Part shown: positions 1-64,000 of the stretch, piece after piece
How the letters are laid out: every line of letters begins with the position of its first letter
Position numbering within the stretch: position 1 is the stretch's first letter
Source: a virus
Taxonomy: Duplodnaviria > Caudoviricetes
Length of the DNA stretch: 64,000 nucleotides
Strand: one strand, 5' to 3'
IMG/VR virus record: IMGVR_UViG_3300025016_000004
Translations under genes and position numbers: made by a program
The notes under the pieces: generated by a model
Seen by the model: the letters and a program-made list of their open reading frames with translations, nothing else
What the model was told of the DNA's origin: nothing
The model's database searches: none

Positions 1-1
1 A

Positions 2-76
2 GGTAGAAATAACTATTGTTCATTAAAGTGTTCGGGTAAAAATAATAATAAACATCTTACAAGTAGTGTTACCTAA
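2..76 (+). CDS. 3' end of a truncated upstream ORF (GRNNYCSLKCSG...), CSxxC motif
   Basis: Open frame from the window edge to TAA at 74-76. Confidence 0.45.
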   Translation, partial: GRNNYCSLKCSGKNNNKHLTSSVT

Positions 77-104
77 CTAATGAGTATAACTTATAGATTT
101 TATT

Positions 105-134
105 AAAAAAGCCACAAGATATTGTGGCTTTTTT
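105..134 (+). terminator. Intrinsic terminator (bidirectional type)
   Basis: AAAAAA-GCCACAA-GATA-TTGTGGC-TTTTTT hairpin. Confidence 0.8.
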
Positions 135-168
135 GCGTTATAATAATATTTATTATAAAAACATTATT

Positions 169-414
169 ATGAGAATATTTAAAGATTTTAAGGACATGCT
201 TAGCTCTGATGATAGTAGCAAAATGTCAAGTAAGAGAGTAATAACATTTATGGCATTTTTATGCGTAACTGCTGCGTTTATCAGTAATTTATATTTTGAT
301 TTGACAGTAGATGATAACATGTATAACGGTATGATTCAAATCGTTTGGGCTGGATTAGGAGTAGTGGTAGGTGAGCATTTATTAAAGAAAAAAAATGCTG
401 ACCCTAATTCATAA
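169..414 (+). CDS. Small membrane protein with two TM helices, holin-like
   Basis: ATG at 169; two hydrophobic segments and a basic C-terminus. Confidence 0.6.
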   Translation: MRIFKDFKDMLSSDDSSKMSSKRVITFMAFLCVTAAFISNLYFDLTVDDNMYNGMIQIVWAGLGVVVGEHLLKKKNADPNS

Positions 415-426
415 ATAGTTAGACAA

Positions 427-534
427 TTAACTTCTCTTAATAGTCACACTAGGTTTTATAGTAGTGTTAGGTGTTGTCACCACTCTAGGAGTTGGTGGCA
501 TTACTGTTGTTGTTGTTTTTTTACATCCGCACAT
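427..534 (-). CDS. 35-aa Thr/Pro-rich micro-protein MCGCKKTTTTVMPPTPRVV...
   Basis: Manual translation; ATG at 534, TAA at 427-429. Confidence 0.5.
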   Translation of the reverse strand: MCGCKKTTTTVMPPTPRVVTTPNTTIKPSVTIKRS

Positions 535-624
535 AATATATTGGTTTTATTAATAAATATACGAATAAAACTAAAATGTTAAAGAGTTTTATTTACTTTT
601 TTAAAAAAAAACATAATTTAAATT

Positions 625-828
625 ATGTTTAGAACTAATTTTTTAATAGTAGATGAAGAGTGGAATTTAATTACCGAATATAAAAGTAGGGTTAAACCAG
701 ATGTTGGTGAATTTATATTCTTACAACCTAAATATTATAAGGTATTAAATGTTGTCCACACTTTTAAAGTATTACCAATCACTAGAAATATAACAGTAGT
801 TGTGAAGGAATGGAAAAATTTTAAATAA
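625..828 (+). CDS. Hypothetical protein
   Basis: ORF track. Confidence 0.6.
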   Translation: MFRTNFLIVDEEWNLITEYKSRVKPDVGEFIFLQPKYYKVLNVVHTFKVLPITRNITVVVKEWKNFK

Positions 829-981
829 AATTTTGAAAAAAACCTTTATTTTTCTAAAAAAAGTTATATATTTGCAGTGTAGGATGTTGAATTCGATTAA
901 ATTCAATGATGTTTTTTTTAAGGGCGTGGTATTTACCACGCCCTTTTTTGCTTTTATAAAGTATTTATAATAAAACTTAAT

Positions 982-1842
982 ATGAAAAAATTATCTAAGA
1001 TATATGAAGGTATTTTAAGGGAGTTCAAGAAAGACGGTGATGTTGATTATGAAATGTATGAAAGATATGAAAATTATTCATTAAGAATTTTACAGTTATT
1101 CTTAGAACAAAATAATGAGGATTACACAGCTAACATGCCTTGGTGATTAATTCCATATCCAAGATTAAAAAAAATATGGGAAGATTGGGCTAAATTCGGA
1201 TTTGTTAGAGATGAAAAAGGGTTAGAAGAAATTTGCGACGTAATGGAATCAAATACACTTAAAATTTCAGTTATAACAATGTTAGCTGGTCATACATCTG
1301 ATAGTCCAGATGATTATTATGAAGATGCTTTTGGATATCACATAGAGGGTGTAATTCAAAAATTCTATCAAAATCAACCAAGACCAGAAGATAACTATCA
1401 TAGTAACGACCCAAACCAATTAGAGTTTAATTGGGGGCACCCTGATGGTAAGAAAAAAGAACCAGTTAAAAAATCTAACGTTCAAATTATTGATGACCCT
1501 TATTTAGAAAATCTTTTAATTGATGTAGACCCAAAATCAGTTAGTTATGAAGACCTTAAAAAAATGTTGATGGATGAATTAATCAATAAATTCCTTTGGT
1601 ATTACATTGATGACCCAGCAATAGGTCAACCAAGACTTAGCGATTATGGATTAAAACCGTTAGTTGATTTAACGTCACAATTAAGAAGTACTTATGATTC
1701 AGCTGAAAAAGTAGTTATAGTAGATAAAATGCTAAATGTGGTACATCAAAGGTCAGATTTAGCATCATGGTATGTGAGAGGTGGCTCAAACGCATTAAGC
1801 GACTTATCATCTTCACCTAGTGAAAGAGAAACACAAGAATAA
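982..1842 (+). pseudogene. Hypothetical gene with one in-frame TGA at 1144-1146
   Basis: ATG at 982 is in frame with ORF 1243..1842; a single stop interrupts it. Confidence 0.7.
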
Positions 1843-1843
1843 A

Positions 1844-1993
1844 ATGAATAAAAAAAGAATACAACCGAAATTTACTGATATGACCGAGGAAGAAATAAAC
1901 GCTTGGTTAGAAAAAATGAAGTATCTTGAAGGTGATAGTAAAAATACATATGCAACCAAACAAATCAGAGATGGTAGGGGTTGGATATTTTAA
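1844..1993 (+). CDS. 49-aa hypothetical protein
   Basis: Manual translation MNKKRIQPKFTDM... Confidence 0.5.
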   Translation: MNKKRIQPKFTDMTEEEINAWLEKMKYLEGDSKNTYATKQIRDGRGWIF

Positions 1994-2186
1994 AATGTTA
2001 AAAAATGTTAAAATAAATAATGTCAGTTTTTTATTTAAATATTTGTGTAAGTTTTAAGGTTGTTTATCAAAAAGCTGTTACTGCAAGATGTGCCTAACCT
2101 GAAAAAGTGGTTTGTAGAAATATGCAAAGGAAACATAGGGGAGTATTGAGTTGACCCCTCACATCACTCAACTTTAAAACTGTAAT

Positions 2187-2258
2187 GGGATTATAGCTCA
2201 GGGGTAGAGTGATGACCTCTAAAACCAAAAGTCGTGGGTTCGAATCCCACTAGTCCCT
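2187..2258 (+). tRNA. Amber-suppressor-type tRNA (anticodon CTA) with a poorly paired anticodon stem
   Basis: Good acceptor, D and T arms; loop CT-CTA-AA; stem ATGAC/ACCAA is mismatched. Confidence 0.65.
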
Positions 2259-2281
2259 CTAAAATATTAAAATAAAGTAAA

Positions 2282-2410
2282 ATGAAAGACACTTAGATTA
2301 AAAACAACAAATTAATAATAATCACTAGACGTGATTTATCAATTGGTATTCAGGCAGTTCAGGCTGGCCATTGTTCATGCTATGGATGGTGGAAGATGAC
2401 ATCACGCATT
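2282..2410 (+). pseudogene. Remnant of a Pth2-like gene with an in-frame TAG at codon 5
   Basis: MKDT*IKNNKLIIITRRDLSIGIQAVQAGH resembles the Pth2-fold N-terminus. Confidence 0.5.
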
Positions 2411-2694
2411 ATGATTCGCTAGAGGTTCTGCTGAAAGCGGATAACGATGCCAACGTTATCAATAGGTATAGAGATACCATAGAACTGGTTCTGCCTTTCT
2501 TAAAGTTCTAATACCAAAAAGAGATAATTGTAAAAAATTGTCTCTTTTTTTTGTTTATTACATTTATTATTAGTATATTTGCAGAGAGTAAGTTGTAATA
2601 ATAAAAGATTAATAAATCAAACAATTGAATTAGTAAAGGTTTTATAGGATTTCCCTTTCTTTTATTTACAAAATTATGTTTTAAGAATTAGATT

Positions 2695-3120
2695 ATGGAA
2701 AATAAAGGGTGGAAAGATGTTAGAGAAATACCAGCCAGCGGTAAACGCAAATGGCATGGCGGTGCTTATACATTAGCTTTCGTATATTCAAATAAAGGTA
2801 ACTTCCTTTTAAAAGGTTATGGAGCTGAAATTAGAGAATATTTACAAGACTTAAAAAGTAAGGGTTATAAATATATACTTAATGAAACTCTATGGCATAC
2901 AGATAGTTGGACAGGTGAGAAAAACTTTAGAAGTATATGGTCAGTATCAAGTCAAAGTACTTATATAGATGAACCAGAACCAAAATCTAGATATAGAAAA
3001 GAGGATAAATTCAAATGGGTTATTAAACGGTTTGGTGAACACGGTGAAGATACTAAAACACTAAAATTTAAAAGGCTCCCAAATAAGTGGGTACCTGAAT
3101 ATGATACAATAATATATTAA
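2695..3120 (+). CDS. Hypothetical protein
   Basis: ORF track; upstream TAnnTTTG promoter motif. Confidence 0.7.
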   Translation: MENKGWKDVREIPASGKRKWHGGAYTLAFVYSNKGNFLLKGYGAEIREYLQDLKSKGYKYILNETLWHTDSWTGEKNFRSIWSVSSQSTYIDEPEPKSRYRKEDKFKWVIKRFGEHGEDTKTLKFKRLPNKWVPEYDTIIY

Positions 3121-3245
3121 TGTGTAAAGTGGGTTACTATAAAAAGCTTAATTGCCCCAGTAGTTCGGATAGTGAGAAAAACTAGACTGCATAATTACTC
3201 CGACAAAAATCTGAACTACAACACATTATTATATATTTATAAAAT

Positions 3246-3638
3246 ATGGAAAATAAATTAAAACTTTCCGAAATATTTCAGGAAGAACCTATAGTTGTTT
3301 ATCATGGTACATTAACCAAATTTGTTGATTCAATTAAAAAAAATGGATTAACTCATAAAAATTATTATGAACCAAAATGGTTTATGGTTTCTACTGATAT
3401 TGAAAGTGCTTTATATCATGCAACACCAGATGAGGGTGAAACTGCCTCAGTTATTGAGTTTAAAGTTCCTCTAACTAATGATAAATGGTATGGTTATCCT
3501 TATTTTTGGCCACCCTATAAAAGAGATGGTAATTCTATGTGGTTTGCATTAAAACAACCATTAGATGGTAATCTAATCAATAAAGTACACAACGTACCTT
3601 ATGCAACCTTTATTAAACAAAAATATAAGGGATATTAA
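3246..3638 (+). CDS. ADP-ribosyltransferase/Tpt1-like fold protein
   Basis: VYHGT...SIKKNGL...STDIESALYHA motifs. Confidence 0.5.
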   Translation: MENKLKLSEIFQEEPIVVYHGTLTKFVDSIKKNGLTHKNYYEPKWFMVSTDIESALYHATPDEGETASVIEFKVPLTNDKWYGYPYFWPPYKRDGNSMWFALKQPLDGNLINKVHNVPYATFIKQKYKGY

Positions 3639-3640
3639 AT

Positions 3641-3901
3641 ATGGAAAATAGAAAAATATTTGTTTGCAGTTGTCATTCACTAGAACACCAATTTGCGTTT
3701 TGGTATGACGAAGAATATAATGAGCTTTATTTTGAACCACACTTACATGATAATTCTTGGCCTTGGTATAAAATATTTTGGCAAAGGTTAAGATATGTAT
3801 TTGGAAACAAATCAAGATTTGGTGCTTGGGATGAAGTAATAATCAAACCAGAAGATGCTAAACAAATAATTGAATACTTAAATAAAATAAGTGAGAATTA
3901 A
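3641..3901 (+). CDS. Hypothetical phage protein
   Basis: ORF track. Confidence 0.65.
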   Translation: MENRKIFVCSCHSLEHQFAFWYDEEYNELYFEPHLHDNSWPWYKIFWQRLRYVFGNKSRFGAWDEVIIKPEDAKQIIEYLNKISEN

Positions 3902-4310
3902 AAAGAAGAACATATTATTTGAAGAAAGGGTTAAATCTAACATGGCCGTACCCAATGAGGTTAAGCAACTTCATTCTTTATTTGTAAAGAATGGGTTTCA
4001 ACTTTATATCGTTGGTGGTGCTGTGCGTGATACCCTTATGGGTAAACCAATCAAAGATTATGACTTAGCAACTGATGCTCCACCAGAAACGGTTGAGAAG
4101 ATGTTGAAAAGTGCTGAAATTAGAACTATTGGAACTGGCGCAGCATTCGGGGTTATTAACGCATATGTAAATGATGAAGAATACGAGATTGCCACATTTA
4201 GGTCTGACGGATTTGATAGTGATGAAGATGAATTAAAAAAATTTAAGGATTATTTGAAATCCTTAAATAATGGTTCTTTTGAAAAGTTTGAAAATAATTT
4301 AATGAAATAG
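3891..4310 (+). CDS. cca: CCA-adding enzyme, N-terminal fragment of a split gene
   Basis: VGGAVRD..GKPIKDYDLAT and EIATFRSD, followed by an unrelated 33-aa tail. Confidence 0.85.
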   Translation: MRIKKKNILFEERVKSNMAVPNEVKQLHSLFVKNGFQLYIVGGAVRDTLMGKPIKDYDLATDAPPETVEKMLKSAEIRTIGTGAAFGVINAYVNDEEYEIATFRSDGFDSDEDELKKFKDYLKSLNNGSFEKFENNLMK

Positions 4311-4343
4311 CGACTTTTAGACTTATTTCTCATATTTATTAAT

Positions 4344-5018
4344 ATGAGAAAAGGTTATATATATGAATTAGTTTGTCCTATTACGAATGAATGTAGGTAT
4401 ATAGGGCAAACAATACAAGAATTAAATAAAAGGTTATATAAGCATAAATATTGTATGCGAAATAACCCTAGTCATAAAAATAGTTGGTTAATCAAATTAT
4501 CTAATGAATCTTCATTAGATAATTTGATTATAAAATTAATTGAAGAATGTGATAGTGATATTTTAAATGAACGTGAAATTTATTGGATTGAAAAATATCA
4601 AAATGAAGGTTATCAGCTAACTAATATGACTGAAGGTGGTAATTGTGGTTCTAGAGGTTATAAACATACTAAAGAAGCCATTAAGAAGATTGCCGAAGCT
4701 GGGAAAAGAGTTGGTTATAAACATACTAAAGAAGCGAAAAAAAAGATATCAAATTCATTACTAGGTAAGAGAGGTAGGAATACTGGAAACAAACATTCAA
4801 TAGAAACCAAAAAAAAGATATCTGAAAGTAAGAAGGGAATTGTGAGTTGGAATGCACAACCAGTTTTACAATTAGATAAAGAAGATAAAATAATAAACGA
4901 GTGGAGAAGTGCTAAATATGCCGCTGAACAACTTAGTTTGAGTCAAGGTAATATTTGGGCGGTTACTAATGGTGATAGAAAAAGTTGTGGTGGATATAAA
5001 TGGATTTTAAAAAAATGA
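4344..5018 (+). CDS. GIY-YIG homing endonuclease with NUMOD3 repeats
   Basis: GYIYEL...RYIGQT, repeated HTKEA motifs, NUMOD1-like C-terminus. Confidence 0.85.
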   Translation: MRKGYIYELVCPITNECRYIGQTIQELNKRLYKHKYCMRNNPSHKNSWLIKLSNESSLDNLIIKLIEECDSDILNEREIYWIEKYQNEGYQLTNMTEGGNCGSRGYKHTKEAIKKIAEAGKRVGYKHTKEAKKKISNSLLGKRGRNTGNKHSIETKKKISESKKGIVSWNAQPVLQLDKEDKIINEWRSAKYAAEQLSLSQGNIWAVTNGDRKSCGGYKWILKK

Positions 5019-5200
5019 ATAAATTGAAAAGAAAAGTTGGAGATAAAGTTACTTTGAATGATAAATTTGGTAATGATGAAGGAAAAGAAGCAATAATTAA
5101 CTCAATAGAAACTTCTAAAAATGGTAGAGAGTGGTATCGACTAACTTATAAAGGTAAATTAGACCCATGGAATTGGTGTGATTCAGATTTTAAAAATTAA
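5015..5200 (+). CDS. Small hypothetical protein inside the cca insertion
   Basis: ATG overlaps the endonuclease stop (ATGA). Confidence 0.55.
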   Translation: MNKLKRKVGDKVTLNDKFGNDEGKEAIINSIETSKNGREWYRLTYKGKLDPWNWCDSDFKN

Positions 5201-5201
5201 T

Positions 5202-6086
5202 ATGAAAACTTGGAAAGATATAGCTAAAAAAACAGTACCTAATGAATTTAATACATTCATGAAGGGTAAAGGCAGAAGACCTGATTCTGTAATATTTTCT
5301 GATATTGAAACTGATGTTAAAAGACGTGATTTAACAATCAATGCATTATTCTACGATATTTCAACAAAAGAGATAGTAGATTTAGTTGGTGGCATAAAAG
5401 ACATTAATAATGGTGTTGTAAGGACCGTAGGAGACGCTGGAGAGCGTTTTGGGGAAGATAGACTAAGAATCCTTAGAGCAATTAGATTTGCGGGTAGAAC
5501 GGGTTCTAAATTAGACCCAGCAATTGATAAGTCATTAAGACAAGATAATTCATTAGAAGGTATTTCTGGTGAACGTATTATGGATGAGTTTGTTAAAGGT
5601 ATCAAATCAGCGAAATCAACTAAATATTTTTTATCATTAATTGATAAATATAATTTATTTGATTGGATTTTTAAAGGTATTTCACCAATTAACAAACAAT
5701 TCATTGAGTCTAATGACCCAATATTAGTTATAGCGGTATTACTAAAGGATGTATCATATGATACTATCAGTAAACAATTGAATGCGCTTAAGTATTCATC
5801 CAATCAAATAAAACCAATAGTATTTATGGTAGCTTATTACCAATATTTCTCTAAAGATACTTTTTATACGTTGAAAAAAATGTATAATACTTTTGAGGCA
5901 AATGGTAATACGTTTTTATCATTCATAGAGCTTATGGGTGGTAACACTGAAATTGCACGTAAGTTTATCAATTATCAGCTATCAATTACTGGTGATATGG
6001 TAAAACAAAAATACGGAATGAAAGATGGTCCTGAATTAGGGGCTAAGATAAAAGAGTTAGAAACTCAACAGTTTTTTAAAATATAA
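5202..6086 (+). CDS. cca: CCA-adding enzyme, C-terminal fragment of a split gene
   Basis: GRRPD..DVKRRDLTINALFYD, EDRLRILRAIRF, SGERI motifs. Confidence 0.88.
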   Translation: MKTWKDIAKKTVPNEFNTFMKGKGRRPDSVIFSDIETDVKRRDLTINALFYDISTKEIVDLVGGIKDINNGVVRTVGDAGERFGEDRLRILRAIRFAGRTGSKLDPAIDKSLRQDNSLEGISGERIMDEFVKGIKSAKSTKYFLSLIDKYNLFDWIFKGISPINKQFIESNDPILVIAVLLKDVSYDTISKQLNALKYSSNQIKPIVFMVAYYQYFSKDTFYTLKKMYNTFEANGNTFLSFIELMGGNTEIARKFINYQLSITGDMVKQKYGMKDGPELGAKIKELETQQFFKI

Positions 6087-6200
6087 TTTTCTATGTTCAT
6101 TGGTAATAAATGGTATGTGTATTTATTGCACATACCCTTTTTTTGTTAAAAACTTGTTTATATCATTTATCTTGTGTTATATTGTGCAAAATATAAAATC

Positions 6201-6824
6201 ATGAAAAAAGAATTTTATGAAAACATCCCAATAGTTGATATTACAACGGTATCTAAAGATGAAATGAAAATGGAACCATATATTGAAACGTACACTGGAT
6301 TAAGAGTATATTTTAATGACATACATAAAGATATAATATCGATACACGACATAGCACATTCATTATCTCAAATATGTAGATTTACTGGACATACAAAAGA
6401 ATTTTATAGCGTAGCACAACATTCAGTATTGGTTGCGGATGCACAAACTACGTTACCAGAAAAAAGAGCTGGGTTATTACATGATGCTACTGAAACTTAT
6501 GTGAATGACTTACCAAGCCCATTAAAAGCTTGCACAGATTTGGGTGATTATAAAAATTTAGAAAATAGATTTCACCATGTCATCAATCAAAAATATAAAG
6601 TTAATGATGGAATGACACCTAACATAAAGAAAGCTGATTTAGCAGCTTTATTCACTGAAAAGAGGGATGTTCTAAACAAACCTAGTGATTGGGGTTGGGG
6701 TTATGATATCATACCATTTGACGATATAATAATACCTTTAGGTCCTAAAGAAGCAAAAGCTTTATTCATTAAACGTTTTATAGAATTATTTCCAACTGAA
6801 GCAAAAAAAGAAGGTTTAATATAA
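6201..6824 (+). CDS. HD-domain phosphohydrolase (YfbR/YfdR-like)
   Basis: DIAHSLS..CRF.GH..YSVAQHS..LLHDA motifs. Confidence 0.85.
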   Translation: MKKEFYENIPIVDITTVSKDEMKMEPYIETYTGLRVYFNDIHKDIISIHDIAHSLSQICRFTGHTKEFYSVAQHSVLVADAQTTLPEKRAGLLHDATETYVNDLPSPLKACTDLGDYKNLENRFHHVINQKYKVNDGMTPNIKKADLAALFTEKRDVLNKPSDWGWGYDIIPFDDIIIPLGPKEAKALFIKRFIELFPTEAKKEGLI

Positions 6825-6845
6825 GGTTATACGATATTTATTATT

Positions 6846-7388
6846 ATGAAGAATATTTTAAGAATTGTCATAATAATAATATTAGTTTTTATAGGTCTAA
6901 AATTAATCTTTCCAAGTAAATACGGAGATAAATTAAAAGAGGTGTCTTTTGATAAAGATGCCAACATAATTATAAATTTTACCGATAATAAATCTTTAGA
7001 TACCATATACCATGTAGGGTTAGAAGTTTTAGGTATTAAAGGAAAAAAATTTGTTATTCGTGAAATTCAAGATAATGTAAAAACAGGGTATAAAGATGAA
7101 TTAATTCTTATTGGTTCAGTTGTTAAGTATAAGGAATATTATTTGATTTATACCAAATTAACCAACAATAAAAAGATGATAGATATTGCTTCTCATGAAT
7201 TAATACATGTTAAACAATATATGGATAATCGATTAGAAGTAACACCTAAAAACCTTAGATGGGAAAACAAATTTTATACATTACCTCTTACAGTAAGCTA
7301 TGAAGACGCACCATGGGAAATTGAAGCTTTTGATAAAGCTAAGGAATTTAAAGATTTAATGTATAATTCTTTATTAGTAAAAAAATAA
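6846..7388 (+). CDS. Membrane-anchored HExxH metallopeptidase-like protein
   Basis: N-terminal TM; SHELIH; PWEIEA. Confidence 0.7.
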   Translation: MKNILRIVIIIILVFIGLKLIFPSKYGDKLKEVSFDKDANIIINFTDNKSLDTIYHVGLEVLGIKGKKFVIREIQDNVKTGYKDELILIGSVVKYKEYYLIYTKLTNNKKMIDIASHELIHVKQYMDNRLEVTPKNLRWENKFYTLPLTVSYEDAPWEIEAFDKAKEFKDLMYNSLLVKK

Positions 7389-7739
7389 TTATTGTACAGC
7401 AGCAGTCGCTAATCCTTTATCTTTATGACCTAATTTAAGTACTTGCAAATCTTTATCAGTATATTCAACACCATCAATCACTAATAGAACTAATTTATCT
7501 TTTGAATATTTAGCTTTACTTATTAATTCACCATTGATATAATGTTTCCATTCGCCATCACGAAGTAATTCACCTTTAACTAGAATATAAAAACCAGTTT
7601 GGTATATATCATCATTAATTGAGTTTTCAGTATAAGCAAAATAGTTATCTGAAATTTGTTTTAGCTTATCTTTTGATTGTCCGTTTACTACAGAGATGTA
7701 GCAAAATAATGCGATAATTGTAATAATAATTCTTTTCAT
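7389..7739 (-). CDS. Exported protein with a short beta-hairpin repeat
   Basis: Signal peptide; RDGEWKHY motif. Confidence 0.6.
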   Translation of the reverse strand: MKRIIITIIALFCYISVVNGQSKDKLKQISDNYFAYTENSINDDIYQTGFYILVKGELLRDGEWKHYINGELISKAKYSKDKLVLLVIDGVEYTDKDLQVLKLGHKDKGLATAAVQ

Positions 7740-7892
7740 AATTAGTTCCTTTTTAAATAAATATGCAATGTTAACTTAATGTTACGTAATTGTTAAGGTA
7801 ATTATACTAAATTTTTTTTATAAAAGCAAGGAAATTTTAATAAAAATTTGTTTATACCACATATTTTTAATATCTTTACGTAAAATATATGT

Positions 7893-8423
7893 ATGAAAAA
7901 TATAAAAATGAAACTTTTGAAGGTAACTTTATTAATTATGTTTGGTTGGGTAATTGGATTAATCATTTCAATAAAGGGAATTTCAAGGGATAATGATAAT
8001 CTAATTATCAATTGTACTAACCAAAAATATTTAGACACTATAATTCATTCTGGGTTAAATATGTTAGAGATAAAAAAAGCTCGAATTATAATTTCAGATA
8101 TCCCAAGTTATTTTAAACCTAACAATGATGCGAAAGAACCGATAGTAGGTAATACTCTAGGTTATATTACGCATATTTCAGGTAATTACTATTCAATTCG
8201 TATTATTAAAGCAGATAAAAATGAGTCTATTAGAATTCTATCCCATGAATTAGTTCATTTATACCAATATCACCATAAGCTGTTAATTAATAACGATGAT
8301 TATTATGTTTGGGGATATGATACTATATATAAACCAACAAGTTACACTTATTTTGATAGACCTTGGGAAGTCCAAGCTAGAAGAGCTGGCGATATGTTAG
8401 AATATTTATTGAAAACTAATTAA
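7893..8423 (+). CDS. Membrane-anchored HExxH metallopeptidase-like protein, paralog of 6846
   Basis: SHELVH; RPWEVQA. Confidence 0.7.
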   Translation: MKNIKMKLLKVTLLIMFGWVIGLIISIKGISRDNDNLIINCTNQKYLDTIIHSGLNMLEIKKARIIISDIPSYFKPNNDAKEPIVGNTLGYITHISGNYYSIRIIKADKNESIRILSHELVHLYQYHHKLLINNDDYYVWGYDTIYKPTSYTYFDRPWEVQARRAGDMLEYLLKTN

Positions 8424-8466
8424 ATTTCTTTAAAATAGAGTTTTCAACGCTAATTTAAATATTTAT

Positions 8467-8514
8467 AAAGGTGAGCGTAAAACCCACCCATCGGAACGTG
8501 GGTGGGTAGTTCAC
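8467..8514 (+). mobile_element. IS200/IS605-derived mini-MITE
   Basis: TTTAT immediately 5'; GAGCGTAAAACCC...GGGTGGGTAGTTCAC fused ends. Confidence 0.8.
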
Positions 8515-8644
8515 TACGTAAGTTAATGTATTTGGATTTAATTTGCAATATGAAAATGAAAAATACGTTAATTTAATTTCACAATATTTCATTCATAATT
8601 AATTAAAAATCAATTAGTTAAAAAATAATTAAAAAAAAAAGTGC

Positions 8645-8702
8645 AAAAAAACTTGTTTTATATTGAAACATTATGTATATTTGCACTATATATTAATAAC
8701 AA
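8645..8702 (+). promoter_or_regulatory. Bacteroidota sigma-type promoter P1, one of four near-identical copies
   Basis: TTG 8653-55 and TATATTTG 8676-83. Confidence 0.8.
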
Positions 8703-8731
8703 GACGGGTGAATACCCTAAAAAATTAGAAA

Positions 8732-8839
8732 ATGCAAGCAATAAGTATTATACATATTATGAGTTCGATAAATTGGAGACGTAATTCTTCAGTAGTGTCA
8801 GGTATGTCTATACTTAATAGTGGAAATTGGTTTGGTTAA
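8732..8839 (+). CDS. Leader peptide 1: MQAISIIHIMSSINWRRNSSVVSGMSILNSGNWFG
   Basis: Codons 4-20 are all I/S/H/M/N/W/R; contains antiterminator TGTCAGG at 8796-8802. Confidence 0.85.
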   Translation: MQAISIIHIMSSINWRRNSSVVSGMSILNSGNWFG

Positions 8840-8867
8840 CAAATTAATAAAACAAAAAGATAAGATG

Positions 8868-8901
8868 AAAATCCTGACAGAAATGTCAGGATTTTTTTTT
8901 T
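8868..8901 (+). terminator. Attenuator terminator 1
   Basis: AAAATCCTGACA-GAAA-TGTCAGGATTTT plus U-tract. Confidence 0.9.
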
Positions 8902-8906
8902 AATAT

Positions 8907-9002
8907 GGTATCTGTAGCAGAATTGGTAAGTAGTACCCTTATCGGGGAACATGCACTAGATTGTGGCTCTAGAGGATGCGGATTCGAGTTCCGTCTGATA
9001 CC
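8907..9002 (+). tRNA. trnH: tRNA-His(GTG) with a ~20-nt insertion in the D-loop
   Basis: G-1:C73; stem CTAGA/TCTAG; loop TT-GTG-GC. Confidence 0.8.
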
Positions 9003-9035
9003 CAAAGGTTTCAATTGTACCTTAAACAATTAAAT

Positions 9036-9110
9036 GGTGTGCGTAGCTTAACTGGTTAAAGCACTAGATTGTGAGTCTAGGGGATGTGATTTCGAATATC
9101 ATCGTACACC
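9036..9110 (+). tRNA. trnH: tRNA-His(GTG)
   Basis: Canonical cloverleaf with G-1. Confidence 0.9.
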
Positions 9111-9116
9111 CAAAAT

Positions 9117-9195
9117 GGTCGTGGTCGGGATGACCCCACTTCAGAGGTGAAGTGAATACATGTTTGGTTAGGGTTCGAGTCCCTTTCACTGACCC
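9117..9195 (+). pseudogene. Degenerate tRNA-like element, anticodon ambiguous (TCA or CAG)
   Basis: T-arm AGGG-TTCGAGT-CCCT; GGTC/GACC ends; remainder irregular. Confidence 0.4.
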
Positions 9196-9218
9196 AAGTA
9201 ATTGAGAGTAATATCAAT

Positions 9219-9234
9219 GTTCATTGACATATTG
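9219..9234 (+). promoter_or_regulatory. boxA-like motif
   Basis: GTTCATTGACATATTG; similar copies at 57863 and 59712. Confidence 0.45.
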
Positions 9235-9276
9235 GAAGTAAATTAACGCAACTCATAATCAAGGGGTTGCGTACAC

Positions 9277-9345
9277 ACAGGTCAGGCTATGGTAGCCAAA
9301 CGCTCTCCAAAAGCGTAGGACAGAATTCGATTTTCTGGGCTTGTG
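9277..9345 (+). tRNA. trnW: tRNA-Trp(CCA) with a short D-arm
   Basis: ACGCT-CTCCAAA-AGCGT; T-arm present. Confidence 0.75.
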
Positions 9346-9440
9346 CGAAGTGAGTGTCGTCCACGAGATGTACGCCCTAACATTCATTGATTTGTTCGGT
9401 GACAGCCTCGGAATAGGATGTTGAGTAGGGAACGACAAAT

Positions 9441-9513
9441 ACAGATATAGTGTCAATGGCTAACACAACGGGTTCCAACCCCGTAAATCTGGGTTCGAAT
9501 CCTAGTATCTGTG
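9441..9513 (+). tRNA. trnW: tRNA-Trp(CCA)
   Basis: Canonical cloverleaf. Confidence 0.9.
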
Positions 9514-9518
9514 CAAAT

Positions 9519-9600
9519 ACGGATATAGTTCAATGATAGAATGGCCCCAGCGAAGGGGTTGATGGGTTCCTAGGTTTTGGTTTGATTCCCCCTGTCCGTG
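9519..9600 (+). pseudogene. Degenerate tRNA (CGA-like loop)
   Basis: Acceptor and D arms intact; 6-nt anticodon loop; broken T-arm. Confidence 0.5.
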
Positions 9601-9606
9601 CAAATT

Positions 9607-9674
9607 GTGATGATTCTCAGATAGCTATATGGAGAGACATATTTGAATATGGTGGTTCGAAACCACACATCGCA
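9607..9674 (+). pseudogene. Degenerate tRNA-like element
   Basis: GTGG-TTCGAAA-CCAC T-arm; shrunken anticodon arm. Confidence 0.4.
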
Positions 9675-9751
9675 TCAACTACTAACTTATACCGAAAAGT
9701 ATGTAAAGTATCTTGTATATAATATTTACTATACAAATATGTGTTAGACTA

Positions 9752-9841
9752 GGAGAGGTGGCAGAGTGGTCGAATGCGGCAGTCTTGAAAACTGTTGACC
9801 CCTTTCGGGGTCCGTGGGTTCGAATCCCACCCTCTCCACCA
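9752..9841 (+). tRNA. trnS: tRNA-Ser(TGA) with encoded CCA
   Basis: Type II cloverleaf. Confidence 0.92.
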
Positions 9842-9887
9842 GATGTACGTTTTTTGTACTTTACATTATTTTCCCATATTTATATAC

Positions 9888-10541
9888 ATGGGAAGAAAAC
9901 AAAAAAAGTATCATTATATTTATAAGACCGTAAATACATTGAGCGGTAGATATTACATTGGGATGCATTCAACTGATGATTTGAATGATGGTTATCTTGG
10001 TAGTGGAATTAGATTGAGAAGAGCAATTAATAAGCATGGCAAGGAAAATTTTAAAAGAGAAATATTGGAATTTTGTGAATCAAGAGAGTTATTAAAAGAG
10101 CGAGAAATTGAAATTGTTAATTTGAATGAGATAGCCAAGGTTGGATGTATGAATTTGAAAGTTGGTGGTTATGGTGGGTTTATTAGTGATGAACACCAGA
10201 AATTTCGTTCAGAATGTGCAAATAAAGCTTTAAAAGAAAAAAGGGAAAGGGATAAAGACTTCAATAAAGAATGGTTAAAAAAGATGAAAGAGGGGGTTCA
10301 AAAAGCTATGGATAGTGGTAAAATGACTAACATTAAAGATAATTATGATTGGACTGGTAAAACTCATAAAGAAGAAACGAAAAAGAAAATGAGCAAACCT
10401 AAGAATAAAGGTGATAGTAACTCCCAATTTGGGTCTTGTTGGATAACTAATGAAAAAATGAATAAGAAAATAAATCGAGATGACGTTATACCAGAAGGTT
10501 GGCGATTAGGTCGAGTAATGAAAAGTATCATTGGAAGGTGA
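9888..10541 (+). CDS. GIY-YIG (Seg-like) homing endonuclease with NUMOD3
   Basis: YHYIYKT...YYIGMH...GYLGSG; true start at ATG 9888. Confidence 0.85.
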   Translation: MGRKQKKYHYIYKTVNTLSGRYYIGMHSTDDLNDGYLGSGIRLRRAINKHGKENFKREILEFCESRELLKEREIEIVNLNEIAKVGCMNLKVGGYGGFISDEHQKFRSECANKALKEKRERDKDFNKEWLKKMKEGVQKAMDSGKMTNIKDNYDWTGKTHKEETKKKMSKPKNKGDSNSQFGSCWITNEKMNKKINRDDVIPEGWRLGRVMKSIIGR

Positions 10542-10582
10542 TACCTAAACAGTGTGATAATATCGATTAAAGCGCACAGTTT

Positions 10583-10655
10583 TGTAATATAGCTCAGCGG
10601 TCAGAGCAGCCTCCTGATGTGGGGAAAGTCGATGGTTCGAATCCATCTATTACAA
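10583..10655 (+). tRNA. trnI: tRNA-Ile(GAT)
   Basis: Canonical cloverleaf. Confidence 0.88.
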
Positions 10656-10732
10656 CAAACCATCGCAAGATATAGTTGCAACATTTATTGATAATGGTCT
10701 AGAACGTTATCTTTAGATATATCAAACGATGG

Positions 10733-10805
10733 TCCGATGTAGCTCAGTGGTTAGAGCATCCCCCTCAGAAGGGGAAGGTCGGGGGTTCAAATCCCTCTGT
10801 CGGAA
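10733..10805 (+). tRNA. Type I tRNA with anticodon CAG on an Ile/Met-like body
   Basis: TCCCC-CTCAGAA-GGGGA; 5-nt variable loop. Confidence 0.8.
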
Positions 10806-10868
10806 CAAAGTATCATCGGAAGGTGATACCTAAACAGTGTGATAATTACGTATAAAGCGCACAGTTTT

Positions 10869-10940
10869 TGCGAGATAACTCAGAGAGTAGAGTGGCCCCG
10901 TGCAAGGGGAGAGTCGGGGGTTCAAGTCCCTCTCTCGCTA
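10869..10940 (+). pseudogene. Degenerate tRNA (TGC-like loop, no G3:U70)
   Basis: Anticodon loop one base short. Confidence 0.55.
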
Positions 10941-10947
10941 CTAATAT

Positions 10948-11031
10948 TGCGGTGTAGTCAGTAGATGGAAGCTTGCGAGGCTCATAACCTCGTGCCGAAA
11001 GGCCCCACGGGTTCGAGTCCCGTTGCCGCTA
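10948..11031 (+). tRNA. trnM: tRNA-Met(CAT), initiator-like, with an extra variable-arm hairpin
   Basis: 1:72 mismatch; CGAGG-CTCATAA-CCTCG; GCC-GAAA-GGC variable arm. Confidence 0.85.
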
Positions 11032-11037
11032 CTAAAT

Positions 11038-11070
11038 TGCGTTAAAGTGTAAAGGTTGCATTTCGACCAA
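11038..11070 (+). pseudogene. 5' half of a tRNA
   Basis: TGCGTTA-AA-GTGT-AAAGGTT-GCAT. Confidence 0.5.
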
Positions 11071-11130
11071 TAACGTTAAATAATATGAACTTTTACATAA
11101 TTCTTTATATTTATATAAAAAGTTTAAATT

Positions 11131-11760
11131 ATGGAATGTTTAGTGTGCGAGTTAAAATTGGGTAAGGGTAGAAGAAAATTCTGTTCAGATGATTGTAGAA
11201 AACAAAATAGAATTTTACAATATAAAAAAACTGGTAATCCTAATTCTTATTCAAGACAAGTGTCTAAACATAGGTTTCGTAAATTTAATCTTATTGAGTT
11301 ACGTAATAATAAAGGGTGTGAAGAATGTGGTTATATTAAAAATATAAGTGCGTTAGATTTTCATCACTTAGTTCCAAAAGAAAAAGATTTTACGTTAGAT
11401 GCTAGAAATTTAGCTAATAGGGGTTGGGAAGAAATTTTAGTCGAATTTAGTAAATGTAAAATTCTTTGTGCTAACTGCCATAGAGAAGAACATAACCCAG
11501 ATTTAAATTTTAAGGATAGGATTAAATTTGATGAAATTGGTGAAAAAATAAAAAAAGAATCTAAATGTGTGGAATGTAATGTGAAAATTCATAATACCGC
11601 AAGTAGATGTAAAAAATGTTTTGACATGTCAAGACGAAAAAATGATAGACCAAGTAATGTAATATTGCTTGAAGATATTAAAGAATTAGGGTATAGTGGT
11701 ACTGGTAGAAAATATGGTGTTAGTGATAATACTATAAGAAAATGGGTTAAAAACTCATAA
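11131..11760 (+). CDS. HNH homing endonuclease with zinc ribbons and a C-terminal HTH
   Basis: LDFHH...KCKILCANCHREEH; stop lies inside the tRNA anticodon loop. Confidence 0.88.
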   Translation: MECLVCELKLGKGRRKFCSDDCRKQNRILQYKKTGNPNSYSRQVSKHRFRKFNLIELRNNKGCEECGYIKNISALDFHHLVPKEKDFTLDARNLANRGWEEILVEFSKCKILCANCHREEHNPDLNFKDRIKFDEIGEKIKKESKCVECNVKIHNTASRCKKCFDMSRRKNDRPSNVILLEDIKELGYSGTGRKYGVSDNTIRKWVKNS

Positions 11761-11794
11761 ACTCTACGGGGTGGTTCGAATCCACGATACGCTA
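11754..11794 (+). pseudogene. 3' half of tRNA-Met(CAT)
   Basis: CTCATAA...GTGG-TTCGAAT-CCAC...CGCTA. Confidence 0.65.
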
Positions 11795-11892
11795 CTTTGG
11801 AAGTTTAGTAAGTTTTTCCTTAAAAACAACTTACAAATTATATATCGATAAGTAATTGCCTTGATGGTTGGCTGTAAATAAATTATCATTAT

Positions 11893-11979
11893 GGGTGAGT
11901 AGCTCAGTGGGCCAGAGCGGTTGATTGTTAATCAAAGGGCCTTTATAGGTTTACGTGGGTTCGAATCCCACCTTGCCCT
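11893..11979 (+). tRNA. trnN: tRNA-Asn(GTT) with a long variable arm
   Basis: GTTGA-TTGTTAA-TCAAA; 18-nt variable region. Confidence 0.8.
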
Positions 11980-12167
11980 CAAATCTTAATAATTATGGAA
12001 AAATGTAGTTAAAGAATTGGTTCAAAATTTAAGAGCCAGTGGGATTAACGTCACATATTATGATAATCCAAGTAAAGAAAAGATTGAACGTATTAATAAA
12101 CGTTTGGTAGAATTAAGAAAAAGAAATTCCTTTTAGTCCCTGAAGAAATTCAAACTTTAAGGTGCAA

Positions 12168-12193
12168 TCTTCAATAGCTCAGTTGGTTAGAGC
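12168..12193 (+). pseudogene. 5' fragment of a tRNA (Asn-type)
   Basis: TCTTCAA-TA-GCTC-AGTTGGTTA-GAGC. Confidence 0.6.
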
Positions 12194-12199
12194 TAAAAT

Positions 12200-12271
12200 T
12201 CTTCTCTCGTATAAAGGTTATTACGGGTGACTGTTAATCACTTTATCTAGGTTCGAGTCCTAGGGGAAGAG
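12200..12271 (+). tRNA. trnN: tRNA-Asn(GTT)
   Basis: Canonical cloverleaf with G73. Confidence 0.88.
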
Positions 12272-12345
12272 AGTTGTCGATATTAATCCACTTCCACGTA
12301 GTGACAACTGGTAATAGATGAATTCATCTAGCTAGGAGGTTAATA
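12272..12345 (+). ncRNA. HDV-like (theta-type) self-cleaving ribozyme candidate at the tRNA-Asn 3' end
   Basis: P1 AGTTGTC/GACAACT, P2 TATTAATC/GGTTAATA, P3 ACT/AGT, L3 TCCACGT, P1.1 GG, P4 TAGATG/CATCTA, J4/2 GCTA. Confidence 0.72.
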
Positions 12346-12588
12346 AACGTTCATTAAGTATCTTGGTGATTATATCAAGATACTTTTGGGATGTCTTAGG
12401 TTTAACATAAGTTTGGCTACTTGTATCGATAATACATAAATCAATCTTTAAATCATGACAGGCTTTTGATTTAGATATATCATTCTCTTGAATCTTTTGT
12501 AATTTATTGTTACCATATATAGGTTCATAATGAAAGATACCATTGTTTTAGAGTTGTTAAATTCTTCTTGGGTATATAATGGTTTCAT
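12332..12588 (-). pseudogene. Internally deleted PD-(D/E)xK-type endonuclease remnant
   Basis: MKPLYTQEEF... joined out of frame to GIFHYEPIYG..KLQKIQEND. Confidence 0.55.
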
Positions 12589-12632
12589 AAAGTTATTTAT
12601 TTATAAATATGTTAACATTTATAAAAGACGTT

Positions 12633-12652
12633 TTCGAGTCCTAGGGGAAGAG
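12633..12652 (+). repeat. 20-bp duplication of the tRNA-Asn 3' end (other copy at 12252-12271)
   Basis: TTCGAGTCCTAGGGGAAGAG. Confidence 0.85.
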
Positions 12653-12658
12653 CAAAAT

Positions 12659-12746
12659 GGAAGGGTGACAGAGTGGTAATTGTGCCAGTTTGCTAAACTG
12701 AGGCTGGGCGTGAAAACCCACGAGGGTTCGATTCCCTCTCCTTCCG
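12659..12746 (+). tRNA. trnS: tRNA-Ser(GCT)
   Basis: Type II cloverleaf with G73. Confidence 0.92.
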
Positions 12747-12989
12747 CAATTATAATGGAAAATATTCTACTAAAAACACGTTATAGTGGAAAATATTTGT
12801 AAATTATTATAAATTTTACCGTTATAACGGAAAAAATTCTATAAAAAGTGCATTATAATGGTAAAAAATGCAAATTATTGCACTTAAATACCATTATAAC
12901 AGTATAAAGTGCAACTTATTGCACTTAACGATGTATAATATCTCATTCATAGATATTAATATTATAAAATAGTGAATGTCATTCAAATT

Positions 12990-13063
12990 GCCTCCGTAGC
13001 ACAACTGAATAGTGCAACACCCTTCTAAGGTGTCGGTTATAGGTTTGAATCCTATCGGGGGTA
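12990..13063 (+). tRNA. trnR: tRNA-Arg(TCT)
   Basis: Canonical cloverleaf. Confidence 0.9.
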
Positions 13064-13129
13064 CAAATTATGTTTCATAGTCGAATAGTAAGTTTTAACC
13101 TGTCATAGGTGATATGAAACATAACAAAA

Positions 13130-13206
13130 TGGGGTATAACCAGCATGCCTGATACGCATGACCAAGGTAGCGGTTGAAAACGAGGGTTCGAATCCCTCCG
13201 CCCCAA
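13130..13206 (+). ncRNA. Non-canonical tRNA-like RNA, no D-arm, anticodon GAT
   Basis: CATGC-CTGATAC-GCATG; long 3' segment containing TAGCGG; intact T-arm. Confidence 0.65.
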
Positions 13207-13212
13207 CAAAAT

Positions 13213-13301
13213 GCTGGTGTAGCGGTGGGAGCTTATATCTCCTATACCCGTAGAGGTTCTTGAGATAGCATCAAACAAGGGTTCGAACCCCTTCTCCAGT
13301 A
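13213..13301 (+). ncRNA. tRNA-like RNA with an expanded ~20-nt anticodon loop
   Basis: TATCTC/GAGATA stem; T-arm AAGGG-TTCGAAC-CCCTT. Confidence 0.5.
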
Positions 13302-13306
13302 CAAAC

Positions 13307-13383
13307 GGGTCCATATCGGCTCTGGCTCATAACCAGTTGAAACCGTAATTGGTCACATGTGGGTTCGATTCCCTCTGGGCCCA
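13307..13383 (+). ncRNA. Non-canonical tRNA-like RNA, no D-arm, anticodon CAT
   Basis: CTGG-CTCATAA-CCAG; CCGTAATTGG segment; T-arm. Confidence 0.65.
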
Positions 13384-13425
13384 CTTTATTAAATTTGTTG
13401 ATATTTATATAAAAACAATATAAAT

Positions 13426-14028
13426 ATGGCAAATTTAAAAATTTCTGAAGAAGAATTTAAAACAGCAGCTGACTTAATCGGTTGTGAAGTAGCAGTTATA
13501 AAAGCTGTTGCAAAGATTGAAAGTAACGGAAGCGGTTTCAATGCAGATGGTACCCCAAAAACACTTTTTGAGGGACATTGGTTTCATAAATTAACAGATG
13601 GTAAGTACTCAAACGATTCTAGATATGAATCTATTTCATACGCAAAATGGACTCGTAAGTGGTATGGCAATCAAATAGTTGAAAAACAAAGATTAGATTT
13701 AGCTGGTTCTTTGGATAGAGATGCAGCGTTACAATCAGCAAGTTGGGGGGCATTTCAAATTATGGGATTCAATTATAAGTTATGTGGATTTAATACAGTT
13801 CAAGAATTCATTAATGCAATGTATAAAGGTGAGGGTACGCAATTATTAGCTTTTATAAATTTCGTTAAATCTAAAAAATTAGATGATGAATTACGTGATA
13901 AAGATTGGGCCAAATTCGCTTACTACTACAATGGTTCAGGTTATGCAATAAATAAGTATGACGAGAAAATGAAAGCGGCTTACATAAAATTTAAAGCTGA
14001 AGAGGTGGAAGAATTAAAAAAAAAGTAA
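13426..14028 (+). CDS. Endolysin, N-acetylmuramidase (DUF3380-like)
   Basis: AVAKIESNG..F...PKTLFEGH; SASWGAFQIMGFN; YNGSGY. Confidence 0.88.
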   Translation: MANLKISEEEFKTAADLIGCEVAVIKAVAKIESNGSGFNADGTPKTLFEGHWFHKLTDGKYSNDSRYESISYAKWTRKWYGNQIVEKQRLDLAGSLDRDAALQSASWGAFQIMGFNYKLCGFNTVQEFINAMYKGEGTQLLAFINFVKSKKLDDELRDKDWAKFAYYYNGSGYAINKYDEKMKAAYIKFKAEEVEELKKK

Positions 14029-14256
14029 AAGCGAAAGCTGAAGCTTTAATTATTGTTAAACCAAATGTTAATTGGATTAAAAAATTCTGGGAATCAATAT
14101 ATAATTGGAAAAGATAGAAATATAAGTGGAATCAAAAATTAGATAGAATAGTAAATTTTGATGATAATAAAAATAATTCAATCAGAATTCTATACCTGTT
14201 AAAATAAAAAGATAAAAATACTTTGTTTTTTAAAAAACATTTCGTATATTTGCATC

Positions 14257-14448
14257 ATGAGAATAAAAGAAGATTGTCAAGTAATTTATTTGGATAAGGA
14301 TGATTTAACAGCACATGGAGCTATTATGGTCTTTGATGACGTAGGTCTTTTTGATTTTATATTCACAACTAAAAGCCCTATCTTGAAGGCTGATATAGTT
14401 ATCTTCAAAAATAATGGTAAATACAGAGTATTAAAAAGTAGATATTAA
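14257..14448 (+). CDS. Hypothetical protein
   Basis: ORF track; upstream promoter motif. Confidence 0.55.
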   Translation: MRIKEDCQVIYLDKDDLTAHGAIMVFDDVGLFDFIFTTKSPILKADIVIFKNNGKYRVLKSRY

Positions 14449-14519
14449 AATGATAATAATTAAATACGTAACTTTAAAAAAACATGAGCGATTTTAGGTA
14501 CACCTAAAATTAATCATGA

Positions 14520-14756
14520 ATGAAAAAAGTAAAACAAAGTAAAAAAAGATGGGCTTGGACTGAGGCGCAAATAAGAAGATATTGGTCAAGAGGTAGTTGG
14601 TATACACCACCAAGTTGGTTTAGAGAAAATTATCATAGAGCTAACAGGGCATATGAAAGAGCTAAAATAAACAAAATTTTAAATGGTCATATCGATGAGG
14701 ATTCTTACATAGGAACCAAATATCACCCTAGTAGTGCTAAATGGGACTGGACATGA
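14520..14756 (+). CDS. Small basic hypothetical protein
   Basis: ORF track. Confidence 0.6.
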   Translation: MKKVKQSKKRWAWTEAQIRRYWSRGSWYTPPSWFRENYHRANRAYERAKINKILNGHIDEDSYIGTKYHPSSAKWDWT

Positions 14757-14971
14757 GCATCCATCGAAACCGAGCCAAATTTAATAAGGCTTTAACCAGT
14801 ATGGAATATACTAGGTTAATGAAAATGGAAAATGTTTATTGCATAATCTGTGTAAAAAGAGCTGGTAATTATAACGCATCATGTCACCCATCAGTATTCA
14901 ACCCTAGAGGTTGGAGGTGGCGTAGAAAAAGAAATTGGAAAAATAAAAGAAAAACACAATGGAAAAATTAA
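14741..14971 (+). CDS. Small basic hypothetical protein
   Basis: ORF track. Confidence 0.5.
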   Translation: MGLDMSIHRNRAKFNKALTSMEYTRLMKMENVYCIICVKRAGNYNASCHPSVFNPRGWRWRRKRNWKNKRKTQWKN

Positions 14972-15008
14972 TAGATAACACTTCATAGGATTCAATTGCG
15001 ACAAGTAA

Positions 15009-15251
15009 TTGAAGAGTATGAATGCCAAATTAAGAATATGGAGAGTAGTGCCTACCAGTAAGACTGGTGCCAAAGCTCCCTACTTCTTTGTAGAAACAGA
15101 GAAGTTCGAATTGGAAGACGCAGTGATAGAAGCTAATAATTTAGCTAAACAAAACTGCACTTTATCTAGGTTTGATAACTGGAATTTTTCCGTTACCAAA
15201 CAAAGGGTGAGAAAGGATGTTTTAGGAAGATACTGGAAGTATCACCAATAA
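15009..15251 (+). CDS. Hypothetical protein
   Basis: ORF track. Confidence 0.6.
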   Translation: MKSMNAKLRIWRVVPTSKTGAKAPYFFVETEKFELEDAVIEANNLAKQNCTLSRFDNWNFSVTKQRVRKDVLGRYWKYHQ

Positions 15252-15465
15252 AATGTCAGACTGGGTGGGGCAAACCAGCTAAAAAACCCCCGATATTAAA
15301 CAGGTAATATTCCTGAGTAAGTGTGGCGGTGAAACATCTACCATAAGTGTATCTACAAATACTCCACTCTCAGGGTCTGTTTTTTTATGATAAATATAAG
15401 AGAATTTGGTAAAAGTCGTTTTCGAATCCCATTCTCTCTGCTTAACATTTTTAAAAAAGTTTTAA

Positions 15466-15954
15466 ATGAAAGTATTAAAAGAATTTAAAGAACCAACAAA
15501 TGTAGTGATTACAGGTCAATGGGTAGGTGGCGAAGTTGAACCATCATTATCAATTACTGATGATGAATGTATATTAACAGTTAGAAATTTCAAAGGTAAA
15601 AAATTTAATTTAGCAGCATTAGGTAGTATTACGATATTAACCGAAGAACAATTTAATTGGTTTATAGATTCTGACCATTATAAAATGTATTGTGATGATG
15701 ATTTTGGTAATATTGAAGATATGTACATACCCATTAAAGGTTATGTTGGTAATATTGAAGCGGTTGGGGTTACATATGATGGTGATGAGACTGTAGAATG
15801 GGAAATTGAAGATTATTTCTATCACCAAGTTGAAGATGCAAACCTCATACTTGATATTAAAGGTGAATACAATTTCGATTCTATGAATGTGAATGAAGCT
15901 AAGAAGTTTTTGAAGTCTAATGAAATAAGTAAGACTATGATTAATAAACTATGA
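15466..15954 (+). CDS. Acidic hypothetical protein
   Basis: ORF track. Confidence 0.65.
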   Translation: MKVLKEFKEPTNVVITGQWVGGEVEPSLSITDDECILTVRNFKGKKFNLAALGSITILTEEQFNWFIDSDHYKMYCDDDFGNIEDMYIPIKGYVGNIEAVGVTYDGDETVEWEIEDYFYHQVEDANLILDIKGEYNFDSMNVNEAKKFLKSNEISKTMINKL

Positions 15955-16277
15955 CCAACATTAGAAGAAAAGATTAACATCCTTGAGAGAAAAATAGAAA
16001 TCCAAGCGCAACAAATATCGCAACTTTCAAACGCAGTTGATTGGTGTGAAAGAAATATAAAATTAAATTAAGATATAGTAATAGTGAAATTTGGACTGAA
16101 TCAACCAAAGATAAAACAATAGCTAAATTAAAGGATAATGGTGATATAATCAAAATCAAAATCAATGATAAAAAAATTGAATTAGATTATGATGAATTTC
16201 TTGAATTACTAACTATTATGGAAATTAAAAAAAGTAGTGATAAACAATTAAATATAGGCCAAAGTTGGTCTTAATAT

Positions 16278-16313
16278 TACAAGATAGAGCAGAGGTAGTT
16301 TGCGGGACTCATA
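16278..16313 (+). pseudogene. 5' half of an initiator-like tRNA-Met
   Basis: TACAAGA-TA-GAGC-AGAGGTA-GTTT-G-CGGGA-CTCATA. Confidence 0.6.
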
Positions 16314-16328
16314 CAGTTTTAAAAGACT

Positions 16329-16517
16329 ATGAAAAATTATAAATTAGAAAGATTAATGAATGGTGAATCATTCATCACACATGAAAAAGGAAATTCAATG
16401 GTACCACTGATTAAATCAGGACAAGACCATAAATTGGAACCATGTACAATCGATGAAGTGGGTATAAACGACATTGTTTATTGTAAAGTGAAGGGTAAGT
16501 TTTATAAAGGAGCGTAA
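16329..16517 (+). pseudogene. S24/S26 peptidase-like gene truncated by a MITE
   Basis: KGNSMVPLIKSG...DIVYCKVKGKFY, then MITE sequence. Confidence 0.6.
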
Positions 16518-16554
16518 AACCCATTCATCGCTTTAGCGTGGGTGGGTAGTTCAC
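16506..16554 (+). mobile_element. IS200/IS605-derived mini-MITE
   Basis: TTTAT 5' flank; ends in GTAGTTCAC. Confidence 0.82.
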
Positions 16555-16588
16555 ATAGTCCAGATAAAGTTCATACCCACACTTAAAT

Positions 16589-16656
16589 TGGGATAGTTAT
16601 AGGAATACACCATAGGCTCATATCCAGTGGCAAGGCGGTTCGACTCCGCTTATCCC
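16589..16656 (+). tRNA. Degenerate tRNA-Met(CAT)-like gene
   Basis: TGGGATA/TATCCCA acceptor; CT-CAT-AT loop; T-arm; reduced D-arm. Confidence 0.5.
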
Positions 16657-16702
16657 AACAAACACTTTTCAAAATTATTTTATATTTATATAAAAACATA
16701 TT

Positions 16703-17098
16703 ATGGAAAAGTTTATGAAATATTGGCAATTGATTGTAGGTGTACTTGGCGGTACATTAATAGCTGTGTTTGGATGGTTTTATACCCAAGGTCAACAAAG
16801 CAAAGAGTACGAAGGTAGAACATTTGATACCCCAGAACAAAAAGTTTATACAGTTAAAAAAGTAGAAAATTTACCAAGTCCAAAAGAAGAATGGCAAAAA
16901 TATTATTTAGATAGTATAAATAATGTTAGTGCAATTAAATCTAGAAAGGTGAGGGATTCTTTAATGATAGTAGAAAGAAAAGCTAGAGAATATACAGATT
17001 CAATTAATTTATTAAATGCCGACCAGTTGTATCAAACAAAAGAAGAAGTAAAACAAATAAAAAGCGTTTTACAACGATTAGAAAATAGAAGTAATTAA
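16703..17098 (+). CDS. Membrane-anchored coiled-coil protein
   Basis: N-terminal TM helix. Confidence 0.65.
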   Translation: MEKFMKYWQLIVGVLGGTLIAVFGWFYTQGQQSKEYEGRTFDTPEQKVYTVKKVENLPSPKEEWQKYYLDSINNVSAIKSRKVRDSLMIVERKAREYTDSINLLNADQLYQTKEEVKQIKSVLQRLENRSN

Positions 17099-17180
17099 TT
17101 GCGCTTCCCAACGACAGTTTACGGTATTTATTGATTATAGGTGATTTAGATTTATACTATTGCGATGAAGGAAAATAAAC

Positions 17181-17252
17181 GGACTTGTAGTTTAATTGGA
17201 AAAATCTGGCTTTCCTAAAGCTAAGACCTCAGTTCGACTCTGGGCGAGTTCA
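17181..17252 (+). tRNA. trnR: tRNA-Arg(CCT), followed by a 3'-half tRNA remnant
   Basis: TGGCT-TTCCTAA-AGCTA; extra T-arm at ~17262-17288. Confidence 0.75.
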
Positions 17253-17308
17253 CAACTCTAGATTCAGGTTCGAAGCCTGATGGAGTCACTAATATTAACA
17301 AAGTTTTT

Positions 17309-17611
17309 ATGAAGAAAAAAATTTTCTATAGGGTGGGTAATATTACCACTAATCAGGGGTTATGGTATAATATAGATGGTGAGTTCACAGGTCTTATTCA
17401 TAAAGAATTTAATTTTTGTAGAAATAATCTATTACCGATGCCATTTGATGAAAACATTATTGGTTATTTATCGTGTACTGATACATTAGAAAATTTATTT
17501 GAATGGTTTCCAAAAGAGGATATCGTTAGATTAGAAGAACATGGGTATTATCTTAGGGTTTATGAGTCAAAAGATTATAAATTTTACAATAACCATTGGA
17601 TATTTAATTAA
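17309..17611 (+). CDS. Hypothetical protein
   Basis: ORF track. Confidence 0.6.
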   Translation: MKKKIFYRVGNITTNQGLWYNIDGEFTGLIHKEFNFCRNNLLPMPFDENIIGYLSCTDTLENLFEWFPKEDIVRLEEHGYYLRVYESKDYKFYNNHWIFN

Positions 17612-17671
17612 TATAATGCAAAACTAATAAAAACGATTCCAATGGAATTACTTAAAACAAATTAATGAAAT

Positions 17672-18010
17672 ATGTACGAATATAAAGCAAAAATAACATC
17701 AGTTTATGATGGTGATACAGTTACAGCTGAAATAGACTTAGGGTTTAATGTAAAGATAACTGAAAAAATTAGATTACTTAGAATCAACACACCAGAAATA
17801 CGTGGCGCAGAGCGTGAACTTGGTTTAATAACTAGAGATAGGCTTAGAGAATTAATTCTAGATAAGGATGTGGCGATTCACACAATTAAAGATAAACAAG
17901 GTAAATATGGTAGGTATTTGGGTGAGATATTTTTAAGTACTGATGTGGAAACTATAAACATTAATGATTTGCTAGTAACTGAAGGGTTAGCTGAATATAA
18001 AGAATATTAA
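17672..18010 (+). CDS. Thermonuclease (SNase-like)
   Basis: VYDGDT..IRLLRINTPE...GKYGRYL. Confidence 0.88.
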   Translation: MYEYKAKITSVYDGDTVTAEIDLGFNVKITEKIRLLRINTPEIRGAERELGLITRDRLRELILDKDVAIHTIKDKQGKYGRYLGEIFLSTDVETININDLLVTEGLAEYKEY

Positions 18011-18083
18011 AACGTATGGTTGACCACAATACCTTAATTGTGGTAAATGGCGGCATAGCCGAGGGGGTCTTTATAAAATAAAT

Positions 18084-18162
18084 GCGGGTGTAGCCCCGTT
18101 GGTTTTCTAAACCGATAAGGGTAGCGGAGCTGAAAACGTGGGTTCGAATCCCACTGTCGTTA
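18084..18162 (+). ncRNA. Non-canonical tRNA-like RNA, no D-arm, anticodon TCT
   Basis: GTTGGT-TTTCTAA-ACCGAT; TAGCGG segment; T-arm. Confidence 0.6.
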
Positions 18163-18196
18163 CATATTTATTATTAAATAATTTACTTCCAAAAAT

Positions 18197-18234
18197 GGCG
18201 ATGTATTCCCCTAGTCTTCGAAACTAGAGAAGGA
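18197..18234 (+). pseudogene. 5' part of a non-canonical tRNA-like RNA (TCG)
   Basis: CTAGT-CTTCGAA-ACTAG flanked by TCC/GGA. Confidence 0.5.
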
Positions 18235-18244
18235 TTTTAAAAAT

Positions 18245-18324
18245 GGCGGTGTAACCGAGGTGGTCTTCGAAACCATTAAACGTAATTGGAGTTGTAAATA
18301 AGAGTTCGAATCTCTTGGCCGTCA
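18245..18324 (+). ncRNA. Non-canonical tRNA-like RNA, no D-arm, anticodon TCG
   Basis: GTGGT-CTTCGAA-ACCAT; CGTAATTGG segment; T-arm. Confidence 0.68.
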
Positions 18325-18374
18325 CAATAGTTATATCGAGTGCCTTAAACCGAATGTTAATCACAACTATTTAT

Positions 18375-18447
18375 GGCTCTATAGCATAGCGGATAATGCC
18401 ACTGGTTACGAACCAGTAGAGCGGGGGTTCGAATCCCTCTAGGGTCA
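18375..18447 (+). tRNA. trnR: tRNA-Arg(ACG), followed by a duplicated 3' half (~18455-18492)
   Basis: Canonical cloverleaf. Confidence 0.9.
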
Positions 18448-18508
18448 CTACAATAAACCAGCAATGGGGTTCGAATCCCTCTAGAATCACTATGGCACAT
18501 TTATTGGT

Positions 18509-18590
18509 ATATTATTACTACTATGAGAACACTTAGAGCACTTTTAGTAATATTATTACTACTATGAAAACACTTAGAGCACTTTTAGTA
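18509..18590 (+). repeat. 41-bp tandem duplication spanning a gene start
   Basis: ATATTATTACTACTATGARAACACTTAGAGCACTTTTAGTA x2. Confidence 0.9.
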
Positions 18591-19163
18591 ATATTAACAA
18601 TTAGTATGATGACTTCATGTGCATCATTTCAATTGGCTACCGAACCAGTTAATGTAACCTATGGTTTTGGTTATTATGATTATAACGCAATTCATAGTTT
18701 ATATATAACAAACCCATATTATTTTTACGATAATTATTATTTCGACCAATATGGTGTTAGAAGGTATTATTACAATCACCCATATTTTGTGAGGTATTGT
18801 AATACAAGGAATTTTACCCCCAACCATCATTATTATATTAATAACTCACATAAAAAAGCTTATGTGAATAGTAGAAGAACAACCATTAATAGAGATATTC
18901 CCGTTAGAAGAGTAAATAATAACAACTCAGCTATTAGACAACAAAACTCAACAGTTAGAAGAAATACACCTATTAATAATAATTACACAACACGAAATAC
19001 TAATATTAACACAACACGAAATACTAATATTAACACAACACGAAATACTAATATTAGTACACCTACGAGAAACGCTGTTAATCGTAGTACAGCACCTAGG
19101 GCTAATATTCGTACAGCACCTACGGCTAGTAATCGTCCAACATCAGTCAGACGAAAAAATTAG
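18564..19163 (+). CDS. Lipoprotein with an Asn/Arg/Thr-rich low-complexity tail
   Basis: Lipobox TSC; TTRNTNIN x3 (24-bp tandem repeat). Confidence 0.75.
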   Translation: MKTLRALLVILTISMMTSCASFQLATEPVNVTYGFGYYDYNAIHSLYITNPYYFYDNYYFDQYGVRRYYYNHPYFVRYCNTRNFTPNHHYYINNSHKKAYVNSRRTTINRDIPVRRVNNNNSAIRQQNSTVRRNTPINNNYTTRNTNINTTRNTNINTTRNTNISTPTRNAVNRSTAPRANIRTAPTASNRPTSVRRKN

Positions 19164-19171
19164 TAAAAAAA

Positions 19172-19579
19172 ATGAAGAACTACTTGGTAGTTCTTTTTTT
19201 TTGTCGTATATTTGCGGATAAGTCTATATTTATTAATATCATGGATACAGCAATATTTAAAAAAATTAACGGAGTTATGGCGATATTATGTTCTAAATGT
19301 GGTAGGGTTGTTAAAACCGAGCCAGATTTTAACATAATAGAGAAGTATGCGTTAGAGGGAGAGATTACTTTATCTCCTGAATATTGCCCTAAGCATCAAT
19401 ATATTGATATGGTTGGGAACGACAAGAAAATGGAGAAACTTAGACTAGGAATTAAAGAAAAACTTAGAGAAGCTATTATGAAGAAAAATATATTAAATGT
19501 ACCAATAACTAGACCAAACCAAGAATTGATTATTATGAGAGGAATTCCAGGTTCTGGTGCTTCTGATAAAGAAGAGTAA
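19172..19579 (+). pseudogene. ORF ending in a truncated P-loop kinase N-terminus (LIIMRGIPGSG)
   Basis: Walker A is cut before KST. Confidence 0.65.
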
Positions 19580-19637
19580 TTTATTTTGAGGGAATTACGT
19601 GATTTTGGAATTATTAACATATTTATGATAAAAGAAT

Positions 19638-20483
19638 ATGGAAAAATATATTAGAAATTGCCCAAAATGTAACTCAGAAATCCATTATAGTACAAAATAT
19701 GTAAGAATTAACGCTGAAAAAAATAATAATGTTTGTAGAAGTTGTGCTTCATCTGGCGAAAATAATGCGATGTATGGTATGAAAGGTGATAAAAATCCTT
19801 TCTTTGGCCAAAAGCATAGTGAAGAAACAAAAAAGCGTCAATCTAAAATTAAAATTGGTAAGACTCATTCTGATAAAACTAAAGAAAAGTTATCTAAATT
19901 ATCAAAAGGTGTTAATAATGGTATGTATGGTAAATCATTTTATAATGTATGGGTTGATAAATTTGGTAAAAGTAAAGCTGATGATAAACTTAGTAAATAT
20001 AAAAATAAGCAAAGTTTATTAAATAGTGGTGAAAATAATAATATGTATGGTAAACCGTCACCTAAAGGTTCTGGTAATGGTTGGTCTGGTTGGTATAAAG
20101 GTTGGTTTTTTAGGTCGTTAAATGAATTAACTTTTATGGTTAATGTGATTGAAAGGTTTGGTTTTAGTTGGGAAAGTGGTGAGGAAAATAAATGGGTAGT
20201 TAAATATGTTGATTATAATGGTGTTGAAAAAACTTATTTTTCAGATTTTGTTCTTAACAATAAATATATGGTTGAAAGTAAACCTAAAAAATTGTGGAAT
20301 TCTGATAGTGTAATTAGAAAAAAAAATGGAGCAATCGAGTTTTGTAAAAAAAACAACTTAAAATATAAAATGGTTGATATTGGGAGATTAAAATTTAATC
20401 AAATTGAAAAATTATATAATAATGGTGATTTGAAATTTTTAGAAAGATATGAATTAAAATATAAGGAATGGATAAAAAAATAA
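19638..20483 (+). CDS. Homing endonuclease, NUMOD3 plus PD-(D/E)xK (TnsA-like) domain
   Basis: HSEETK repeats; YFSDF...VESKPK. Confidence 0.75.
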   Translation: MEKYIRNCPKCNSEIHYSTKYVRINAEKNNNVCRSCASSGENNAMYGMKGDKNPFFGQKHSEETKKRQSKIKIGKTHSDKTKEKLSKLSKGVNNGMYGKSFYNVWVDKFGKSKADDKLSKYKNKQSLLNSGENNNMYGKPSPKGSGNGWSGWYKGWFFRSLNELTFMVNVIERFGFSWESGEENKWVVKYVDYNGVEKTYFSDFVLNNKYMVESKPKKLWNSDSVIRKKNGAIEFCKKNNLKYKMVDIGRLKFNQIEKLYNNGDLKFLERYELKYKEWIKK

Positions 20484-20491
20484 AAATAAAA

Positions 20492-21060
20492 ATGAAACTT
20501 TTAGAAAGTCTAAAAGGGTATAATTGTTTAGGTGTAAAAATTTCTCGCCCCTCTCAGGTATTGATTATCATGAGAGGGGTACCGTGACAGGTTCTGGTAA
20601 ATCAACGAAAGCAAAAACATTGGTTGGTGAAGGTGTTGTTCATTCAACAGATGATTTAATTGACGCAACTGGTGACTATAATGGTTACTTTAAAAAAATG
20701 GTAGATTCAGGTGATTGGTCTGAACATGGTAGGATGCATAATAAGAATTTCTTAAATGCTAAAAAATCTATGGAATCTGGTATTACACCAGTTATCGACA
20801 ACACTAATCTAAGATTAAGGGAAGTTGAAAATTATATTATTGAAGCTCTTGAATTAGGTTTTGATGAAAACAATATTAAAATTGTAGATGTAGGTTTGGG
20901 TGGCCAAACTGCCGAAGTATTGGCAGAACGTAATTCACATAACGTACCGTTAAAAACAATTCAAAAAATGATACAAACTTATAATTCAGTAGGTGAGATA
21001 ACTGTATCTAGGGTTGTTGAAAACTATTTAAATAAACAAAAGAAAAGGGCTAATAATTAG
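20492..21060 (+). pseudogene. AAA_33/polynucleotide-kinase-like gene with two frameshifts near the P-loop
   Basis: LIIMRGVP[+TGACA]GSGKST...IDNTN...RNSHNVP. Confidence 0.7.
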
Positions 21061-21751
21061 CCCTTTTTTCGTTTCTATTAACATAACTACACAATGGTTG
21101 AAAATTTGTATAATGATTTAATTTAATTATATCTTCTTTACATGTTGCTGAGGCAAGTGGTATGATATGGTCTAAATCCCAACCAAAATTATATTGATAA
21201 TTATATAAACCATGATTATCCCAATTCATCCACGGTTCCCATTGAGATTCGATATGTTTTTTAAATTCTTTATAAGTACACCCCAATATTTCATGACTCC
21301 TAGATTTTTTATCATAACCACCCCTTTTAATCGATTGTCTAATTATACCACCTACAGTGTGTTTTAATTTATAAATGATGTCAGTCTTTCTCTTATATTT
21401 AATTTGTTCATAAATAGTATCTTTATTTTTATAATAATACTTTTTACGCATCTTTTTATACTTTTCACGATTATCTTTATAAAACTTCTTGGAATATTTT
21501 AAACGTTCTTCTTTATTATCTTCATAATAATTAGAAATATAAGTGGTGCGCTTTTCCTTATTTTCTTTAACCCAATTCTGAACCCTAATTTTATTAACTT
21601 TTTTAACTTCAGGATTAGCCCTATATTTTTTACCAGCAATAGATATACACCCCTTACATTGTGATTTTAAACCACTTTTAATTCTAGAACATTTACTAAA
21701 TTCTTTTACAGGTTTATAGACACCACATTTACTACAAATCTTAGTTTCCAT
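21050..21751 (-). CDS. HNH endonuclease with an N-terminal zinc finger
   Basis: KICSKC; WDLDHIIPL...NHYTNFQPLC. Confidence 0.85.
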   Translation of the reverse strand: METKICSKCGVYKPVKEFSKCSRIKSGLKSQCKGCISIAGKKYRANPEVKKVNKIRVQNWVKENKEKRTTYISNYYEDNKEERLKYSKKFYKDNREKYKKMRKKYYYKNKDTIYEQIKYKRKTDIIYKLKHTVGGIIRQSIKRGGYDKKSRSHEILGCTYKEFKKHIESQWEPWMNWDNHGLYNYQYNFGWDLDHIIPLASATCKEDIIKLNHYTNFQPLCSYVNRNEKRANY

Positions 21752-21902
21752 GATTAATGGTATTAAAATGTTGGTCTAATAACCAATTGATTAATTTAGA
21801 CTTATTGATTCCGTCATCAACTAATTGTTGGTAGTTGTCTGATGATATGGTAATGGATAACTTACCTTTCTTGTTTTCTTCTTTATATGCTTTTCTTCCC
21901 AT
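21741..21902 (-). CDS. Ribbon-helix-helix-like micro-protein
   Basis: MGRKAYKEENKKGKLSITIS...INKSKLINWLL. Confidence 0.6.
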   Translation of the reverse strand: MGRKAYKEENKKGKLSITISSDNYQQLVDDGINKSKLINWLLDQHFNTINHGN

Positions 21903-21966
21903 AATACTTATTTGTTTATATTAATAAATATCTAGAAATAAAGTAAAAGTCGCCTAAATACGAATT

Positions 21967-22101
21967 TTATTTAGATTTATTTTTGAAGTGTTCGGTAAGT
22001 AGTGAATCAATTAATTTAGATTTATTGTAATTACCTTCATCTAATTTATTAAGAAGGTTTTTATCTAAAGCTACCGATATTTTAGTTTTCTCATGTTTCA
22101 T
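21967..22101 (-). CDS. Ribbon-helix-helix-like micro-protein
   Basis: MKHEKTKISVALDKNLL...NKSKLIDSLL. Confidence 0.6.
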   Translation of the reverse strand: MKHEKTKISVALDKNLLNKLDEGNYNKSKLIDSLLTEHFKNKSK

Positions 22102-22223
22102 ATTGGTAAATATAAGTAAAATGGTTAATAAAGTCAATAATTAATTTGTTTATTAGGTATAAATTCAGTATTTTTGTATTAAATTAATAAAAATAAAGGA
22201 TAATATAAATATATTTATATTTT

Positions 22224-22886
22224 ATGAAACTGAGAAAAATATACGATGATATGATTAATGAAGATAATACAAATATCAAAGCTTCTGAGCCTAAAAAATA
22301 CGTAGAAGCTGCATTAAAATTAGGTTTTGATGAGAATAATATAAAAATTATTGATGTTGGTGATGGTGGAGTTTCTGCTGAAGATTTGGCTAAAAGAAAT
22401 ACACATAACGTACCATTGAAAACAATTCAAAGAATGATGGCATCACATAAAGGTGTTGGCCTATTAACTGTAGATAAGATATTACAATCAGAAGGCGGTT
22501 TAAAAAACAATAAACCTGAAAAGATTTTATATGCGGCAGTAGTTTTAGATAATGAATCTAAAAATAAATTATTAAATTCTTTAGAAATCCCAGAAGGGTG
22601 GAAAGCTTTTGCGCATCATATGACAATAGTTTTTGGTAAAGGATTGGATGATAAAAATGAAGTTGGTAGAACGGTTTATTTAAAAGCAACTGAAGTTGGT
22701 TATAGTAATTTAGCTATGGCTGTTAAGGTTATTGGCTATCCATCAACCAATGACATACCACACATAACAGTAGCGGTAAATGTTGCGGAAGGTGGTAAAC
22801 CGTTTCTTTCAAATAAGATAACTGATTGGAAAACTCTTGATAGTCCAATTCATTTAAGTGGGGTAGTTGAAGAATTAAAGTCATAA
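22224..22886 (+). CDS. Kinase C-terminal part fused to a 2H cyclic phosphodiesterase (Trl1 CPD-like)
   Basis: DNTN...RNTHNVP, then HHMT and PHIT motifs. Confidence 0.75.
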   Translation: MKLRKIYDDMINEDNTNIKASEPKKYVEAALKLGFDENNIKIIDVGDGGVSAEDLAKRNTHNVPLKTIQRMMASHKGVGLLTVDKILQSEGGLKNNKPEKILYAAVVLDNESKNKLLNSLEIPEGWKAFAHHMTIVFGKGLDDKNEVGRTVYLKATEVGYSNLAMAVKVIGYPSTNDIPHITVAVNVAEGGKPFLSNKITDWKTLDSPIHLSGVVEELKS

Positions 22887-22931
22887 CTTGTTTATTTGTA
22901 ATTTATTTAGTATATTTGTAACTAACATTTA

Positions 22932-24291
22932 GTGAACTACCCACCCACGCCAGAGGCGATGGGTTGGGCTTCTGATTTCACAGACTTGTGCTTCTTTATA
23001 GAAGTCTTATTTGAGTCTCCATCAGTGTTATCGAGCATCCCACCCGATATTATTTTTAAACCTTCTTTGAGAATATTTCTACTTGCATTTACATCTCTGT
23101 CGTGTATTACACCGCACGAGTTACAAGTCCATTCTCTATCAGAAAGTTTTAAATTTTGATTTATCCAACCACAGTCTCCACAAGTCTTCGAGCTAGGATA
23201 GAAACGATTAACTTTTACAAGTTCTTTTCCATACCAATCACACTTATATTGAAGTAATGTAACAAAATTACCCCAACTTGCATCGGCAATATGTTTTGAT
23301 AATTTGTGGTTTTTAATCATACCTTTTACATTTAAGTCCTCAACTGATATTAAATCATATTGATTAACCAGTTTATGTGAAACCTTATGTAAAGTGTCTA
23401 ATCTACAACTTGCAATTTTCTCGTGAATTTTAGCAACTTTGAGTTTTTGTTTTTCAAACCCATTACTACCTTTTTGTTTACGAGAAAGATGTTGTTGTGC
23501 TTTTTTTAATTGTTTTGCATATTTTTTTGTATATCTATTATTTTTGAATTTAGCATTATCAGAAGTAATTACAAAATCCTTTAAACCTAAATCTATTCCA
23601 ACTTGTTTATTTGTTTTAGGTAATTCTTTATTCTGTTGTTCTGTAAATATTGAAACATAATATTTACCTGTTGGTGTTTTGGTAATTATCATTTTACCAA
23701 TCTTACCTTTGACTTCTCTGTGAAGTTTAACTTTAATACCTTCTTTAAATTTTGGTATATTAATTTTATCTCCTTCTATACTACCAAATTGAGGTATGGT
23801 AAAAGTATTTTTATGTTTACGAGATTTAAACTTTGGGAATTGTGCATTACCTCTAAAAAAGTTTAAAAAAGCTGTATCTAAAGAGCGTAGAGCGAATTGT
23901 AAAGTTTGACTATTAACTTCTTTCAACCACATAGTCTTTTCTTCTTTTTTAAGTTTTGTCAAAGTGGCAGCTTGTTTGTAATAATTGTCAGACTTTTTAT
24001 CCGCTTGGTATTGTTCTTTGCGTTCATTTAGAAAATGGTTATACACCCAACGAGAGTGACCAAAGTGTTGATTTAATAGCACTTCTTGCTCATTTGTTGG
24101 AAAAAGACGAAACTTATATGTCTTATTAATCATTTTCATACCTATTATACATCAAAATTTATGCCAAAATATAGTTTTATGTAAATTTGTCATACTTAGC
24201 CGTTCAATATATTTTAAGCCAAGGTTAATCATACCTTTGTCGCTTACATCCCATCCACGCTTTGCGATGAATGGGTTTTACGCTCCTTTTT
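22932..24291 (-). mobile_element. tnpB-only IS200/IS605 (IS1341-like) element
   Basis: Left end after TTTAT, right end GTAGTTCAC, subterminal hairpins. Confidence 0.88.
22937..24139 (-). CDS. tnpB: TnpB RNA-guided nuclease, apparently intact
   Basis: HTH, GIDLG, VEDL, zinc finger, DRDVNA. Confidence 0.95.
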   Translation of the reverse strand: MKMINKTYKFRLFPTNEQEVLLNQHFGHSRWVYNHFLNERKEQYQADKKSDNYYKQAATLTKLKKEEKTMWLKEVNSQTLQFALRSLDTAFLNFFRGNAQFPKFKSRKHKNTFTIPQFGSIEGDKINIPKFKEGIKVKLHREVKGKIGKMIITKTPTGKYYVSIFTEQQNKELPKTNKQVGIDLGLKDFVITSDNAKFKNNRYTKKYAKQLKKAQQHLSRKQKGSNGFEKQKLKVAKIHEKIASCRLDTLHKVSHKLVNQYDLISVEDLNVKGMIKNHKLSKHIADASWGNFVTLLQYKCDWYGKELVKVNRFYPSSKTCGDCGWINQNLKLSDREWTCNSCGVIHDRDVNASRNILKEGLKIISGGMLDNTDGDSNKTSIKKHKSVKSEAQPIASGVGG

Positions 24292-24369
24292 ATAAAGTTA
24301 TTTGAAAAAAAATAAAGTAATTGGATTTATTCAAGAAATTCAAAATATTTATAAATAAATTATAAAAAT

Positions 24370-24879
24370 ATGAATTTAGAAAGATTATTAAACAGATTAT
24401 TTAAATACGATTTATCCGCAGCGTTAGCTTGTATTTTATTACCTTTTGTATTATGGATAGGTGATGGCCCTAGAAGTAGTATTAGTGATTACGCATATGG
24501 TGACATTAGCTTCATATATGTTTTTTTATTAACAGTAGCTGCAACACTTATAACAACAATTGGAGTTAGAAAGGACCAAACGTTCACTTGGATATTAGGG
24601 TTGAATTTAATGTTAATTCCATTAACACCACATTTAACCTACCCAACCTTACATACGATAACTTCTGTTATATTTTTTGGTGGTATGTCATATCATATTA
24701 TTAGATATAGTGATGAATTTAAGAGTTTTAGGTGGTTTTTAGTTGGCGCAATGGTATTAGGATTTGTTTTACATTATTTAATTAATATAATTTCCTTATT
24801 TGCGGCAGAATCAATAGCTATGGTTATTTTTGGGGTTAACTTTTTGGTAGATTTAATCGAAAATAAAAATGAATTATAA
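24370..24879 (+). CDS. Multi-pass membrane protein
   Basis: Five to six hydrophobic segments. Confidence 0.7.
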   Translation: MNLERLLNRLFKYDLSAALACILLPFVLWIGDGPRSSISDYAYGDISFIYVFLLTVAATLITTIGVRKDQTFTWILGLNLMLIPLTPHLTYPTLHTITSVIFFGGMSYHIIRYSDEFKSFRWFLVGAMVLGFVLHYLINIISLFAAESIAMVIFGVNFLVDLIENKNEL

Positions 24880-24953
24880 CTAAAAAACTATAGTTTTATA
24901 AATAAAAAGTGATAATAATTTGGTTATCACTTTTTTTTTTGTACATTTGCATT

Positions 24954-25477
24954 ATGAATTTCTAAAAACTCTAATGGTTATAATGTAGCAAAAGGTGGGG
25001 ATGGTGGTGATACAATATCTAATCATCCAGATATTGAACTTATTAAAGAGAACGTTTTCTAAATTTCATTCAGGTAAAGTTTTATCTGATGAACATAAAC
25101 AGAAAATTAGTGATGCTCATAAAGGAATGAAAAAACCTTGGACTAAAAAAACAGCTAAGATGATGGCTGAAGGTAATATAGGTAAAGAATCTCCATTAAA
25201 GGGCACTACTTTAACTGAAGAGCATAAACAGAAAATTAGTGAAGGTAATAAAGGACAGAAAAAAGTTTTTACCGAAGAACATAAAAAAAATATTGGTAAA
25301 GCAAATAAAGGGAAACATTCACAATTAAAAGGTAAATCTTACGAAGAAATTTATGGTGTGGAGAAAGCACGAGAAATGAAATTAAAGCAGAGTAAGAAAA
25401 GAAAGAATAGAGTTGTTAGTGAGGAAACTAAAAAGAAGATTTCTGAATCAATGAAAAAAAGAAAAAATGGGAAATGA
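24954..25477 (+). pseudogene. NUMOD3-repeat endonuclease remnant
   Basis: GYNVAKGGDGG is out of frame with the EHKQKIS repeats. Confidence 0.65.
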
Positions 25478-26057
25478 ATTAAGTATAGTTAAGTACATTA
25501 AAGAGTATGGCTTGGATAATGCAGTTAATACATTTAAATTAACTTGTAAGGATTATGGATACAAGATTTTACTCAAATACAATCAAATAGAATCTGACAT
25601 GTCTTTACCTGAAGTACAAGATTGTAGAGGTCTTATACTTGAGAAAGATACTTGGAAGGTTATGTCTTTGGCATTCAGAAAATTCTTTAATTCAGCTGAA
25701 ACACATGCGGCTAAAATAGATTGGAACACAGCACTTATTTTAGAAAAATGTGATGGGTGTTGTCACGGGGATACCATATTGATAACTGAGGGTGGTGAAA
25801 TGACAATTCGTGATATATGTGAAACGGAATATTCTGGTAAAGTTTTATCATTTGATTTAGAAACTAATGAGCCAATATATGATGAAATAGTGGATTATTC
25901 AATTAAAAAGAATATTAATAATTGGTTTGAGATTGAATTAGAAAATGGTACTATTATTAAGTTAACTGGTAATCATAAAGTATGGTTACCTAATTTAGAG
26001 TGCTATCGTAGGGTTGATGAATTAACCGAAGATGATGAATTCTTACTAATTACTTAA
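25467..26057 (+). CDS. RNA ligase (Rnl1-like) N-extein plus split intein N-part
   Basis: FRKFFN...EKCDG | CCHGDT...LTGNHKVW. Confidence 0.88.
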   Translation: MGNELSIVKYIKEYGLDNAVNTFKLTCKDYGYKILLKYNQIESDMSLPEVQDCRGLILEKDTWKVMSLAFRKFFNSAETHAAKIDWNTALILEKCDGCCHGDTILITEGGEMTIRDICETEYSGKVLSFDLETNEPIYDEIVDYSIKKNINNWFEIELENGTIIKLTGNHKVWLPNLECYRRVDELTEDDEFLLIT

Positions 26058-26093
26058 AAAACTTGACACCTATCAAACTTTTCTAATAGTATA

Positions 26094-26369
26094 AATATTA
26101 GTAATGGATTAAAAGAGGTTTGGTCTAATTTATCTGATGATGAATTTAATAAAAGAATGATTAGATTACATAAAAATTTTGTATCGAAATTAGAGGTTAG
26201 AGTTAGGAATATATTAACTAATTTGAACATATCATTCACGCCACAATTTCCATTAAATAATCGAACATATGATATTAAAATTGATAATACTAATATATTG
26301 ATTGAAGTTAATGGTGATTTTTGGTATGCCAACCCATCGCCTTTGGCGTGGGTGGGTAGTTCACAGTAG
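26094..26369 (+). pseudogene. Endonuclease remnant between the intein halves, fused to an IS right end (26330-26364)
   Basis: IEVNGDFWYANP, then GGGTGGGTAGTTCAC. Confidence 0.65.
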
Positions 26370-26451
26370 GGGGTGTAAAAGCCATTCATCGTTATTTGTA
26401 GGGCCGCTGTGAGTTAGTGGGGAGTCTAACAAGTATAATAAATAATAGAAT

Positions 26452-27414
26452 ATGAAAATAGTTAAGGTAAAACATATTAAAGAGATAGAATGTGACTCTA
26501 AGAGGTATGATATTCAAACCAAAGAAACCAATAATTTCTTTGCTAATGGGATATTGGTACATAACTCATTGATTCAAGTATATTGGGATTGGGTAGCTGA
26601 AAAATGGTGTGCTGGCACATCTGGTATGGCCGAAGGTGAAGGTGAAGTAAATGATAAACCAAATACTAAGTTTTCTGAATTATTTTGGGATACAATTACA
26701 TCACCAAAATATGGTTTTAATTGGGATAGAATGGTTAGAGGTAGAACATATATGTTTGAATTAATGACACCGTATAATATTGTTGTTTGCCCACATGGAG
26801 AATCAAAAGTATCATTATTAGGTGTTAGAGATTTAGATACGTTAAATGAGTATGGTTTTAATGATTTATATACAATATCTACTGATATTGGGTTACCATT
26901 AGTTAAATCTTTTAACATTAATGCATCAAATGCTGGTCATTTAATGGCGACATTTGAAGGTATGTCATTCTCTGAAGAAGGTTATGTTGTAGTTGATGCT
27001 AATTTCAATAGAATCAAGTTAAAAAACCCAGCTTATGTTGCAATGCATTATACTAAAAGTAAATTAGGTAATCACCATATATTAGAGGTGTTAAAAACTA
27101 ATGAAGTTGATGAATGGATTGCAACGTTCCCAGAAAGGTCTGAAGAAATAATTCAACTTAAAGAAGGGTTAGTAAAATTGACTGATGATTTGGAAAATGC
27201 TTGGGTAGAATTAATACCATATAAACCTAAAAACATAACTAAACAAGAACAAAAGAGGTTTGCGATGAAAGTATTTGAAGTATCTAATAAACACTTCAAA
27301 AATACTCGTCACACTGGATTGTTTTTTGGGTTAAAAGATGGTAAAATTAACACGATTAGAGAATATATAATCAATATGAATAATAAAGATTTATATGAAA
27401 TATTAACAAAATAA
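26452..27414 (+). CDS. Split intein C-part plus RNA ligase (Rnl1-like) C-extein
   Basis: YDIQT..NNFFANGILVHN | SLIQVY; EEGYVV; RIKLKNP. Confidence 0.88.
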   Translation: MKIVKVKHIKEIECDSKRYDIQTKETNNFFANGILVHNSLIQVYWDWVAEKWCAGTSGMAEGEGEVNDKPNTKFSELFWDTITSPKYGFNWDRMVRGRTYMFELMTPYNIVVCPHGESKVSLLGVRDLDTLNEYGFNDLYTISTDIGLPLVKSFNINASNAGHLMATFEGMSFSEEGYVVVDANFNRIKLKNPAYVAMHYTKSKLGNHHILEVLKTNEVDEWIATFPERSEEIIQLKEGLVKLTDDLENAWVELIPYKPKNITKQEQKRFAMKVFEVSNKHFKNTRHTGLFFGLKDGKINTIREYIINMNNKDLYEILTK

Positions 27415-27435
27415 AAGGCCCTCATGGGGCCTTTT

Positions 27436-27870
27436 TTATCCAATTTCTATTCTTCTATTGGGTGAATCTTTATTATTGCTTTTAGGAATGGATATTTTAA
27501 GGATTCCATCAACATAATCAGCTGAGATTTTATCATGCTCAACGTTTTTTGGTAAAGAAAAGCTTCTTTTAAACGATGAATAAGAAAATTCTCTTTTCTT
27601 ATAATTTAAATCATCTTGATTATTTTCCATTGATGATTCAGCTGACACTTCTAATTTATCACCATTAATCTCAATATTAAAATTGGATTTGTTAAAACCT
27701 GGGGTTGCCACATCAATAAGATAAGCTCCCTCATTTTCAATAACATTAACCGAAGGGGTTGTTATTAATCTACTGTCAAAAAGATTATCAAACCAAGGGT
27801 CTAATTTTGGAAATTCAAATAAGCTTGGTGATAACTGACCGTTTTTTTTAATTGGTACTAAAGTTTTCAT
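27436..27870 (-). CDS. Hsp20 small heat-shock protein
   Basis: PSVNVIE...REFSYSSFKRSF.LP...ADYVDGILKISIPK. Confidence 0.92.
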   Translation of the reverse strand: MKTLVPIKKNGQLSPSLFEFPKLDPWFDNLFDSRLITTPSVNVIENEGAYLIDVATPGFNKSNFNIEINGDKLEVSAESSMENNQDDLNYKKREFSYSSFKRSFSLPKNVEHDKISADYVDGILKISIPKSNNKDSPNRRIEIG

Positions 27871-27987
27871 AAGTTCTAAAAATTTTTATTTGTTATTATT
27901 TGTTTGTATGTAGACAAATTATATACCATTAGAAAAAACCTGAAAAAATGTCAGTTTATTTGTTTATCTTAAATATTATTCGTATAT

Positions 27988-28311
27988 TTGCGTATTAAAC
28001 ACAGTATTATGAAAAAACTAGAGATATATAGAAGGGTGTTATTTTATAAAGTAAGGAGTTATCAAGGTGGTGAATATGACATGTTTACAAATTATGAAAC
28101 AATTTTTTATGTATACAAGGGTATTGAAAAAAGAAAGAAATTTTGGCTATTTGGGTCTGAATATGATTATGAAATTTATGAAGAAGTTTTTACTCTAGGT
28201 TTTAATATCGAAAGCAAACACTTCTCAAAGAAAGAGGTTAGAGATAAAATTTACGAACAAGTAAAGTTGTTAGAAAGACAAGAAGAAATCAAAAAAGGAG
28301 AATTAATATAA
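27988..28311 (+). CDS. Hypothetical protein
   Basis: ORF track. Confidence 0.55.
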   Translation: MRIKHSIMKKLEIYRRVLFYKVRSYQGGEYDMFTNYETIFYVYKGIEKRKKFWLFGSEYDYEIYEEVFTLGFNIESKHFSKKEVRDKIYEQVKLLERQEEIKKGELI

Positions 28312-28414
28312 CTTACATAGGAAAAAGATTATAGAGAAGCGAGAATGGTGTCGGTAAAAACCAAAAGGGTAAATAAAGTTTGTTTATTTAAAATAAATTA
28401 CGTATATTTGCATT

Positions 28415-29029
28415 ATGAAATTAACATTAGATACAATTTTAAGTGAATTGAAGATAACTGGAGAAGTTCTAGCGGTTTTTGGGTACGGCTCTCAAATATA
28501 TGGTACAGCGACTGAAACTTCTGACCATGATTTTATTATAGTCATGAAAGGTGCTATGTTAGATAATGGTGCATTTAAGAATAATGCAATTTCTAATGAA
28601 GATTATTCAATTCAAGGTACAGTATACTCAAGAGGTGGATTCTTAGACGCTATTAATAGGTATGATATAATCGCATTGGAGTGTTTATCATTGGATGATT
28701 CTCAAGTGGTATTCAAGAAATGGCCCTTTAAGGTAACCAATTGGAATACCAAAGAAATGATTAAACAAGTTATCAGAAAGGCATCTGATAGTCGTCACTA
28801 TGCTAATATGGCATCAAAGAATGGTGATGGTGAACATGCAATAAAGAGTATGTTCCATGCTTTGAGGATATTACAATTTGGATTACAATTAAAAGAGCAT
28901 AAAAAGATTATTGATTTTCAAGCATGCAATAATTTATATGCGGATTTTAAAAAAATACTTCCAGAAAATTTTGATTCTAGAAATTATTTTCGTATCTTTG
29001 ACAAACTAATGAATAATTTAAAAGAATAA
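28415..29029 (+). CDS. Pol-beta-family nucleotidyltransferase
   Basis: YGSQIYG...SDHDF. Confidence 0.75.
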   Translation: MKLTLDTILSELKITGEVLAVFGYGSQIYGTATETSDHDFIIVMKGAMLDNGAFKNNAISNEDYSIQGTVYSRGGFLDAINRYDIIALECLSLDDSQVVFKKWPFKVTNWNTKEMIKQVIRKASDSRHYANMASKNGDGEHAIKSMFHALRILQFGLQLKEHKKIIDFQACNNLYADFKKILPENFDSRNYFRIFDKLMNNLKE

Positions 29030-29030
29030 T

Positions 29031-30449
29031 ATGACAATTAAAGCAATATTTGATGAAATAAGTAACACAGCTGGTGATAATGCCAAAATGGATGTATTAC
29101 GCAAGTATAAAGACAACGACTTACTTAAAGAAGTTTTGTATCGAATAAAATCTAAAAGAGTGAAGTTTTTTATTAAACAAATACCTGAATATATTTCATT
29201 AAATAGTTCAATCCCAGCTTCATTAGAGTGGGGTTTAAATAATCTTGATGAAATTTCTGACAGAAAAATTAGTGGACAAGCGGCTATAAATCATTTAAAA
29301 TTCATATTAGAAAGTGTATCACCAGATGATGCTTATATCATTGAGAGAATTATTGATAAAGACCCTAAGAATGGTTTAGGTAGAACCTACATTAATAAAG
29401 TCTATGGTGATTTGATTGAGAAAACGCCATATCAAGGTGCTAAATCATATGATGAAAAATTAGCTAAAGATATTTTTAAGAAATATGGTTACGCTTATAG
29501 TGACGTTAAAATGGATGGTAGGTATGCTAACGCAATCATTCAAGGTGGTGAAGTTGAGTTAGAGTCTAGACAAGGTGAAACAACTCATATTCCAAGTGAC
29601 TCATTATTATTTGAGGAATTATCAAAATTCCCTGATGGTGTATTAAATGGTGAGCTTACAATGGAGAATTTAGACCGATACACAAGTAACGGTATTATAG
29701 CTTCAATTGTCGATATTGAGGGTCGTGGTAAAATGGGTGATAGAAGTGATGAAGAAACCGCTAAAAAATTAGTGGCATTCGAGAAAAAGCATGGTAGTTT
29801 TAAAGAAGCTGTTGATAAAATCAGATATACTGTATGGGATTCAATTACATTAGATGATTATTTTAATAAGAAATCTGATATTGAATATAGACATAGATTG
29901 GATTTCTTATTTAAAAAGACTCCAGTTTTAGAATGTGATAGAGTATCAGTAGTTGAACGTAAGAAAGTATATTCTTATGATGAAGCAATGAGTCACTTCC
30001 AAGAGATTTTAAATAGAGGTGAAGAAGGTACCATCCTTAAAGCACCAACAGCTGGATGGTTTGATGGTAAGAAAAATCACCAAATAAAAATGAAATTAGA
30101 AATGAATATTGACCTTAGAGTTATAGGGTTTGAATATGGTGAAAAAAGAAGTAAAAATGAAAATGTTTATTCAACAATAAACCTTGAATCATCATGTGGT
30201 AAATTAAGAACCAATGCTTCTGGTATGACTGAGAAGATGATGAAAGATATTACTGAAAGAGGTGATGAACTTATGGGGACAATAGTAGAAATACGTTGTT
30301 GTGGTTTATCTCAAAACTCTAATGGTGATTGGTCAACTTTACATCCTTCAGTTGTTGAATTGAGAGATGATAAAGATACTTGTGATTCATTAGAGTCATG
30401 TCAAGAGATTGAAGCAATGGCTAAAGGATTAGGTAAAGAAGTGGGATAA
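29031..30449 (+). CDS. ATP-dependent DNA ligase
   Basis: KMDG, NGEL, EEGTILK, IKMK motifs and an OB domain. Confidence 0.92.
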   Translation: MTIKAIFDEISNTAGDNAKMDVLRKYKDNDLLKEVLYRIKSKRVKFFIKQIPEYISLNSSIPASLEWGLNNLDEISDRKISGQAAINHLKFILESVSPDDAYIIERIIDKDPKNGLGRTYINKVYGDLIEKTPYQGAKSYDEKLAKDIFKKYGYAYSDVKMDGRYANAIIQGGEVELESRQGETTHIPSDSLLFEELSKFPDGVLNGELTMENLDRYTSNGIIASIVDIEGRGKMGDRSDEETAKKLVAFEKKHGSFKEAVDKIRYTVWDSITLDDYFNKKSDIEYRHRLDFLFKKTPVLECDRVSVVERKKVYSYDEAMSHFQEILNRGEEGTILKAPTAGWFDGKKNHQIKMKLEMNIDLRVIGFEYGEKRSKNENVYSTINLESSCGKLRTNASGMTEKMMKDITERGDELMGTIVEIRCCGLSQNSNGDWSTLHPSVVELRDDKDTCDSLESCQEIEAMAKGLGKEVG

Positions 30450-30739
30450 TGGGAAAGTTATTTATAATTATTACAATAATTTTGGTTTACGTTATTGGGT
30501 ATGTAATATCATTAATTACATTGAAGAGGTGTGCTAAACAACTTGGGTTAGACCATTACGATGATAATGATAGAGGGTATGTAATGATGGATGATTATGA
30601 ATCAAATGAATCAGCTTGGATATCTTTTAGTTTTGTTTGGCCAGTGTTCTGGTTTATAATTGGAATCATTGGATTCTTCAAATTCATTTCAAATCAAAGT
30701 GAAAAATTTTTAAATAAATTAAATAATGAAAAAACATAG
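30449..30739 (+). CDS. Small protein with two TM helices
   Basis: Two hydrophobic segments. Confidence 0.6.
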   Translation: MGKLFIIITIILVYVIGYVISLITLKRCAKQLGLDHYDDNDRGYVMMDDYESNESAWISFSFVWPVFWFIIGIIGFFKFISNQSEKFLNKLNNEKT

Positions 30740-31190
30740 TGCATTCCCGAAAATCGGGCAATATAGACAAGTAGTAAAAGAAGCTAGAGATAGAGCCGCA
30801 TACATAGGTAAAGATGAGAATGGTGATGCAATTTTTGACTATTCTAAAGTTGCACCAACCATTAAATTTAAAGGTACTGTGAAACTTCATGGGTGTTTTG
30901 ATAAAAACTCTTTAGTTACTTTAAGTAATGGTGAAGAAATACCAATTAGTGAAATTAATGTTGGTGATTCTATTTTGAGTTATGATTTTGAATTTAATAG
31001 GTTTGTGGATAAAAAGGTTGTAAATACTGAAAACTTTAAATCAAATAAAAATTGGGTTGAGCTAGTATTTGATAATAATTCTTCAATAAAATGTACTGAA
31101 GACCATAAAATTTACACAAAAAATAGAGGGTGGGTTGAAGCCATTAACTTAACTGAAGAAGATGTTTTTTTAGAAAATGACCAAAATTAA
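30726..31190 (+). CDS. RNA ligase (Rnl2-like) N-extein plus split intein N-part
   Basis: GTVKLHG | CFDKNS...CTEDHKIY..GWVEA. Confidence 0.88.
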   Translation: MKKHSAFPKIGQYRQVVKEARDRAAYIGKDENGDAIFDYSKVAPTIKFKGTVKLHGCFDKNSLVTLSNGEEIPISEINVGDSILSYDFEFNRFVDKKVVNTENFKSNKNWVELVFDNNSSIKCTEDHKIYTKNRGWVEAINLTEEDVFLENDQN

Positions 31191-31234
31191 AGTTAGTTTC
31201 ATGAAACGCTACATATTTATATTAAAAAGTAAAT

Positions 31235-32062
31235 ATGGTAATTACAACATGGTGTGAATTAGTAAATGGTAGGTGGGGTTACTCAAAACACCTATCTAAG
31301 ATAAAATTTCCGATTAATATGGTTAAATGTGATGATTGTAATCACATATATAATGAAAGGTTTGATAAAACAAATAAAAGGTTTGAAAAAAATGAAAAAG
31401 ATTTGTGTAAAAATTGTGTTAAAGAGAAAGAAGCTAAAAGACTTTCAGAGGTAGGTAAAAAAGCTTTAAGTAAAATATCAAAAAAAGATAGAACCAAAAA
31501 TGCTAAATTGGGTGGTGAAGCATCATCTTTGAATCATAACAATTCTGGTAGATTTTCAACGGAAAGGTGGGAGTCTATGAGTAAAAAAGAGCAAAATAAA
31601 CAAGTAACAAGAGCAAATAAGGCATTACACGATAAATTAAATTCAGATGAAGAATTTAGATTAAAACATTATTTAAAGATTTTTAAAAATTCTAAAATTG
31701 GTTTTACATCTAAAGGTCATAATGAATTACATGATTTTTTAAAAGAATATGGATTTAAACAGCACCATGTAATAGATAAACTTGAGGTTGATGAATGTAA
31801 TGTTAATAGAAAAATCGTTGTGGAATATAATGGGGATTTATATCATTGTAATCCTAGAAAATATGATGGTGATTACTACAACACAGCAATTAAAATGATT
31901 TGCTCTGATAAATGGGAAAAGGATAGAAAAAGAACTTGGTTATTAAAAAGAAAGGGATATAAAGTTTTTGTTGTTTGGGAAGATGATTGGTATAAAAATA
32001 GGGAAAAAATTAAAAATAGATTAAATAAATTTATTAATAATGAAATTAAAAAAGATAAATAA
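31235..32062 (+). CDS. Free-standing Vsr-like/DUF559-type endonuclease between the intein halves
   Basis: VDECN..VEYNGDLYHCNP...D..R..L...GY.V..VWE. Confidence 0.78.
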   Translation: MVITTWCELVNGRWGYSKHLSKIKFPINMVKCDDCNHIYNERFDKTNKRFEKNEKDLCKNCVKEKEAKRLSEVGKKALSKISKKDRTKNAKLGGEASSLNHNNSGRFSTERWESMSKKEQNKQVTRANKALHDKLNSDEEFRLKHYLKIFKNSKIGFTSKGHNELHDFLKEYGFKQHHVIDKLEVDECNVNRKIVVEYNGDLYHCNPRKYDGDYYNTAIKMICSDKWEKDRKRTWLLKRKGYKVFVVWEDDWYKNREKIKNRLNKFINNEIKKDK

Positions 32063-32999
32063 AATAAAAGAAAGAAGGTCATTTGACCTTACGATACAAG
32101 ACACAAATTGTTTTTTTGTAAATGACATTTTGGTGCATAATTCAAATGCGGGTATTGGACATACTGAAAATGATGGTATTTGGGCACAATCTAGAAGTAA
32201 TATTATAACTCCTGAAAATGATAATATGGGGTTTGCAAGGTATGTTGAAGATAATAAACAAGCATTCCTTGAATTGGTTGAACATGTTAGATATGTAAAC
32301 CATAAGATTAACCCAAACGATACTGTTATTGTATTCGGTGAATGGGCTGGTAAAGGCATCCAAAAAGGAGTTGCAATATCTCAAATAGAAAAGTCATTTT
32401 TCATATTTGACGTAAAAGTTGTACCTGAAGATAGTACTAAACCATATCATTTAGCTTCTCACTATTTAAGAGATATTGACCATAGAATTTATAATGTTGA
32501 AGATTTCTTATCTTATGAAATCGAAATTGATTTTAATAGACCTGATTTGGCTCAAAATGAATTAAGTGAGATTACCATTGCAGTTGAAGAATTATGCCCC
32601 GTAGGTAAAGCTTTTGGTATTGAAGGAATTGGTGAGGGTGTGGTTTGGTGTGCAACGGTTGATGGTCATGATTACCGTTTCAAAGTGAAGGGTGAACGAC
32701 ATAGCGCATCTAAAGTTAAGACTTTAGCTAAAGTTGATACTGAGAAAATAAATTCTATCCATGAATTTGTTGGTTACGCTGTAACTCAAAATAGATTTGA
32801 ACAAGGTATGGGCATTATTTTCCCTAACGGAGATATTGACATTAAAAAAATGGGTGATATCATTAGATGGGTTGTGAATGATATTATGGCCGAAGAAAAG
32901 GATGTTTTAGAAGATAATAACCTCCAATCAAAAGATGTCAACAAATACATTTCAACAAAGGTTCGAGAACTCTTTTTAGAGGAATATAATAAACTTTGA
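32040..32999 (+). CDS. Split intein C-part plus RNA ligase (Rnl2-like) C-extein
   Basis: FDLTI..FFVNDILVHN | SNAG; FGEWAG; GEGVVW; FKVK. Confidence 0.88.
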   Translation: MKLKKINKIKERRSFDLTIQDTNCFFVNDILVHNSNAGIGHTENDGIWAQSRSNIITPENDNMGFARYVEDNKQAFLELVEHVRYVNHKINPNDTVIVFGEWAGKGIQKGVAISQIEKSFFIFDVKVVPEDSTKPYHLASHYLRDIDHRIYNVEDFLSYEIEIDFNRPDLAQNELSEITIAVEELCPVGKAFGIEGIGEGVVWCATVDGHDYRFKVKGERHSASKVKTLAKVDTEKINSIHEFVGYAVTQNRFEQGMGIIFPNGDIDIKKMGDIIRWVVNDIMAEEKDVLEDNNLQSKDVNKYISTKVRELFLEEYNKL

Positions 33000-33030
33000 T
33001 AATAAAACCACCGAAAAGTGGTTTTTTTTT

Positions 33031-33300
33031 TTGCTAAAAACTTGTTTTTTTCCTTTTTTTGTAGTTACATTGCACAAAGATTATAAAATTATGAAAAACA
33101 TACAAAACGGAGTTTTTAGATTAACAAAAGATTCAAGCCCAATGGAAGGTGTCGAATTTAAAGCTGGTCAAGAATTTGAACTTATTGGTGGTGTTATTTA
33201 CATGGGTGGATTCCCATTACAACTTAATTTCCAAAATTTAATAAAAACGTGGATGGATAAAAACCCAACATTATTTGAAAATGATACAAGAGACTTTTAA
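33031..33300 (+). CDS. Hypothetical protein
   Basis: ORF track; probable ATG at 33091. Confidence 0.55.
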   Translation: MLKTCFFPFFVVTLHKDYKIMKNIQNGVFRLTKDSSPMEGVEFKAGQEFELIGGVIYMGGFPLQLNFQNLIKTWMDKNPTLFENDTRDF

Positions 33301-34015
33301 GAATATGGAAACCGAACATACATTATATGAGTGGTGTTTAGTTAATAATATTAGAATTTTAGATTTAGAAGAGAGTGAGTATGATGAATATATGTTGGAT
33401 AAACTTAGTCTTGAGAGATTTAAATCTGTTATAGAAGAGTATAAAGTAGTTTATAATTCTACACCAGGAAAACCTGAAAAATTCTTAGAATTAAGAATGT
33501 ACGGTTTAGTACCATATAACCTTTCACCAATTCAACAAGGAATTCAATTTAATCACGCAAATGATGTTTATAGTCTTGAATGGGGAACGAATAACGAAAA
33601 ATATGATTGGTTCAGAACTGAATGGATGACCAATATTTTATTGAATGGCGGTACATCTAATGAAGGTCATGAGGTAAGACATGGATTTAAAACTGAGTTA
33701 TATGTTGGCACAATGCAACAACATTTAGCTGATTTAACATTAAATGGCATCAAGGTTTCAAGATTTTATGAACCTGATTTAAACTCTATGTTAACAGCGA
33801 TAGTATTTCTTGTTGACGAAAGAGTGTTTAATAAAAATTTATACCCTGATTTTTCACCAATGCCAGCATTAGATTACGTTGGGGATGTTAGTGATGACCA
33901 AATAGCTTCATGGGTTAGAGTTAATGATGAGCAATATAATAAATGGGTTGAAAAAGTTGGTGGCCCTAAGAATGTCTTTTTAAGAGAATTCTTAAAAGAT
34001 AAAAAATTAGCATAA
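33275..34015 (+). CDS. Phage protein with a Pth2-like fold region
   Basis: LSPIQQGIQ..HA; LNGG; FYEPDL...TAI. Confidence 0.5.
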   Translation: MKMIQETFKNMETEHTLYEWCLVNNIRILDLEESEYDEYMLDKLSLERFKSVIEEYKVVYNSTPGKPEKFLELRMYGLVPYNLSPIQQGIQFNHANDVYSLEWGTNNEKYDWFRTEWMTNILLNGGTSNEGHEVRHGFKTELYVGTMQQHLADLTLNGIKVSRFYEPDLNSMLTAIVFLVDERVFNKNLYPDFSPMPALDYVGDVSDDQIASWVRVNDEQYNKWVEKVGGPKNVFLREFLKDKKLA

Positions 34016-35650
34016 ATGAGTAAAGATAAAACAAACAAAGTTAAATTTAAAGATTTAACAGACGAGAATAAGGACTATATTAGAATGACTTATTATGATG
34101 AGGAATTAACCCATAAAGAAAAAATGGAAATTCTCACAAATAAATTTGGTGTTGAAGGTAGGACGATAAGAAAATGGTGGTTAGAAAAAATGGACTTACA
34201 AAAAGTCTCATCAAAATTACCACCACAATTATTAGAAGCTCGTGATAGAAATCTACCATTAAATACAAAAGTTTTAATGGTAACATCAGCTCAAAATGAA
34301 ACTCCAATTAACCACAAGCAATTAGCTTCAATGTTAATTTATAAGGATTTTATTACCAATAAGTTAAATAAGGAGACCAATATTGTGGTTATACCAGTTA
34401 GGTACCGTAATCCAACAACACCAACGGAAGACCAGAATAAGAAAAAAGACATGTGGTGGGTTGATGAAATAAAGGATAATATCTATTATAATAAAGTTGA
34501 ATTTGGTGATACTACCATAGCAGCTGACACACATATTTCACCAACAGCTAAAATGCCATTAACTGGATTAGATGCATTGAGTGATGATGGTCATTTGATT
34601 TTAGGTGCATTTAGAATTCATTTTAAAACTCAAGCTAGGCTTAGAAATACACCATTAAGAACTATGAGTACGACTGGTGCGATTACTAGGAAGAATTACT
34701 CTAGAAGTAAAGCTGGTGACACTGCCGCTATACATCATTCATATGGTTTTAGTATCATTGAGTTGAGAGAAGATGGTACATGCCATATTCCTAGAAATAT
34801 CTATGTAACTGATGATGGTGAATTTACTGATTTATGTTATAAGGTAACCCCTGAAGGTGTAACTAAAGTTAAAAATGTTGAAGCTATTGTTTGGGGTGAT
34901 ATCCATAATGAAGTTATTGATGAAGCGATATATGAGAAAACCAAAGAGTTGTGTGATATTTTAAAACCTAAAGTTCACGTATTGCATGATTTATTAGATG
35001 GGGCCAGATTTAACCCACATGAAAGGTTAGATATGTTTAGCTTACGAAGAAAAATCGTTAATGGTAAATACCTTATTGAAGATGAAGTAGATGAAGCTGT
35101 TAAATTTCCTAAAAAGGTATTAAAAGAATGTGGTGGTGATAAAGTGTATGTGGTTCAATCAAACCATGATGAATTCTTAGATAGACATATCAACGATATG
35201 AATTGGAAAAGAGATTTACATAATTCACCAGCTTATTTGAAATATGCAATGATTCATCAAACTATTGATTTAGAGCTTTATGGAAATATATTTGGTTATT
35301 TACTAACCGAAAAATATGGTAAAAAGAAAAAAGTTAAATATCTTAAATTCGGTGACCACTTAACTATCAAAGGTTTTAACCTAGCTATGCATGGTGACCA
35401 TGGTACAAATGGTTCTAGAGGTAATATAACGCAATATAAGCGTATGAACTTTAAAATGATACACGGACATAACCACTCACCTATAATAATGGATGGTGTG
35501 ACTTCTGTGGGTCTTACAGGGCATGTTAAACAGTTCTACACTAGAAAGGGTGTTAGCACTCACGCATACGGACATTGTTTGGTTCATGAGAATGGAAAAC
35601 GTCAATTATTGGTGTTTGATGATAATGGAGAAATAACAGATTTAATATGA
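34016..35650 (+). CDS. Calcineurin-like metallophosphoesterase with an N-terminal HTH
   Basis: GDIH, HDLLDG, SNHD, MHGD, HGHNH. Confidence 0.8.
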   Translation: MSKDKTNKVKFKDLTDENKDYIRMTYYDEELTHKEKMEILTNKFGVEGRTIRKWWLEKMDLQKVSSKLPPQLLEARDRNLPLNTKVLMVTSAQNETPINHKQLASMLIYKDFITNKLNKETNIVVIPVRYRNPTTPTEDQNKKKDMWWVDEIKDNIYYNKVEFGDTTIAADTHISPTAKMPLTGLDALSDDGHLILGAFRIHFKTQARLRNTPLRTMSTTGAITRKNYSRSKAGDTAAIHHSYGFSIIELREDGTCHIPRNIYVTDDGEFTDLCYKVTPEGVTKVKNVEAIVWGDIHNEVIDEAIYEKTKELCDILKPKVHVLHDLLDGARFNPHERLDMFSLRRKIVNGKYLIEDEVDEAVKFPKKVLKECGGDKVYVVQSNHDEFLDRHINDMNWKRDLHNSPAYLKYAMIHQTIDLELYGNIFGYLLTEKYGKKKKVKYLKFGDHLTIKGFNLAMHGDHGTNGSRGNITQYKRMNFKMIHGHNHSPIIMDGVTSVGLTGHVKQFYTRKGVSTHAYGHCLVHENGKRQLLVFDDNGEITDLI

Positions 35651-35686
35651 AAGCTAAAATAAAAATTTGATTTTTTAAAAAAATTA

Positions 35687-36244
35687 TTGTATCTTTGTAT
35701 TGTGAATACAACATTTAAAATAAAAGGTAAGATAGTTTTTGACCCACCAGACATCACTTCTAAACATAAGAAGCAAGCTGATTGGAAGAAAGTCGCATTT
35801 GTAGAATTTGATGGTGACATCAAAGCTTACTACAGATGGTTTGTGAAAAAAAGATATAATCTTATTTTAGGAGAATCAATTAGAAAGGCTCATGTAACAT
35901 TTATAAACGACAGTCATAGAGATATGGGTGATAATGTTAAGAAATGGGATGATGTTAAGAAGAAATGGGATGGAAAATCAATTGAAGTTAACTTATCAGT
36001 TGATGTTAGGTCCGATGGTATCAATTGGTGGTTGGTTGTACCAGAAGAAGGTAGGGAAGAGTTACATGCGATTAGAGCTGAATTAGGGTTAGGTAGACCT
36101 TATTTTGGTTTACATATGACATTTGGTATCGCTAGAGATGCCAAAGATGATGATTTTGAAGGTAACGGTGTGAGAGCTGTTAGACAAAATGAAGAACATT
36201 CAAGATACATTCTTGGATTAATAGATAAAGGATTGATAACATGA
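35687..36244 (+). CDS. 2H phosphoesterase-like protein
   Basis: Two HxT motifs (AHVTF, LHMTF). Confidence 0.65.
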   Translation: MYLCIVNTTFKIKGKIVFDPPDITSKHKKQADWKKVAFVEFDGDIKAYYRWFVKKRYNLILGESIRKAHVTFINDSHRDMGDNVKKWDDVKKKWDGKSIEVNLSVDVRSDGINWWLVVPEEGREELHAIRAELGLGRPYFGLHMTFGIARDAKDDDFEGNGVRAVRQNEEHSRYILGLIDKGLIT

Positions 36245-36332
36245 AAAGATTTAGATGGAATTTAGGGGTACTTATTTTAAAAATAGGTTATTGGATTAGA
36301 CAAGAAATCCCACAAAAACCTTATTTTAAGAA

Positions 36333-36584
36333 ATGAGAATAAAGGCGATATATAAGAAAAACCTTAAAATGCCTGAAGGTAAGGTTGCAGCGCAAATAGC
36401 ACATGCAGTTAAGAATCTAGGTATAACACCACTTGATTCAGATATAGTTGTTTTAAGAGTTTCTGATAAGAAATTTGATGAATTAGTGGTTGAGCATCCA
36501 GATTGTTATGTACAAGTCGATAAAGGGCTTACAGTAGTTGAAAAAGGTACTGCAACAGCTGCCGCTTGGATAGAAAGTAAGTAA
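36333..36584 (+). CDS. Peptidyl-tRNA hydrolase type 2-like protein
   Basis: LKMPEGKVAAQIAHA...DKGLT. Confidence 0.8.
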   Translation: MRIKAIYKKNLKMPEGKVAAQIAHAVKNLGITPLDSDIVVLRVSDKKFDELVVEHPDCYVQVDKGLTVVEKGTATAAAWIESK

Positions 36585-36635
36585 AAATACCCCATTTGTT
36601 GTGTGGGGTATTTTGTGTTTTAGGGTAATTATCTC

Positions 36636-36824
36636 TTATTTAATCTTTTGGATTAACTCTTTGATGACTGCATAGTTGAAATATACGAATAATCCCGCAC
36701 AAGCTCCCGCTAAGAAAGTCCCAAGACCACCTCCAATAAAAATAAAAGAACCAGCACAAGCTCCCGCCCATCCTAGATTTCCTAATCCTGTGGCTTTAAT
36801 CCACTCTTTAATTTTGTTTACCAT
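36636..36824 (-). CDS. Small Gly-rich membrane protein
   Basis: Two TM segments. Confidence 0.55.
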   Translation of the reverse strand: MVNKIKEWIKATGLGNLGWAGACAGSFIFIGGGLGTFLAGACAGLFVYFNYAVIKELIQKIK

Positions 36825-37145
36825 AATATATTTGTTTTTTATATATATAAATATGCCGAAAATTTGGAAAATCAGACAAAATGTAGTATAATTGCGTTAA
36901 GAAACAATTAAATTACAACAAATTAAAAAAAAAGTGGGGATTTCATTTGGTAATCCCAGATTTTATTTTTATGGTTGTACCAACACCTCATGATAAAATA
37001 TTAGAAAATAGTAGAAAAGATTGTAGTTGTAGTAATGTTAAGACCGAAAGGTTTATGTATATAGATGCAATTAAATATTAAAAATTATTTAGTTATTTAA
37101 AATAATTTACATACCTTTGAAGAGTTAATATAAAATTTTTTGAAA

Positions 37146-38429
37146 ATGATTACTAAAGAAAATGGTTTAAGGTATGCAAAATTAGTCCATGTATCAGTTG
37201 ATAATGGGTTAACATCTCAAAGTAATAAGGTGTATATAATGGAAGAACAACCTGATGGTAGAATCAAATGTGATTATGGTCGAGTTGGTAAAGATTTAGT
37301 GACTGTCTACAAGCGGTCACACGAATGGAATAAAGTTCTTCAAAGTAAAACAAACCCTAGAAAGGGTTATCAAGATGTTACAGACCTTATTGCTGAAACC
37401 ACAACAACCTCTTCAAATAGTACATCATCAAAAACAGCTGATATTAAAGATAATCAAGTAAAACAATTATTTGATGATTTAATGGCTTATGCAAATAAAT
37501 CAATCCAAAGAAACTATAAGGTTACACAAGATGCTGTAACTCAAGCACAAATTGATGCCGCTCAAGAAGTTTTAACAAAAGCTTCAGGATTGGCTAAAGT
37601 TGGTGTTAATGTTAAAGAAATCAACGACTTATTAATAAGACTGTACACCATCATTCCAAGAAAAATGAAAGATGTTCGTGATTATTTGATTGATGCTGCG
37701 GATGATAAAGATGATTTAGATAAGATAAAAAACTTCTTAGCTAACGAACAAGATACATTAGATACAATGGCTGGTCAGGTAAAACTTATTAGTCAACAAA
37801 AGGGTTCAACCATTGATGATGATTTAGATGGTGATGGGGAAATTACCTTATTAGAACAAATGGGGTTAGAGGTGTCTGTTGAAACTGACCCTAAACAATT
37901 AGAATTGATAGATAGATTGGTTGGACCAACTAAAGATAGACTTAAAAAGGTTTATAAATGTGTTAATAAGAAAACACAAGCTGTATTCGATAAACATTAC
38001 GGTAATGCTAGATTTAAAGACAGAAAATTATTCTGGCATGGGTCTAGAAATGAAAATATTTTTAATATAATCCAATCAGGATTATTAATTAGACCTTCAG
38101 GTGCAGTTCATACGGGGTCAATGTTTGGTGATGGAATATATTATGCTAATAAGGCTCAAAAATCATTAGGTTATACTTCAGTAAGAGGTTCTTATTGGGT
38201 AAATGGTAGTTCTAATAAGGGTTATTTATTGTTATATGATGTTTATCATGGAAAACAAAAAGATATTTATAAACATGATTCTAGTTGTTACTCATTATCT
38301 CAAAAAGTAATGGATGATGAAGGTTATGATTCAGTTTATGCACATGGTGGAGCGGATTTAAGAAATGATGAATTCATTATTTATAACCCAAAACAGTGCA
38401 CTATTAAATATATAATTGAGATAGTCTAA
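37146..38429 (+). CDS. PARP-like enzyme: WGR, regulatory and catalytic domains
   Basis: YGRVG; FWHGSR..N; GSMFGDGIYYA..AQKS; NDEFIIY (H-Y-E triad). Confidence 0.9.
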   Translation: MITKENGLRYAKLVHVSVDNGLTSQSNKVYIMEEQPDGRIKCDYGRVGKDLVTVYKRSHEWNKVLQSKTNPRKGYQDVTDLIAETTTTSSNSTSSKTADIKDNQVKQLFDDLMAYANKSIQRNYKVTQDAVTQAQIDAAQEVLTKASGLAKVGVNVKEINDLLIRLYTIIPRKMKDVRDYLIDAADDKDDLDKIKNFLANEQDTLDTMAGQVKLISQQKGSTIDDDLDGDGEITLLEQMGLEVSVETDPKQLELIDRLVGPTKDRLKKVYKCVNKKTQAVFDKHYGNARFKDRKLFWHGSRNENIFNIIQSGLLIRPSGAVHTGSMFGDGIYYANKAQKSLGYTSVRGSYWVNGSSNKGYLLLYDVYHGKQKDIYKHDSSCYSLSQKVMDDEGYDSVYAHGGADLRNDEFIIYNPKQCTIKYIIEIV

Positions 38430-38433
38430 ATTA

Positions 38434-38920
38434 TTTTACGCTCCTTTTTATAAAAATTTTAATAGAGATGTTAAGAATGTTTATTCTATTGATAAAATTA
38501 TCAAAAAATATATCCCCAAAGAAGAAGAAAATGAAATAAAATTTAAGATAAAATCAAATAATAGTAAAAATAGGCGTGAGACTGAAGAAAGTAAAATTAA
38601 TCGCTCTAAAGGTCAGGTAGGTAAAACACTTTCTGAAGAAACTAAAGAAAAAATAAGGTTAAGTAAATTAGGTAGTAAACATACAATTGATTCTAAAAAT
38701 AAAGTAAAAAAAAATAATAAACGAACTATTAAATTTAGTAGGATAGAAATAAAATTTATTTTAAAATCAATTAAAAATAAAAATAGTAAGAGAAATACAA
38801 TATCTATTTTAAACGATAAATTTGGTTATAATATAAATTTATCTAGTACTAGTGTTATTGATAGAGTAATTAAAGATTTTACTAAAAAATTTGGTAGTTA
38901 ATTTTATTTTACGTATCTTT
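38434..38920 (+). pseudogene. IS left-end scar followed by a NUMOD3 endonuclease remnant
   Basis: TTTTACGCTCCTTTTTATAAA; GKTLSEETKEKIR. Confidence 0.5.
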
Positions 38921-38937
38921 GTAGAAAATATAATAAA

Positions 38938-39204
38938 ATGAAAAGAGAATTATCGGATTTAGAAAGAAATGAAATCGATATCAATGTAGTTGGTTATTCA
39001 GCTACAGGTAAAAGCACAATTCAATATTTAATTTAATAAGTTTTAAAAGACTATGGTTTTAATGTTGTAGTTCGTAGTAATGACCATGAATGGATTATAT
39101 CCCAACCATATAGGGAATTAGAAAAAAGGATGGATATTGTAATAAAAAGTAATAGAGTTATTAATATCAACGAAGTACAAGCCGTTAAAAATATTAAACA
39201 ATAA
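38938..39204 (+). pseudogene. Small P-loop-like gene with in-frame TAA TAA
   Basis: GYSATGKSTIQYLI**VLKDYG. Confidence 0.55.
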
Positions 39205-39416
39205 TGGATGGATTAAGTGATTGTGTAGAAATTAAAGAACCAGTAACTGTTGGTCAAGAATTTATTGAATGGGCTGAGAAGTATTGGTTATTAGATAAAT
39301 TAACAAAAATCGACACTCCTGATAATTTTGCTGGTGAGGTTTGTGATTATCAGTATATGCGTAAAATTTTCATTGAAAAAATAAATGGTATTATCAATAC
39401 TAGATTAAGAAATTAA
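39204..39416 (+). CDS. Hypothetical protein
   Basis: ORF track. Confidence 0.5.
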   Translation: MDGLSDCVEIKEPVTVGQEFIEWAEKYWLLDKLTKIDTPDNFAGEVCDYQYMRKIFIEKINGIINTRLRN

Positions 39417-39436
39417 TAATTTAAAACTTAGAAATC

Positions 39437-40444
39437 ATAGGAGGTAGAGCACTTAAAAACACCTTTACAAGAAGGTACGAAAGACAAGAATTTGAAGATA
39501 TCAAGAATGAAATTTTTGATGTTCTTTCAAAAACATTCTTAAGATACGACATACCACGATTCTTCGCTAAGAAAGAAACGTTTGGTGATATCGATATCAT
39601 TATATCAATGGATGGTTTTTATGGTAACATGAATGACTATATTGATGCAACATTTAAACCAAATGAAATTTTTCATAATGGTAACGCATGGTCATTTGAC
39701 TATAAGGAGCTTCAAGTGGATTTCATTACATGTGCCGATGAGGATTATGATTCTAATTATCACTACTTAGCGTTTAACGATTTAGGAAATTTTCTGGGAA
39801 GATTAGCCCAATCAATTGGATTTAAAAGTGGTCAAGAAGGGTTATGGTATAATTATTTTAGTGATGCTAATACCAAAACTAAAATTATGGTATCAAAAGA
39901 CTACCCTAAGATTTTTCAATTTTTAGGTTTAGATTACCAAAAATGGTTAGATGGGTTTGACACGCTTGAAGATATATTTGAATATACAATGACATCATCA
40001 TTATTCAACCCTGAAATGTTTCAATTAAGTCAATTAAATAAGATTAACCGTGAGAGAAATCTTAAACGAGCATCTTATATGGCTTTCTTAGATTACATTG
40101 AAGATAAACCAGCACATCCTGAGTATAATGAGAATGTGGTTAAATATGCTAAGAATAATATTATTGAGGTTATTAGAAGTTGGTTTCCAGAGGCTAATAT
40201 TGATATAAGATTAGCTGAAATTGAATATAAAGCTGCCAAGAAAAAGCTGGTTAATATGAAGTTCAACGGTAAAACCGTAATGGAGAGATATGGTCTTCAA
40301 GGTAAAGAATTAGGTGAAGCTATATATACTTTTAAAGATTATGTATGTACTGTGTATTATGGTAATGATTTTGATGATATTATAGTTGATAGTGATGTAG
40401 AATATATCTATGCTTTATTCGAACAAGCCAACAATATTAAATAA
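39437..40444 (+). CDS. Nucleotidyltransferase-fold protein; start codon is ATA
   Basis: (I)GGRAL...KETFGDIDII is in frame with ORF 39608. Confidence 0.7.
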   Translation: MGGRALKNTFTRRYERQEFEDIKNEIFDVLSKTFLRYDIPRFFAKKETFGDIDIIISMDGFYGNMNDYIDATFKPNEIFHNGNAWSFDYKELQVDFITCADEDYDSNYHYLAFNDLGNFLGRLAQSIGFKSGQEGLWYNYFSDANTKTKIMVSKDYPKIFQFLGLDYQKWLDGFDTLEDIFEYTMTSSLFNPEMFQLSQLNKINRERNLKRASYMAFLDYIEDKPAHPEYNENVVKYAKNNIIEVIRSWFPEANIDIRLAEIEYKAAKKKLVNMKFNGKTVMERYGLQGKELGEAIYTFKDYVCTVYYGNDFDDIIVDSDVEYIYALFEQANNIK

Positions 40445-40745
40445 AAGGATTGCCTGATTGCTCCAAAAACTCGAAATTGTTATGTAAAGATTGACATTCA
40501 GAAATAAAATTCTGGATGTCTTTTTTTTCTAATACAAACCATTCACCCTTCAATCGCTTGGTTCCATAACGCTTATGCAACGCACCTTCAATTTTATTAT
40601 TGTATTTAGATTCAAATTCAGCCACAACATCAATCACATCACCATTTCCTGTCTGCAAATTCTTGATTCTCTTTTTACCGTTATATTTGGTAATACCAAT
40701 CTTATATTGGTCATTGTTGTTCGTTAATAAATAAATTACTCCCAT
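40437..40745 (-). CDS. GIY-YIG/T5orf172-domain protein
   Basis: IYLL..YKIGIT...LQTGN...EGALH...GEWF. Confidence 0.82.
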   Translation of the reverse strand: MGVIYLLTNNNDQYKIGITKYNGKKRIKNLQTGNGDVIDVVAEFESKYNNKIEGALHKRYGTKRLKGEWFVLEKKDIQNFISECQSLHNNFEFLEQSGNPFI

Positions 40746-40833
40746 ATTTTAATTTTATGGAAATATGGAAAAAATAATCCATTAAGTAAAGGTAAAACTT
40801 TGATTTATCATTAATTTTTAGTATATTTGTACT

Positions 40834-41265
40834 ATGAATAGAATGTTTGCTACATTTGATAGATTCATCAACTATCAAACCGTAAGTCGGAGATTGGTTT
40901 TTAATAATTTAGTTAATGAATTGGGTGAAAAAATCGATGGTGAAGTTTATATTGATAACCAAATGGTTATTGCATATATGAAGTTGAAATTTGGTGATAG
41001 GTACTTCATTAAATTTGGCGATATCCAAGATGGGGTTCTGATTAATATTAGTGAAACCAAACATATTAATAAAAAGGTTAAATGCGACATTTTCAGACGT
41101 TTTAAGGACGAAATGCATTTTATTGGTGGCAAACATCAAGGAAAGAAAGATAGTGACTTAGATGAAGCTGAATTGAGTAATTATTGCATCTGGTTGGCCA
41201 GACAGTCATATAACGAAGCAACAATAAAGAATTGTTTAATAATATTAAAAAAATTACATGGATAA
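40834..41265 (+). CDS. Hypothetical protein
   Basis: ORF track; promoter motif. Confidence 0.6.
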   Translation: MNRMFATFDRFINYQTVSRRLVFNNLVNELGEKIDGEVYIDNQMVIAYMKLKFGDRYFIKFGDIQDGVLINISETKHINKKVKCDIFRRFKDEMHFIGGKHQGKKDSDLDEAELSNYCIWLARQSYNEATIKNCLIILKKLHG

Positions 41266-41482
41266 GCATTTAAAAGAGTATTTAGACGAAAAATTAGACC
41301 TAGAGGAAAGATTAAGAATGTTAAATGTTATTATAGAAGGCATTCAAGATAGATGTAATTATGACCAACATAAGGATAAGGATGGTAATGGTTATATGAC
41401 ACTCCAATTTAATACAGATGATAGGCGTTTTATAAAATGGAGCGTAAAACCCATCCATCGCTTTTGCGTGGATGGGATGTAA
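41258..41482 (+). pseudogene. Small gene truncated by an IS left end (41434-~41490)
   Basis: TTTAT then AAAATGGAGCGTAAAACCC hairpin. Confidence 0.6.
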
Positions 41483-41610
41483 GCGACAAAGGCTAACCTT
41501 GGAACAACAATATGGTATGAAAAAGGTTGATGACGCTTTCTTGTATGACCAAGCATGTAATTCTGTAGGTTCCAGTTGGGAATGCAGAGATTGTATAATA
41601 AAATAAAGTT

Positions 41611-42492
41611 ATGAAAGGAATTATATTAGCTGGCGGTGCTGGAACAAGGTTGCACCCACTCACAATTAGCGTTAGTAAACAACTAATGCCAATATACGAT
41701 AAACCAATGATTTATTACCCATTATCAACGCTTATGTTGGCTGGAATTAATGAAATACTTATAATTACAACCCCAGAGGACCAACACTTATTTAAAAAAT
41801 TATTGGGTGATGGAACTCATTTAGGTTGTAGATTTGAGTATGCTGTTCAAGAACAGCCCAATGGGTTAGCTGAAGCATTTATTATAGGTGAAGAATTTAT
41901 TGGAAGTGATAGTGTAGCATTGATATTAGGTGATAATATATTTTATAGTGGTGGTTTATCTAAAATTTTACAGCAATGCGTTGAAGATATTGATACTGGT
42001 TTTGAAGCTGGAATTATTTTTGGGTACCACGTAAAAGACCCTGAAAGATTTGGTGTTGTGGAATTTGATTCTGAAGGTAGCGTAATATCAATTGAAGAAA
42101 AACCTGAAACCCCTAAATCTGGATATGCAATACCAGGTTTATATTTTTACCCTAATAGTGTGATTAATATAGCTAAAACTATACAACCTAGTGATAGAGG
42201 TGAATTAGAAATATCTTCAATTAATCAAGTATACTTAGAAAATAATTCTTTAGCCGTTGTTAAATTAAATAGAGGTACTGCTTGGTTAGATACTGGGACA
42301 TTTGATTCATTGAATGAAGCTAGTGATTTTGTCAAAGCAACCCAAAATCTTCAAAACCTTAAAATAGGTTGTATTGAAGAAGTTGCTTGGAGAATGCGAT
42401 ATATTGATTCACAACAACTCGTTGAACTGTCACATTCGTTGGGTAAAAGTGGATACGGTCAATATTTAACAGATATTATCAAAGAATATTGA
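41611..42492 (+). CDS. rfbA: Glucose-1-phosphate thymidylyltransferase
   Basis: GIILAGG.GTRLHP.T..VSKQL.PIYDKP; RGELEI; WLDTGT. Confidence 0.96.
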
Positions 42493-42544
42493 TATTTATT
42501 TGTGTAAGACTTAATAAATTCATATATTTGTACTATAAAAATTA

Positions 42545-43126
42545 ATGATGGAAGACGAGCAATTTGAGAAAGCTAAAAGATTTTTAAATGAGAAAAAAAT
42601 TCCCATATCTGAGGAAATTTTAAACTTATTTTTTAATGGTATTGAAAATGTGACAATAATCACTGAGGAAGACCTTAAAACAATTGATTTTAAAACTCTA
42701 GGTGATGCTGATGATATTAAAACAATATCAGGTACTGAGTGGGTAGCTTCTAGATTAATCTGGAATACCCTTGATGGACCAATATGTAGCGTTAATTTAA
42801 TTAAAATAGGCCAATTTAACCTTAAAAACCCCTTTGATATTATGAATGGATTATATTCCAATAAACCAAATTACCCATACGGTAAAGAAAATGTTATAGA
42901 TATTGATTACGAAGATATATTACCTTTACCATTTACAGAACAGTTAGCACTTGCAATAGAAGTTGAAGATTTTGAAGAAGCGGCAAGATTGAGAGACTGG
43001 GATACTGGTCTTAAAAATTTATTATTAAAATTAAAACCCCTAATACTAGACGCACTTAAAAAAGAAGATGTTACAAAATTAGACGATTATTTAACTCAAA
43101 TTAGGGATTACCGAAAAACATTATAA
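42545..43126 (+). CDS. Hypothetical protein with a UVR-like motif
   Basis: AIEVEDFEEAARLRD. Confidence 0.6.
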   Translation: MMEDEQFEKAKRFLNEKKIPISEEILNLFFNGIENVTIITEEDLKTIDFKTLGDADDIKTISGTEWVASRLIWNTLDGPICSVNLIKIGQFNLKNPFDIMNGLYSNKPNYPYGKENVIDIDYEDILPLPFTEQLALAIEVEDFEEAARLRDWDTGLKNLLLKLKPLILDALKKEDVTKLDDYLTQIRDYRKTL

Positions 43127-43485
43127 TGAAAGTTAGTTTTGATTTTGATAGTACGCTATCAACACCTTTAATTCAAAGGTTGGCTAAACGTCATATTAAA
43201 TATGGTGACGAAGTTCATATTACCACCACTAGGCAACATGAAGATGATAGTCTAGGGTTTACAAATGAGTATTTATATAAAGTGGCCAATAGATTAGGGA
43301 TTAAAAAAGAAAATATACACTTTACCAAATTTCAAGATAAAGTTCATTTTCTTAAAACATTCGATATGCATTATGATGATGATGAGCATGAAATCGATTT
43401 AATCACAAGGTCAGACCTACCATGCTTAGGTATTCTTATAAATTATAAGAATTATTACCTTGATAATGAGGAAGTTAAAAAATAA
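43126..43485 (+). CDS. HAD-superfamily-like protein
   Basis: SFDFDSTL; HYDDD. Confidence 0.7.
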   Translation: MKVSFDFDSTLSTPLIQRLAKRHIKYGDEVHITTTRQHEDDSLGFTNEYLYKVANRLGIKKENIHFTKFQDKVHFLKTFDMHYDDDEHEIDLITRSDLPCLGILINYKNYYLDNEEVKK

Positions 43486-43500
43486 TTTAAAAAAAAGTAT

Positions 43501-43557
43501 AAAAAAACTTGTTTTTTATTTAAACAATTACTATATTTGCACATATATATTAACAAG
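43501..43557 (+). promoter_or_regulatory. Promoter P2
   Basis: TTG 43509-11; TATATTTG 43532-39. Confidence 0.8.
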
Positions 43558-43626
43558 AGATAGGATAATACATCTGGACAAACCCAAATGGGAAAGGATT
43601 GAATCTGAACAGTCTCTTAAATAAAA

Positions 43627-43710
43627 ATGAAAATGAAAACTTTAGTAACTTTATTATCTTTATGTCTGTTGGTCGTGTGTACTGACACATCGAGTTATGT
43701 AATTACTTAA
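43627..43710 (+). CDS. Leader peptide 2: MKMKTLVTLLSLCLLVVCTDTSSYVIT
   Basis: 11 of codons 6-18 are L/V/C; antiterminator ACATCGAGTT at 43687-96. Confidence 0.85.
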   Translation: MKMKTLVTLLSLCLLVVCTDTSSYVIT

Positions 43711-43742
43711 AGGATTTATTTATATATTTTTTAAATTGTTAT

Positions 43743-43775
43743 AAAAGCTCGATGTTAACGCATCGAGCTTTTTTA
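43743..43775 (+). terminator. Attenuator terminator 2
   Basis: AAAAGCTCGATG-TTAACG-CATCGAGCTTTTTT. Confidence 0.9.
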
Positions 43776-43776
43776 T

Positions 43777-43861
43777 GCACTAGTGCTCCGAGTGGTCGAA
43801 GGGGGTGGTCTGCAAAACCGCCAGAGAAATCTCAACGTTGGTTCGAATCCAACCTAGTGCT
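43777..43861 (+). tRNA. trnC: tRNA-Cys(GCA) with a long variable arm
   Basis: GTGGT-CTGCAAA-ACCGC; U73. Confidence 0.9.
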
Positions 43862-43873
43862 CAAAATAAAAAT

Positions 43874-43959
43874 GCGGCCATAGTTCAGTAGGTCAAGAGC
43901 ACCACCCTTACAAGGTGGGGGCGAATAGTATAACGGGGGTTCGAATCCCTCTGGCCGCA
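43874..43959 (+). tRNA. trnV: tRNA-Val(TAC) with a long variable region
   Basis: CCACC-CTTACAA-GGTGG. Confidence 0.85.
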
Positions 43960-44019
43960 CAACAATTGTGAGGCCATCTGTTATGTTGCAACATAAAATG
44001 ATGGTCTGAATATCTAAAT

Positions 44020-44151
44020 GAGCGTATGGTGAAATTGGTAGCCACGGGGACCTAACCGTCTTAATGACTAGCCGCAGACTTGCCATCTGGGTTGAAGGGT
44101 GAACCCTCTGTTATAGGCATATACGTATAGGTTCGAATCCTATTGCAGTTA
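44020..44151 (+). pseudogene. tRNA-Leu-like gene with a ~55-nt structured insertion
   Basis: Leu-type D-arm and T-arm; inserted hairpins. Confidence 0.5.
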
Positions 44152-44164
44152 TTTAGATGATAAT

Positions 44165-44250
44165 GGGGATGTGGTGGAATTGGTAGACACGCTGGTTTTA
44201 AGCATCAGTGCCTCGAAAGGGGCGTGTGGGTTCGACTCCCACCATCCCCA
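44165..44250 (+). tRNA. trnL: tRNA-Leu(TAA)
   Basis: Type II cloverleaf. Confidence 0.92.
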
Positions 44251-44255
44251 CAATT

Positions 44256-44329
44256 GGCCCCATAGCTCAGTGGTTTAGAGCGTCTCTTTTACACGGAGAA
44301 GGTCTTAGGTTCGATTCCTAATGGGGCTA
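44256..44329 (+). tRNA. trnV: tRNA-Val(TAC)
   Basis: Canonical cloverleaf. Confidence 0.92.
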
Positions 44330-44493
44330 CATGAAAAATTGGAATAAAATAATAGCACCAAAAGTTGAAATGTCTATGAATGAATTGGTTAAAACAAAGT
44401 CATCAAATATAGAAGGTTATTTTGAAATAATAGAAAAATTAACATGTAGTAAAATAATAAAAAACGATAATAATATATCAATTTTTATGTAAG

Positions 44494-44570
44494 CACCCCC
44501 ATGGTGCACGTTGGAATGCACAACAGGTTTAAGCCCTGTCGTTTCGTGGGTTCGATTCCCACTGGGGTAC
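44494..44570 (+). tRNA. tRNA with anticodon TAA (Leu) but a short variable loop
   Basis: ACAGG-TTTAAGC-CCTGT; 6-nt variable loop. Confidence 0.78.
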
Positions 44571-44910
44571 AAAATTAAAATTATGGAAATTAGAATAACA
44601 AAAACTCCGTATTCAATATTTAAAGATGTTCCAAAAATTAACTATTTTTGGGTATATAGAAAATATAAATATGTGAAAGGGTTTCGTTTTAGGTTTTTTG
44701 GTTATAATTTTAACGTAACTGAAAATTTTGCAACATATAAATTAATCAATAAGTTTAAAAACAATGAAAACGCATACAATTGAAGTTTCGGAAGTTGACA
44801 TGAAAGGTTCTAAATATGAAATTAGTGAATGGCATAAACGAGTTGATGTTGTTAGGTGGGAACATGACTATGAAGATAAAATATATAGAATTACAATTAG
44901 AATAAAATAA

Positions 44911-44947
44911 CCCTCTATGCTGTACGTTGGAATTCAGCGTGGCTTTT
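44911..44947 (+). pseudogene. 5' half of a split tRNA-Leu
   Basis: CCCTCTA pairs with TAGAGGG at 45181-87. Confidence 0.75.
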
Positions 44948-44961
44948 ATTATTATTAAACT

Positions 44962-45048
44962 GCCCTTATGAGCAAAATGGCAAAGCTTGCTGGTTTAGAC
45001 CCAGTGGAAAACATAAGAAACGTTCTCAGTTCGACTCTGAGTAAGGGT
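44962..45048 (+). tRNA. trnL: tRNA-Leu(TAG)
   Basis: GCTGG-TTTAGAC-CCAGT; long variable arm. Confidence 0.88.
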
Positions 45049-45099
45049 ACAATCCGAAGTATTAATTTTAAAGTAAAAATAATTTAATTTTTCCTAACT

Positions 45100-45188
45100 G
45101 TTACGGATAACGCAATTAGAAAATGGATTAAAAGTTCTTTAAGTAAGTAGACCCCACGATTTCGTCAGTTCGATTCTGACTAGAGGGA
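45100..45188 (+). pseudogene. HNH C-terminal remnant (VTDNAIRKWIK) fused to the 3' half of tRNA-Leu(TAG), 45148-45188
   Basis: The remnant stop codon TAG is the anticodon. Confidence 0.75.
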
Positions 45189-45221
45189 CTTTGGAACTTT
45201 TGTACCTTTCTACATATTTAT

Positions 45222-45268
45222 ATTTTGGAGCGTAAAACCCATTGGTCTTTAGCTAATGGGTAGTTCAC
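45222..45268 (+). mobile_element. IS200/IS605-derived mini-MITE
   Basis: TTTAT flank; GAGCGTAAAACCC...GGGTAGTTCAC. Confidence 0.75.
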
Positions 45269-45538
45269 TGAAAATCTACACGCAATGGCCAAAGATTTAA
45301 ACATCAAACGATGTTGATTCCATAAGAATCACTATGATATACCAAAAAAACGTATTGAAGAAATTACCAAATAATGCACATTGGTATCCCCTAGAGATAT
45401 TCATAAAATAATACATAATCTATAATACTGGTATTTAGTCGAATAAGTTTTGTAGCTAAAATAATAACAATTATTTTAGCTAAACTATTGATTAATACTA
45501 TTTATTGAATATATTAGGTATATAAAATAATTAATATT

Positions 45539-45733
45539 ATGACACAAACAGAAAAAGCTGAAAGATTTGAAAGCTTAACAAGAGAAAGTGATGTTATCCA
45601 AAGGGAGATATCAAAATTACAATCAGCAAATGCTGGTATTAACACAACATCCGAAGAATACGATAATAAACTTAATCATTTAAGACATAGGTTATCAATT
45701 TTAGAACAAGAGATGGTAAAATTATTTATATGA
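45539..45733 (+). CDS. Small coiled-coil protein
   Basis: ORF track. Confidence 0.6.
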   Translation: MTQTEKAERFESLTRESDVIQREISKLQSANAGINTTSEEYDNKLNHLRHRLSILEQEMVKLFI

Positions 45734-46044
45734 ATCTAAATGAAAATTTAAACGAAGAATTAGTTGAAGCATTAAAAAATATCTACCCAATTAGAGAAAA
45801 TCTAAGGAAGGAGTTGTTAAAAACTTATGATGAAGAATTATTAGATAAATTAAATGCTTTGAATAAAATGATTGAGAATGCTGAAATTTTAATCAACAAA
45901 TCTCAAGATGTTAAAAAGTTTTATGCTGAACAATACCCTGATTATGTCGATGAAAACAATCATATCAACGAAATAGGTATAAATAGAATAAGCATTTTGA
46001 AAAAAAAATGGAAAAAATTAGGCTATCTAAAAAAGAATTCATAA
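45730..46044 (+). CDS. Hypothetical protein
   Basis: ORF track. Confidence 0.6.
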   Translation: MNLNENLNEELVEALKNIYPIRENLRKELLKTYDEELLDKLNALNKMIENAEILINKSQDVKKFYAEQYPDYVDENNHINEIGINRISILKKKWKKLGYLKKNS

Positions 46045-46070
46045 ATTAGCCGAATTAAAATTAGAAAAAC

Positions 46071-46520
46071 ATGAAAAAAACAGCCCTACTTGTATTATTA
46101 ATGTTGACATTAACCTTTAGTTTTGGACAAACCAATGGGTCAGTAATTATGAACGATTCACTTATTGTTCAATATCTTGAGGAATTCGTTGACGAAGCCG
46201 CCCAAAATGGCTACGATATTCAAGAACAATTATTAAGTAAAGTTAGTTATATACTAATAGCAAAAGAGGATAAGCAAATTGAAGGTTTATCTGAAATTGA
46301 TTTGAATAACAAATTAATCTTATTGGACCCCAAAGTTCGTTTAGATAGATTAATATTAAAAGCAAGGCTATATAGAGAGTTATGTCACGCTTTAGGTGTA
46401 CCATATGACACTGGTAGTGTTATGATGGATAGGGTTAAAGAAAAAGGTTTTTCTTATGTGGCATTTGATGATTCTGAAATACTTAGCATTGAATTAGGTA
46501 AAGTTCTGAAATTAATTTAA
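46071..46520 (+). CDS. Exported protein
   Basis: Signal peptide. Confidence 0.65.
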   Translation: MKKTALLVLLMLTLTFSFGQTNGSVIMNDSLIVQYLEEFVDEAAQNGYDIQEQLLSKVSYILIAKEDKQIEGLSEIDLNNKLILLDPKVRLDRLILKARLYRELCHALGVPYDTGSVMMDRVKEKGFSYVAFDDSEILSIELGKVLKLI

Positions 46521-46580
46521 AAAATCAAGGTTTTAATTAATTGAAAATCAAATAATTTAAAAATAATTTAAAAATAATTG

Positions 46581-46638
46581 CAAAAAAATTTGTTTTATAT
46601 TGAAACATTTACTATATTTGCACTATATATTAATAACG
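46581..46638 (+). promoter_or_regulatory. Promoter P3
   Basis: TTTG 46589-92; TATATTTG 46613-20. Confidence 0.8.
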
Positions 46639-46668
46639 GTATTAATAAAGTACCACAAAATAAAAGTA

Positions 46669-46764
46669 ATGAGAAACTTAATTAACATATTTGAAAACGA
46701 ATTTTTCGCAGCCGAGGCAGATTTTAGCTTGGGTAGGATGAGAATTGTCAAAAATGAAAGTTAA
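46669..46764 (+). CDS. Leader peptide 3: MRNLINIFENEFFAAEADFSLGRMRIVKNES
   Basis: 11 of codons 8-19 are F/E/A/D; antiterminator GGATGAGA at 46736-43. Confidence 0.85.
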   Translation: MRNLINIFENEFFAAEADFSLGRMRIVKNES

Positions 46765-46796
46765 GTTATTTAAAAAATAATAAAAACAATAAGACA

Positions 46797-46829
46797 AAAT
46801 CTCATCCAAATCGGATGAGATTTTTTTTT
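46797..46829 (+). terminator. Attenuator terminator 3
   Basis: AAAATCTCATCC-AAATC-GGATGAGATTTTTTTTT. Confidence 0.9.
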
Positions 46830-46838
46830 GTTATAAAC

Positions 46839-46911
46839 GGATGTGAGGTGTTGTAGGTAACATGCTTGACTGTCACTCAAGCGATTGCGGGTTCGACCCC
46901 CGTGACATCCG
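46839..46911 (+). tRNA. trnD: tRNA-Asp(GTC)
   Basis: CTTGA-CTGTCAC-TCAAG; G73. Confidence 0.9.
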
Positions 46912-46995
46912 CAAAATTAAATTTGATTATCATGGGATAAATAAAGAAGTGATTAAGAATTTCCTACTTAATCGAGATGAAACTGGAAGAGAGAT

Positions 46996-47254
46996 AATGT
47001 TCTATCCAGAAACAGGAAAAAAGTATTATATTGAATGGATAGGTGATGGTTATAGTAAATGGGGAGATTTCGACCCAGTAACTAAAAAATTCACTGGTAA
47101 TTATGGAACTAAATATAGAGGTTCAGTAACACCTAAAGAATCTGTAATCACTAAAGAGAATGGATTCAATGATATTCATGAAGGTAAAGGTTCAGCGTAT
47201 GAACACGTAAATTGGTTGCATAACCAATGGAAAAAAGAAAATGGTTATGGGTAA
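46996..47254 (+). CDS. Hypothetical phage protein
   Basis: 3' part of track ORF 46862; start placed after the tRNA at about MFYPETGKKY. Confidence 0.55.
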
Positions 47255-47423
47255 GATTGATAAAAAGAGAAATAGATTAATTGAGAGAATCAAAATGTTA
47301 GAAGATGAATTAACTTTATCTTTAACTAAAAAAACCTCTAATACTGTGGAAATTAATGTACCACTTCAACAAAGAAAGATTCAGGAGTTGAAAGAACAAT
47401 TAAGAGGGTTAATGTAACCCTCA

Positions 47424-47514
47424 AACAGTACCAGCGCATAACGGTTGGTGTACCTGACTGTCACTCAGGTTTGGTTTATCCATGTAGCGGGTTCGACTCC
47501 CGTTGTAGTTGCCA
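47424..47514 (+). tRNA. trnD: tRNA-Asp(GTC) with a long variable arm and encoded CCA
   Basis: ACCTGA-CTGTCAC-TCAGGT. Confidence 0.7.
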
Positions 47515-47575
47515 AAAATAAAACAAAGAATCATTGTTTTAACCCTTGTCGGGGAGGTTTTTAAATGGTTCATAA

Positions 47576-47646
47576 GGGGACTTCGAATAATGGTAGTTCG
47601 TATGGTTGAAGCCCATAAGGTAAGAGTTCGACTCTCTTAGTTCCCA
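47576..47646 (+). tRNA. trnF: tRNA-Phe(GAA)
   Basis: TATGG-TTGAAGC-CCATA. Confidence 0.85.
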
Positions 47647-47653
47647 CAAATTT

Positions 47654-47727
47654 GCTGCCGTAGTATAGCGGTCAAGTACACAAGGCTTTCAACCTTGCAG
47701 ACGCCAGTTCGAATCTGGTCGGCAGTA
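47654..47727 (+). tRNA. trnE: tRNA-Glu(TTC)
   Basis: CAAGG-CTTTCAA-CCTTG. Confidence 0.88.
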
Positions 47728-47738
47728 CAAATAATAAT

Positions 47739-47752
47739 GGTCGGGTAGAGCA
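47739..47752 (+). pseudogene. 5' fragment of a split tRNA-Phe
   Basis: GGTCGGG pairs with TCCGACC at 48446-52. Confidence 0.6.
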
Positions 47753-47830
47753 TAATAAGTTATTTGACATTTTGGTAGAATTTATTTTTTAAAAAATGTG
47801 TCTTTTAATAAAAACTTCATATTTATTAAT

Positions 47831-48322
47831 ATGAGTAGAGACGAAAAGATTATAGAAATGTATAACGCTGGTGAAACAGCCACAGTTATATCAAAAGAAT
47901 TAAAAATAGGTAGGAAAACAGTTTATAGAACTTTAGATAAGTTTAATATAACATTACATAAAAATAAACCTAATAATTGTCTAGTGTGTGGTAAGACATC
48001 TAAAAAGAAGTTATGTGGTACGTGTAACACTAATCTAAGGAGATATAGAGTCAAGAAATTAGCTGTTGAATATCTAGGTGGTGAATGTAAAAGATGTGGT
48101 TGGGAGGGTGATGTATCAGGATTTGATTTTCATCATAAAGACCCAAATCAAAAAGATTTTAATCCAAGTGGTTTAAACTTGGCTAATAAATCTTGGGAAA
48201 GGGGTAAAGAAGAATTGGATAAGTGTGAATTATTATGTGCACTGTGTCACAGATTAGAACATAGCACTTATGGGATTTTAGAAAAAATAAATTTAGAGTA
48301 TAAAGGTAAAACCTTTCTATAA
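47831..48322 (+). CDS. HNH homing endonuclease with an N-terminal HTH
   Basis: GFDFHH...LDKCELLCALCHRLEH. Confidence 0.88.
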   Translation: MSRDEKIIEMYNAGETATVISKELKIGRKTVYRTLDKFNITLHKNKPNNCLVCGKTSKKKLCGTCNTNLRRYRVKKLAVEYLGGECKRCGWEGDVSGFDFHHKDPNQKDFNPSGLNLANKSWERGKEELDKCELLCALCHRLEHSTYGILEKINLEYKGKTFL

Positions 48323-48395
48323 GGCTTGGTAACTCAGTTGGTAGAGTAGTGGACTGAAAATCCATATGTCACTGGTTCGATTCCAGTTCAAGCCA
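48323..48395 (+). tRNA. trnF: tRNA-Phe(GAA)
   Basis: Canonical; abuts the HNH stop codon. Confidence 0.92.
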
Positions 48396-48411
48396 CTATA
48401 CCAAAAAGTTA

Positions 48412-48453
48412 TTGAAGAACCATGTGTCGTTGGTTCGATTCCAACTCCGACCA
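48412..48453 (+). pseudogene. 3' half of a split tRNA-Phe(GAA)
   Basis: TT-GAA-GA-ACCAT...T-arm...TCCGACCA. Confidence 0.75.
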
Positions 48454-48545
48454 CAAATTGTGATAGTTAATCCTCTTATCTATGAAGTCTTAGGTAATGA
48501 AACTAGTCTCGGTAGACAATGTGCACATTGATTCTACCCAAATAT

Positions 48546-48617
48546 GGCCCATTCGTCTAATGGTTAGGACGACAGGTTTTCGACCTGTAAACGAGAGTTC
48601 GACTCTCTCATGGGCTA
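48546..48617 (+). tRNA. trnE: tRNA-Glu(TTC)
   Basis: ACAGG-TTTTCGA-CCTGT. Confidence 0.9.
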
Positions 48618-48649
48618 CAAGTTTGCAAACTAAGGTTATTAATTTCCTT

Positions 48650-48715
48650 GGGGGTATCGTCTAACTGGTTAGGATAGCTATTGGTAAGATATGGGTTCGA
48701 GTCCCATTGTTTCCA
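48650..48715 (+). pseudogene. Glu-type tRNA with a deleted anticodon arm
   Basis: D and T arms intact. Confidence 0.6.
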
Positions 48716-48726
48716 AAAAATTAATA

Positions 48727-48801
48727 TGGTTTATCGTCTAAATGGCAAAAGATACTGTGCGTGTCAGTACAGAGATGGAGGTTCGAGCCCTCCGAAAACC
48801 G
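48727..48801 (+). pseudogene. Asp-type tRNA with an 8-nt anticodon loop
   Basis: CTGTG-CGTGTCAG-TACAG; G73. Confidence 0.6.
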
Positions 48802-48808
48802 CAATATG

Positions 48809-48844
48809 GGGGGCACATGTACCAAGGCAAGGCGTTGGACATTT
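48809..48844 (+). pseudogene. 5' half of a split tRNA-Ala
   Basis: GGGGGCA pairs with TGTCTCC at 49622-28; GGACA pairs with TGTCC. Confidence 0.75.
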
Positions 48845-48891
48845 ACCTAAACTTATGTGGTCGTTTCGATTATTTTGTGATATTTATTAAT

Positions 48892-49533
48892 ATGAAAGAA
48901 TGTCCAAAGTGTGGTAATAACCACCATAAAAAGGGTAAGTTTTGTTCTAGGTCTTGTGCTAATAGTAGAACTTGGTCCAAAGAAGATAAAAGTAAAAAAT
49001 CTGAAATCGCTAAAAAATCTGAAAAAGTTTTATTGGCCAATCGTGACCCTGAAAGAAGAAAGAATCTCTCAATATCAGCAAAAGCCCAAGCAAAAGTTGG
49101 TAACATTAATTGGAGTAAATTACATACTAAAGATGTTATTAACAAGGCCTTAAAAACTAAAAAGCTTAAAAGGGAACTATGGTTAGATTCATTTGATAGG
49201 AGTGATAAAATTGAATACCGTAAAGCTTGTAAATTTAAATTTAGTCTTAATTCATACCCAGATAAATTTGATTTTTGGTTGATTGAAGAGTATGGCTGGT
49301 ATAAAGCTAAAAATATGGGTGACAATCCAAATGGGATAAGTAGAGACCATATGTACTCAATTAGTGAAGGATTTAAAAATGGTGTTGACCCGTATTATAT
49401 TAGTCACCCAGCCAATTGTAAATTAATGAGGCATGGTGAAAATAATAAAAAAGATGGTAAAAGTAGTATTAATCTAGAAGATTTAATAAAAAAAGTTAAT
49501 AAATGGGATAATAAATATGGGCCGTTAGCATAA
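48892..49533 (+). CDS. HNH homing endonuclease
   Basis: CPKC..FCSRSCA; SRDHMYS...HPANC...N; true start at 48892. Confidence 0.82.
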   Translation: MKECPKCGNNHHKKGKFCSRSCANSRTWSKEDKSKKSEIAKKSEKVLLANRDPERRKNLSISAKAQAKVGNINWSKLHTKDVINKALKTKKLKRELWLDSFDRSDKIEYRKACKFKFSLNSYPDKFDFWLIEEYGWYKAKNMGDNPNGISRDHMYSISEGFKNGVDPYYISHPANCKLMRHGENNKKDGKSSINLEDLIKKVNKWDNKYGPLA

Positions 49534-49591
49534 ATGGCAAATGCTCTTCATTTGCAATGAGGAAGATTGGGTTCGAATCCCAGCGTGTCCA
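49519..49591 (+). tRNA. trnA: tRNA-Ala(TGC), overlapping the HNH stop; acceptor stem imperfect
   Basis: CTTCA-TTTGCAA-TGAGG; G3:U70. Confidence 0.75.
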
Positions 49592-49629
49592 CAATGTCCG
49601 AGAGAAGGATTCGATTTCCTTTGTCTCCA
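49592..49629 (+). pseudogene. 3' half of a split tRNA-Ala
   Basis: CAA-TGTCC...AAGGA-TTCGATT-TCCTT-TGTCTCCA. Confidence 0.75.
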
Positions 49630-49765
49630 CAAACATTCTTTACTTATGAATATAATTTATTATATTATATTTATGAGTAAGGATTATCGAAAATTATACG
49701 AAACTACCCACGGTGAACTACCCACACACTAAAAAGATGTGTGGGCTTCCTGCACAACGCACAGC

Positions 49766-50884
49766 CTAATGGCTCACGTTAGCGTACAAAGGGTTGTCCC
49801 TAACCCCGAAATTCTTTATGTTATATGCAGCGTTTACATCTCTATCAATTGAATTACCGCACTTATCACAATCATAAGTTCTATCTAAAAGTTTTAAATC
49901 TTTCTTGTGGTTTCCACAGTTAGAACATACTTTACTGCTTGGTTCAAACCTTCCAATTACAACAAGATTTTTACCTTGCCATTCAGTCTTATATTCAAGC
50001 ATTGTTCTTAATTGTCGCCAACCCATATCAGATATTGCTTTAGCTAAATTATGGTTCTTAACCATATTACTAACAGACAAATCTTCCAATACAATTGTAT
50101 TATAAGATTTAACTAATTCAGTAGATATTTTGTGCAAGTAATCAGTCCTTTGGTTACGAATTTTTTCTTGCAGTAATGCTACTTTTAATTTTTGTTTTTC
50201 TCTATTTATTGAGTCTTTCTGTTTTCTTGCAAGGCTTCTTTGTTCAACTCTTAATCTTCTTTGTTGTGATTTAAAGAAGTTTTTATTTTCATATACTACA
50301 CCATCAGAAGTAATAGCTAAATCTTTAATTCCAAAATCAATACCAACAGATGTTTCAGTTTTAATTGATTTTTTCTTTGGTTTTTCGGTTTGAGTATCAA
50401 CCAATATTGAAACAAAATATTTACCAGTTACTGTTTTAGTTAATGTAACTCTTTTAGGTAAACCTTTAAATTCTCTGTGGTAATCAATAGCAACTTCTTT
50501 TAATTTAGGTAGCTTTAGTATTCCCTCTTTAAACGATATTTCAAATCCTTGTGGAAACGTAATTGACTGTTTGGAATACTTATTTTTAAATTTAGGAAAT
50601 TGACCTTTACCCTTAAAAAAGTTTTGATATGCTGTATCTAAATTGATTATGCTATGTTGTAATACTTGACTTGGACATTCTTTAATGTAGTCAAATTCTT
50701 TTCTCAATTCTGGAAGTTGTTTTATTAAATCATATTTAGATATTGATTTTTTATTTGAGGCATACGCAACAGTCTTGGTTTCCAACCCCAAATTATAGAC
50801 AAGTCTATTTACACCAAAATACCTTTGTAGTTGGTCTTTTTGGTCATCTGTTGGAAATATTCTGTATTTGTATCCTTTAAGCAT
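49766..50884 (-). CDS. tnpB: TnpB, apparently intact
   Basis: GIDFG, LEDL, zinc finger, DRDVNAA. Confidence 0.95.
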   Translation of the reverse strand: MLKGYKYRIFPTDDQKDQLQRYFGVNRLVYNLGLETKTVAYASNKKSISKYDLIKQLPELRKEFDYIKECPSQVLQHSIINLDTAYQNFFKGKGQFPKFKNKYSKQSITFPQGFEISFKEGILKLPKLKEVAIDYHREFKGLPKRVTLTKTVTGKYFVSILVDTQTEKPKKKSIKTETSVGIDFGIKDLAITSDGVVYENKNFFKSQQRRLRVEQRSLARKQKDSINREKQKLKVALLQEKIRNQRTDYLHKISTELVKSYNTIVLEDLSVSNMVKNHNLAKAISDMGWRQLRTMLEYKTEWQGKNLVVIGRFEPSSKVCSNCGNHKKDLKLLDRTYDCDKCGNSIDRDVNAAYNIKNFGVRDNPLYANVSH

Positions 50885-51030
50885 ATATTATTAAATAGTC
50901 TAAACTTTTGTAAAAGTACAATATTTTTATCTAAATCACAAACTTTGGTTAAAATTAATTTATTTCATACCGTATTTTGTTTAAATCATTCCGTCTTTGG
51001 TTGTAAATAATTTAAACAAAATACTACATT

Positions 51031-51435
51031 ATGCAATCAAATTACATTTCTACAAACCATTCAAAACATTATCTTAAAGCACATATTATATTGGTTACAA
51101 AATATCGTAAACCATTATTAGTTAATCAACTTAAAGAAGATATGTATGTAATATTCAACAACATCATAGATAATTCAGATTTTAATGTAGAGGTATTTCA
51201 AAGTGATATAGACCACATACATTTCTTAATTAGGTACATACCTCGTTTGTCTATATCTCAAATTGTACGTAGGTTAAAACAACAATCTACATATCATATT
51301 TGGCAATTACATTCAACATTGCTTCGTAGGGAGTATTGGTACAAAAGTATGTTTTGGTCAGCAGGGTATTTCGTTTGCTCTATTGGTGAAGCAAGTCCAG
51401 ATACTATTCGTCAATATATTTTAAGTCAAGGTTAA
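51031..51435 (+). CDS. tnpA: IS200-family HUH (Y1) transposase
   Basis: DHIHFL; FWSAGYFVCSIG; IRQYI. Confidence 0.95.
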   Translation: MQSNYISTNHSKHYLKAHIILVTKYRKPLLVNQLKEDMYVIFNNIIDNSDFNVEVFQSDIDHIHFLIRYIPRLSISQIVRRLKQQSTYHIWQLHSTLLRREYWYKSMFWSAGYFVCSIGEASPDTIRQYILSQG

Positions 51436-51535
51436 TTACTACATTTGTCGCTTACATTTTGTGAATTTAAACAAATATTTGGTTTTGTCAAAATAATATT
51501 GTATTTTTGCAAAAGTTTAGACTATTTAATAATAT

Positions 51536-52703
51536 ATGCTTAAAGGATTTAAATATAGATTATACCCAACAAACTCACAAAAAGAGTTGATTGCCAAACA
51601 TATTGGTAGTAGTCGTTTTGTGTATAACCTTGCATTAGAAACAAAAATACAGCGTATTTAGGTTCTAAACATAATTTTTCTCCTTTTGACTTAATCAAAC
51701 AACTACCAGAACTTAAAAAAGAATGTGAGTGGTTAAAAGAAGTCAACAGCCAATCATTACAACAATCTATACAAAATATGGATATTGCATTTAAGAAATT
51801 CTTTAAAGGTGCAGGTTTTCCAAAATTCAAATCTAAACATAAAGGAAAACAATCTTTTTCAATTCCACAAAACGTAATAGTTGAAAATGACCTTTTGATT
51901 ATTCCTAAATTCAAAGAAGGAATTAATATAGTTTTGCATAGAGAAATTAAAGGAACAATTAAAAGTGCTACCATAAGTGTTACCCCAACAGGTAAATATT
52001 TTGTTTCAGTATTGGTTGATACTAATACTGAAATGCCTATTAAAGCACCTATTAAAGAAAACACAACATTGACTTGGGTATTAAAGATTTTGCAATTACA
52101 TCTGATGGTGAAGTATTTGAAAATCCAAAGAACTTACGAAAAGCACAAAGTAAACTAAAATATGTACAACGTAAATATTCAAAAAACAAAGGTAAACACA
52201 CTAAACACCGTCTTGCCTTACTACACGAAAAAGTAGTAAACAAACGTAAAGATTTTCTGCATAAAACATCCACTAAATTAATTCGTGAGAACCAAACAAT
52301 TTGTTTAGAGGATTTGGCAGTAAGTAATATGGTCAAAAACCACAATTTAGCACAAGCAATAAATGATGTAAGCTGGTCAACTTTTGTAACTATGTTGGAA
52401 TACAAGGCTGAATGGTATGGTAAAAACATTCTACGTATAGGACGTTTTGCACCATCATCCAAGACTTGCAACTGTTGTGGATACATAAATAAAGAACTGA
52501 CACTAAAAGATAGGTCTTGGACTTGCCAAAAGTGTAATTCTGTTCTTGATAGAGATGTAAACGCTGCCATAAATATTAAATTATTTGCATTAAAAAATAT
52601 TTTGAGTGGGGAACACACTCTTAAAAATCATGATGAACTGCCCACATTAGTGAGAGTGCTGACTCATGAAGCCCATCCCATCGGCTCTGCCGTGGGTGGG
52701 TAG
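51536..52703 (+). pseudogene. tnpB: TnpB with two frameshifts
   Basis: MLKGFKYRLYP start; frame breaks near 51650 and 52070. Confidence 0.85.
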
Positions 52704-52955
52704 TTCACGTTTTCCACATGATGGTTATATGGTAAATTTTGATAAATATCAATTATTAATGAAATAAATGGATAGCGAATCTTTAATAGAAGAGTTAAAA
52801 TTTAACGATAAATGGCTTACTGATGAATATAAGCAAAGTGCGTATTATCGGGAATATTTGCATTTAATCTTTAAAAAGTTAGAAAATTTATATAAATAAT
52901 TTGTTTATGTAAATTTTTTTTTGTATCATTGCTTAAATATTAAAAATAACAAATT

Positions 52956-53624
52956 ATGAAAAACAAAAACATTATTTATGCAATCGGAGTCATATTGTTA
53001 ATAGCGCAAATAGGCTTCATGGTAACCAAATGTCAACCAGATAACTGTACTAAAACAGTTTATAAACAAAAAGTAACAGCTGGAATGACACTTAAATCTT
53101 CATCCAGTAAAGCATATACAGCTGAAGGATTCATTCCTAGTACAAAAGAAACACCAGTTTGGATGGATTGGGAAAGTAGAAATATTGATATTAATAACCT
53201 TAGTGGGAGATATTTTTCGGGGATGATTAAAAATGACATAGACCAAACTTATTCTGTAGGCCCATGGATTGGATTCCAAAGTTCAATTACAATACCTGAA
53301 GGTAAAGAACTTCATATGAGGTCAGTAAATTGTATAATTAAAGGTGATATAAATGGAAGCGGTACGTTAATATTTGAAAGCTATCAAGAAGATAAAGCTT
53401 ATAACACTCCAGTTGGTGCCAAATTGATAGTTGAAGGTACTGTTGCGAGTTCAATAAATCTAGTATTAAATGCCAATGCAACAGTTGAAACTGGAATTAC
53501 ATTAAGTGATAATGATACTGGAATAAGTAATAAAATTAAAGTAGACGTACCATGTGATTGGCCTATGAATGAGCCAATTAAAGATGAGAATGGTGTGTTA
53601 TGGATATATACTGAATATAAATAA
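52956..53624 (+). CDS. Exported protein
   Basis: N-terminal signal/TM segment. Confidence 0.65.
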   Translation: MKNKNIIYAIGVILLIAQIGFMVTKCQPDNCTKTVYKQKVTAGMTLKSSSSKAYTAEGFIPSTKETPVWMDWESRNIDINNLSGRYFSGMIKNDIDQTYSVGPWIGFQSSITIPEGKELHMRSVNCIIKGDINGSGTLIFESYQEDKAYNTPVGAKLIVEGTVASSINLVLNANATVETGITLSDNDTGISNKIKVDVPCDWPMNEPIKDENGVLWIYTEYK

Positions 53625-53805
53625 ATATGAGAATAGGGCCGTTATATATCTATACAGGTAATGGCATATTCTGGTTTCGAATATGGGGTAAAGGGTTAGC
53701 TTTTAGAAATAAAAACCATAAAAACTTTTATGGTAAATTTTCGGAAAGAATGGGCAAGTCTAAATATTTAGACTTGCTTTCTTTTCGTATAACATTATTA
53801 AAATA

Positions 53806-54258
53806 ATGGAAGATAAATTTAGAGTTATAATTGCTGGTGGTAGGGACTTCGATGATTTTAGAACGTTATCTGAATTCTGTATGCACATACTTCAAAATAA
53901 ACAAAATGTTGAAGTGGTTTCTGGTAAAGCAAATGGGGCTGATAAATTAGGTGAACAATTTGCTAGATTTATGGGTTATCCAATAAAAGAATTTCCAGCA
54001 AATTGGGACAGTGTTGAAGATAAACCAGAAAGTCAAATTGGGTGTGATAAATCAGGCAAACCTTATTGGAAAATCGCTGGAATGGTGCGTAATAAAGAAA
54101 TGGCTGAATATGCTGATGCGTTGATTGCTTTCTGGGATAAATCATCTAAAGGCACAGCCCACATGATAGATTTAGCAAAAAAAATGAATTTAAAGGTTAG
54201 AATATACAAATACGAACAACCAATAAAAGAAGAAGATATACCTTGGTGGAAACAATAA
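53806..54258 (+). CDS. SLOG-family (YspA/DUF2493-like) protein
   Basis: IIAGGRDF; VSGKANGAD; RNKEMA..ADALIAFWD..SKGT. Confidence 0.85.
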   Translation: MEDKFRVIIAGGRDFDDFRTLSEFCMHILQNKQNVEVVSGKANGADKLGEQFARFMGYPIKEFPANWDSVEDKPESQIGCDKSGKPYWKIAGMVRNKEMAEYADALIAFWDKSSKGTAHMIDLAKKMNLKVRIYKYEQPIKEEDIPWWKQ

Positions 54259-54259
54259 T

Positions 54260-54724
54260 ATGGAGATAACAAATGGTGCGTTTATAATAGATAGTTTAGG
54301 GAAGATATTGGTTACTCATGCAATGGGTCATACATTAGCTGTATGGTCAGTACCTAAAGGATTATACGAAGAAGGTGAAACTTCAAAAGAAGCTGCAATC
54401 AGAGAAGCTTTAGAAGAAACTAATTTAGATTTGAAACTTTATGAGAATATTACATTTTATAAAGATTTAGGAATAGAATCATATTCTAGTAAGAATAAAA
54501 AGATACAAGGTCACTTGTTTTTAGTCGATTTCCCGCTGTCTGAATTGAATTTAGACTTGACATGCGTTAGCATGTTTGAATGCACCTATACGGGCATGCA
54601 ATTACCTGAGAACGATATTACTATATGGGAGACGTTAGACTTCGCAGAAAGGTTATTACATGAGTCTCAAAAAAAGTTTTTAAAAAAAATAACAAAATTA
54701 TTTGTTAGTAAACAATTAAAATAG
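54260..54724 (+). CDS. NUDIX hydrolase
   Basis: PKG...GET..EAAIREALEETNL. Confidence 0.9.
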   Translation: MEITNGAFIIDSLGKILVTHAMGHTLAVWSVPKGLYEEGETSKEAAIREALEETNLDLKLYENITFYKDLGIESYSSKNKKIQGHLFLVDFPLSELNLDLTCVSMFECTYTGMQLPENDITIWETLDFAERLLHESQKKFLKKITKLFVSKQLK

Positions 54725-54750
54725 TATATTTGCTTAAATAAAAAGAAACG

Positions 54751-54960
54751 ATGGCGAACAAAAAAATTAAATTGAGTAAGCCTAGCAAATCTTGTGCTGG
54801 GTTAAATTTTAAGGTTAGGTTTAAATTTGATAACAAAAATGGTTATTTTATTGTAACTAACAGTAAGGGAAAACAAATAGATAGTAAACAATTTAACAAC
54901 CATGATGAAGCATTAGTGTTCGCTAAGGGGTTAAATGATAAAACAATTAATGATGAGTAG
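54751..54960 (+). CDS. Small hypothetical protein
   Basis: ORF track. Confidence 0.5.
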   Translation: MANKKIKLSKPSKSCAGLNFKVRFKFDNKNGYFIVTNSKGKQIDSKQFNNHDEALVFAKGLNDKTINDE

Positions 54961-56290
54961 AAAAATAACGTCAAATAAAGATTTCGAAGGTTGGGATGAA
55001 GAGGTCAACGAAGCAACTGCTATAGATATGGGTGAAGATTTTTATTATGATGAAGAGGTCACTTCAAGAAATAATTATAAATCGAAGGTTAGTTTTTATG
55101 ATGAAGTAAATAAACCAATCATGGCGATATTTTTTAACTTCTTTAATCTGTTAAGTCATAAACGAACTAATGAAGGAGTCGAATCTTATGAAGGTGTTAA
55201 ATTTAAAGGTATCTTAAATATAGATAATAACTATATTGATTATTTACCTGATTATCCACCTGTGGTGTTTGAATATACTGTTTTAATTAGTATTAATGGT
55301 AATAATATGACTTTTGTTTTATTAGCGTTTAGAGAAGGTGGTCAAGTTAGAAATTTAGTTAGATTAAGTAGCTTAGATGATGATGATATTAAATCTCATG
55401 TAGTATATGATAAGTTATTTAAATTAGCTGTTGATAGTTCCAACTTAAAAGGTAGTTATTTAACAATCGCTGATGAGTTTTTAGAGTGGAAAATACGTGA
55501 CCTTAAAGAATTATCTTTTGATAATGTATTCTTACCTGAAGATTTGATGGATGATTTAAATATGTACATTAAGTTATTCGAGAAGAAAGGGGTGCTACCT
55601 AGATACATGTTTAGTGGTGCGCCAGGAACGGGTAAAACCGAGTCAACTAGGGCGATTAGTAAACTTTTGAATAATCAAAATGTTACAATCATTAAAACAA
55701 ATATCTGTAAAATCATTAAAGACAAATTTGAATTGGCTAAAATTTTAGCACCTTGTGTGTTGATATTAGATGATATTGATTTATATCTAGGTGATAGGAA
55801 TCATGGTTCATATAGCCCATTATTAGGTGCTTTCTTAGATATATTAGATGGTGTTGACAAATTACCTGATAATGTAGGTGTTATTGCAAGTACAAATGCG
55901 CCACATTTAATTGATTTAGCCGCACAGAGGCCAGGCCGTTTCCATAAATTATTATTCTTTGATGAATTGACAAATGAAAATGTTAAGTCGATAATTATTA
56001 AATCATTAGAAAATTTAGATAAAAAATATAATTCAGTAAGTGAAGAGGATATAAAAATATTAACTGATGAAATGTTGGTTAATTTCTTTAAATCAGAAGG
56101 GTTTACTGGCGCATTTATTTATGAAGCAATTCAAGATTTTAAAAATAAATCTGAAATTTTAGAAACTCCGTTAGACTTAGCTAAAATTATAGCTGAAATC
56201 AGTAAAAAGAATACGACGTTAGAAAATAAATTAAAGAGTGCTACCATCGATAGTAAACTTAAAAAAAGTAGTAAAAAACTAGGTTATTAA
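54935..56290 (+). CDS. AAA+ ATPase
   Basis: GAPGTGKT; LILDDID; STN; RPGRF. Confidence 0.9.
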   Translation: MIKQLMMSRKITSNKDFEGWDEEVNEATAIDMGEDFYYDEEVTSRNNYKSKVSFYDEVNKPIMAIFFNFFNLLSHKRTNEGVESYEGVKFKGILNIDNNYIDYLPDYPPVVFEYTVLISINGNNMTFVLLAFREGGQVRNLVRLSSLDDDDIKSHVVYDKLFKLAVDSSNLKGSYLTIADEFLEWKIRDLKELSFDNVFLPEDLMDDLNMYIKLFEKKGVLPRYMFSGAPGTGKTESTRAISKLLNNQNVTIIKTNICKIIKDKFELAKILAPCVLILDDIDLYLGDRNHGSYSPLLGAFLDILDGVDKLPDNVGVIASTNAPHLIDLAAQRPGRFHKLLFFDELTNENVKSIIIKSLENLDKKYNSVSEEDIKILTDEMLVNFFKSEGFTGAFIYEAIQDFKNKSEILETPLDLAKIIAEISKKNTTLENKLKSATIDSKLKKSSKKLGY

Positions 56291-56456
56291 AAAAAGTTAA
56301 AAAATATTTGGTAGTTTAAAATATTATTCATATCGTTGCGACATCAATAACATTAAAAATTTTAAAATGACAAAATCAAAAGGATTATTCGGCAAGTTAA
56401 TGGCCTTGGTGTACCAATTAGTTTTAGACAAGCTTTAAGCCCAACAAGTAATTTAT

Positions 56457-56669
56457 AAAGGAGCGTAAAACCCATTCATCGCTTTAGCGTGAATGGGTTG
56501 TAAGCAACAAAAAGATTTGACTTTTAAAAATAAAGTCGTATATTTGTATTAACTCTGGTTTTGGGATGCAATCGGAGTATAAACAAAAACAAGTGGAGGC
56601 GTTGACATTGGTCGAGTCAATGAAACTTGAAGCCCAACCCATCGGCTCTGGCGTGGGTGGGTAGTTCAC
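56457..56669 (+). mobile_element. 213-bp non-autonomous IS200/IS605 element retaining both ends and an omega-RNA-like region
   Basis: TTTAT flank; left-end hairpin; right end GTAGTTCAC. Confidence 0.85.
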
Positions 56670-56815
56670 ATGTAGGTTACACACATTATTATGATGTAGA
56701 TGATGATTATAGCGGTGATTGGACGCCAACCCTAACATTAGCTATTGAATTTTTATAAATAAATTTGTTTTTTTTGTTTTAATTATGTATAATTACACAA
56801 TTAAAACCAATCATT

Positions 56816-57394
56816 ATGAAAAAAGTATTACTATATATAATCGTTTTATTAACATTTAGTATATCTTCAGCGCAAGTTGCTGGAGAAGACCCTAGGCTAT
56901 CTTTTAGTCTTTATCAAGATATTAAGTTAGCAATGACTATAGATGATTATGGTAATGAACCTTTTACTCCAGATGTGAGATTTGAATTTATGATGGAAGG
57001 TGATTATGATGGAACTGGTAGTCTTGTAATTGGTTTGACTTTTGAGTATGCTGATTTATATGAATTCAATTTCACTCGTTATGGCCTTCAAGGGGGTTAC
57101 AATTTTAGAAATAATAAATTGCCTTTTAATTTAGGTTATTTTGATAACGCAATTTATGGTGGTGCTGGGGTTATTATAAGAAATTTCCCTGAAGATAACT
57201 TAAGTTATATAAGTCTTGAAATCACTGATGATTTTGCTATATTCTTAACCAAGTGGTTAAGTCTTAATTTAAAAACAACATTAATGCAACGAGGGGATTT
57301 GGCCGCCAAATATGATGACCCCTCTGGTTCTTACAGACCTTGGGAATGGAGACTCAATGTTTATGGTGGTTTAAAAGCGTATATTAATCTTTAA
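56816..57394 (+). CDS. Outer-membrane beta-barrel-like protein
   Basis: Signal peptide; alternating aromatic beta strands. Confidence 0.65.
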   Translation: MKKVLLYIIVLLTFSISSAQVAGEDPRLSFSLYQDIKLAMTIDDYGNEPFTPDVRFEFMMEGDYDGTGSLVIGLTFEYADLYEFNFTRYGLQGGYNFRNNKLPFNLGYFDNAIYGGAGVIIRNFPEDNLSYISLEITDDFAIFLTKWLSLNLKTTLMQRGDLAAKYDDPSGSYRPWEWRLNVYGGLKAYINL

Positions 57395-57862
57395 AATAAT
57401 AATATTATGACAACTATGACAATTCTAAAAAACTTCCATATGGGAACCATAAAATGTTTTCCATGGAAAATAAATTTCTTGCACATGTAGATACCAAACG
57501 TATGAATTGGTATCTAGATAGGGATTTAGCTATCATGTTAAACGAATATAGATACCAATCATTTTTAAAAGGGGCTATCCAAATCACCTGGTTCACCAGC
57601 CGAAGAGAGAAACTTCAAGCCCTTTTTATTTTTTAAATGCTGAAAATCAAGTAGTTAAAAAAAGTTTAAAATTTTTTGTTATTTTACTTGTTTTTTAAAT
57701 ATATATTATGTACATTTGCAGAGTAAAAATAGGAAAGTTATAATGAGGCGAAATCATTATAAAACAACTTTAAGTGAGGCTCTTAAAACTTTTTTAAAAA
57801 AAATCGCAAAAAACTTGTTTAATTAAAAAATAAGTTGTATATTTGCACAAGAATTAAAATAC

Positions 57863-57878
57863 GTTCATTAAAATATTG
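57863..57878 (+). promoter_or_regulatory. boxA-like motif downstream of tandem promoters
   Basis: GTTCATTAAAATATTG; TATATTTG at ~57838. Confidence 0.45.
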
Positions 57879-57886
57879 AAAATAAT

Positions 57887-58706
57887 GGGGTGCTTATGCT
57901 CCTTCCTTCGGGAAAAGATAAACCTAGTGATAGGTATAAAGTGATGTCCAAACAAGGCATTGCGTTGAGGGCTTTCGGGTCAACAATCTGTGTAAGCATA
58001 TTAACTACGAACAAGGGTCAATGGCTGAATGGCTGAGATTAACGAGTTCACTCCCTAGCTTCGGGGAGTTGAGATAGAAATATCAATAGGCGGTTAGTAG
58101 ATTTCGGTTGAAACGTGTAAAAAGCGGATAGGCTGATTTCATCATGATTTGTTATGGAATGTTTAATAATGATGCTTCATTATAATCTTGGGAAACCAAG
58201 CGTTATATTAAGTTAAGTTAATTTGTAAATCTAAGTAATGAAGAAATGATGTGGTGGTAAAACACTGCAACGGGGTGTCGTAAACTAAACTGGTCAAAAG
58301 CCAGCACGTTTGTCAACTGCTAGACACATCCTGTAAGAGAGAGCATCGCTAATCAATTAGGTGGGGCGATAGCCCAACCACTTTTATGTTAAAAAAGCAA
58401 AGATAAGTAAAAGTTCTAGCGGTCACGGATACAAAATTAAGTTATCCCACTGAAATATGTGGGCAGTTATTAACCTCACAAGGGTAACGCTGAAACGGAG
58501 ACTAGGTATCGTTAGTAGGAGGGTCGCACCTTCTCATCCTCGCAAGGGAGCTAGGTAGTGAAATTGGTTTATATCAATCTGTGGTAAAAGAGTTTGCAGT
58601 CACTCCAAGACTGTCTTAATGATGCCTACCAAGTGGAAACATGAGGTGTGTGAAATAGGGAAACCGAAAGCAAAAGGTATTACAAGGGCCCAACACTCAA
58701 GCCTTT
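57887..58706 (+). ncRNA. Giant structured ncRNA, GOLLD-like
   Basis: ~820 nt with no ORF, GC-richer than its flanks, many GNRA/UUCG hairpins, adjacent to tRNA-like genes. Confidence 0.62.
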
Positions 58707-58708
58707 AA

Positions 58709-58780
58709 CGGAGATATCGTCTAATTTGAAGACACTTCCTATTGCTGGAAGGTAATGTAGTATCAAATCTACCATTCCGA
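58709..58780 (+). pseudogene. Degenerate tRNA
   Basis: CTTCC/GGAAG stem; aberrant loop and T-loop. Confidence 0.5.
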
Positions 58781-58844
58781 CTATAAAATGAATATGTGAA
58801 TACATGACGATATGAGTTGCCTACCACACATATTCATTTTGAAA

Positions 58845-58934
58845 GGCGCAGTAGCTCAATTGATAGAGCGTGTTGAAACATCCGATAAACGGTTGAAGTA
58901 GGCAAGGTTGGTGGTTTGAGTCCATCTTGTACCA
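58845..58934 (+). ncRNA. tRNA-like RNA with an expanded anticodon loop
   Basis: Canonical acceptor, D and T arms; CCG-ATAAA-CGG insert. Confidence 0.55.
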
Positions 58935-59015
58935 CTAAATGGGGAGTGTAGCCAGACCAGCATTGAGTTGGTATCTGTAACCAAGCTGAAAATGCAATTG
59001 TGAATGTTGCCACTT

Positions 59016-59168
59016 CCATAAAATCATGGAAAGCAAATGAAAAGAATTTTCATGTCTGAATGTGGGACGCATTTCGGACAATAAACAAAAACAAGTGGAG
59101 GCGTTGTCGTTGGGCAAGTCAATGAAACTTGAAGCCCATCCATCACGAAGTGTGGATGGGTAGTTCAC
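59016..59168 (+). mobile_element. Orphan IS200/IS605 right end with an omega-RNA-like region
   Basis: Near-identical to 56570-56669; ends in GTAGTTCAC. Confidence 0.75.
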
Positions 59169-59178
59169 AGTCCCTAGA

Positions 59179-59403
59179 GTGATGATTAGAACTAAATATA
59201 AATGTGAGAATGAATTATCATACATTCCAACTGAGTTAGCTTTAATGGATGCTTTTGATAAAAATGATATTGTCGTTCAAGTAACTTATAAGGCGAAAAC
59301 TAAATATAATGTTGAATTATTATATACTGAAGTATATCGTATCAGTGAAAATTTAGAAATTGATGAATTATATAAAAAAAATATAAGACTGATAATCAAG
59401 TAG
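59179..59403 (+). CDS. Hypothetical protein
   Basis: ORF track. Confidence 0.45.
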   Translation: MMIRTKYKCENELSYIPTELALMDAFDKNDIVVQVTYKAKTKYNVELLYTEVYRISENLEIDELYKKNIRLIIK

Positions 59404-59429
59404 TTAAAAAATAATTTAAAAATAATTGC

Positions 59430-59487
59430 AAAAAAACTTGTTTTATATTAAAACATTTACTATATTTGCACTATATATTAATAACAA
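59430..59487 (+). promoter_or_regulatory. Promoter P4
   Basis: TTG 59438-40; TATATTTG 59461-68. Confidence 0.8.
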
Positions 59488-59511
59488 GGGTAAATCCCAA
59501 AATAAGAAATA

Positions 59512-59610
59512 ATGAGAAATTATACAACATATACGAAACAGTATCAACCGAAGGGCGGGAAGTCCCAAGGTCAACTGAGTATACGTTGTAGTGACATAAC
59601 AGAATTCTAA
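59512..59610 (+). CDS. Leader peptide 4: MRNYTTYTKQYQPKGGKSQGQLSIRCSDITEF
   Basis: Codons 4-17 are all Y/T/K/Q/P/G; antiterminator TCAACTGAG at 59571-79. Confidence 0.85.
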   Translation: MRNYTTYTKQYQPKGGKSQGQLSIRCSDITEF

Positions 59611-59640
59611 TGTAGAATATAGTTATATAAACAATATATA

Positions 59641-59678
59641 AAAACCCAGTTGATAAAACAATTTCAACTGGGTTTTTT
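59641..59678 (+). terminator. Attenuator terminator 4
   Basis: AAAACCCAGTTGA-loop-TCAACTGGGTTTTTT. Confidence 0.9.
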
Positions 59679-59711
59679 GCGTTTAATAGTTTCCAAATCT
59701 ATAAAATTGGA

Positions 59712-59727
59712 GTTCTTTGAAATATTG
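59712..59727 (+). promoter_or_regulatory. boxA-like motif
   Basis: GTTCTTTGAAATATTG. Confidence 0.5.
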
Positions 59728-59736
59728 TATTTTTAT

Positions 59737-59823
59737 CTAGGGGTTAGAGCAGATGGCTAGACTCGCTTGCCTTGGGTGCAAGAGTTAGAAATAACATCGT
59801 GGGTTCGAATCCCACCCCTTAGA
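59737..59823 (+). tRNA. trnP: tRNA-Pro(TGG) with a long variable arm
   Basis: CTTGC-CTTGGGT-GCAAG. Confidence 0.85.
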
Positions 59824-59892
59824 CATGAAAATTTTTTGGATTTTGGTTCAAAATCTTTACTTATGTATAAATTAAAAGAATATATTAAAAAA

Positions 59893-59975
59893 CGGGAAAT
59901 GACCAAGGTAGAATGAAAAAAGGCTACGGGGCCTTGGAAGCTTCAGTATGGTCGGTTCGATTCCGACTTTCCCGA
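59893..59975 (+). tRNA. trnP: tRNA-Pro(TGG) with an enlarged D-region
   Basis: GGGGC-CTTGGAA-GCTTC. Confidence 0.75.
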
Positions 59976-60151
59976 CGACCAGACTGTTACTAATTCATAG
60001 AAGGAGAAACGTATCCTAGCATAAAATTAGATTTATTGGGGCATCGTCTAGATTCCAGAAGGATTTAGATTAGGTCGTAAAATGAAATAAGAGAATAGTG
60101 AACCTAAGAAATACGTGGTAGCATGGTTAACAATGTCTTGTCTCTTATAAT

Positions 60152-60224
60152 GACCTCGAAGCTCAAGTGGACGGGCATCTCCCTTTTAAGGAGAGGGTTA
60201 CGGGTTCGAAGCCCGTGGGGGTCA
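60152..60224 (+). tRNA. trnK: tRNA-Lys(TTT)
   Basis: TCTCC-CTTTTAA-GGAGA. Confidence 0.88.
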
Positions 60225-60314
60225 CAAAGTTCAGTTGATAGTCTGAACTGAACCAAAATTATCATTTGCCTATATCGCATACCAACATATAAAGCACTTA
60301 ACACTGGATGATAT

Positions 60315-60393
60315 GCACCATAGACTGAATAGGAGAAGGTACTGGATTTGTAACCCAGAAGGCTGGTCGGTTCGATTCCGACATGGTGCCCCA
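60315..60393 (+). tRNA. trnT: tRNA-Thr(TGT) with encoded CCA
   Basis: CTGGA-TTTGTAA-CCCAG. Confidence 0.82.
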
Positions 60394-60537
60394 CAAAAAG
60401 AGGATATTATTTGGTGAGTAGACTATCGAGCCAGTTATAGCGAGTATAGTTAAAGTGACAAGTAAGATGACAGGGCATATTGGGTATGTTTATAACAAAC
60501 CTGAACTTAGCGGTTTTGGTGTCGTCCTCTTTAAAAT

Positions 60538-60618
60538 TGGGAAGTAGGTAAGCGGTCAAAACGGCCTGACTGTAAATCAGGTGCTTAGGCTTCGGGGGTT
60601 CGAATCCCTCCTTCCCAA
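60538..60618 (+). tRNA. trnY: tRNA-Tyr(GTA)
   Basis: CCTGA-CTGTAAA-TCAGG; type II. Confidence 0.9.
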
Positions 60619-60767
60619 CTATACATGTAGAAAGCAATTATTGATGTCTAGCTTCAGCTTCGTGGAGAGGTCAGGCTACAATCTGGTGATAAGATTAATT
60701 ACCTTAAGTCAGATACATTATGAATTGTGACATATCGCATATTACGATATGGAATATTAGTAAATAT

Positions 60768-60841
60768 TGCCCCATGGTGTAATTGGTTAACACGTCTGGT
60801 TTTGAGCCAGAAGAGTCTAGGTTCGAGCCCTAGTGGAGTAA
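60768..60841 (+). tRNA. trnQ: tRNA-Gln(TTG)
   Basis: TCTGG-TTTTGAG-CCAGA; U1-A72. Confidence 0.88.
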
Positions 60842-60954
60842 CTTTGGAACTTTTGTACTTTTTGATATATTATATATAAAAGATTAGGTCGCAAAATGAA
60901 ATAAAGATAAAGAGGGAGATGTTTTAACCTAACATCTTTAAAAAATAGGTTAAT

Positions 60955-61041
60955 GGCCCCGTAGCTCAGTTGGTTTGGAGAAATCCTTAGAGCTTTCCGC
61001 TTTTAACGGAAATGTCACAGGTTCGAATCCTGTCGGGGTCA
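60955..61041 (+). tRNA. trnK: tRNA-Lys(TTT) with a GGA-GAAA-TCC hairpin inserted in the D-loop
   Basis: TTCCG-CTTTTAA-CGGAA. Confidence 0.85.
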
Positions 61042-61150
61042 CAAAAATTACCAGATGTTACCGTTAAGGTGGTATAAAAAGTGTAATTAATTGGTTTACA
61101 ATGGATTGATTTTATAGAAAATCACAAAACGTTACCGTTAATTACCGAAT

Positions 61151-61223
61151 GCACCCATAGTTTAAGTGGTTAGAATTTTGGATTGGTATTTCAAGGGTCT
61201 CGTATCGTGTACGAGTGGGTGCT
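61151..61223 (+). tRNA. trnT: tRNA-Thr(GGT) with a degenerate T-loop
   Basis: TTGGA-TTGGTAT-TTCAA; T-loop ATCGTGT. Confidence 0.65.
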
Positions 61224-61346
61224 CCGAGCCATTTGGATTGTGAAACTTGTGGTACAAGATATTGTGACCAAAGTTGTTAAATTATAAGGTATGATTTGGT
61301 TATTACATTAATATTTCGTATCTTTGTAGTAAATTAAAAATAAGAT

Positions 61347-62222
61347 ATGAGAGAATTAGTGGTAACACCATCGATAACAGATAGAAGTTCACCTTCATTA
61401 CAAATGTACTTCAATGACATTCAATCAATTAAGATTTTAACACCTGAAGAAGAGTATGAAATTGCGGTAAAAGCGTTTGATGGTGATGAAAAATCTAAAG
61501 AATTATTAGTAAAACATAACCTAAGATTTGTAATAAGTGTTGCAAAACAATATCAAATATATGGGATTAAATTTGAAGATTTAATCAATGAGGGTAATAT
61601 AGGGTTGCTTAAAGCGTCAGAAAAGTTTGACCCATCAAGAGGTTTTAAATTTATATCATATGCTGTATGGTGGATTAGACAAACAATAATAGCACACATA
61701 CAAGCAAACAGTAAAATTGTTAGACCACCACTTGGTAAATATATTAAATCATTTAAAATGAAAAAAGAATATACCTTGTTGGAGCAAAAGTTAGAAAGAA
61801 CTCCAGCTTACAATGAATTGGTAGACCATTTAGGTAATGAGTTTAGTGATTCTGAAATAGAGTTTTTTATTGATAATTTAAGTAATAAGGTACAATCATT
61901 AGACGCACCTTTAGGAGAAGATGATGATTCTATAACGTTATTAGATTTGTTAAAAGATTCAAATGATTTCGATTCAAATGACTTAGTTAAGTTAGGTGAT
62001 TCTGACATTAGAACTGAAGTATTACTTAGTAGGTTAAATGATGAAGAGAAAACCATATTAATATTATTATATGGCTTAGATGGTAGAGAACCAGTAAGTA
62101 TCAAAGAAGTATCAAATATGTTAGAACTTAGCAAAGCAAGAATTGCTTTGATTAGAGATAAGTCTTTACGTAAATTAAAATTCCAATTGCTTCATAAGGG
62201 TAATTGGTTGAAAGAAATATGA
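61347..62222 (+). CDS. RNA polymerase sigma-70 factor (RpoD-like, no region 1.1)
   Basis: HNLRFVISVAKQY; DLINEGNIGL.KA.EKFDP.RGFKFISYAVWWIRQ; SLDAP; region 4. Confidence 0.93.
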   Translation: MRELVVTPSITDRSSPSLQMYFNDIQSIKILTPEEEYEIAVKAFDGDEKSKELLVKHNLRFVISVAKQYQIYGIKFEDLINEGNIGLLKASEKFDPSRGFKFISYAVWWIRQTIIAHIQANSKIVRPPLGKYIKSFKMKKEYTLLEQKLERTPAYNELVDHLGNEFSDSEIEFFIDNLSNKVQSLDAPLGEDDDSITLLDLLKDSNDFDSNDLVKLGDSDIRTEVLLSRLNDEEKTILILLYGLDGREPVSIKEVSNMLELSKARIALIRDKSLRKLKFQLLHKGNWLKEI

Positions 62223-62325
62223 GGTAAAACAACCCCAGCAACTGTATAAGTAATATATTGTTGAGAGCTGACTCAACACTCCTTAGTGAACTGCTAGGTG
62301 TGAAAGGTAGTTGAGACACCGACTT

Positions 62326-62399
62326 GCGGGATTGGTGTCCAATGGCTAACATGTGACCCTTCCAAGGTTGAGCTGTCGGTTCGAATCCGACATTCCGCA
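62326..62399 (+). tRNA. trnG: tRNA-Gly(TCC)
   Basis: TGACC-CTTCCAA-GGTTG. Confidence 0.9.
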
Positions 62400-62413
62400 C
62401 AAAAATACAACAT

Positions 62414-62809
62414 TTAAATTGAATCTTTAATTCGTTTAAGTAAATCAATCTTATTCTCAAATAAGGTTTCTTTTAAGGCTTGTCGTTCATCTTCAAGTCT
62501 ATCTCTTACGATACTTTTAACCTTTTCCGTAAATGATAAACCTAATTCCACAGTAGTACTAAATTTATGGTTAGCCAATATTATTTTATCATGGCCAATA
62601 ACCATACAGTATTCATTTACCCTATCTATTAGAAAGTATTCATCTGATTTAGGTGAAATCATTCTTTCAACATCAGTTCTATCTAATAACTTATTAACAA
62701 TTTCAATTGTTTCTTTAGCTTCTTCATTATCTTCCAATTTACTCTTAAATGTCCAATTCATAATTTTTATTTTTGAGTTAATCTTACAAAGATACAACAA
62801 ATAACCCAA
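62414..62809 (-). CDS. Hypothetical protein
   Basis: ORF track; probable ATG at 62761. Confidence 0.6.
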   Translation of the reverse strand: MGYLLYLCKINSKIKIMNWTFKSKLEDNEEAKETIEIVNKLLDRTDVERMISPKSDEYFLIDRVNEYCMVIGHDKIILANHKFSTTVELGLSFTEKVKSIVRDRLEDERQALKETLFENKIDLLKRIKDSI

Positions 62810-62908
62810 TTATCAAAGTATTTCGACATTCTACCTATAATATCGTTAAAGTGTAGATTAAAAGAAAATCATAGTTTTATTTGTGTAATTAAAATATTTT
62901 TCATATCT

Positions 62909-63316
62909 TTGTATTCTAATATAAAATATAGAATTATGAGTTATTGGGATGATTGTGACGAATATTGGTTTGGGCAAGAATTTGGTAGCAAGAATAAAAA
63001 TGCTCCTGAAGGTGTTCATATAATGAACAAAGACGAAAGTAAGTTACTTCGTAGGCTTATGTCTGAAAATGGAATGACTGAGGAAGAAGTGCGGAGTCAC
63101 AAAAAATATCGAAAGATGTTATCTAATGCACAAAAGGAAGGTCAAAAATGTCATAGAAGTAAAAATCAAAAGGTTAAGGACGGTATTATGAAAGAAATAA
63201 CTAAAGAGTTAAAACTTCCGAAAGAACATCCAGATGTTGTTGAAAGATACAATGCCAAGATAAAGGAAATTATGAGCGGTAAAGATATTTGGAATAGATA
63301 CTATTTGTTCCATTAA
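62909..63316 (+). CDS. Hypothetical protein
   Basis: ORF track; probable ATG at 62937. Confidence 0.6.
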   Translation: MYSNIKYRIMSYWDDCDEYWFGQEFGSKNKNAPEGVHIMNKDESKLLRRLMSENGMTEEEVRSHKKYRKMLSNAQKEGQKCHRSKNQKVKDGIMKEITKELKLPKEHPDVVERYNAKIKEIMSGKDIWNRYYLFH

Positions 63317-63366
63317 CTGATGATGAATTTTAAGAAATTAGCTGATGATGAATTTTAAGAAATTAG
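63317..63366 (+). repeat. 25-bp tandem duplication spanning a gene start
   Basis: CTGATGATGAATTTTAAGAAATTAG x2. Confidence 0.9.
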
Positions 63367-63776
63367 CTGAAAGAGTAATTAAACGTTTAAAAGCGGAAGG
63401 GGTTGAATGTTATTTATGGCATGCGGCCACCACTGGTAGTGCTTATATACGTTTTAGTGATAGTAGAATAGGTTCAGTTAGATTTGGTGACCATAAAGGT
63501 AGAGCTCAATATAGCTACCGATGGAATGTTAGAAGTGATTTTCCAGTTGGCCACAGCAAATGGCATAAGATAGAAGGTAGATGGAGATATTATACGCACA
63601 CAAAGAATTGGATTGATATGATACCTTTAATTATTGAACAAAAAAAGAAGGTTGAACAATGGGGACCTAACCCATATGAGTATTATGTACCTGAACATAA
63701 AAGGAAAAATGAAATAAAATCAACAACTAAAATAAAATTAACGGAAGTCGAACTTAATAAATTAATAGATGGATAA
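63345..63776 (+). CDS. Hypothetical protein
   Basis: ORF track. Confidence 0.65.
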   Translation: MMNFKKLAERVIKRLKAEGVECYLWHAATTGSAYIRFSDSRIGSVRFGDHKGRAQYSYRWNVRSDFPVGHSKWHKIEGRWRYYTHTKNWIDMIPLIIEQKKKVEQWGPNPYEYYVPEHKRKNEIKSTTKIKLTEVELNKLIDG

Positions 63777-64000
63777 TTCAAAAGAAATTAAAGAACAAAA
63801 TGAACTTTTAAAAAATAAGTAATGAATAACAAAGGTAGAAAAATATATATTAGGAAAGACTTAGTTGGTGTTGATGAATTAAGTGAATTGGATTTTGAAC
63901 TACAGGATAGTTTTGGGTATGATTATGAAAATGATGAAATATACATTATAGATTCAATTAAAAATGATTCAATTAGAAAGAAAGTACGATACTATGTTGA

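Follow-up and report, generated by a model that had tools for sequence, protein, structure and literature searches.

The second of four related cassettes in a stretch of viral DNA of 64,000 nucleotides, to which we refer as the window, probably encodes a transcription attenuator of the trp/ilv kind, by which ribosomes translating a leader peptide govern a phage tRNA operon, a reading to which we assign a probability of roughly 0.7. The DNA, which originates from a large uncultured phage, is AT-rich, with a GC content of about 30%. At least 33 tRNA genes, without exception on the plus strand, are present besides genes for an HNH endonuclease and TnpB. Within positions 43501-43775, a promoter is followed by a 5′ UTR of about 80 nt, a leader ORF, an AT-rich spacer and a terminator. 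The genes that it would control, all on the plus strand between 43777 and 45050, encode tRNA-Cys(GCA), tRNA-Val(UAC), an uncalled structured RNA (about 44029-44160), tRNA-Leu(UAA), a second tRNA-Val(UAC), a second tRNA-Leu(UAA) and tRNA-Leu(UAG). The first-pass annotation had described the region as an attenuator located upstream of genes for tRNA-Cys, two tRNAs for valine and several for leucine, which agrees with the tRNA order Cys, Val, Leu, Val, Leu, Leu. The proposed function finds support in silico in an ORF that is open in homologues, in codons that match the downstream tRNAs, in a terminator abutting these genes, in a covarying antiterminator and in a geometry that fits control by a ribosome.

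The promoter of cassette 2 resides in a block common to the four cassettes, which in their alignment spans 43485-43553 on the plus strand. It contains a TTG at –33 (43509-43511) and the –7 element TATATTTG (43532-43539), together with a conserved start region of sequence TATATATTAA. This TTG/TAnnTTTG layout is shared by the cassette promoters and corresponds to what we take to be the sigma-A consensus of Bacteroidota. Ordinary gene promoters of the phage at 14245, 28403, 40822 and 42523 show the motif TATATTTG(C/T)A(C/T) followed by an ATG, which is located 1-2 nt downstream of the motif in the first three cases and 11 nt downstream at 42523, and the respective mRNAs would therefore be leaderless or nearly so. 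Unlike at these genes, the leaders following the promoters of the tRNA cassettes have a length of 40-85 nt. Another TATATTTGCAC promoter, in the region 57838-58850, precedes about 900 nt of elevated GC content, which extend up to a weak tRNA match (58845-58934), and no Rfam family was detected at gathering score in this region.

At the other end of the cassette, direct folding identifies an intrinsic terminator on the plus strand (43743-43774), composed of the arms AAAAGCUCGAUGU and GCAUCGAGCUUUU connected by UAAC and followed by a U-tract. It constitutes a perfect hairpin of 13 bp with a folding energy of –17.3 kcal/mol (z = –6.7), and part of its 5′ arm (43746-43755, AGCTCGATGT) is the same segment that is used by the antiterminator described below. 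Since only 2 nt separate its end from the start of the gene for tRNA-Cys at 43777, there is no space for any promoter in between. The hairpin is absent from the output of a generic scan for sigma-70 promoters and terminators because its A/U-extended stem consumes the T-run that the scan requires after a stem. In a blastn search of the region 43000-46000 against cultured and deposited phages, the tRNA genes found matches and the leader did not.

The leader ORF on the plus strand (43627-43710, stop codon at 43708-43710) comprises 27 codons and encodes the peptide MKMKTLVTLLSLCLLVVCTDTSSYVIT. Its start is located in an A-rich context lacking a Shine-Dalgarno sequence, as is the case for the long ORFs of the window, and type-2 relatives, which carry the same kind of leader, begin at the equivalent of the second ATG at 43633. 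Codons 6-18 (43642-43680, plus strand) form the putative sensor block TTA GTA ACT TTA TTA TCT TTA TGT CTG TTG GTC GTG TGT. The block LVTLLSLCLLVVC, for which a leucine, valine and cysteine content of 11 out of 13 residues and four TTA codons had been claimed, is present in this ORF as described, and the same 11 codons can be decoded by the downstream tRNAs Leu(UAA), Leu(UAG), Val(UAC) and Cys(GCA). Leucine, valine and cysteine occupy 11 of the 18 positions between residues 2 and 19, compared to a background of 15.4% (binomial p = 1.3e-5). TTA, which accounts for 64% of the leucine codons of the phage and is read by tRNA-Leu(UAA), is accompanied by TTG, CTG, GTA, GTC, GTG and TGT, and the block also includes codons for threonine and serine, neither of which is served by this operon. 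Two of the codons, CTG and GTC, are rare, making up 1% of the leucine and 5% of the valine codons of the phage, respectively, and both are part of one arm of a hairpin within the ORF. The nucleotide conservation of the block, including these rare codons, could thus in part reflect the hairpin instead of codon sensing. For cysteine, a single codon (Cys 13) is conserved, and a ribosome stalled at Cys 18, which is specific to the window, would cover part of the antiterminator strand.

The relationship between leader codons and downstream tRNAs extends to the three sister cassettes, whose architecture was proposed to be the same. This is borne out by the alignment of the four units, which begin near 8653, 43509, 46590 and 59438 and have promoter, ORF, terminator and antiterminator logic in common. 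A promoter block of about 80 nt, nearly invariant among them, is found nowhere else in the window. Each unit contains an ORF of 27-35 codons, whose 3′ part includes a copy of the 3′ arm of the terminator, and this terminator adjoins a tRNA cluster. All three sister units are located on the plus strand. Cassette 1 (8653-8901; ORF 8732-8839, MQAISIIHIMSSINWRRNSS...; terminator 8868-8901) precedes tRNAs for His, Trp, Ser, Ile, Leu, Met, Asn and Arg, cassette 3 (46590-46832; ORF 46669-46764, MRNLINIFENEFFAAEADF...; terminator 46796-46832) tRNAs for Asp, Phe, Glu and Ala, and cassette 4 (59438-59678; ORF 59512-59610, MRNYTTYTKQYQPKGGKSQGQ...; terminator 59641-59678) tRNAs for Pro, Lys, Thr, Tyr, Gln and Gly. 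Among residues 2-19 of each peptide, amino acids of its own tRNA group account for 16 of 18 in leader 1 (binomial p = 5e-7), 11 of 18 in leader 2 (1e-5), 11 of 18 in leader 3 (4e-4) and 15 of 18 in leader 4 (1e-5). In a 4×4 table of full leaders versus tRNA groups (chi-square p = 5e-11), the true assignment ranks first of the 24 permutations, and the same diagonal, relating each leader to its own tRNAs, is obtained at the level of codons when wobble rules are applied. If tRNA-Ala(UGC) is counted, every one of the 20 amino acids is served by only one of the four clusters, except for Leu, as a Leu(CAG) resides in cluster 1, and possibly Glu, for which cluster 4 may contain a further tRNA.

Several of the tRNA genes show unusual features. 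The gene for tRNA-Ala(UGC) at 49519-49591 was found by Rfam only. An ORF of 263 residues without Pfam match (48742-49533) is located amid weak tRNA-like matches (48650-48715 and 48728-48801), and ARAGORN reads the region 48650-49591 as one tRNA with an insert of 687 nt, which may represent a tRNA gene into which a mobile element has inserted. A long extra arm is found in tRNAs of 86-91 nt at 43777-43862, 43874-43960, 47424-47514 and 11893-11980, whose anticodons (Cys, Val, Asp and Asn) normally belong to short-arm tRNAs. Normal copies of about 74 nt for Val, Asp and Asn are located nearby, at 44256, 46839 and 12199. Finally, the region 43965-44160 between tRNA-Val and tRNA-Leu contains an uncalled structured RNA, whose 5′ end (GCGTATGGTGAAATTGGTAG) resembles that of tRNA-Leu and which includes a T-arm. 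In an aquifer RNA library (X24), a contig that is 100% identical to the window joins 44116 to 44131 and in this way skips 14 nt (gcatatacgtatag) that are flanked by 'tatag' repeats and that could constitute a small intron or a strain deletion.

Scanning two promoter patterns against viral contigs and one against metagenome contigs recovered 50 units consisting of promoter, terminator and tRNAs, 41 of them unique in sequence, and an ORF was found in all 50. The recovered cassettes, which reside on phage contigs from marine, freshwater, sediment and groundwater sources, including IMG/VR contigs of 197-360 kb, can be assigned to the four leader families of the window, each of which precedes the same tRNA set as there, and all four types coexist on a single contig of 360 kb (L005, L008, L004 and L006). 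Besides the window, there are nine further type-2 leaders. When scored for relatives with at least three recovered tRNA identities, type-2 leaders match their own tRNA set with a value of 0.59, compared to 0.13 for the sets of other types. The first eleven codons of the sensor block, from TTA at codon 6 to GTC at codon 16, are near-invariant in the nine relatives, where a 3-nt indel within the block of L052 preserves the reading frame, and the region downstream varies together with the terminator. In the distant L124, the leucine, valine and cysteine composition is kept (ILVVTLCLLSNVVLL) with a different order of residues, which fits selection on codon content and not on a particular peptide.

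These relatives also bear on the proposal that the ORF encodes a functional small hydrophobic peptide, such as a lipoprotein or a membrane peptide resembling a signal sequence, which is equipped with its own terminator, with the tRNAs being expressed by incidental read-through. The N-terminal MKMK, the hydrophobic stretch and the sequence LVVC preceding a threonine indeed look like a lipoprotein signal peptide, and the N-terminal 16 residues are highly conserved. The first-pass annotation had considered this likeness misleading, and the comparison bears out that view, as the lipobox Cys 18 is absent in eight of the nine relatives, which contain LVLVT, LVFD or LVVR instead, and the conserved Cys 13 is too near to the N-terminus, following only about eight hydrophobic residues. 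Moreover, the presumed mature tail of 9-20 residues is not conserved and changes along with the terminator arm, the residue order is not maintained in L124, and the three sister leaders are not hydrophobic, yet share the promoter, the layout and the antiterminator logic. A Pfam search with the 27-residue peptide did not identify a match. We thus regard a peptide function as highly improbable.

The attenuator reading requires an alternative to the terminator, and such a pairing had been suggested between the leader and the terminator arm. The predicted helix is found where it was placed, with ACATCGAGTT in codons 21-24 (43687-43696, plus strand) pairing with AGCTCGATGT (43746-43755) over 10 bp including one G-U pair. 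The duplex has an energy of –14.3 kcal/mol, compared to –6.4 ± 1.7 kcal/mol after shuffling of the leader body, where none of 1000 shuffles was as good. In a 4×4 test of the window cassettes, the best pairing partner of each leader is its own terminator arm, and across the 41 unique cassettes the observed pairing total was matched by none of 10000 permutations. Within leader families, own and non-own terminator arms show little contrast for types 1 and 4, owing to terminators that hardly differ in sequence, and the argument for pairing is therefore carried by the cross-family and covariation tests. In the latter, RNAalifold applied to ten type-2 cassettes recovered the antiterminator helix unprompted, with double compensatory changes at four of seven pairs, of which one (alignment columns 227-302) is represented by AU and by GC in five sequences each. 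Paired cells, counted with the in-ORF hairpin included, amount to 92%, a value that falls to 27-47% upon sliding of the 3′ partners by 1-3 columns, and the covariation score was reached by none of 500 shuffles. Terminator sequences differ in L052, L114 and L124, and the ORF segments are matched to each, with AGTTGGG facing CCCAGCT in L052, GCATCAGG facing CCTGATGC in L114 and another different pair in L124. In L093, whose leader peptide is identical to that of the window, the antiterminator strand contains GCT in place of GTT, a synonymous change at 43695 (AGT to AGC, both Ser) by which the helix becomes fully Watson-Crick.

Folding of the nascent RNA up to the 5′ arm of the terminator yields the antiterminator as the minimum-energy structure, in the form of a long composite stem (–22.8 kcal/mol, z = –3.5). 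Directly 5′ of the antiterminator strand, RNAalifold delineates the hairpin within the ORF (43667-43687, plus strand; arms 43667-43672 and 43682-43687), which shows covariation at three of six pairs, also appears in the fold of the nascent transcript and is a candidate for a pause or '1:2-like' hairpin. It adjoins the antiterminator strand without sequestering it, and there is, unlike in trp, no conserved anti-antiterminator. A hairpin at 43673-43693 was considered for this role and discarded, being no better than shuffles (z = 0.17) and not conserved. In the full transcript at equilibrium, the terminator dominates with a probability of 0.98, and the antiterminator must therefore act kinetically. 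This thermodynamic dominance is also what speaks for a constitutive leaky terminator, which would set a fixed tRNA level or provide insulation, with the complementary segment tuning its efficiency and the translation of the ORF having no regulatory role. Such an element would have no need for an ORF whose codons follow the tRNAs behind it across four families and dozens of phages, nor for a complementary strand positioned at a constant distance of 2-5 codons after the codon-matched block, and we consider it unlikely.

The attenuator reading further implies that the position of the ribosome decides between the two structures. We have approached this dependence computationally by masking the RNA covered by a ribosome and calculating how probable it is that the strand in the ORF holds the terminator by its 5′ arm while the 3′ arm has yet to emerge. 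For cassette 2, this antiterminator probability amounts to 0.96 if the RNA is free of ribosomes, remains at 0.92 if a ribosome stalls at codons 9-15 and drops to 0.17 once it occupies the stop codon. Rapid decoding is therefore predicted to favour termination, and stalling at leucine, valine or cysteine codons to favour read-through into the tRNA genes. A ribosome stalled anywhere within codons 6-16 leaves the antiterminator strand free, whereas at the stop codon it masks the strand, and in all families the codon-matched block ends 2-5 codons before this strand. The untranslated leader is predicted to read through, with no structure that would enforce termination when translation does not take place. 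Among the four units of the window, a trp-like three-state behaviour is only found in type 4 (0.1, 0.67, 0.07).

Two features do not find a place in a mechanism that is controlled by a ribosome. In relatives with leaders of 31-33 codons, the stop codon is located 22-28 nt past the antiterminator strand and a terminating ribosome would therefore not mask it. The longer leaders of the type-2 relatives L050, L063 and L065 end in an extra hairpin spanning the stop codon (UUUUCA-UUCG-UGAAAA), which is absent from the window and may stand in for the masking step. The second feature is a structured domain in the 5′ UTR of type-2 leaders (43555-43618, plus strand), identified from folds and alignment, in which the motif AGGAU..AUCUGRACA (AGGAU..AUCUGGACAGUC) occurs twice within a closing stem (43555-43561 with 43612-43618, AAGAGAU/GUCUCUU). 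The stem covaries in L053 and L083, and the domain, which has no Rfam match, appears cloverleaf-like in L008 and L050. A T-box-like function was considered and dismissed after a search for duplexes between the domain and all tRNAs of the window, which revealed nothing specific to those for cysteine, valine and leucine.

Both features would be accommodated if the switch between antiterminator and terminator were real but set by a factor other than the translating ribosome, with the ORF being secondary; this factor could be an RNA-binding protein of phage or host, or an RNA, perhaps acting via the 5′-UTR domain, whose conservation and repeated motif are not accounted for by control through a ribosome. 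However, the domain is missing in L124, halved in L065 and absent from the other three families, its motif being confined to type-2 5′ UTRs, although these families share the same logic. Control by such a factor would also leave unexplained why the amino acid composition of all four ORFs mirrors the tRNAs that follow each of them and why the ORF is always kept open. Neither a T-box nor another Rfam element was found, as the searches of the whole window at the gathering threshold and of the region 43400-46700 at E ≤ 1 returned no match besides tRNAs, including none to the T-box family RF00230. We therefore judge control by another factor to be improbable and favour an attenuator that responds to the ribosome.

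The proposed mechanism would then proceed as follows. Host RNA polymerase would initiate at the Bacteroidota-type promoter at about 43545 and a ribosome would translate the 27-codon leader. If its leucine, valine and cysteine codons were decoded quickly, the ribosome would reach the stop codon (43708-43710) and cover the strand 43687-43696, in which case the terminator hairpin (43743-43774) would form and transcription would end 2 nt before the gene for tRNA-Cys. Conversely, if charged tRNA-Leu, tRNA-Val or tRNA-Cys were short, stalling at codons 6-16 would leave this strand free to pair with 43746-43755 and the polymerase would read into the tRNA genes for Cys, Val and Leu. Four such units would split the 20 amino acids among four tRNA operons, each with a leader written in its own amino acids, resulting in a demand-driven negative feedback on the tRNA supply of the phage. 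The anatomy of the cassette, the correspondence between codons and tRNAs, the alternative pairing with its covariation and the conservation are directly observed, and from them we infer that the ORF is translated, that ribosome and polymerase are coupled and that regulation results. A close coupling of transcription with translation is not known for Bacteroidota, which counts against this mechanism.

Sequencing runs that match the window include many of DNA from groundwater and aquifer samples, from which the window may originate, and only two from RNA libraries, each with a small share of words and represented by contigs of low depth. A contig of read length from one of them (X25) covers 43630-43774, ending where the U-tract ends, and contains a synonymous variant at 43677 (GTG to GTT, both Val). 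We have not counted it as evidence for termination, as its depth is about 2, it is a contig and not a set of reads, and carry-over of DNA is possible.

If the described function is correct, the speed of the ribosome on given codons would sense the product of the operon itself, and the phage would produce tRNAs when needed, for instance upon depletion or cleavage of those of the host, which would provide a regulatory answer to the question of why phages carry tRNAs and when they are used. The split of the amino acids into four groups is a simple and testable design, whose sequences could become codon-specific reporters of translation stress, and the system is widespread, with 41 unique cassettes obtained from two simple promoter patterns. 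As a more far-reaching proposal, to which we give somewhat less than an even chance, large Bacteroidota phages would run a complete demand-sensing tRNA supply, where four codon-matched attenuators spanning the 20 amino acids turn on their operons only upon stalling at their own codons and act as inducible counter-defence switches besides providing feedback, with the type-2 5′-UTR domain as a second input. Such stalling could result from the degradation of host tRNAs or their cutting by anticodon-nuclease defence systems. Phage tRNAs that counter tRNA-targeting defences are described in two reports (PMC10264068, PMC11464382).

Attenuation by leader peptides is a textbook mechanism for the control of amino acid biosynthesis operons and of a few genes for aminoacyl-tRNA synthetases. 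For tRNA genes, we do not know of any such case, and full-text searches of the literature did not retrieve a description of their control by leader-peptide attenuation. Closest in design are the multivalent attenuators of enterobacterial branched-chain amino acid operons, ilvGMEDA (with the leader ilvL) and ilvBN (ivbL), whose leaders contain codons for leucine, valine and isoleucine. As in these systems, a short promoter-proximal ORF of the phage is rich in codons for several amino acids, an antiterminator strand just past these codons competes for the 5′ arm of the terminator and the position of the ribosome would decide between both structures, which for the phage we infer from sequence. 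Unlike ilvL and ivbL, which control biosynthesis enzymes, the phage cassette would control tRNA genes, and it differs in its Bacteroidota-type promoter, the lack of a Shine-Dalgarno sequence, the inclusion of cysteine, the lack of any sequence relationship and of a conserved anti-antiterminator, and in the predicted read-through of an untranslated leader. With trpL, hisL, pheL and leuL, it shares the logic and the geometry, as the regulatory codons end about 13-15 nt upstream of the antiterminator strand and the terminator has a U-tract, whereas each of those leaders responds to a single amino acid and controls a biosynthetic operon. The 1:2 hairpin of trp-type leaders terminates transcription when translation does not occur, a behaviour that in the window is only displayed by type 4 in silico. 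As in T-box riboswitches, the status of tRNA would be sensed by a choice between antiterminator and terminator upstream of translation-related genes, but a T-box binds uncharged tRNA directly and does not need an ORF, whereas the phage leader is an ORF without a match to a T-box model. With respect to the controlled product, the nearest relatives are the leader of pheM-pheST in E. coli and the His leader peptides that precede hisS paralogues in bacilli, the latter described in PMC2965389, where attenuation acts on a component of translation that serves the same amino acid. These leaders control proteins, namely aminoacyl-tRNA synthetases, whereas the phage cassette would control the tRNAs themselves, and its sensor would therefore read the availability of its own output directly.

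Follow-up and report, generated by a model that had tools for sequence, protein, structure and literature searches.

Probable homing-endonuclease cassettes that split tRNA genes and bring along a tRNA gene of the same isotype, in a large groundwater phage

A large groundwater phage presents three loci (Leu, Phe and Ala) in which a resident tRNA gene is split in the same layout. At each of them a 5′ tRNA stub comes first, then a nuclease gene or its remnant accompanied by a complete tRNA of the same isotype, and finally a 3′ stub with an acceptor strand that pairs with that of the 5′ stub. The analysis covered the window, i.e., the whole stretch of 64,000 nucleotides (IMG/VR record IMGVR_UViG_3300025016_000004), and it confirmed that the three layouts are present where an earlier sequence-only reading had placed them. 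We consider it likely that each is a free-standing homing-endonuclease cassette, genetically linked to a tRNA gene of the same amino acid as the disrupted one. The homing interpretation of the earlier reading is supported, and every prediction of it that could be tested computationally held. If so, RNA genes can be colonized, with no need of an intron, by selfish nuclease genes carrying their own tRNA, and such cassettes keep reshuffling phage tRNA sets. No published description of this layout, a nuclease and a same-isotype tRNA inside a split tRNA, was found in our literature search.

The Leu locus is composed of the following features:

44911..44948, + strand: 5′ stub of a class-II (Leu-type) tRNA, with acceptor strand CCCTCTA, D arm, 5′ anticodon-stem strand and TTTA (sequence read directly)
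44962..45049, + strand: whole tRNA-Leu(UAG) inside the insert (ARAGORN; Rfam tRNA 41.7 bits, all pairs standard)
45088..45150, + strand: HNH gene remnant, a C-terminal helix-turn-helix tail of 20 codons (tblastn)
45151..45188, + strand: 3′ stub of a Leu-type tRNA, with variable region, T arm (45164-45180), acceptor strand TAGAGGG and discriminator A

Here the tRNA precedes what is left of the nuclease gene, which survives solely as this tail of about 20 codons. Its last 13 residues match the C-terminus of another HNH protein of the window (11131-11760; 9/13 identical by tblastn), and in both places the HNH tail lies directly 5′ of a tRNA 3′ stub. The Leu 3′ stub is an orphan T arm with a perfect stem and a partial nhmmer match to model positions 47-71; within 3 kb, the 5′ stub is its sole partner with 7/7 Watson-Crick pairs.

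The Phe locus retains a complete nuclease gene:

47739..47752, + strand: 5′ stub of a tRNA-Phe, with acceptor strand GGTCGGG and TAG/AGCA, 12 nt of the D arm being deleted
47831..48322, + strand: HNH homing-endonuclease gene, with N-terminal helix-turn-helix, two CxxC pairs and an HH...H motif
48323..48395, + strand: whole tRNA-Phe(GAA), abutting the HNH stop codon (Rfam 70.8 bits)
48412..48453, + strand: 3′ stub of a tRNA-Phe, with loop TTGAAGA, 3′ stem strand, variable loop, T arm, acceptor strand TCCGACC and discriminator A

The catalytic motif, the zinc-binding CxxC pairs and the family profiles all place this protein among HNH nucleases: it matches Pfam PF01844 (HNH, 21.7 bits for a cut-off of 21.4), HTH_7 and phrog_2255 (1.2e-21), and it possesses all the invariant residues of family alignment A1 (C97, C100, H112, H113, C147, C150, H151, H155). 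The start at ATG 47831 agrees with the starts of homologues, the frame being open from GTG 47798. The accompanying tRNA-Phe is the top-scoring tRNA of the window in Rfam, and its D stem reads ACTC/GAGT rather than GCTC/GAGC. Four intact tRNA-Phe genes from metagenome tRNA arrays share their first 10 nt with the 5′ stub and their final T arm and acceptor strand with the 3′ stub. The latter is an orphan T arm, with a partial nhmmer match to model positions 31-72.

The Ala locus contains a nuclease gene of another kind:

48809..48844, + strand: 5′ stub of a tRNA-Ala, with acceptor strand GGGGGCA, degenerate D region, stem strand GGACA and TTT
48892..49533, + strand: probable divergent HNH-like nuclease gene of the phrog_23051 family, with N-terminal zinc ribbon and conserved C-terminal domain
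49519..49591, + strand: tRNA-Ala(UGC), overlapping the last ~14-15 nt of the nuclease ORF (Rfam 37.7 bits)
49592..49629, + strand: 3′ stub of a tRNA-Ala, with CAA, stem strand TGTCC, variable loop, T arm, acceptor strand TGTCTCC and discriminator A

The ORF at 48892-49533 matches phrog_23051 at 6e-36 and has more than 365 homologues; D152, H153, N175 and N184 are invariant in 30 of them. It gave no Pfam match and no PDB profile match. Its AlphaFold model (pLDDT 86) gave HNH domains throughout as best fold matches, with weak scores (Foldseek E ≥0.46, prob 0.54; Z ≤3.9, rmsd 3.5-3.7 over 68-84 residues). The protein is probably HNH-like, in a family distinct from that of the Phe nuclease. In the adjacent tRNA-Ala, three pairs at the acceptor-stem base are mismatched, as flagged by Rfam, and ARAGORN did not call it. 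This spare tRNA looks impaired, and therefore rescue does not appear to be maintained at the Ala locus. The overlap of 14-15 nt between ORF and tRNA is also found with well-paired tRNA-Ala genes in contigs L093, L094 and L097. The first 20 nt of the 5′ stub recur nearly identically upstream of the homologous gene in L097, and in similar form in L093; this stub may therefore travel with the cassette instead of marking a local resident gene. The Ala 3′ stub contains an orphan T arm, and L097 also has, after its tRNA-Ala, a 3′ stub with an identical acceptor strand.

The expected pairing of the split halves was found at all three loci, with 7/7 Watson-Crick pairs at Leu, 6 and one G-U at Phe, and 5 and two G-U (including G3:U70) at Ala, where the anticodon-stem strands GGACA/TGTCC pair as well (5/5). 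The probability of such an acceptor match arising by chance in the 1 kb upstream (2000 shuffles) was 0.013 for Leu, 0.10 for Phe, which is marginal, and 0.43 for Ala, which on its own is within chance. For Phe and Ala, pairing alone is thus no proof, and the case depends on the tRNA-like context and on the recurrence of the layout elsewhere (L002, L097, L138). The sequence-only reading had also described an intact tRNA of the same anticodon within each split gene. This stands for Phe only, as the Ala tRNA has its damaged acceptor stem and the whole tRNA-Leu reads UAG while the broken one shows just UA- (possibly UAA). It also attributed an HNH gene or remnant to each locus, and the Ala ORF is not recognized as HNH by Pfam. 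Both nuclease ORFs are complete, with their own starts, and lie outside any self-splicing intron or intein, Rfam having found tRNAs alone in the window.

A fourth case, for Met, was detected elsewhere in the window:

10948..11795, + strand: tRNA-Met(CAU) (10948-11031), HNH gene (11131-11760) and tRNA-Met 3′ stub, with loop CTCATAA, T arm (11770-11786) and acceptor strand

In the HNH tree, this protein groups with the HNHs of L083 and L085, which lie inside split tRNAs with 7/7 Watson-Crick acceptor pairing. Also, the window contains a GIY-YIG gene (9795-10541) with a duplicated 3′ end and duplicated Asp/Phe/Glu tRNA sets, and the phage has genes for RNA-ligase-like proteins and for a CCA-adding enzyme. 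Duplicate tRNAs of the window are very different from each other in sequence, and therefore were imported instead of arising by local duplication. About 20 orphan T arms and many tRNA-like units are present, so that some stubs could stem from other rearrangements. The window shows the cassette process at different ages: Phe would represent a stage with complete nuclease, good tRNA and truncated stubs, Ala one with complete nuclease and a tRNA with damaged acceptor stem, and Leu one in which the nuclease is down to its last 20 codons, the Met unit at 10948-11795 being the fourth of the series.

Other phages provided the comparative evidence. Among related viral contigs, a tRNA-Phe(GAA) is the direct neighbor of the HNH gene in 13/15 loci of the Phe-type clade, for a background of 4/101 among other tRNAs, and a tRNA-Ala(UGC) is the direct neighbor in 31/63 loci of the ORF 48892 family versus 14/324. 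The Phe HNH of the window sits in a supported clade of Phe-linked genes. Each nuclease lineage is thus tied to a single tRNA isotype. The proposed location of the breaks in the anticodon arm proved correct, since 5′ stubs end at nt 26-34 and 3′ stubs start at nt 32-44. The split layout was found on differing resident acceptor stems (L002/L010, L017, L018, L083, L085, L097, L138, L122, L166), which indicates repeated insertions and not one inherited scar.

The search for an uninterrupted allele was successful in one pair of near-identical phages. L092 possesses an intact tRNA-Phe, while in L002 its 17-nt anticodon arm is replaced by ~660 nt made of a foreign tRNA-Phe and an HNH gene; the two share 98.6% identity across 703 nt of the left flank and 93% across 250 nt of the right flank. 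Relatives might have shown that the halves arose by independent deletions, and this pair favors insertion. The HNH in question is 52% identical to the Phe HNH of the window. No uninterrupted allele was found in a relative of this phage, nor was any close relative found; therefore the insertion documented is that of homologous cassettes, not of the units at these three loci. Regarding the alleles themselves, all seven Phe-clade 5′ stubs (7/7) have the D stem GCTC/GAGC and end at or near nt 26, and most cassette alleles show a different D stem or anticodon stem. The canonical D arm is kept in several cassette-linked tRNA-Phe genes (L016, L019, L020 and the downstream copy in L011), which, as regards the putative immunity, counts against the cassette reading.

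We hypothesize that the nuclease cuts the resident, intact tRNA gene of one isotype in or beside the anticodon arm, and that repair would then copy the nuclease gene and the neighboring tRNA from a cassette-bearing genome. Where one or both ends are joined without homology, the outer parts of the resident gene would remain as 5′ and 3′ stubs; of this step, the stubs and the empty/occupied pair in relatives are observed. The co-transferred tRNA, which is present and differs from the destroyed allele around the break, would be immune to cleavage and supply the lost decoding, splicing being unneeded.

Another reading is chance juxtaposition, in which decaying tRNA pieces of unrelated origin would lie on either side of nuclease genes for which the array is no more than a safe site. 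The numerous orphan T arms of the window are in its favor, as is the ease with which 7-nt acceptor matches arise when G-U is allowed (a loose cross-locus search gave 11 for ~8 expected, and the Ala pairing is within chance). However, the Leu pairing, the tRNA-like context of the 5′ partners, the paired Ala anticodon-stem strands, the recurrence of the layout with 7/7 pairing in unrelated contigs (L002, L083, L085, L122, L166) and the L092/L002 pair make such juxtaposition, already disfavored, very improbable. We regard as unlikely a general cleavage of tRNA genes by the nucleases, of the kind known for T4/T6 SegB at the T arm, stubs and same-isotype neighbors then being by-products of break-induced local recombination and segmental duplication in the array. 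SegB, a free-standing GIY-YIG homing endonuclease of the tRNA gene cluster, lies between genes, recognizes the T-arm motif GGTTCRANTCC common to all tRNAs, has no isotype preference, acts on many tRNA genes by cutting them, and causes a tRNA and segB to be amplified in tandem (PMC2330249; PMC13096335). The GIY-YIG gene of the window, with the duplicated tRNA sets and the many orphan pieces, would suit such a process. But the genes at these loci are HNH-type (probably so at Ala), the linkage is isotype-specific and follows nuclease phylogeny, the breaks are in the anticodon arm and not in the T arm (the T arms of the stubs are all intact), the paired tRNAs are too divergent for local duplicates, and L002 has a foreign tRNA-Phe where L092 has just the resident one.

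It is scarcely credible that the interrupted tRNAs still function, their halves serving as exons and the insert being removed as RNA, either as an intron or through joining of split halves by phage RNA ligases. Group I introns with endonuclease genes do occur in anticodon loops of bacterial tRNAs (PMC3984707), ligase-like and CCA-adding enzymes are encoded by the phage, and L017 has no spare tRNA-Phe nearby and an insert with ends that pair as a 20-bp helix. Nevertheless, Rfam found tRNAs alone in the window, with no match to intron families in 43000-51000 at E up to 1 or in the whole window at gathering score; no non-coding part of the inserts is long enough to hold a ribozyme core, most of the D arm is missing from the Phe 5′ stub, joined halves gave a tRNA in 0/783 junctions (Phe) and 0/240 (Ala), and L002 is without the whole anticodon arm relative to L092. 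A group I intron in a tRNA gene was thus rejected as a candidate, for want of a ribozyme core and of exons that rejoin. The window is without ribozyme and the joined Phe and Ala halves give no tRNA; the stubs are wreckage of tRNA genes and not exons, and the earlier reading had likewise dispensed with splicing.

Among known systems, the intronless homing of SegB in T4 tRNA clusters is the closest to the homing cassettes proposed here. In both, a nuclease gene lies among phage tRNA genes; segB is co-inherited with neighboring tRNAs, its product cuts within tRNA genes and the array is reshaped, as the cassettes would do. However, the loci described here are HNH-type (probably so at Ala) with one isotype per lineage, whereas SegB is GIY-YIG and isotype-blind; also, their nuclease gene sits inside the broken tRNA gene and a same-isotype tRNA travels with it, whereas segB is intergenic. 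Intronless homing or "transposition" into genes is known for SegE/F/G, for mobE in nrdA of Aeromonas phage Aeh1 and for mobA in T4 gene 60/39 (PMC2988022). Protein genes split in this manner are still functional because the two polypeptides reassemble, whereas the split RNA gene is lost and its function would be supplied by a second copy that comes with the nuclease. Group I introns share the tRNA anticodon loop or arm as target and the selfish logic, but the phage inserts are without ribozyme or splicing, their exons are damaged and a complete tRNA gene is carried.

Mycobacteriophages and T5-like phages are reported to have HNH genes in their tRNA arrays (Pope et al., 2014, cited in PMC5966550 and PMC6409571). 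Like ours, they are embedded in phage tRNA arrays and are suspected as a source of diversity in tRNA repertoires; going by the citing papers, adjacency alone was noted. In the searchable literature on HNHs of phage arrays, we found no description of split resident genes, same-isotype linkage or empty-site pairs. The F-Tfl nicking enzymes of T5 are an example from the tRNA arrays of T5-like phages. Finally, synthetic cleave-and-rescue (ClvR-type) drives, which are engineered Cas9 systems in insects, combine a nuclease that destroys an essential locus with a linked, recoded and uncuttable copy of it. In contrast, the phage system would be natural, protein-guided and active on tRNA genes, with a putative immunity of the rescue copy.

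The sequence-only reading had proposed that units of a homing endonuclease gene and a replacement tRNA were inserted into the Leu, Phe and Ala tRNA genes of the window. The arrangement which this implies, a 5′ stub of the resident tRNA gene, an insert and a 3′ stub, was borne out by the sequence at all three loci:

Leu, 44911-44948: 5′ stub comprising the acceptor strand, the D arm and the 5′ anticodon-stem strand, with a terminal TTTA
Leu, 44962-45049: whole tRNA-Leu(UAG), Rfam 41.7 bits
Leu, 45088-45150: open tail of 20 codons
Leu, 3′ stub: perfect T arm, acceptor strand pairing 7/7 with the 5′ stub
Phe, 47739-47752: 5′ stub of 14 nt, lacking 12 nt of the D arm
Phe, 47831-48322: HNH gene (Pfam HNH and HTH_7; phrog_2255)
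Phe, 48323-48395: whole tRNA-Phe(GAA), the top tRNA score in the window
Phe, 48412-48453: 3′ stub, loop TTGAAGA retained
Ala, 48809-48844: 5′ stub
Ala, 48892-49533: open reading frame (ORF)
Ala, 49519-49591: tRNA-Ala(UGC), overlapping the ORF end
Ala, 49592-49629: 3′ stub; restored acceptor stem with G3:U70, anticodon-stem strands GGACA/TGTCC

The spare tRNA of the Ala locus is probably impaired. The Phe insert is bounded on each side by an 8-nt direct repeat, AAGTTATT (47757-47764 and 48406-48413), which may be a target duplication or may represent the cassette ends. Also, the stretch from tRNA-Glu to the Ala 5′ stub contains two degenerate tRNA-like units (48650-48715, Rfam 35.3 bits, and 48728-48801), whose D arms are of the Glu/Asp type and whose anticodon arms are ruined.

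The halves had been said to pair across the insert in each case. When the upstream kilobase was shuffled, an acceptor partner as good as the one observed arose with a frequency of 0.013 for Leu, 0.10 for Phe and 0.43 for Ala, and a loose search for 7-mer acceptor pairing, G-U allowed, at 60 loci gave a match count close to that of shuffled controls. Thus, acceptor pairing alone supports the Leu locus only, and the Phe and Ala cases rest on the tRNA-like context of their stubs and on evidence from outside the window. The stubs could be read as exons or as wreckage. In Rfam searches of the 43-51 kb region with E up to 1, and of the whole window at the gathering score, tRNAs were the only matches, with no intron or ribozyme. 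When the halves were fused at all plausible junctions, tRNA calls resulted in 0/783 cases for Phe and 0/240 for Ala, and for Leu the anticodon varied with the junction chosen. This tRNA-only result, the D-arm loss of the Phe 5′ stub and the failed joining of Phe and Ala argue that the stubs are the remains of destroyed genes, in agreement with the earlier claim that such units need no splicing.

The window, from a large uncultured phage, has a G+C content of ~30%, and nearly all of its genes lie on the + strand. Its protein products include a DNA ligase, RNA-ligase-like proteins, a CCA-adding enzyme, a PARP-like protein, a sigma-70 factor and two TnpB proteins, and its tRNA genes form three clusters (n = 33 by ARAGORN, n = 35 by Rfam). 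The sequence was present in 24 groundwater/aquifer metagenome runs, each of them a possible source. INPHARED contained no phage close to it, and the flanking protein at 42545-43126 had no relative among viral contigs. One TnpB gene, on the − strand, forms with a Y1 TnpA gene on the + strand an IS200/IS605 pair (49766-51435) ~140 nt past the Ala 3′ stub; the second lies at 22937-24139. At the start of the RNA-ligase-like ORFs 26452-27414 and 32040-32999, Pfam gave weak, sub-cut-off matches to the C-terminal portion of the intein splicing domain, and both genes may be intein-interrupted.

The window also contains ~20 orphan T arms whose stems pair perfectly (8978-18489, 44127, 59951); many of these have a 5′ acceptor strand of their own at the usual spacing. 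Several full-length tRNA-like units likewise escape the tRNA finders. The orphan T arms represent pseudogenes or else non-canonical tRNA-like RNAs that go undetected by ARAGORN. Among the recognized genes, tRNA-Cys(GCA) and tRNA-Val(UAC) (43777-43959) each present a variable-region insertion of 12-13 nt, and tRNA-Asp at 47427-47511 has a length of 85-91 nt and a score of only 28.1 bits. At 12168-12272, a canonical 5′ tRNA piece (acceptor strand and D arm TAGCTCAGTTGGTTAGAGC) directly precedes a tRNA-Asn with an odd D arm (12199-12272); a second tRNA-Asn, of 88 nt, is found at 11893-11980.

Comparison of contigs revealed homologous cassettes flanked by split resident tRNA genes with differing acceptor stems (L-numbers designate viral contigs or loci with homologous nuclease genes or matching tRNA sites):

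L002/L010, L017, L018: split tRNA-Phe
L083: split tRNA-Met
L085: split resident tRNA gene
L097, L138: split tRNA-Ala
L122, L166: split tRNA beside a tRNA-Cys cassette

In L138, the Ala 5′ stub stops directly after U33. Three loci kept the 5′ stub only (L001, L011, L020), and L022 and the Met locus of the window the 3′ stub only, which is the outcome expected of one-sided non-homologous joining. Conservation of the Ala 5′ stub ahead of homologues of the Ala-locus ORF suggests that this stub may travel with the cassette.

Two viral contigs, L092 and L002, are 98.6% identical over 703 nt on the left and 93% over 250 nt on the right. The tRNA-Phe gene is intact in L092, whereas L002 presents nt 1-26 and 44-76 of the same gene with ~660 nt between them, consisting of a very different tRNA-Phe and an HNH gene. 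As deletion cannot recreate the missing anticodon arm, the occupied state of L002 is derived, and this pair shows an insertion instead of halves arisen by independent deletions, the case that had been named as refuting. An uninterrupted allele was recovered for the L002 site; for the window's own Phe and Leu alleles, exact-pattern scans of viral contigs found none. Four intact metagenome tRNA-Phe genes with the acceptor and T arm of the window belong to unrelated arrays and were thus rejected as empty sites. The tRNA blocks of the window, L092 and L002 are related, since a homologous small ORF rich in Phe, Ala, Glu and Asp codons precedes each (window 46685-46764, L092:448-537, L002:5586-5655), with a run FFAAEAD.SLGR and then a terminator-like hairpin ahead of the Asp/Phe/Glu/Ala tRNA block.

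At L017:2930-3570, the insert that splits tRNA-Phe carries only an HNH gene, and no whole tRNA-Phe lies less than 3 kb away. An inverted repeat of 20 bp links the two ends of this insert (-23.5 kcal/mol, reached by 0/300 shuffles); in the window Phe insert, 47767-47781 pairs weakly with 48395-48409 (13/300 shuffles, marginal). Terminal inverted repeats, strong in L017 only, were thus discarded as a general feature of the inserts.

The Phe enzyme possesses every residue invariant in its family (CxxC pairs, HH...H). The Ala-locus ORF belongs to the phrog_23051 family, of more than 365 proteins, in which the N-terminal DNA-binding parts vary and the C-terminal domain is conserved with an invariant DH...N...N. 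The top fold matches of its confident model (pLDDT 86) were all HNH domains but weak (Foldseek E at least 0.46, Z at most 3.9), none at E ≤0.001 in the fold search, and the model suggests that this protein is probably a divergent HNH-like nuclease. PDB sequence searches returned RecA-repeat and other weak matches, which were spurious. The Leu tail shares 9 identical residues with the last 13 of the HNH protein 11131-11760, and at both loci this C-terminal tail runs directly into a tRNA 3′ stub. The latter gene (phrog_2255) belongs to a fourth unit of the same kind (10948-11795), composed of tRNA-Met(CAU), the HNH gene and a tRNA-Met 3′ stub whose loop CTCATAA includes the HNH stop codon; no matching 5′ stub was found for this unit. 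The first tRNA cluster also includes a GIY-YIG homing endonuclease gene (9795-10541, phrog_314). A segment made up of the final ~15 nt of this gene and the next ~40 nt (10527-10582) has a second copy at 10810-10866, which is immediately followed by a degenerate tRNA-like unit (10869-10940, Rfam 40.2 bits).

Each nuclease group was linked to particular tRNA isotypes. The Phe HNH has five close relatives in IMG/VR, all adjoining a tRNA-Phe(GAA), and a family-alignment search added 80 further loci of the family. tRNA-Phe was the immediate neighbor in 13/15 of the closest HNH loci, versus 4/101 for the remaining tRNAs in those loci; remoter branches adjoin Asn, Arg, Cys or Met tRNA genes, often with an identical isotype on both sides. 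In the maximum-likelihood tree, the Phe enzyme falls in a supported clade of Phe-linked genes, and the Met enzyme groups with L083 and L085. In 3/4 contigs examined, a homologue of the Ala-locus ORF (60-69% identity) shares 14-15 nt with a well-formed tRNA-Ala(UGC). Among phrog_23051-family loci of IMG/VR (L099-L177), the direct neighbor was tRNA-Ala(UGC) in 31/63 (background 14/324) and tRNA-Cys(GCA) in 12/63; all these linkage counts are phylogenetically non-independent, the pattern nonetheless tracking the nuclease tree. The anticodon loops of both tRNAs have TGCA in common, the Ala loop TTGCAA being a palindrome, and TGCA may be the recognition core of this family.

Behind the observed layouts, isotype linkage, recurrent scars and insertion in relatives would stand a nuclease that cuts the resident tRNA gene in its anticodon arm; repair of the break would copy the nuclease gene and the tRNA, and the copied tRNA would escape cutting. 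All Phe-clade 5′ stubs (7/7) have a D stem GCTC/GAGC and end at or near nt 26; the cassette tRNA-Phe alleles of the window, L001 and L004 have ACTC/GAGT, and others quite different D arms or anticodon stems. This fits a putative recognition site spanning the D-stem/anticodon-stem junction, which is a lead and not a result, as the detection of stubs was biased towards canonical D arms and this region is also canonical in four cassette alleles. We tentatively propose, with a little less than even confidence, that each nuclease lineage reads the anticodon-arm region of one isotype, a possible example being the TGCA core common to the tRNA-Ala(UGC) and tRNA-Cys(GCA) loops beside the phrog_23051 family, and is permanently linked with a tRNA of the same isotype that it cannot cut. 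The result would be a naturally occurring cleave-and-rescue drive that acts on RNA genes, and a main engine of tRNA gain, replacement and decay in large phages.

Homing endonucleases are thought to require an intron, an intein or an intergenic site to spare their host. The cassette layout represents another route, which is to occupy an RNA gene and bring a substitute. Such cassettes offer a concrete mechanism for the rapid turnover, duplication and pseudogene litter of big-phage tRNA arrays, and bear on the renewal by phages of tRNAs attacked by host defences. The layout also leads one to expect a group of natural nucleases whose recognition sites are specific to tRNA genes.

In the full texts searched, we found no account of a nuclease gene within a tRNA gene plus a same-isotype spare. 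HNH genes have been noted in mycobacteriophage tRNA arrays (Pope et al., 2014, on cluster M, as cited in PMC5966550 and PMC6409571), and protein genes split by endonuclease genes are known, e.g., mobE in nrdA of phage Aeh1 (PMC2988022). The closest studied system is SegB of phages T4/T6, a GIY-YIG enzyme which is encoded between genes and recognizes the T arm in tRNA genes generally, with no isotype preference (PMC2330249; PMC13096335).

Follow-up and report, generated by a model that had tools for sequence, protein, structure and literature searches.

Organization of the locus and its tRNA operon

The window, a stretch of 64,000 nucleotides of DNA from a Caudoviricetes virus (IMG/VR record IMGVR_UViG_3300025016_000004), carries on its plus strand a promoter, a short leader open reading frame (ORF) and an intrinsic terminator, placed in front of a block of tRNA genes (Table 1). 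The original prediction had read this arrangement as the third of several attenuators, and the elements that it named were all found in place, with only small corrections to their positions. The tRNA genes, called with ARAGORN and Rfam, are those for Asp, Phe, Glu and Ala, and no further amino-acid identity could be assigned in the block. The claim that only these four identities follow the leader was essentially right, the exceptions being a Glu-like remnant and an uncalled tRNA-like stretch. A TnpB gene on the opposite strand closes the block. Only 9 nt separate the end of the terminator U tract from the start of tRNA-Asp (46839), too short a gap for another promoter ahead of the first tRNA gene. 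As neither a full promoter-like motif nor a terminator-like site was found on the plus strand inside the operon, the block plausibly forms a single transcription unit whose expression requires read-through at 46829.

Table 1. Positions in the window of the leader elements, the genes behind them and the copies of the promoter
Feature	Position	Strand	Description
Promoter	46589..46620	+	-33 TTTG at 46589-46592; -7 box TATATTTG at 46613-46620; A-rich tract 5' of it
5' hairpin, small	46638..46654	+	MFE fold; between transcription start and start codon
Leader ORF	46669..46764	+	31 codons plus stop; ATG at 46669; A-rich start context without Shine-Dalgarno sequence
Sensor run FENEFFAAEADF	46690..46725	+	codons 8-19: TTT GAA AAC GAA TTT TTC GCA GCC GAG GCA GAT TTT
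Region 1	46698..46718	+	MFE pairs; 5' strand of the 1:2 hairpin, inside the sensor codons
Region 2	46727..46749	+	antiterminator strands GGAUGAGA (46736-46743) and UUGUC (46745-46749); partner is region 1 or region 3
Region 3	46793..46807	+	GACAA (46793-46797) and terminator 5' arm
Region 4	46813..46829	+	terminator 3' arm (46813-46824) and nine U (46821-46829)
Controlled operon	46839..49591	+	tRNA genes, HNH endonuclease ORF, 263-aa ORF
tRNA-Asp(GTC)	46839-46911	+	
Asp-like gene	47427-47511	+	long extra arm; 28 bits, just under the Rfam cut-off
tRNA-Phe(GAA)	47576	+	
tRNA-Glu(TTC)	47654	+	
HNH endonuclease ORF	47798-48322	+	
tRNA-Phe(GAA), second	48323	+	
tRNA-Glu(TTC), second	48546	+	
Glu-like remnant	48650-48715	+	without anticodon arm
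tRNA-like stretch	48727-48803	+	uncalled
263-aa ORF		+	after the tRNA-like remnants, before tRNA-Ala(TGC)
tRNA-Ala(TGC)	49519-49591	+	37.7 bits; three acceptor-stem mismatches
Paralogous promoters	-7 boxes at 8676, 43532, 59461		near-unchanged copies of the promoter above

The -33 element and the -7 box are separated by a gap of 20 nt, and the promoter has the form of a Bacteroidota sigma-A promoter. Since the -7 box TAnnTTTG of Flavobacterium sigma-A promoters spans positions -12 to -5 (PMC9723704), we inferred that transcription of the leader starts near 46625. About 55 bp of the promoter region are near-identical at four sites of the window. The promoter pattern had 70 matches in Bacteroidota genomes, mostly of Flavobacterium, Lutibacter and Polaribacter, and 46 of these are followed by a tRNA gene at a distance of 8-50 nt, which indicates that the phage uses a copy of a host tRNA promoter. 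The tRNA promoters of host Flavobacteriia follow the same pattern, but there the tRNA comes directly after the promoter, whereas the leader of about 200 nt with its ORF and terminator is an addition of the phage. The phage is probably a giant, uncultured one with Flavobacteria-like hosts. Among its cultured relatives, Tenacibaculum phage PTm1 has no tRNA genes, and the closest one that does have them, Tenacibaculum phage pT24, carries four tRNAs after a plain promoter without a leader. In Flavobacterium psychrophilum, signs of leader-peptide attenuation have been reported upstream of amino-acid operons (PMC9723704), so that this kind of control seems to be within reach of the host clade.

A leader ORF rich in Phe, Glu, Ala and Asp codons

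The leader ORF encodes MRNLINIFENEFFAAEADFSLGRMRIVKNES. Both the ORF and the run of F, E, A and D residues ascribed to it were confirmed: codons 8-19 specify FENEFFAAEADF, in which these four amino acids take up 11 of the 12 positions. Phe, Glu, Ala and Asp together make up 0.221 of the residues of the window's long ORFs, and against this background such a run has P = 6e-7 per 12-residue window, or about 1e-5 after correction for 20 windows. The remaining residue is Asn, whose codon belongs to another tRNA block.

The leader RNA is predicted to adopt mutually exclusive structures

The leader ORF is followed by an AU-rich spacer and an intrinsic terminator with a 12-bp stem (46796-46807 with 46813-46824) and nine U up to 46829. 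The sequence GGATGAGA occurs twice, once within the ORF (46736-46743) and once in the 3' arm of the terminator (46813-46820), and the 5' arm carries TCTCATCC at 46800-46807. The ORF copy had been proposed to pair with the terminator arm, and this pairing turned out to be even longer than described, as TTGTC (46745-46749) also pairs with GACAA (46793-46797). In the resulting antiterminator, GGAUGAGA and UUGUC pair with UCUCAUCC (46800-46807) and GACAA with a predicted energy of -17.3 kcal/mol. Only 1 of 2000 dinucleotide shuffles of the ORF gave a duplex as strong (mean -7.5, sd 1.9). As this pairing (46736-46749 with 46793-46807) excludes the terminator, the two structures are alternatives.

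Folding of the whole leader gave a z-score of -6.6. In the MFE structure without a ribosome, 46698-46718, which holds the F/F/A/A/E/A codons, pairs with 46727-46747 including GGAUGAGA, and the terminator is formed as well, so that the model predicts the classical 1:2 plus 3:4 state. The 1:2 hairpin overlaps the regulatory codons; its pairs are mostly kept in the orthologues described below, with little variation, and covariation support for it is weak. When the transcript was cut before the 3' arm of the terminator, the 2:3 pairing was slightly favoured in the absence of a ribosome (-32.1 versus -30.1 kcal/mol for 1:2). The MFE structure of the full-length leader retained the terminator under every ribosome mask. 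We therefore rejected a purely thermodynamic switch, because equilibrium folding with ribosome masks never removed the terminator; the model works only if 1:2 is trapped kinetically, as it is in trp.

Ribosomes stalled in the sensor run are predicted to free region 2

To place the ribosome on the leader, we let a stalled ribosome occupy the nucleotides from -15 to +12 relative to the first base of the A-site codon. With this footprint, a ribosome whose A site holds any codon up to 19, the last Phe codon of the run, leaves the antiterminator strand uncovered, and from codon 20 onwards the ribosome covers it. The same 3' stall boundary was obtained for two of the paralogous leaders in the window (A1 and A2) and for three of the orthologues (L090, L081 and L094). 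Before region 3 is made, the mean unpaired probability of GGAUGAGA was 0.31 without a ribosome, 0.32-0.40 for stalls at codons 2-8 and 0.35 for a ribosome at the stop codon. It rose to 0.44-0.96 for stalls at codons 9-19, with a peak at codons 16-18, except for a dip to 0.28 at codon 12; most of the stalls at codons 9-18 gave 0.55-0.96. Within this model, only stalls at about codons 9-19 free region 2. The accessibility profile thus suggests that the sensor run fills the very window in which a stall would melt the 1:2 hairpin yet leave region 2 free.

Four cassettes with disjoint codon sets in one genome

The window contains three paralogous cassettes, each with a promoter, a leader ORF, a repeat of its own terminator 3' arm, a terminator and a tRNA block. 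The run ISIIHIMSSINWRRNSS of cassette A1 precedes tRNAs for His, Trp, Ser, Ile, Leu, Met, Asn, Ser and Arg; the run LVTLLSLCLLVVC of A2 precedes those for Cys, Val and Leu; and the run YTTYTKQYQPKGGK of A4 precedes those for Pro, Lys, Thr, Tyr, Gln, Glu and Gly. Beyond the first residues the four leaders have no common sequence, yet their architecture is common. The best 12-residue windows scored 12 (A1), 10 (A2), 11 (the present cassette, A3) and 12 (A4) against their own block and at most 8 against the other blocks, and the match between run and own block has P from 1e-5 to 3e-7 for each cassette. The core amino-acid sets of the four cassettes are disjoint and together comprise all 20 amino acids. 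In a four-by-four comparison of leader-to-arm duplexes, the leaders of A1, A2 and A3 paired most strongly with their own terminators. Shuffling strongly supported the antiterminators of A2 and A3, and only weakly those of A1 and A4.

The cassette is conserved in related phages

Scans of metagenomes and IMG/VR with promoter patterns yielded four orthologues of the A3 cassette, all on contigs of other giant phages. Two are on Tara Oceans contigs: L090, with tRNAs for Asp, Asp, Glu, Glu, Phe, Phe and Glu, then an Ala(TGC) gene cut by the contig end, and L081 (89.8 kb), with Asp, Asp, Glu, Phe, Phe and Glu. The other two lie in genomes with terminal repeats: L095 in the 360-kb genome G004, with Asp, Asp, Glu, Phe, Ala, Glu and Glu, and L094 in the 339-kb genome G003, with Ala, Phe, Asp and Glu. 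Their runs are, in the same order, FENEFFAAEADF, FENDFFAAEADF, FENDFIVAEADF and FDFAFEAIAED, and the leader frame is open in all four, at 29-31 codons. All four orthologues retain the architecture and the F/E/D/A run, and the tRNAs behind their leaders have the same four identities (Asp, Phe, Glu and Ala). The codons and the genes of L094 stand in a different order, and the set of four is the same. The comparison with phage homologues, which had been put forward as a check of the original prediction, thus came out in its favour: ORF, run and tRNA set are kept, and the stems co-vary.

The covariation is most evident in L094, where the pairing segment is recoded and all three copies have changed together (leader GUUGAGU, 5' arm ACUCAAC, 3' arm GUUGAGU). 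Among the four closer sequences, the terminator pairs 46799-46821 and 46800-46820 have changed on both sides, and the antiterminator shows compensatory changes at 46743-46800 (A-U to U-A in L081) and 46749-46793 (C-G to U-A in L095). The antiterminator of L090 has two mismatches. At the nucleotide level, the leader ORF is 96-97% identical to those of L090 and L081, compared with 63-65% for the 5' UTR and 65-88% for the tRNAs, which fits a constraint on the ORF both as codons and as RNA. Changes in the run stay mostly within the set (E to D), and the flanking non-coding sequence diverges freely. The small 5' hairpin is present in four of the five cassettes compared: L090, L081 and L095 have one in the same place with quite different, unrelated sequences, and L094 has none. 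A role of this hairpin in transcript stability is no more than a guess.

Several leaders depart from the match with their tRNA genes. The G004 run contains Ile and Val, but no Ile or Val tRNAs were called in its operon, and the type-4 leader of G003 has kept Thr, Gln, Lys and Gly codons though only Tyr and Pro tRNA genes follow it. The His/Arg/Asn block of G003 has no attenuator. Together with the Asn codon in the present run, these exceptions indicate that the matching of leaders and tRNA genes is strong and not strict, and leaders may outlive the loss of tRNA genes.

Other searches gave no further relatives. The exact promoter pattern had no match in IMG/VR, a back-translated pattern of the sensor run had none in IMG/VR or in genome contigs, and a search of IMG/VR with neighbouring proteins found no relatives. 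A DNA search of cultured and deposited phages matched only fragments of tRNA and endonuclease genes. At the level of reads, the DNA was matched in aquifer and groundwater metagenomes, and only 0.04-0.12 of the words were found in three RNA runs.

Ribosome-mediated attenuation as the most likely explanation

Promoter, ORF, sensor run, 1:2, 2:3 and 3:4 pairings and stall geometry, that is, all features that define leader-peptide attenuators at the sequence level, are present at the locus. We consider it likely that the element is a ribosome-mediated transcription attenuator which makes the supply of phage tRNAs follow demand, a reading drawn from sequence comparison and folding without expression data. 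The elements, their alternative pairings, the significance of run and antiterminator, their conservation and their covariation are direct observations, and the attenuator interpretation of the original prediction is supported on this comparative and structural basis, not an experimental one.

In the mechanism that we propose, host RNA polymerase would start at the strong, host-tRNA-like promoter and a ribosome would begin the 31-codon ORF. With Phe-, Glu-, Ala- and Asp-tRNAs plentiful, the ribosome would pass codons 8-19 and region 1 would re-pair with region 2 behind it; with 1:2 re-formed, the 3:4 terminator could form and transcription would end 9 nt before tRNA-Asp. If any of these charged tRNAs were short, the ribosome would stall on the sensor codons, covering region 1 and not region 2. 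The freed GGAUGAGA and UUGUC could then pair with the 5' arm of the terminator as it emerges, the terminator could not form, and polymerase would enter the Asp, Phe, Glu and Ala tRNA genes. The choice would be kinetic, depending on what region 3 finds free on emerging. Decoding speed would in this way feed back negatively on how much of the decoding tRNAs is supplied, with OR logic over the four, so that the phage probably makes these tRNAs only when ribosomes slow at their codons. Translation of the ORF, the kinetic switch, transcription-translation coupling in the host, use of the switch and codon-dependent read-through are inferred and have not been shown. The attenuator reading also has to accommodate the poor acceptor stem of tRNA-Ala, the Asn codon in the run and the antiterminator mismatches in L090.

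The same architecture could report general translation capacity, that is, whether or not a ribosome follows the polymerase, with codon composition being secondary. In the modelled geometry, slow decoding anywhere from codon 9 to codon 19, at Asn too, would indeed produce a response, and such a sensor would accommodate the G003 leader codons without matching tRNA genes as well as Ile and Val in the G004 run. We nevertheless think it unlikely, as four disjoint codon sets in one genome match their own tRNA blocks with the low P values given above, and as the F/E/D/A set stays with Asp, Phe, Glu and Ala tRNAs although both orders differ in L094, neither of which a general sensor would need. Alternatively, the terminator could be constitutive or leaky, or an insulator, with an incidental ORF and tRNAs made by unregulated basal read-through. 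In favour of this stand the absence of expression data and the terminator as the most stable structure in every modelled condition. Against it, there would be little sense in combining a strong promoter with an equally strong terminator only 9 nt ahead of the first gene unless the two formed a switch, the ORF copy of the terminator 3' arm co-varies with it across five phages, and the ORF is more conserved than the tRNAs and far from chance in composition. We regard a constitutive terminator as quite improbable.

A switch without a ribosome would need a different trigger, either a phage or host protein or, as in a T-box, an uncharged tRNA, and the ORF would then be untranslated. Its translation has indeed not been demonstrated and it lacks a Shine-Dalgarno sequence, though Bacteroidota generally do without one (PMC9723704). 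Against such a factor, the matches that cmscan gave for 46500-49800 at E up to 1 were all to tRNA, apart from one chance Tymo_tRNA-like hit, and included no leader family and no T-box; the frame is open over 29-31 codons in five diverged phages, with changes in the run mostly within the set; and twelve codons for four amino acids suit a ribosome rather than a single specifier codon. We hold this explanation to be very improbable. Lastly, the well-conserved peptide of the close relatives could be a functional micro-protein, the terminator merely marking the end of its gene. Synonymous sites are conserved too, though, which points to a constraint on the RNA; the L094 peptide differs in order and sequence while its composition is kept; the four paralogous leaders share architecture and no sequence past their first residues; and the tRNAs would be left without a promoter of their own. 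We find a micro-protein gene scarcely credible, and return to ribosome-mediated attenuation in what follows.

Relation to known attenuators and to phage tRNA genes

Leader-peptide attenuators of amino-acid operons can sense several amino acids at once, as do the enterobacterial leaders of ilvGMEDA (Leu, Val and Ile) and thr (Thr and Ile). The present element resembles them in the run of codons for several amino acids in a short ORF, in the 1:2, 2:3 and 3:4 pairings leading to an intrinsic terminator, and in the proposed selection of the antiterminator by a stalled ribosome, through which any one sensed shortage would open the operon. Unlike the ilvGMEDA and thr leaders, which target enzymes, it targets tRNA genes, so that what is sensed and what is produced belong to one class of molecule; it is also phage-borne, lies in a Bacteroidota setting and has no sequence similarity to known leader families. 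In trpL of E. coli, the textbook four-region attenuator, the 2:3 pairing is weaker than 3:4 and region 2 is masked by a ribosome that has reached the stop codon. The present leader shares with it the four regions, the regulatory codons in region 1 and a kinetic choice, 2:3 again being weaker than 3:4. It differs in that its stop codon (46762) lies 19 nt past the GGAUGAGA core, so that re-formation of 1:2 behind the ribosome must do the masking. The pheM leader of pheST, a chromosomal attenuator of a gene of the translation apparatus, senses a single amino acid and targets a synthetase. There, too, leader-peptide attenuation adjusts the decoding machinery, for Phe, and not amino-acid synthesis, but the present element has tRNA genes as its target, involves four amino acids and is carried by a phage. 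T-box riboswitches likewise couple read-through to the charging of specific tRNAs by competition between terminator and antiterminator; they bind the tRNA directly through one specifier codon and without a ribosome, whereas the element described here has a conserved ORF.

What is new is the tRNA-gene target, the phage carrier and the membership in a set that covers all 20 amino acids. A full-text literature search found no paper on attenuation of a tRNA operon or on leader-peptide control of phage tRNA genes, and it gave no support for attenuator-like leaders at the E. coli pheU and pheV genes. The purpose and the regulation of phage tRNA genes have been debated for decades. They have been proposed to serve codon compensation, to replace host tRNAs that have been degraded and to help phages evade defences that cleave tRNAs (PMC10264068, PMC11464382), and none of the papers that we found on phage tRNA genes describes regulation by the decoding process itself. 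If our reading is true, this would be, to our knowledge, the first tRNA operon under leader-peptide attenuation, with tRNA supply set directly by the slowness of reading its codons, and the question of when a phage needs its tRNAs becomes testable with a 200-nt element. It would also suggest that classical attenuation works during infection in Bacteroidota, which generally lack Shine-Dalgarno sequences. For synthetic biology in Bacteroidota, such leaders could serve as compact, orthogonal sensors of tRNA availability, with four non-overlapping sets in this one genome.

A more far-reaching idea, which we put forward tentatively and consider rather unlikely as it stands, is that the four attenuators form a complete four-channel system in which tRNA supply follows demand for all 20 amino acids and only the replacement block that is needed is transcribed. 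If so, the phage could sense the depletion of any tRNA, whether caused by the codon demand of the phage itself, by a halt in host tRNA synthesis or by anticodon nucleases of host defence, and the four-channel system would amount to a translation-based sensor of tRNA-targeting immunity.

A possible counterpart exists in Caulobacter phage phiCbK, where gp335 and an annotated terminator lie upstream of Pro, Lys, Leu and Ser tRNAs. About half of the gp335 peptide consists of S, L, P and K, and Ala and Thr are abundant too. The segment that best complements the terminator arm is found some 30 nt past the stop codon, so that the geometry differs from that of the present leader and the case is suggestive, not clean. 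Should the phiCbK element prove analogous, large phages with unrelated hosts would widely share the principle.

Paralogous leaders match their tRNA blocks at the codon level

The three paralogous leader ORFs in the window agree at the level of individual codons with the tRNA blocks that each of them precedes. In leader 1, for instance, AGA and CGT codons both occur, and tRNA genes for Arg(TCT) as well as Arg(ACG) follow downstream; likewise, its AGT and TCN codons have counterparts in the Ser(GCT) and Ser(TGA) tRNAs. In G003, a relative with a 339-kb genome, the counterpart of attenuator 4 (MNTNFTYQQKQQTPKGYRPYGKLG..., locus L104, G003:C1:50000-52000, reverse strand) has retained Thr, Gln, Lys and Gly codons, but only Tyr and Pro tRNA genes lie behind it. 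Leaders may survive when tRNA genes are lost. The His/Arg/Asn tRNA block of G003 is without an attenuator.

A possibly comparable arrangement was seen in the cultured Caulobacter phage phiCbK (NC_019405, 49540-49769), where the annotated 45-aa gp335, in which Ser, Leu, Pro and Lys are frequent residues, as are Ala and Thr, lies together with an annotated rho-independent terminator immediately upstream of Pro, Pro, Lys, Lys, three Leu and two Ser tRNA genes. Two further annotated terminators precede other tRNA groups of this phage. Control analogous to that of the window's attenuators may exist in phiCbK.

Promoters and genes associated with the tRNA blocks

The extended promoter AAAAA-N-TTGTTTT-N15-17-TATATTTGCAC is strongly conserved in genomes of the Bacteroidota Flavobacterium, Lutibacter and Polaribacter (loci L006-L075), where it precedes tRNA-Gly, Lys, Leu, Val and Ser genes at a distance of only 8-30 nt from the tRNA start. 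At 57838-58934 of the window, a fifth tRNA-type promoter drives ∼950 nt without ORFs that appear structured, with a match to GOLLD RNA (RF02032) at 58270-58704 (59.5 bits, E 1.7e-14) that remains under the gathering score of 150. As the sigma-70 family gene sits inside tRNA block 4 behind attenuator 4, it would share regulation with the tRNAs of that block.

Coordinates of tRNA-associated and other features in the window
Feature	Position	Strand	Remark
Three paralogous leader ORFs	8732-8839, 43627-43710, 59512-59610		
TnpB / IS605 OrfB (Cas12f-like) gene, second of two	22937-24139	-	
Two intein-motif ORFs, PARP ORF (listed together)	26452-27414, 32040-32999, 37140-38429		
Glu-like tRNA remnant	48650-48715		Anticodon arm missing
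tRNA-like stretch	48727-48803		Called by neither tRNA program
TnpB / IS605 OrfB (Cas12f-like) gene	49766-50884	-	Lies directly at the end of tRNA block 3
tRNA-type promoter, fifth copy	57838 (-7 box)		
tRNA 3' of GOLLD-like stretch	58845-58934		Followed by attenuator 4
Sigma-70 family gene	61347-62222		Regions 1.2, 2, 3 and 4; behind attenuator 4 in tRNA block 4

Inserted ORFs in tRNA block 3

Within tRNA block 3, an HTH-HNH endonuclease ORF (47798-48322) directly abuts the start of tRNA-Phe (48323), and the 3' end of a 263-aa ORF (48742-49533) overlaps the 5' part of tRNA-Ala(TGC) (49519-49591). The acceptor stem of this tRNA contains three mismatches, and its original 5' end looks as if it had been replaced by the inserted gene. 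Asp, Phe and Glu tRNAs are each present in two copies around such inserted ORFs. A GIY-YIG-like ORF occupies the matching end of the tRNA block in L081, a Tara Oceans contig with an orthologue of attenuator 3.

Elsewhere in the window, two ORFs, one of them an RNA ligase, carry intein C-terminal splicing motifs at their start, and a 429-aa ORF contains a PARP catalytic domain.

Follow-up and report, generated by a model that had tools for sequence, protein, structure and literature searches.

A probable divergent GOLLD RNA with a boxA-like leader and a non-decoding cloverleaf at its 3' end in viral DNA

The window analysed here, which is the whole stretch of 64,000 nucleotides of viral DNA, contains 33-35 tRNA genes and, at 57887-58704 on the + strand, a locus that is predicted to specify an RNA of 818 nt. 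The 5' end of this RNA was set by the invariant 16 nt GGGGTGCTTATGCTCC, with which all close relatives begin, and the 3' end by the end of the match to the Rfam GOLLD model. These limits coincide with the 57887-58706 of a preliminary description, which had been made from the sequence alone and had proposed a GOLLD-like non-coding RNA that is ORF-free and GC-enriched. Both properties are borne out: the longest ORF within the RNA has 48 aa, and the G+C content is 0.411, compared with 0.292 in the 2.9 kb upstream and 0.308 in the whole window. A blastn search of 50,697 deposited phages gave no match to the stretch. The relatives described below sit on viral contigs of 187-326 kb, from which we infer a phage context of the RNA, and all of them have tRNA arrays downstream. 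The features of the locus are collected in Table 1. These include a small ORF that is preceded by the promoter-like site P1, lies between this site and the second one, P2, and overlaps the latter; no such ORF was seen ahead of the RNA in the relatives L118 and L092.

Table 1. Features at and around the RNA locus (window coordinates).
Feature	Position	Strand	Remarks
Upstream promoter-like site P1	57688-57719	+	TTG, 20 nt, TACATTTGC; Bacteroidota -33/-7 type
Small ORF	57716-57826	+	36 codons from TTG, 27 from ATG at 57744
Proximal promoter-like site P2	57815-57846	+	TTG, 20 nt, TATATTTGC
Leader with boxA-like element	57850-57886	+	core GTTCATTAAAATATTG at 57863-57878
5' domain of the GOLLD-like RNA	57887-58269	+	60 pairs tested for covariation; lineage-specific, varies between GOLLD lineages
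3' domain	58270-58704	+	homologous to the conserved GOLLD 3' domain (Rfam RF02032)
Variable linker in the 3' domain	about 58336-58405	+	
Non-decoding tRNA-like cloverleaf with 3' ACUA tail	58709-58786	+	5 nt past the RNA
12-bp hairpin between cloverleaf and next tRNA-like element	58787-58838	+	MFE -12.5 kcal/mol, z -2.75
Second tRNA-like element, anticodon region aberrant	58845-58934	+	Rfam tRNA 34.6 bits
Third tRNA-like element	58940-59025		6-bp acceptor-like stem; no tRNA call

The GOLLD RNA family (Rfam RF02032) was reportedly described by Weinberg et al. in 2009, and its gathering score in Rfam is 150 bits. In a sensitive scan of 57500-59300, the GOLLD model matched 58270-58704, on the + strand only, over its full length (positions 1-416 of 416) with 59.5 bits and an E-value of 1.7e-14, and ROOL and other large-RNA families gave no match in the same region at E-values up to 10. 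An Rfam scan of the window at gathering thresholds reported tRNAs alone and no GOLLD, and when the 64-kb window was scanned whole in the same sensitive E-value mode, the GOLLD match was lost to the speed filters. Routine annotation thus misses this RNA, because its score lies far below the gathering score and because the filters drop the match. The family name given in the preliminary description, which suggested the GOLLD and ROOL covariance models as a check, turned out to be essentially right, although the score does not reach the curated threshold. The alignment to the model contains 26 marks, corresponding to about 13 non-canonical consensus pairs among roughly 92 model pairs. The RNA lacks one 5-bp hairpin of the model and has an additional 28-nt hairpin next to the GCAA hairpin. 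The junction hence has an extra hairpin 5' of the GCAA hairpin and lacks the hairpin that follows it in the model, so that two junction hairpins are present, arranged otherwise than in the model; the loop of the first is not conserved, and that of the second is CGCAA in most members. As the score is far under the curated cut-off, family membership rests on bridging relatives and on the shared architecture.

Relatives were sought with a pattern of three motifs that are common to the GOLLD model and the window, which yielded 110 loci on viral contigs, many of them deriving from one very large viral data set. One of these, L092, can be aligned to the window over the full 880 nt, the 5' half included. 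A scan for the 16-nt 5' end added ten more viral loci and 21 metagenome contigs, all confirmed with a family profile. The identity to the window is 99.6% for L252, 89% for L232, 79% for L118, 78% for L229 and 73% for the L092 group, and L116, L115, L023 and L233 match the window in patches. When 185,579 species and reference genomes were scanned with the 16-nt 5' end, 87 matches were obtained, compared with about 280 that are expected by chance for a 16-mer in this set, and none of them was a family member by profile search; no prophage or host has therefore been identified. A search for related loci via the neighboring AAA+ ATPase found none in viral contigs. Nor was a protein gene found that is constantly linked to the RNA, since AAA+ and NUDIX genes accompany it in the near-identical L092 group only and a sigma factor gene in some of the loci. 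Two contigs that had been fetched by chance pattern matches contain a HEARO RNA above the gathering score (L120:2715-2934, + strand, 123.9 bits; L088:4520-4767, + strand, 97.4 bits).

The Rfam GOLLD scores of the relatives are 181 bits for L114, 171.8 for L113 and L117, 97.4 for L092, 65.9 for L118 and 57.6 for L116, with the window at 59.5. This continuous fall links the window to accepted GOLLDs. The three members above the cut-off (L113/L117 and L114) have the same 16-nt 5' end, approximately 395 nt upstream of the 3' domain, and the same leader, and the complement of the 5' stem is likewise kept in L113 and L114. In the 108 other GOLLD-pattern matches the 16-nt 5' end was not found, even with four mismatches allowed, so that it is the mark of a single sublineage with members on both sides of the curated threshold. 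The 5' domain is conserved within this sublineage only. When twelve other loci were tested, five, among them contigs from a very large viral data set, scored only 89-99 bits over the full GOLLD model, i.e. under the cut-off of 150. Much of the family is thus evidently excluded by the curated threshold, below which there seems to be a big GOLLD-like clade. Loci with such scores include human-gut-type viral contigs. On the viral contigs L030, L067, L100 and L109, the full-length matches of 89-99 bits each adjoin tRNAs.

The preliminary description had called the RNA highly structured, and this claim is supported by one kind of evidence and not by another. Thermodynamics does not support it, as the minimum free energy of the whole RNA is no better than that of shuffled sequences (z-scores of -1.15 for the + and -1.31 for the - strand); whole-molecule folding energy was accordingly dropped as uninformative, and the structure was tested against the relatives instead. 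By covariation the claim holds. For the 3' domain, the Rfam consensus was projected onto the alignment of the clade and supplemented with one extra long-range helix found with RNAalifold, and the controls were pairing partners that had been slid along the alignment as well as 500 shuffles. Over the whole RNA and 11 distinct sequences, 95.2% of 154 pairs form, compared with 37-42% when slid, and 71 of the 154 change on both sides (12-20 when slid), a number that none of the 500 shuffles reached. With six sequences of the 3' domain, 96.9% of 96 pairs form (35-42% when slid) and 37 are compensatory (2-9 when slid; again 0 of 500 shuffles), and for the 5' domain 97.2% of 60 pairs form (39-44% when slid), with 21 being compensatory (1-7 when slid). 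Both domains thus possess a conserved and covarying secondary structure.

The helices of the GOLLD model that are present and covary comprise the first stem with its UCAAAAG hairpin, the long-range helix, the multi-stem junction and the terminal hairpin with its conserved loop, whose closing pair varies through GC, CG, UA and AU. The extra helix pairs the internal loop of the first stem with the segment that comes right after the conserved AAGUAAAAGU; five of its pairs are compensatory, and the Rfam consensus letters are complementary at these places, too. It could be intra- or intermolecular, because one covariation-predicted GOLLD pseudoknot proved to be a bridge between subunits (PMC12286853). 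Several hairpins had been named in the preliminary description. Of these, CCUCACAAGG (58474-58483) and CCUCGCAAGGG (58540-58550) are hairpins of the GOLLD model, the second of which covaries with CG and UA at two pairs, and UGUGGUGG...CACUGCA (58251-58270) covaries at three of its six pairs. The 5' stem GUGCUUAU/GUAAGCAU (57890-57897 with 57992-57999) is invariant in the close clade; its complement occurs at shifted positions in L113 (ATAAGCAC, position 138) and L114 (TAAGCAC, position 168), which turns the two G-U end pairs into G-C and U-A. An alignment over all GOLLD lineages with MAFFT and RNAalifold lost its register in the second half and was replaced by that of the close clade. A pairing of GGGGUG in the 3' domain with CACUC in the terminal loop, as proposed by RNAalifold, was set aside, because the Rfam pairing shows true G-C to A-U compensation.

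GOLLD RNAs form cages of 10 to 14 subunits, combine a variable 5' with a conserved 3' domain and occur in tRNA arrays (PMC12286853, PMC12990946). Cryo-EM revealed that the stoichiometry of the cage depends on junction hairpins and that the P21a/P21b loops bridge the subunits (PMC12286853, PMC12990946). The RNA described here resembles them in its size of about 800 nt, in the division into a variable 5' and a conserved 3' domain, in the significant full-length match of the latter, in the same helices including the long-range helix and the conserved terminal loop, and in its phage context inside tRNA arrays. It differs in its low score (59.5 against 150 bits), its own 5' domain with the invariant 16-nt start, the rearranged two-hairpin junction and a dedicated non-decoding cloverleaf at the 3' end. 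Also its promoters are of the Bacteroidota type, whereas the published GOLLDs come from Lactobacillales, streptococci, mycobacteria and lake or marine phages (PMC12286853, PMC12990946, PMC6582537). ROOL, another large ornate RNA of phages and prophages that is found near tRNAs and forms an octameric cage (PMC12286853), is similar in size class, in the phage and tRNA neighborhood and in having no assigned function, but the ROOL model does not match at E-values up to 10, and the sequence and structure are GOLLD-like.

It could be argued that these differences betray a separate, undescribed class of large phage RNA, in which a few GOLLD motifs are shared by convergent or modular similarity and not by common descent. 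Such a class would account for a score well under the curated threshold, for a 5' domain unlike that of most GOLLD-pattern loci and for a junction that has gained 28 nt and lost one hairpin relative to the model, but it would not account for a match that covers the whole model at an E-value of 1.7e-14, for the presence and covariation of every major GOLLD helix, or for sequences above the Rfam cut-off that share the 5' end and the leader and are linked to the window by intermediate scores. We regard a separate class as very improbable. The sequence comparison shows homology to GOLLD, and we would classify the RNA as a divergent variant within this known family, for which the curated threshold is not reached while every testable structural and contextual feature agrees. 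Most probably it is a divergent GOLLD member or subfamily that joins its own 5' domain to the conserved 3' domain and is made in the way of a stable RNA.

The RNA is present in environmental RNA libraries. Of a 2.2-kb stretch at the locus, 18 groundwater or aquifer DNA runs hold 0.95-0.99 of the words, and six RNA-library runs hold a part. In four aquifer metatranscriptome libraries the sole high-depth contigs cover 57897-58702, 57935-58701, 57893-58701 and 58017-58619, and contigs on the RNA thus attain 806-809 nt. In three runs the contig passes straight into Illumina adapter at 58701/58702, and in one run adapter directly precedes 57893; the orientation of the adapter is the same in all, which fits RNA of the + strand under the usual dUTP convention. 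As these data are assembled contigs and the four samples may stem from one campaign, the starts, ends, strand and level are to be taken as hints only, and the contig depths of 118-625 versus 3-4 cannot rank expression. Neither 57600-57890 nor the region of the cloverleaf at 58710-58920 has RNA-library cover, which is not evidence of a removal of leader or cloverleaf. The libraries are good evidence for the RNA in the environment, with boundaries that match the prediction, and the contig stops at 58701/58702 are a moderate hint that the 3' end of the RNA lies there. The preliminary description had made its proposal depend on a model hit and on a discrete transcript; in addition to the GOLLD match, RNA-library contigs were found that are confined to 57893-58702.

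The RNA had also been thought to possess its own promoters, and two sites of the Bacteroidota type, TTG-N20-TAnnTTTG, are found by sequence upstream of it (Table 1). The motif TANNTTTGC occurs 26 times in the window, compared with 16.4 expected, and mostly on the + strand. P2 lies 41 nt upstream of the first base of the RNA and is its candidate promoter; P1, which precedes the small ORF of 27-36 codons, may or may not feed the RNA. Among the 18 listed family rows, a TAnnTTTG box is located 47-68 nt upstream of the RNA in 15, and L232 and L113 have none within 100 nt upstream. Upstream of the RNA in L232 lies a tRNA-like remnant. A tRNA was at first read directly upstream in both L232 and L113, but ARAGORN calls none there.

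The leader between P2 and the RNA was described earlier as boxA-like, and such an element is indeed present and conserved. All 18 listed family rows, including two above-threshold GOLLDs, have the leader AACGTTCTTTAAAATATTGAAAAT 2-4 bases before the GGGG of the RNA start. The leader folds no better than shuffled sequences and is predicted to be unstructured. Its core word is rare, with 0.018 occurrences per kb. Around the GOLLD pattern, in a region that extends 900 nt to the upstream and 600 nt to the downstream side, it is confined to the leader position, where it is also found in canonical GOLLDs of another lineage (L039, 335 bits). In L226, ATATTGAAA is tandemly duplicated directly before the RNA start. 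The boxA leaders of rRNA operons and the nut sites of lambda load NusB-NusE. The leader resembles them as a short, unstructured and U-rich element (GTTCTTTRAA) just past a promoter and before a long untranslated structured RNA. Near-identical words are found 130-170 nt upstream of the 16S gene, and downstream of TAnnTTTG boxes, in three Bacteroidota genomes, with ACGTTCTTTGAAGTGTTG in Nitritalea, GATCTTTGAAAGTTTGG in Chitinophaga and AAGTTCTTAAAGAG in Mucilaginibacter, compared with ACGTTCATTAAAATATTG in the leader of the RNA. The difference from boxA leaders is that the element here precedes a phage non-ribosomal RNA and phage tRNA genes, and no boxB or boxC partner was identified. The 16-nt leader word GTTCWTTRAAATATTG occurs exactly twice in the window, in the leader of the RNA and at 59712-59727, just after an intrinsic terminator and directly before a tRNA-Pro gene. 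A copy with one mismatch lies at 9219-9234, inside the tRNA cluster at 9-13 kb. Only this 16-nt form is informative; the 11-nt boxA word was rejected as evidence, because with 14 occurrences versus 14.4 expected it is not enriched in the window. The distribution of the 16-nt word suggests that it may be a general stable-RNA signal of the phage, and the leader fits a boxA-type signal for stable-RNA transcription.

As alternative to a boxA, the leader could be a promoter for a phage sigma factor or polymerase that starts at the GGGG, or a processing signal that defines the 5' end. The conserved block comprises only about 24 nt and directly abuts the invariant GGGG, the phage encodes sigma-70-like factors, L232 and L113 lack the TAnnTTTG box within 100 nt upstream, and one RNA-library contig starts at 57893 against the adapter, all of which would suit such a role. 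Yet the block has no -33/-7 motif, its word is too rare for a general phage promoter word, and a promoter in the copy at 59712 would defeat the terminator that it follows. Together with the close resemblance to the elements upstream of 16S in the three Bacteroidota genomes, this makes a promoter or processing signal rather unlikely, and the boxA-type reading is the one that we prefer.

The sequence downstream of the RNA had been noted to contain degenerate tRNAs, and what is found there is a conserved cloverleaf without a call by a tRNA finder, followed by further tRNA-like elements. Every member of the clade has a cloverleaf of 70-78 nt, 5-8 nt past the RNA. It consists of a 7-bp acceptor-like stem, a D-like arm, an anticodon-like arm with a loop of 3-8 nt, a T-like arm with the loop UAUCGAAU, and an ACUA or ACAA tail, and the anticodon-like loop has no conserved triplet across the 11 copies. 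All 11 fold as cloverleaf without constraints; the acceptor stem covaries through GC, AU, CG and UA, and 13 of the 19 cloverleaf pairs are compensatory. Neither ARAGORN nor the Rfam tRNA model calls the element of the window, which is a tRNA-like structure and not a tRNA. This copy is the weakest of all, with a slipped acceptor stem of 4-5 bp, and for this reason may be a poorer RNase P substrate than those of the relatives. In L116, two tandem non-decoding copies follow the RNA (1715-1872, - strand). The hairpin next to the cloverleaf of the window was not equalled by any of 200 shuffles. The second tRNA-like element, with 34.6 bits, reaches the Rfam score for a tRNA but has 30 nt in place of the anticodon arm, and is not called by ARAGORN; stretches homologous to it and to the third element exist in L092 and L118. 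In L229, ARAGORN identifies a tRNA of the suppressor type (anticodon UUA) at 3253-3328, within the array of tRNAs that follows the RNA.

The place of the cloverleaf is occupied in a similar manner in the wider family. Among 100 GOLLD-pattern loci with enough flanking sequence, 66 have a tRNA on the same strand that starts 150-250 nt past the end of the pattern, i.e. within about 90 nt of the end of the RNA, and none has a tRNA start at 250-400 nt. These tRNAs have nine different specificities, and the cloverleaf of the window starts at an offset of 163 from the pattern end. A canonical GOLLD (L018, 305 bits) has an uncalled cloverleaf in the same slot, and in L039 the slot holds a terminator-like hairpin with a U run, so that a tRNA-like handle is not obligatory. 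As tRNA, cloverleaf or terminator-like hairpin can all take the slot, the constant feature is an element that defines the end. In 20 GOLLD loci without a called tRNA in the slot, no self-cleaving ribozyme or other known RNA was found at gathering score. tRNA punctuation and tRNA-like 3' handles are known from mitochondrial polycistrons and, in mammals, from MALAT1/mascRNA. The arrangement is alike in that a long non-coding RNA has a cloverleaf immediately behind it, at which cutting by RNase P would generate the 3' end; it differs in the bacterial-phage setting, and cleavage here is only predicted. At most GOLLD loci the handle would be a real tRNA, whereas the clade of this RNA has a non-decoding mimic.

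Instead of mainly being a cutting handle, the cloverleaf could be a functional tRNA mimic, for example a decoy for tRNA-targeting host defences or a cargo or partner of the cage, or else a decayed tRNA gene. Its conservation with strong covariation in spite of its inability to decode, the tandem copies in L116 and the further odd tRNA-like elements behind it in the window can be read in this direction. However, it sits at a fixed distance of 5-8 nt from the RNA end, in the slot that true tRNAs of nine specificities fill at two thirds of the loci, which fits a role that depends on position and not on a specific sequence. We therefore regard these alternatives as less probable than a handle; the two readings do not exclude each other.

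From these elements, a pathway for the formation of the RNA can be proposed. As its anatomy suggests, the host RNA polymerase would start at the Bacteroidota-type promoter about 40 nt upstream of the RNA. By analogy with rRNA operons, the boxA-like leader would then, somewhat probably, load the Nus-type antitermination machinery, so that the long untranslated and folded RNA is finished. RNase P would cut at the 5' side of the cloverleaf as it does at a tRNA, for which we see about an even chance, and thereby release the RNA, which would be trimmed back to the terminal hairpin; the cut would leave a few bases, whose removal would give the observed 58701/58702. Cleavage by RNase P at the tRNA or cloverleaf is proposed here as the simplest mechanism for the definition of the end. 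The finished RNA would probably self-assemble into a closed homo-oligomeric cage like the solved GOLLDs, with the difference that the two-hairpin junction that sets the stoichiometry is rearranged. The cargo or target of such a cage would probably be tied to the large tRNA and translation programme of the phage.

More generally, and as a tentative proposal, GOLLD RNAs might be made in the manner of rRNA and tRNA, with a boxA leader that renders the polymerase termination-resistant and with a 3' tRNA, or a dummy tRNA kept for this purpose, as cutting handle. If this is true, GOLLD lies next to tRNAs because tRNA punctuation is used in its biogenesis, and not because the two are functionally tied. 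A limited literature search found no paper that links GOLLD to huge phages, to boxA or to a tRNA-like processing handle, which is not proof of novelty.

GOLLD RNAs are among the largest non-coding RNAs of bacteria and phages and were recently shown to build cages from RNA only. The present locus adds a subfamily that is divergent and well supported, comes from giant phages whose promoters are of the Bacteroidota type, and is missed by the curated model and the standard filters; the family is probably much larger than catalogued. It also adds natural expression, as the RNA is found in libraries of a natural aquifer community. Its rearranged junction is a natural variant of the stoichiometry-setting element and useful for structural work. 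Finally, two biogenesis signals are offered, an rRNA-like leader and a 3' tRNA or tRNA-like handle, and the latter may extend to two thirds of 100 GOLLD-like loci.
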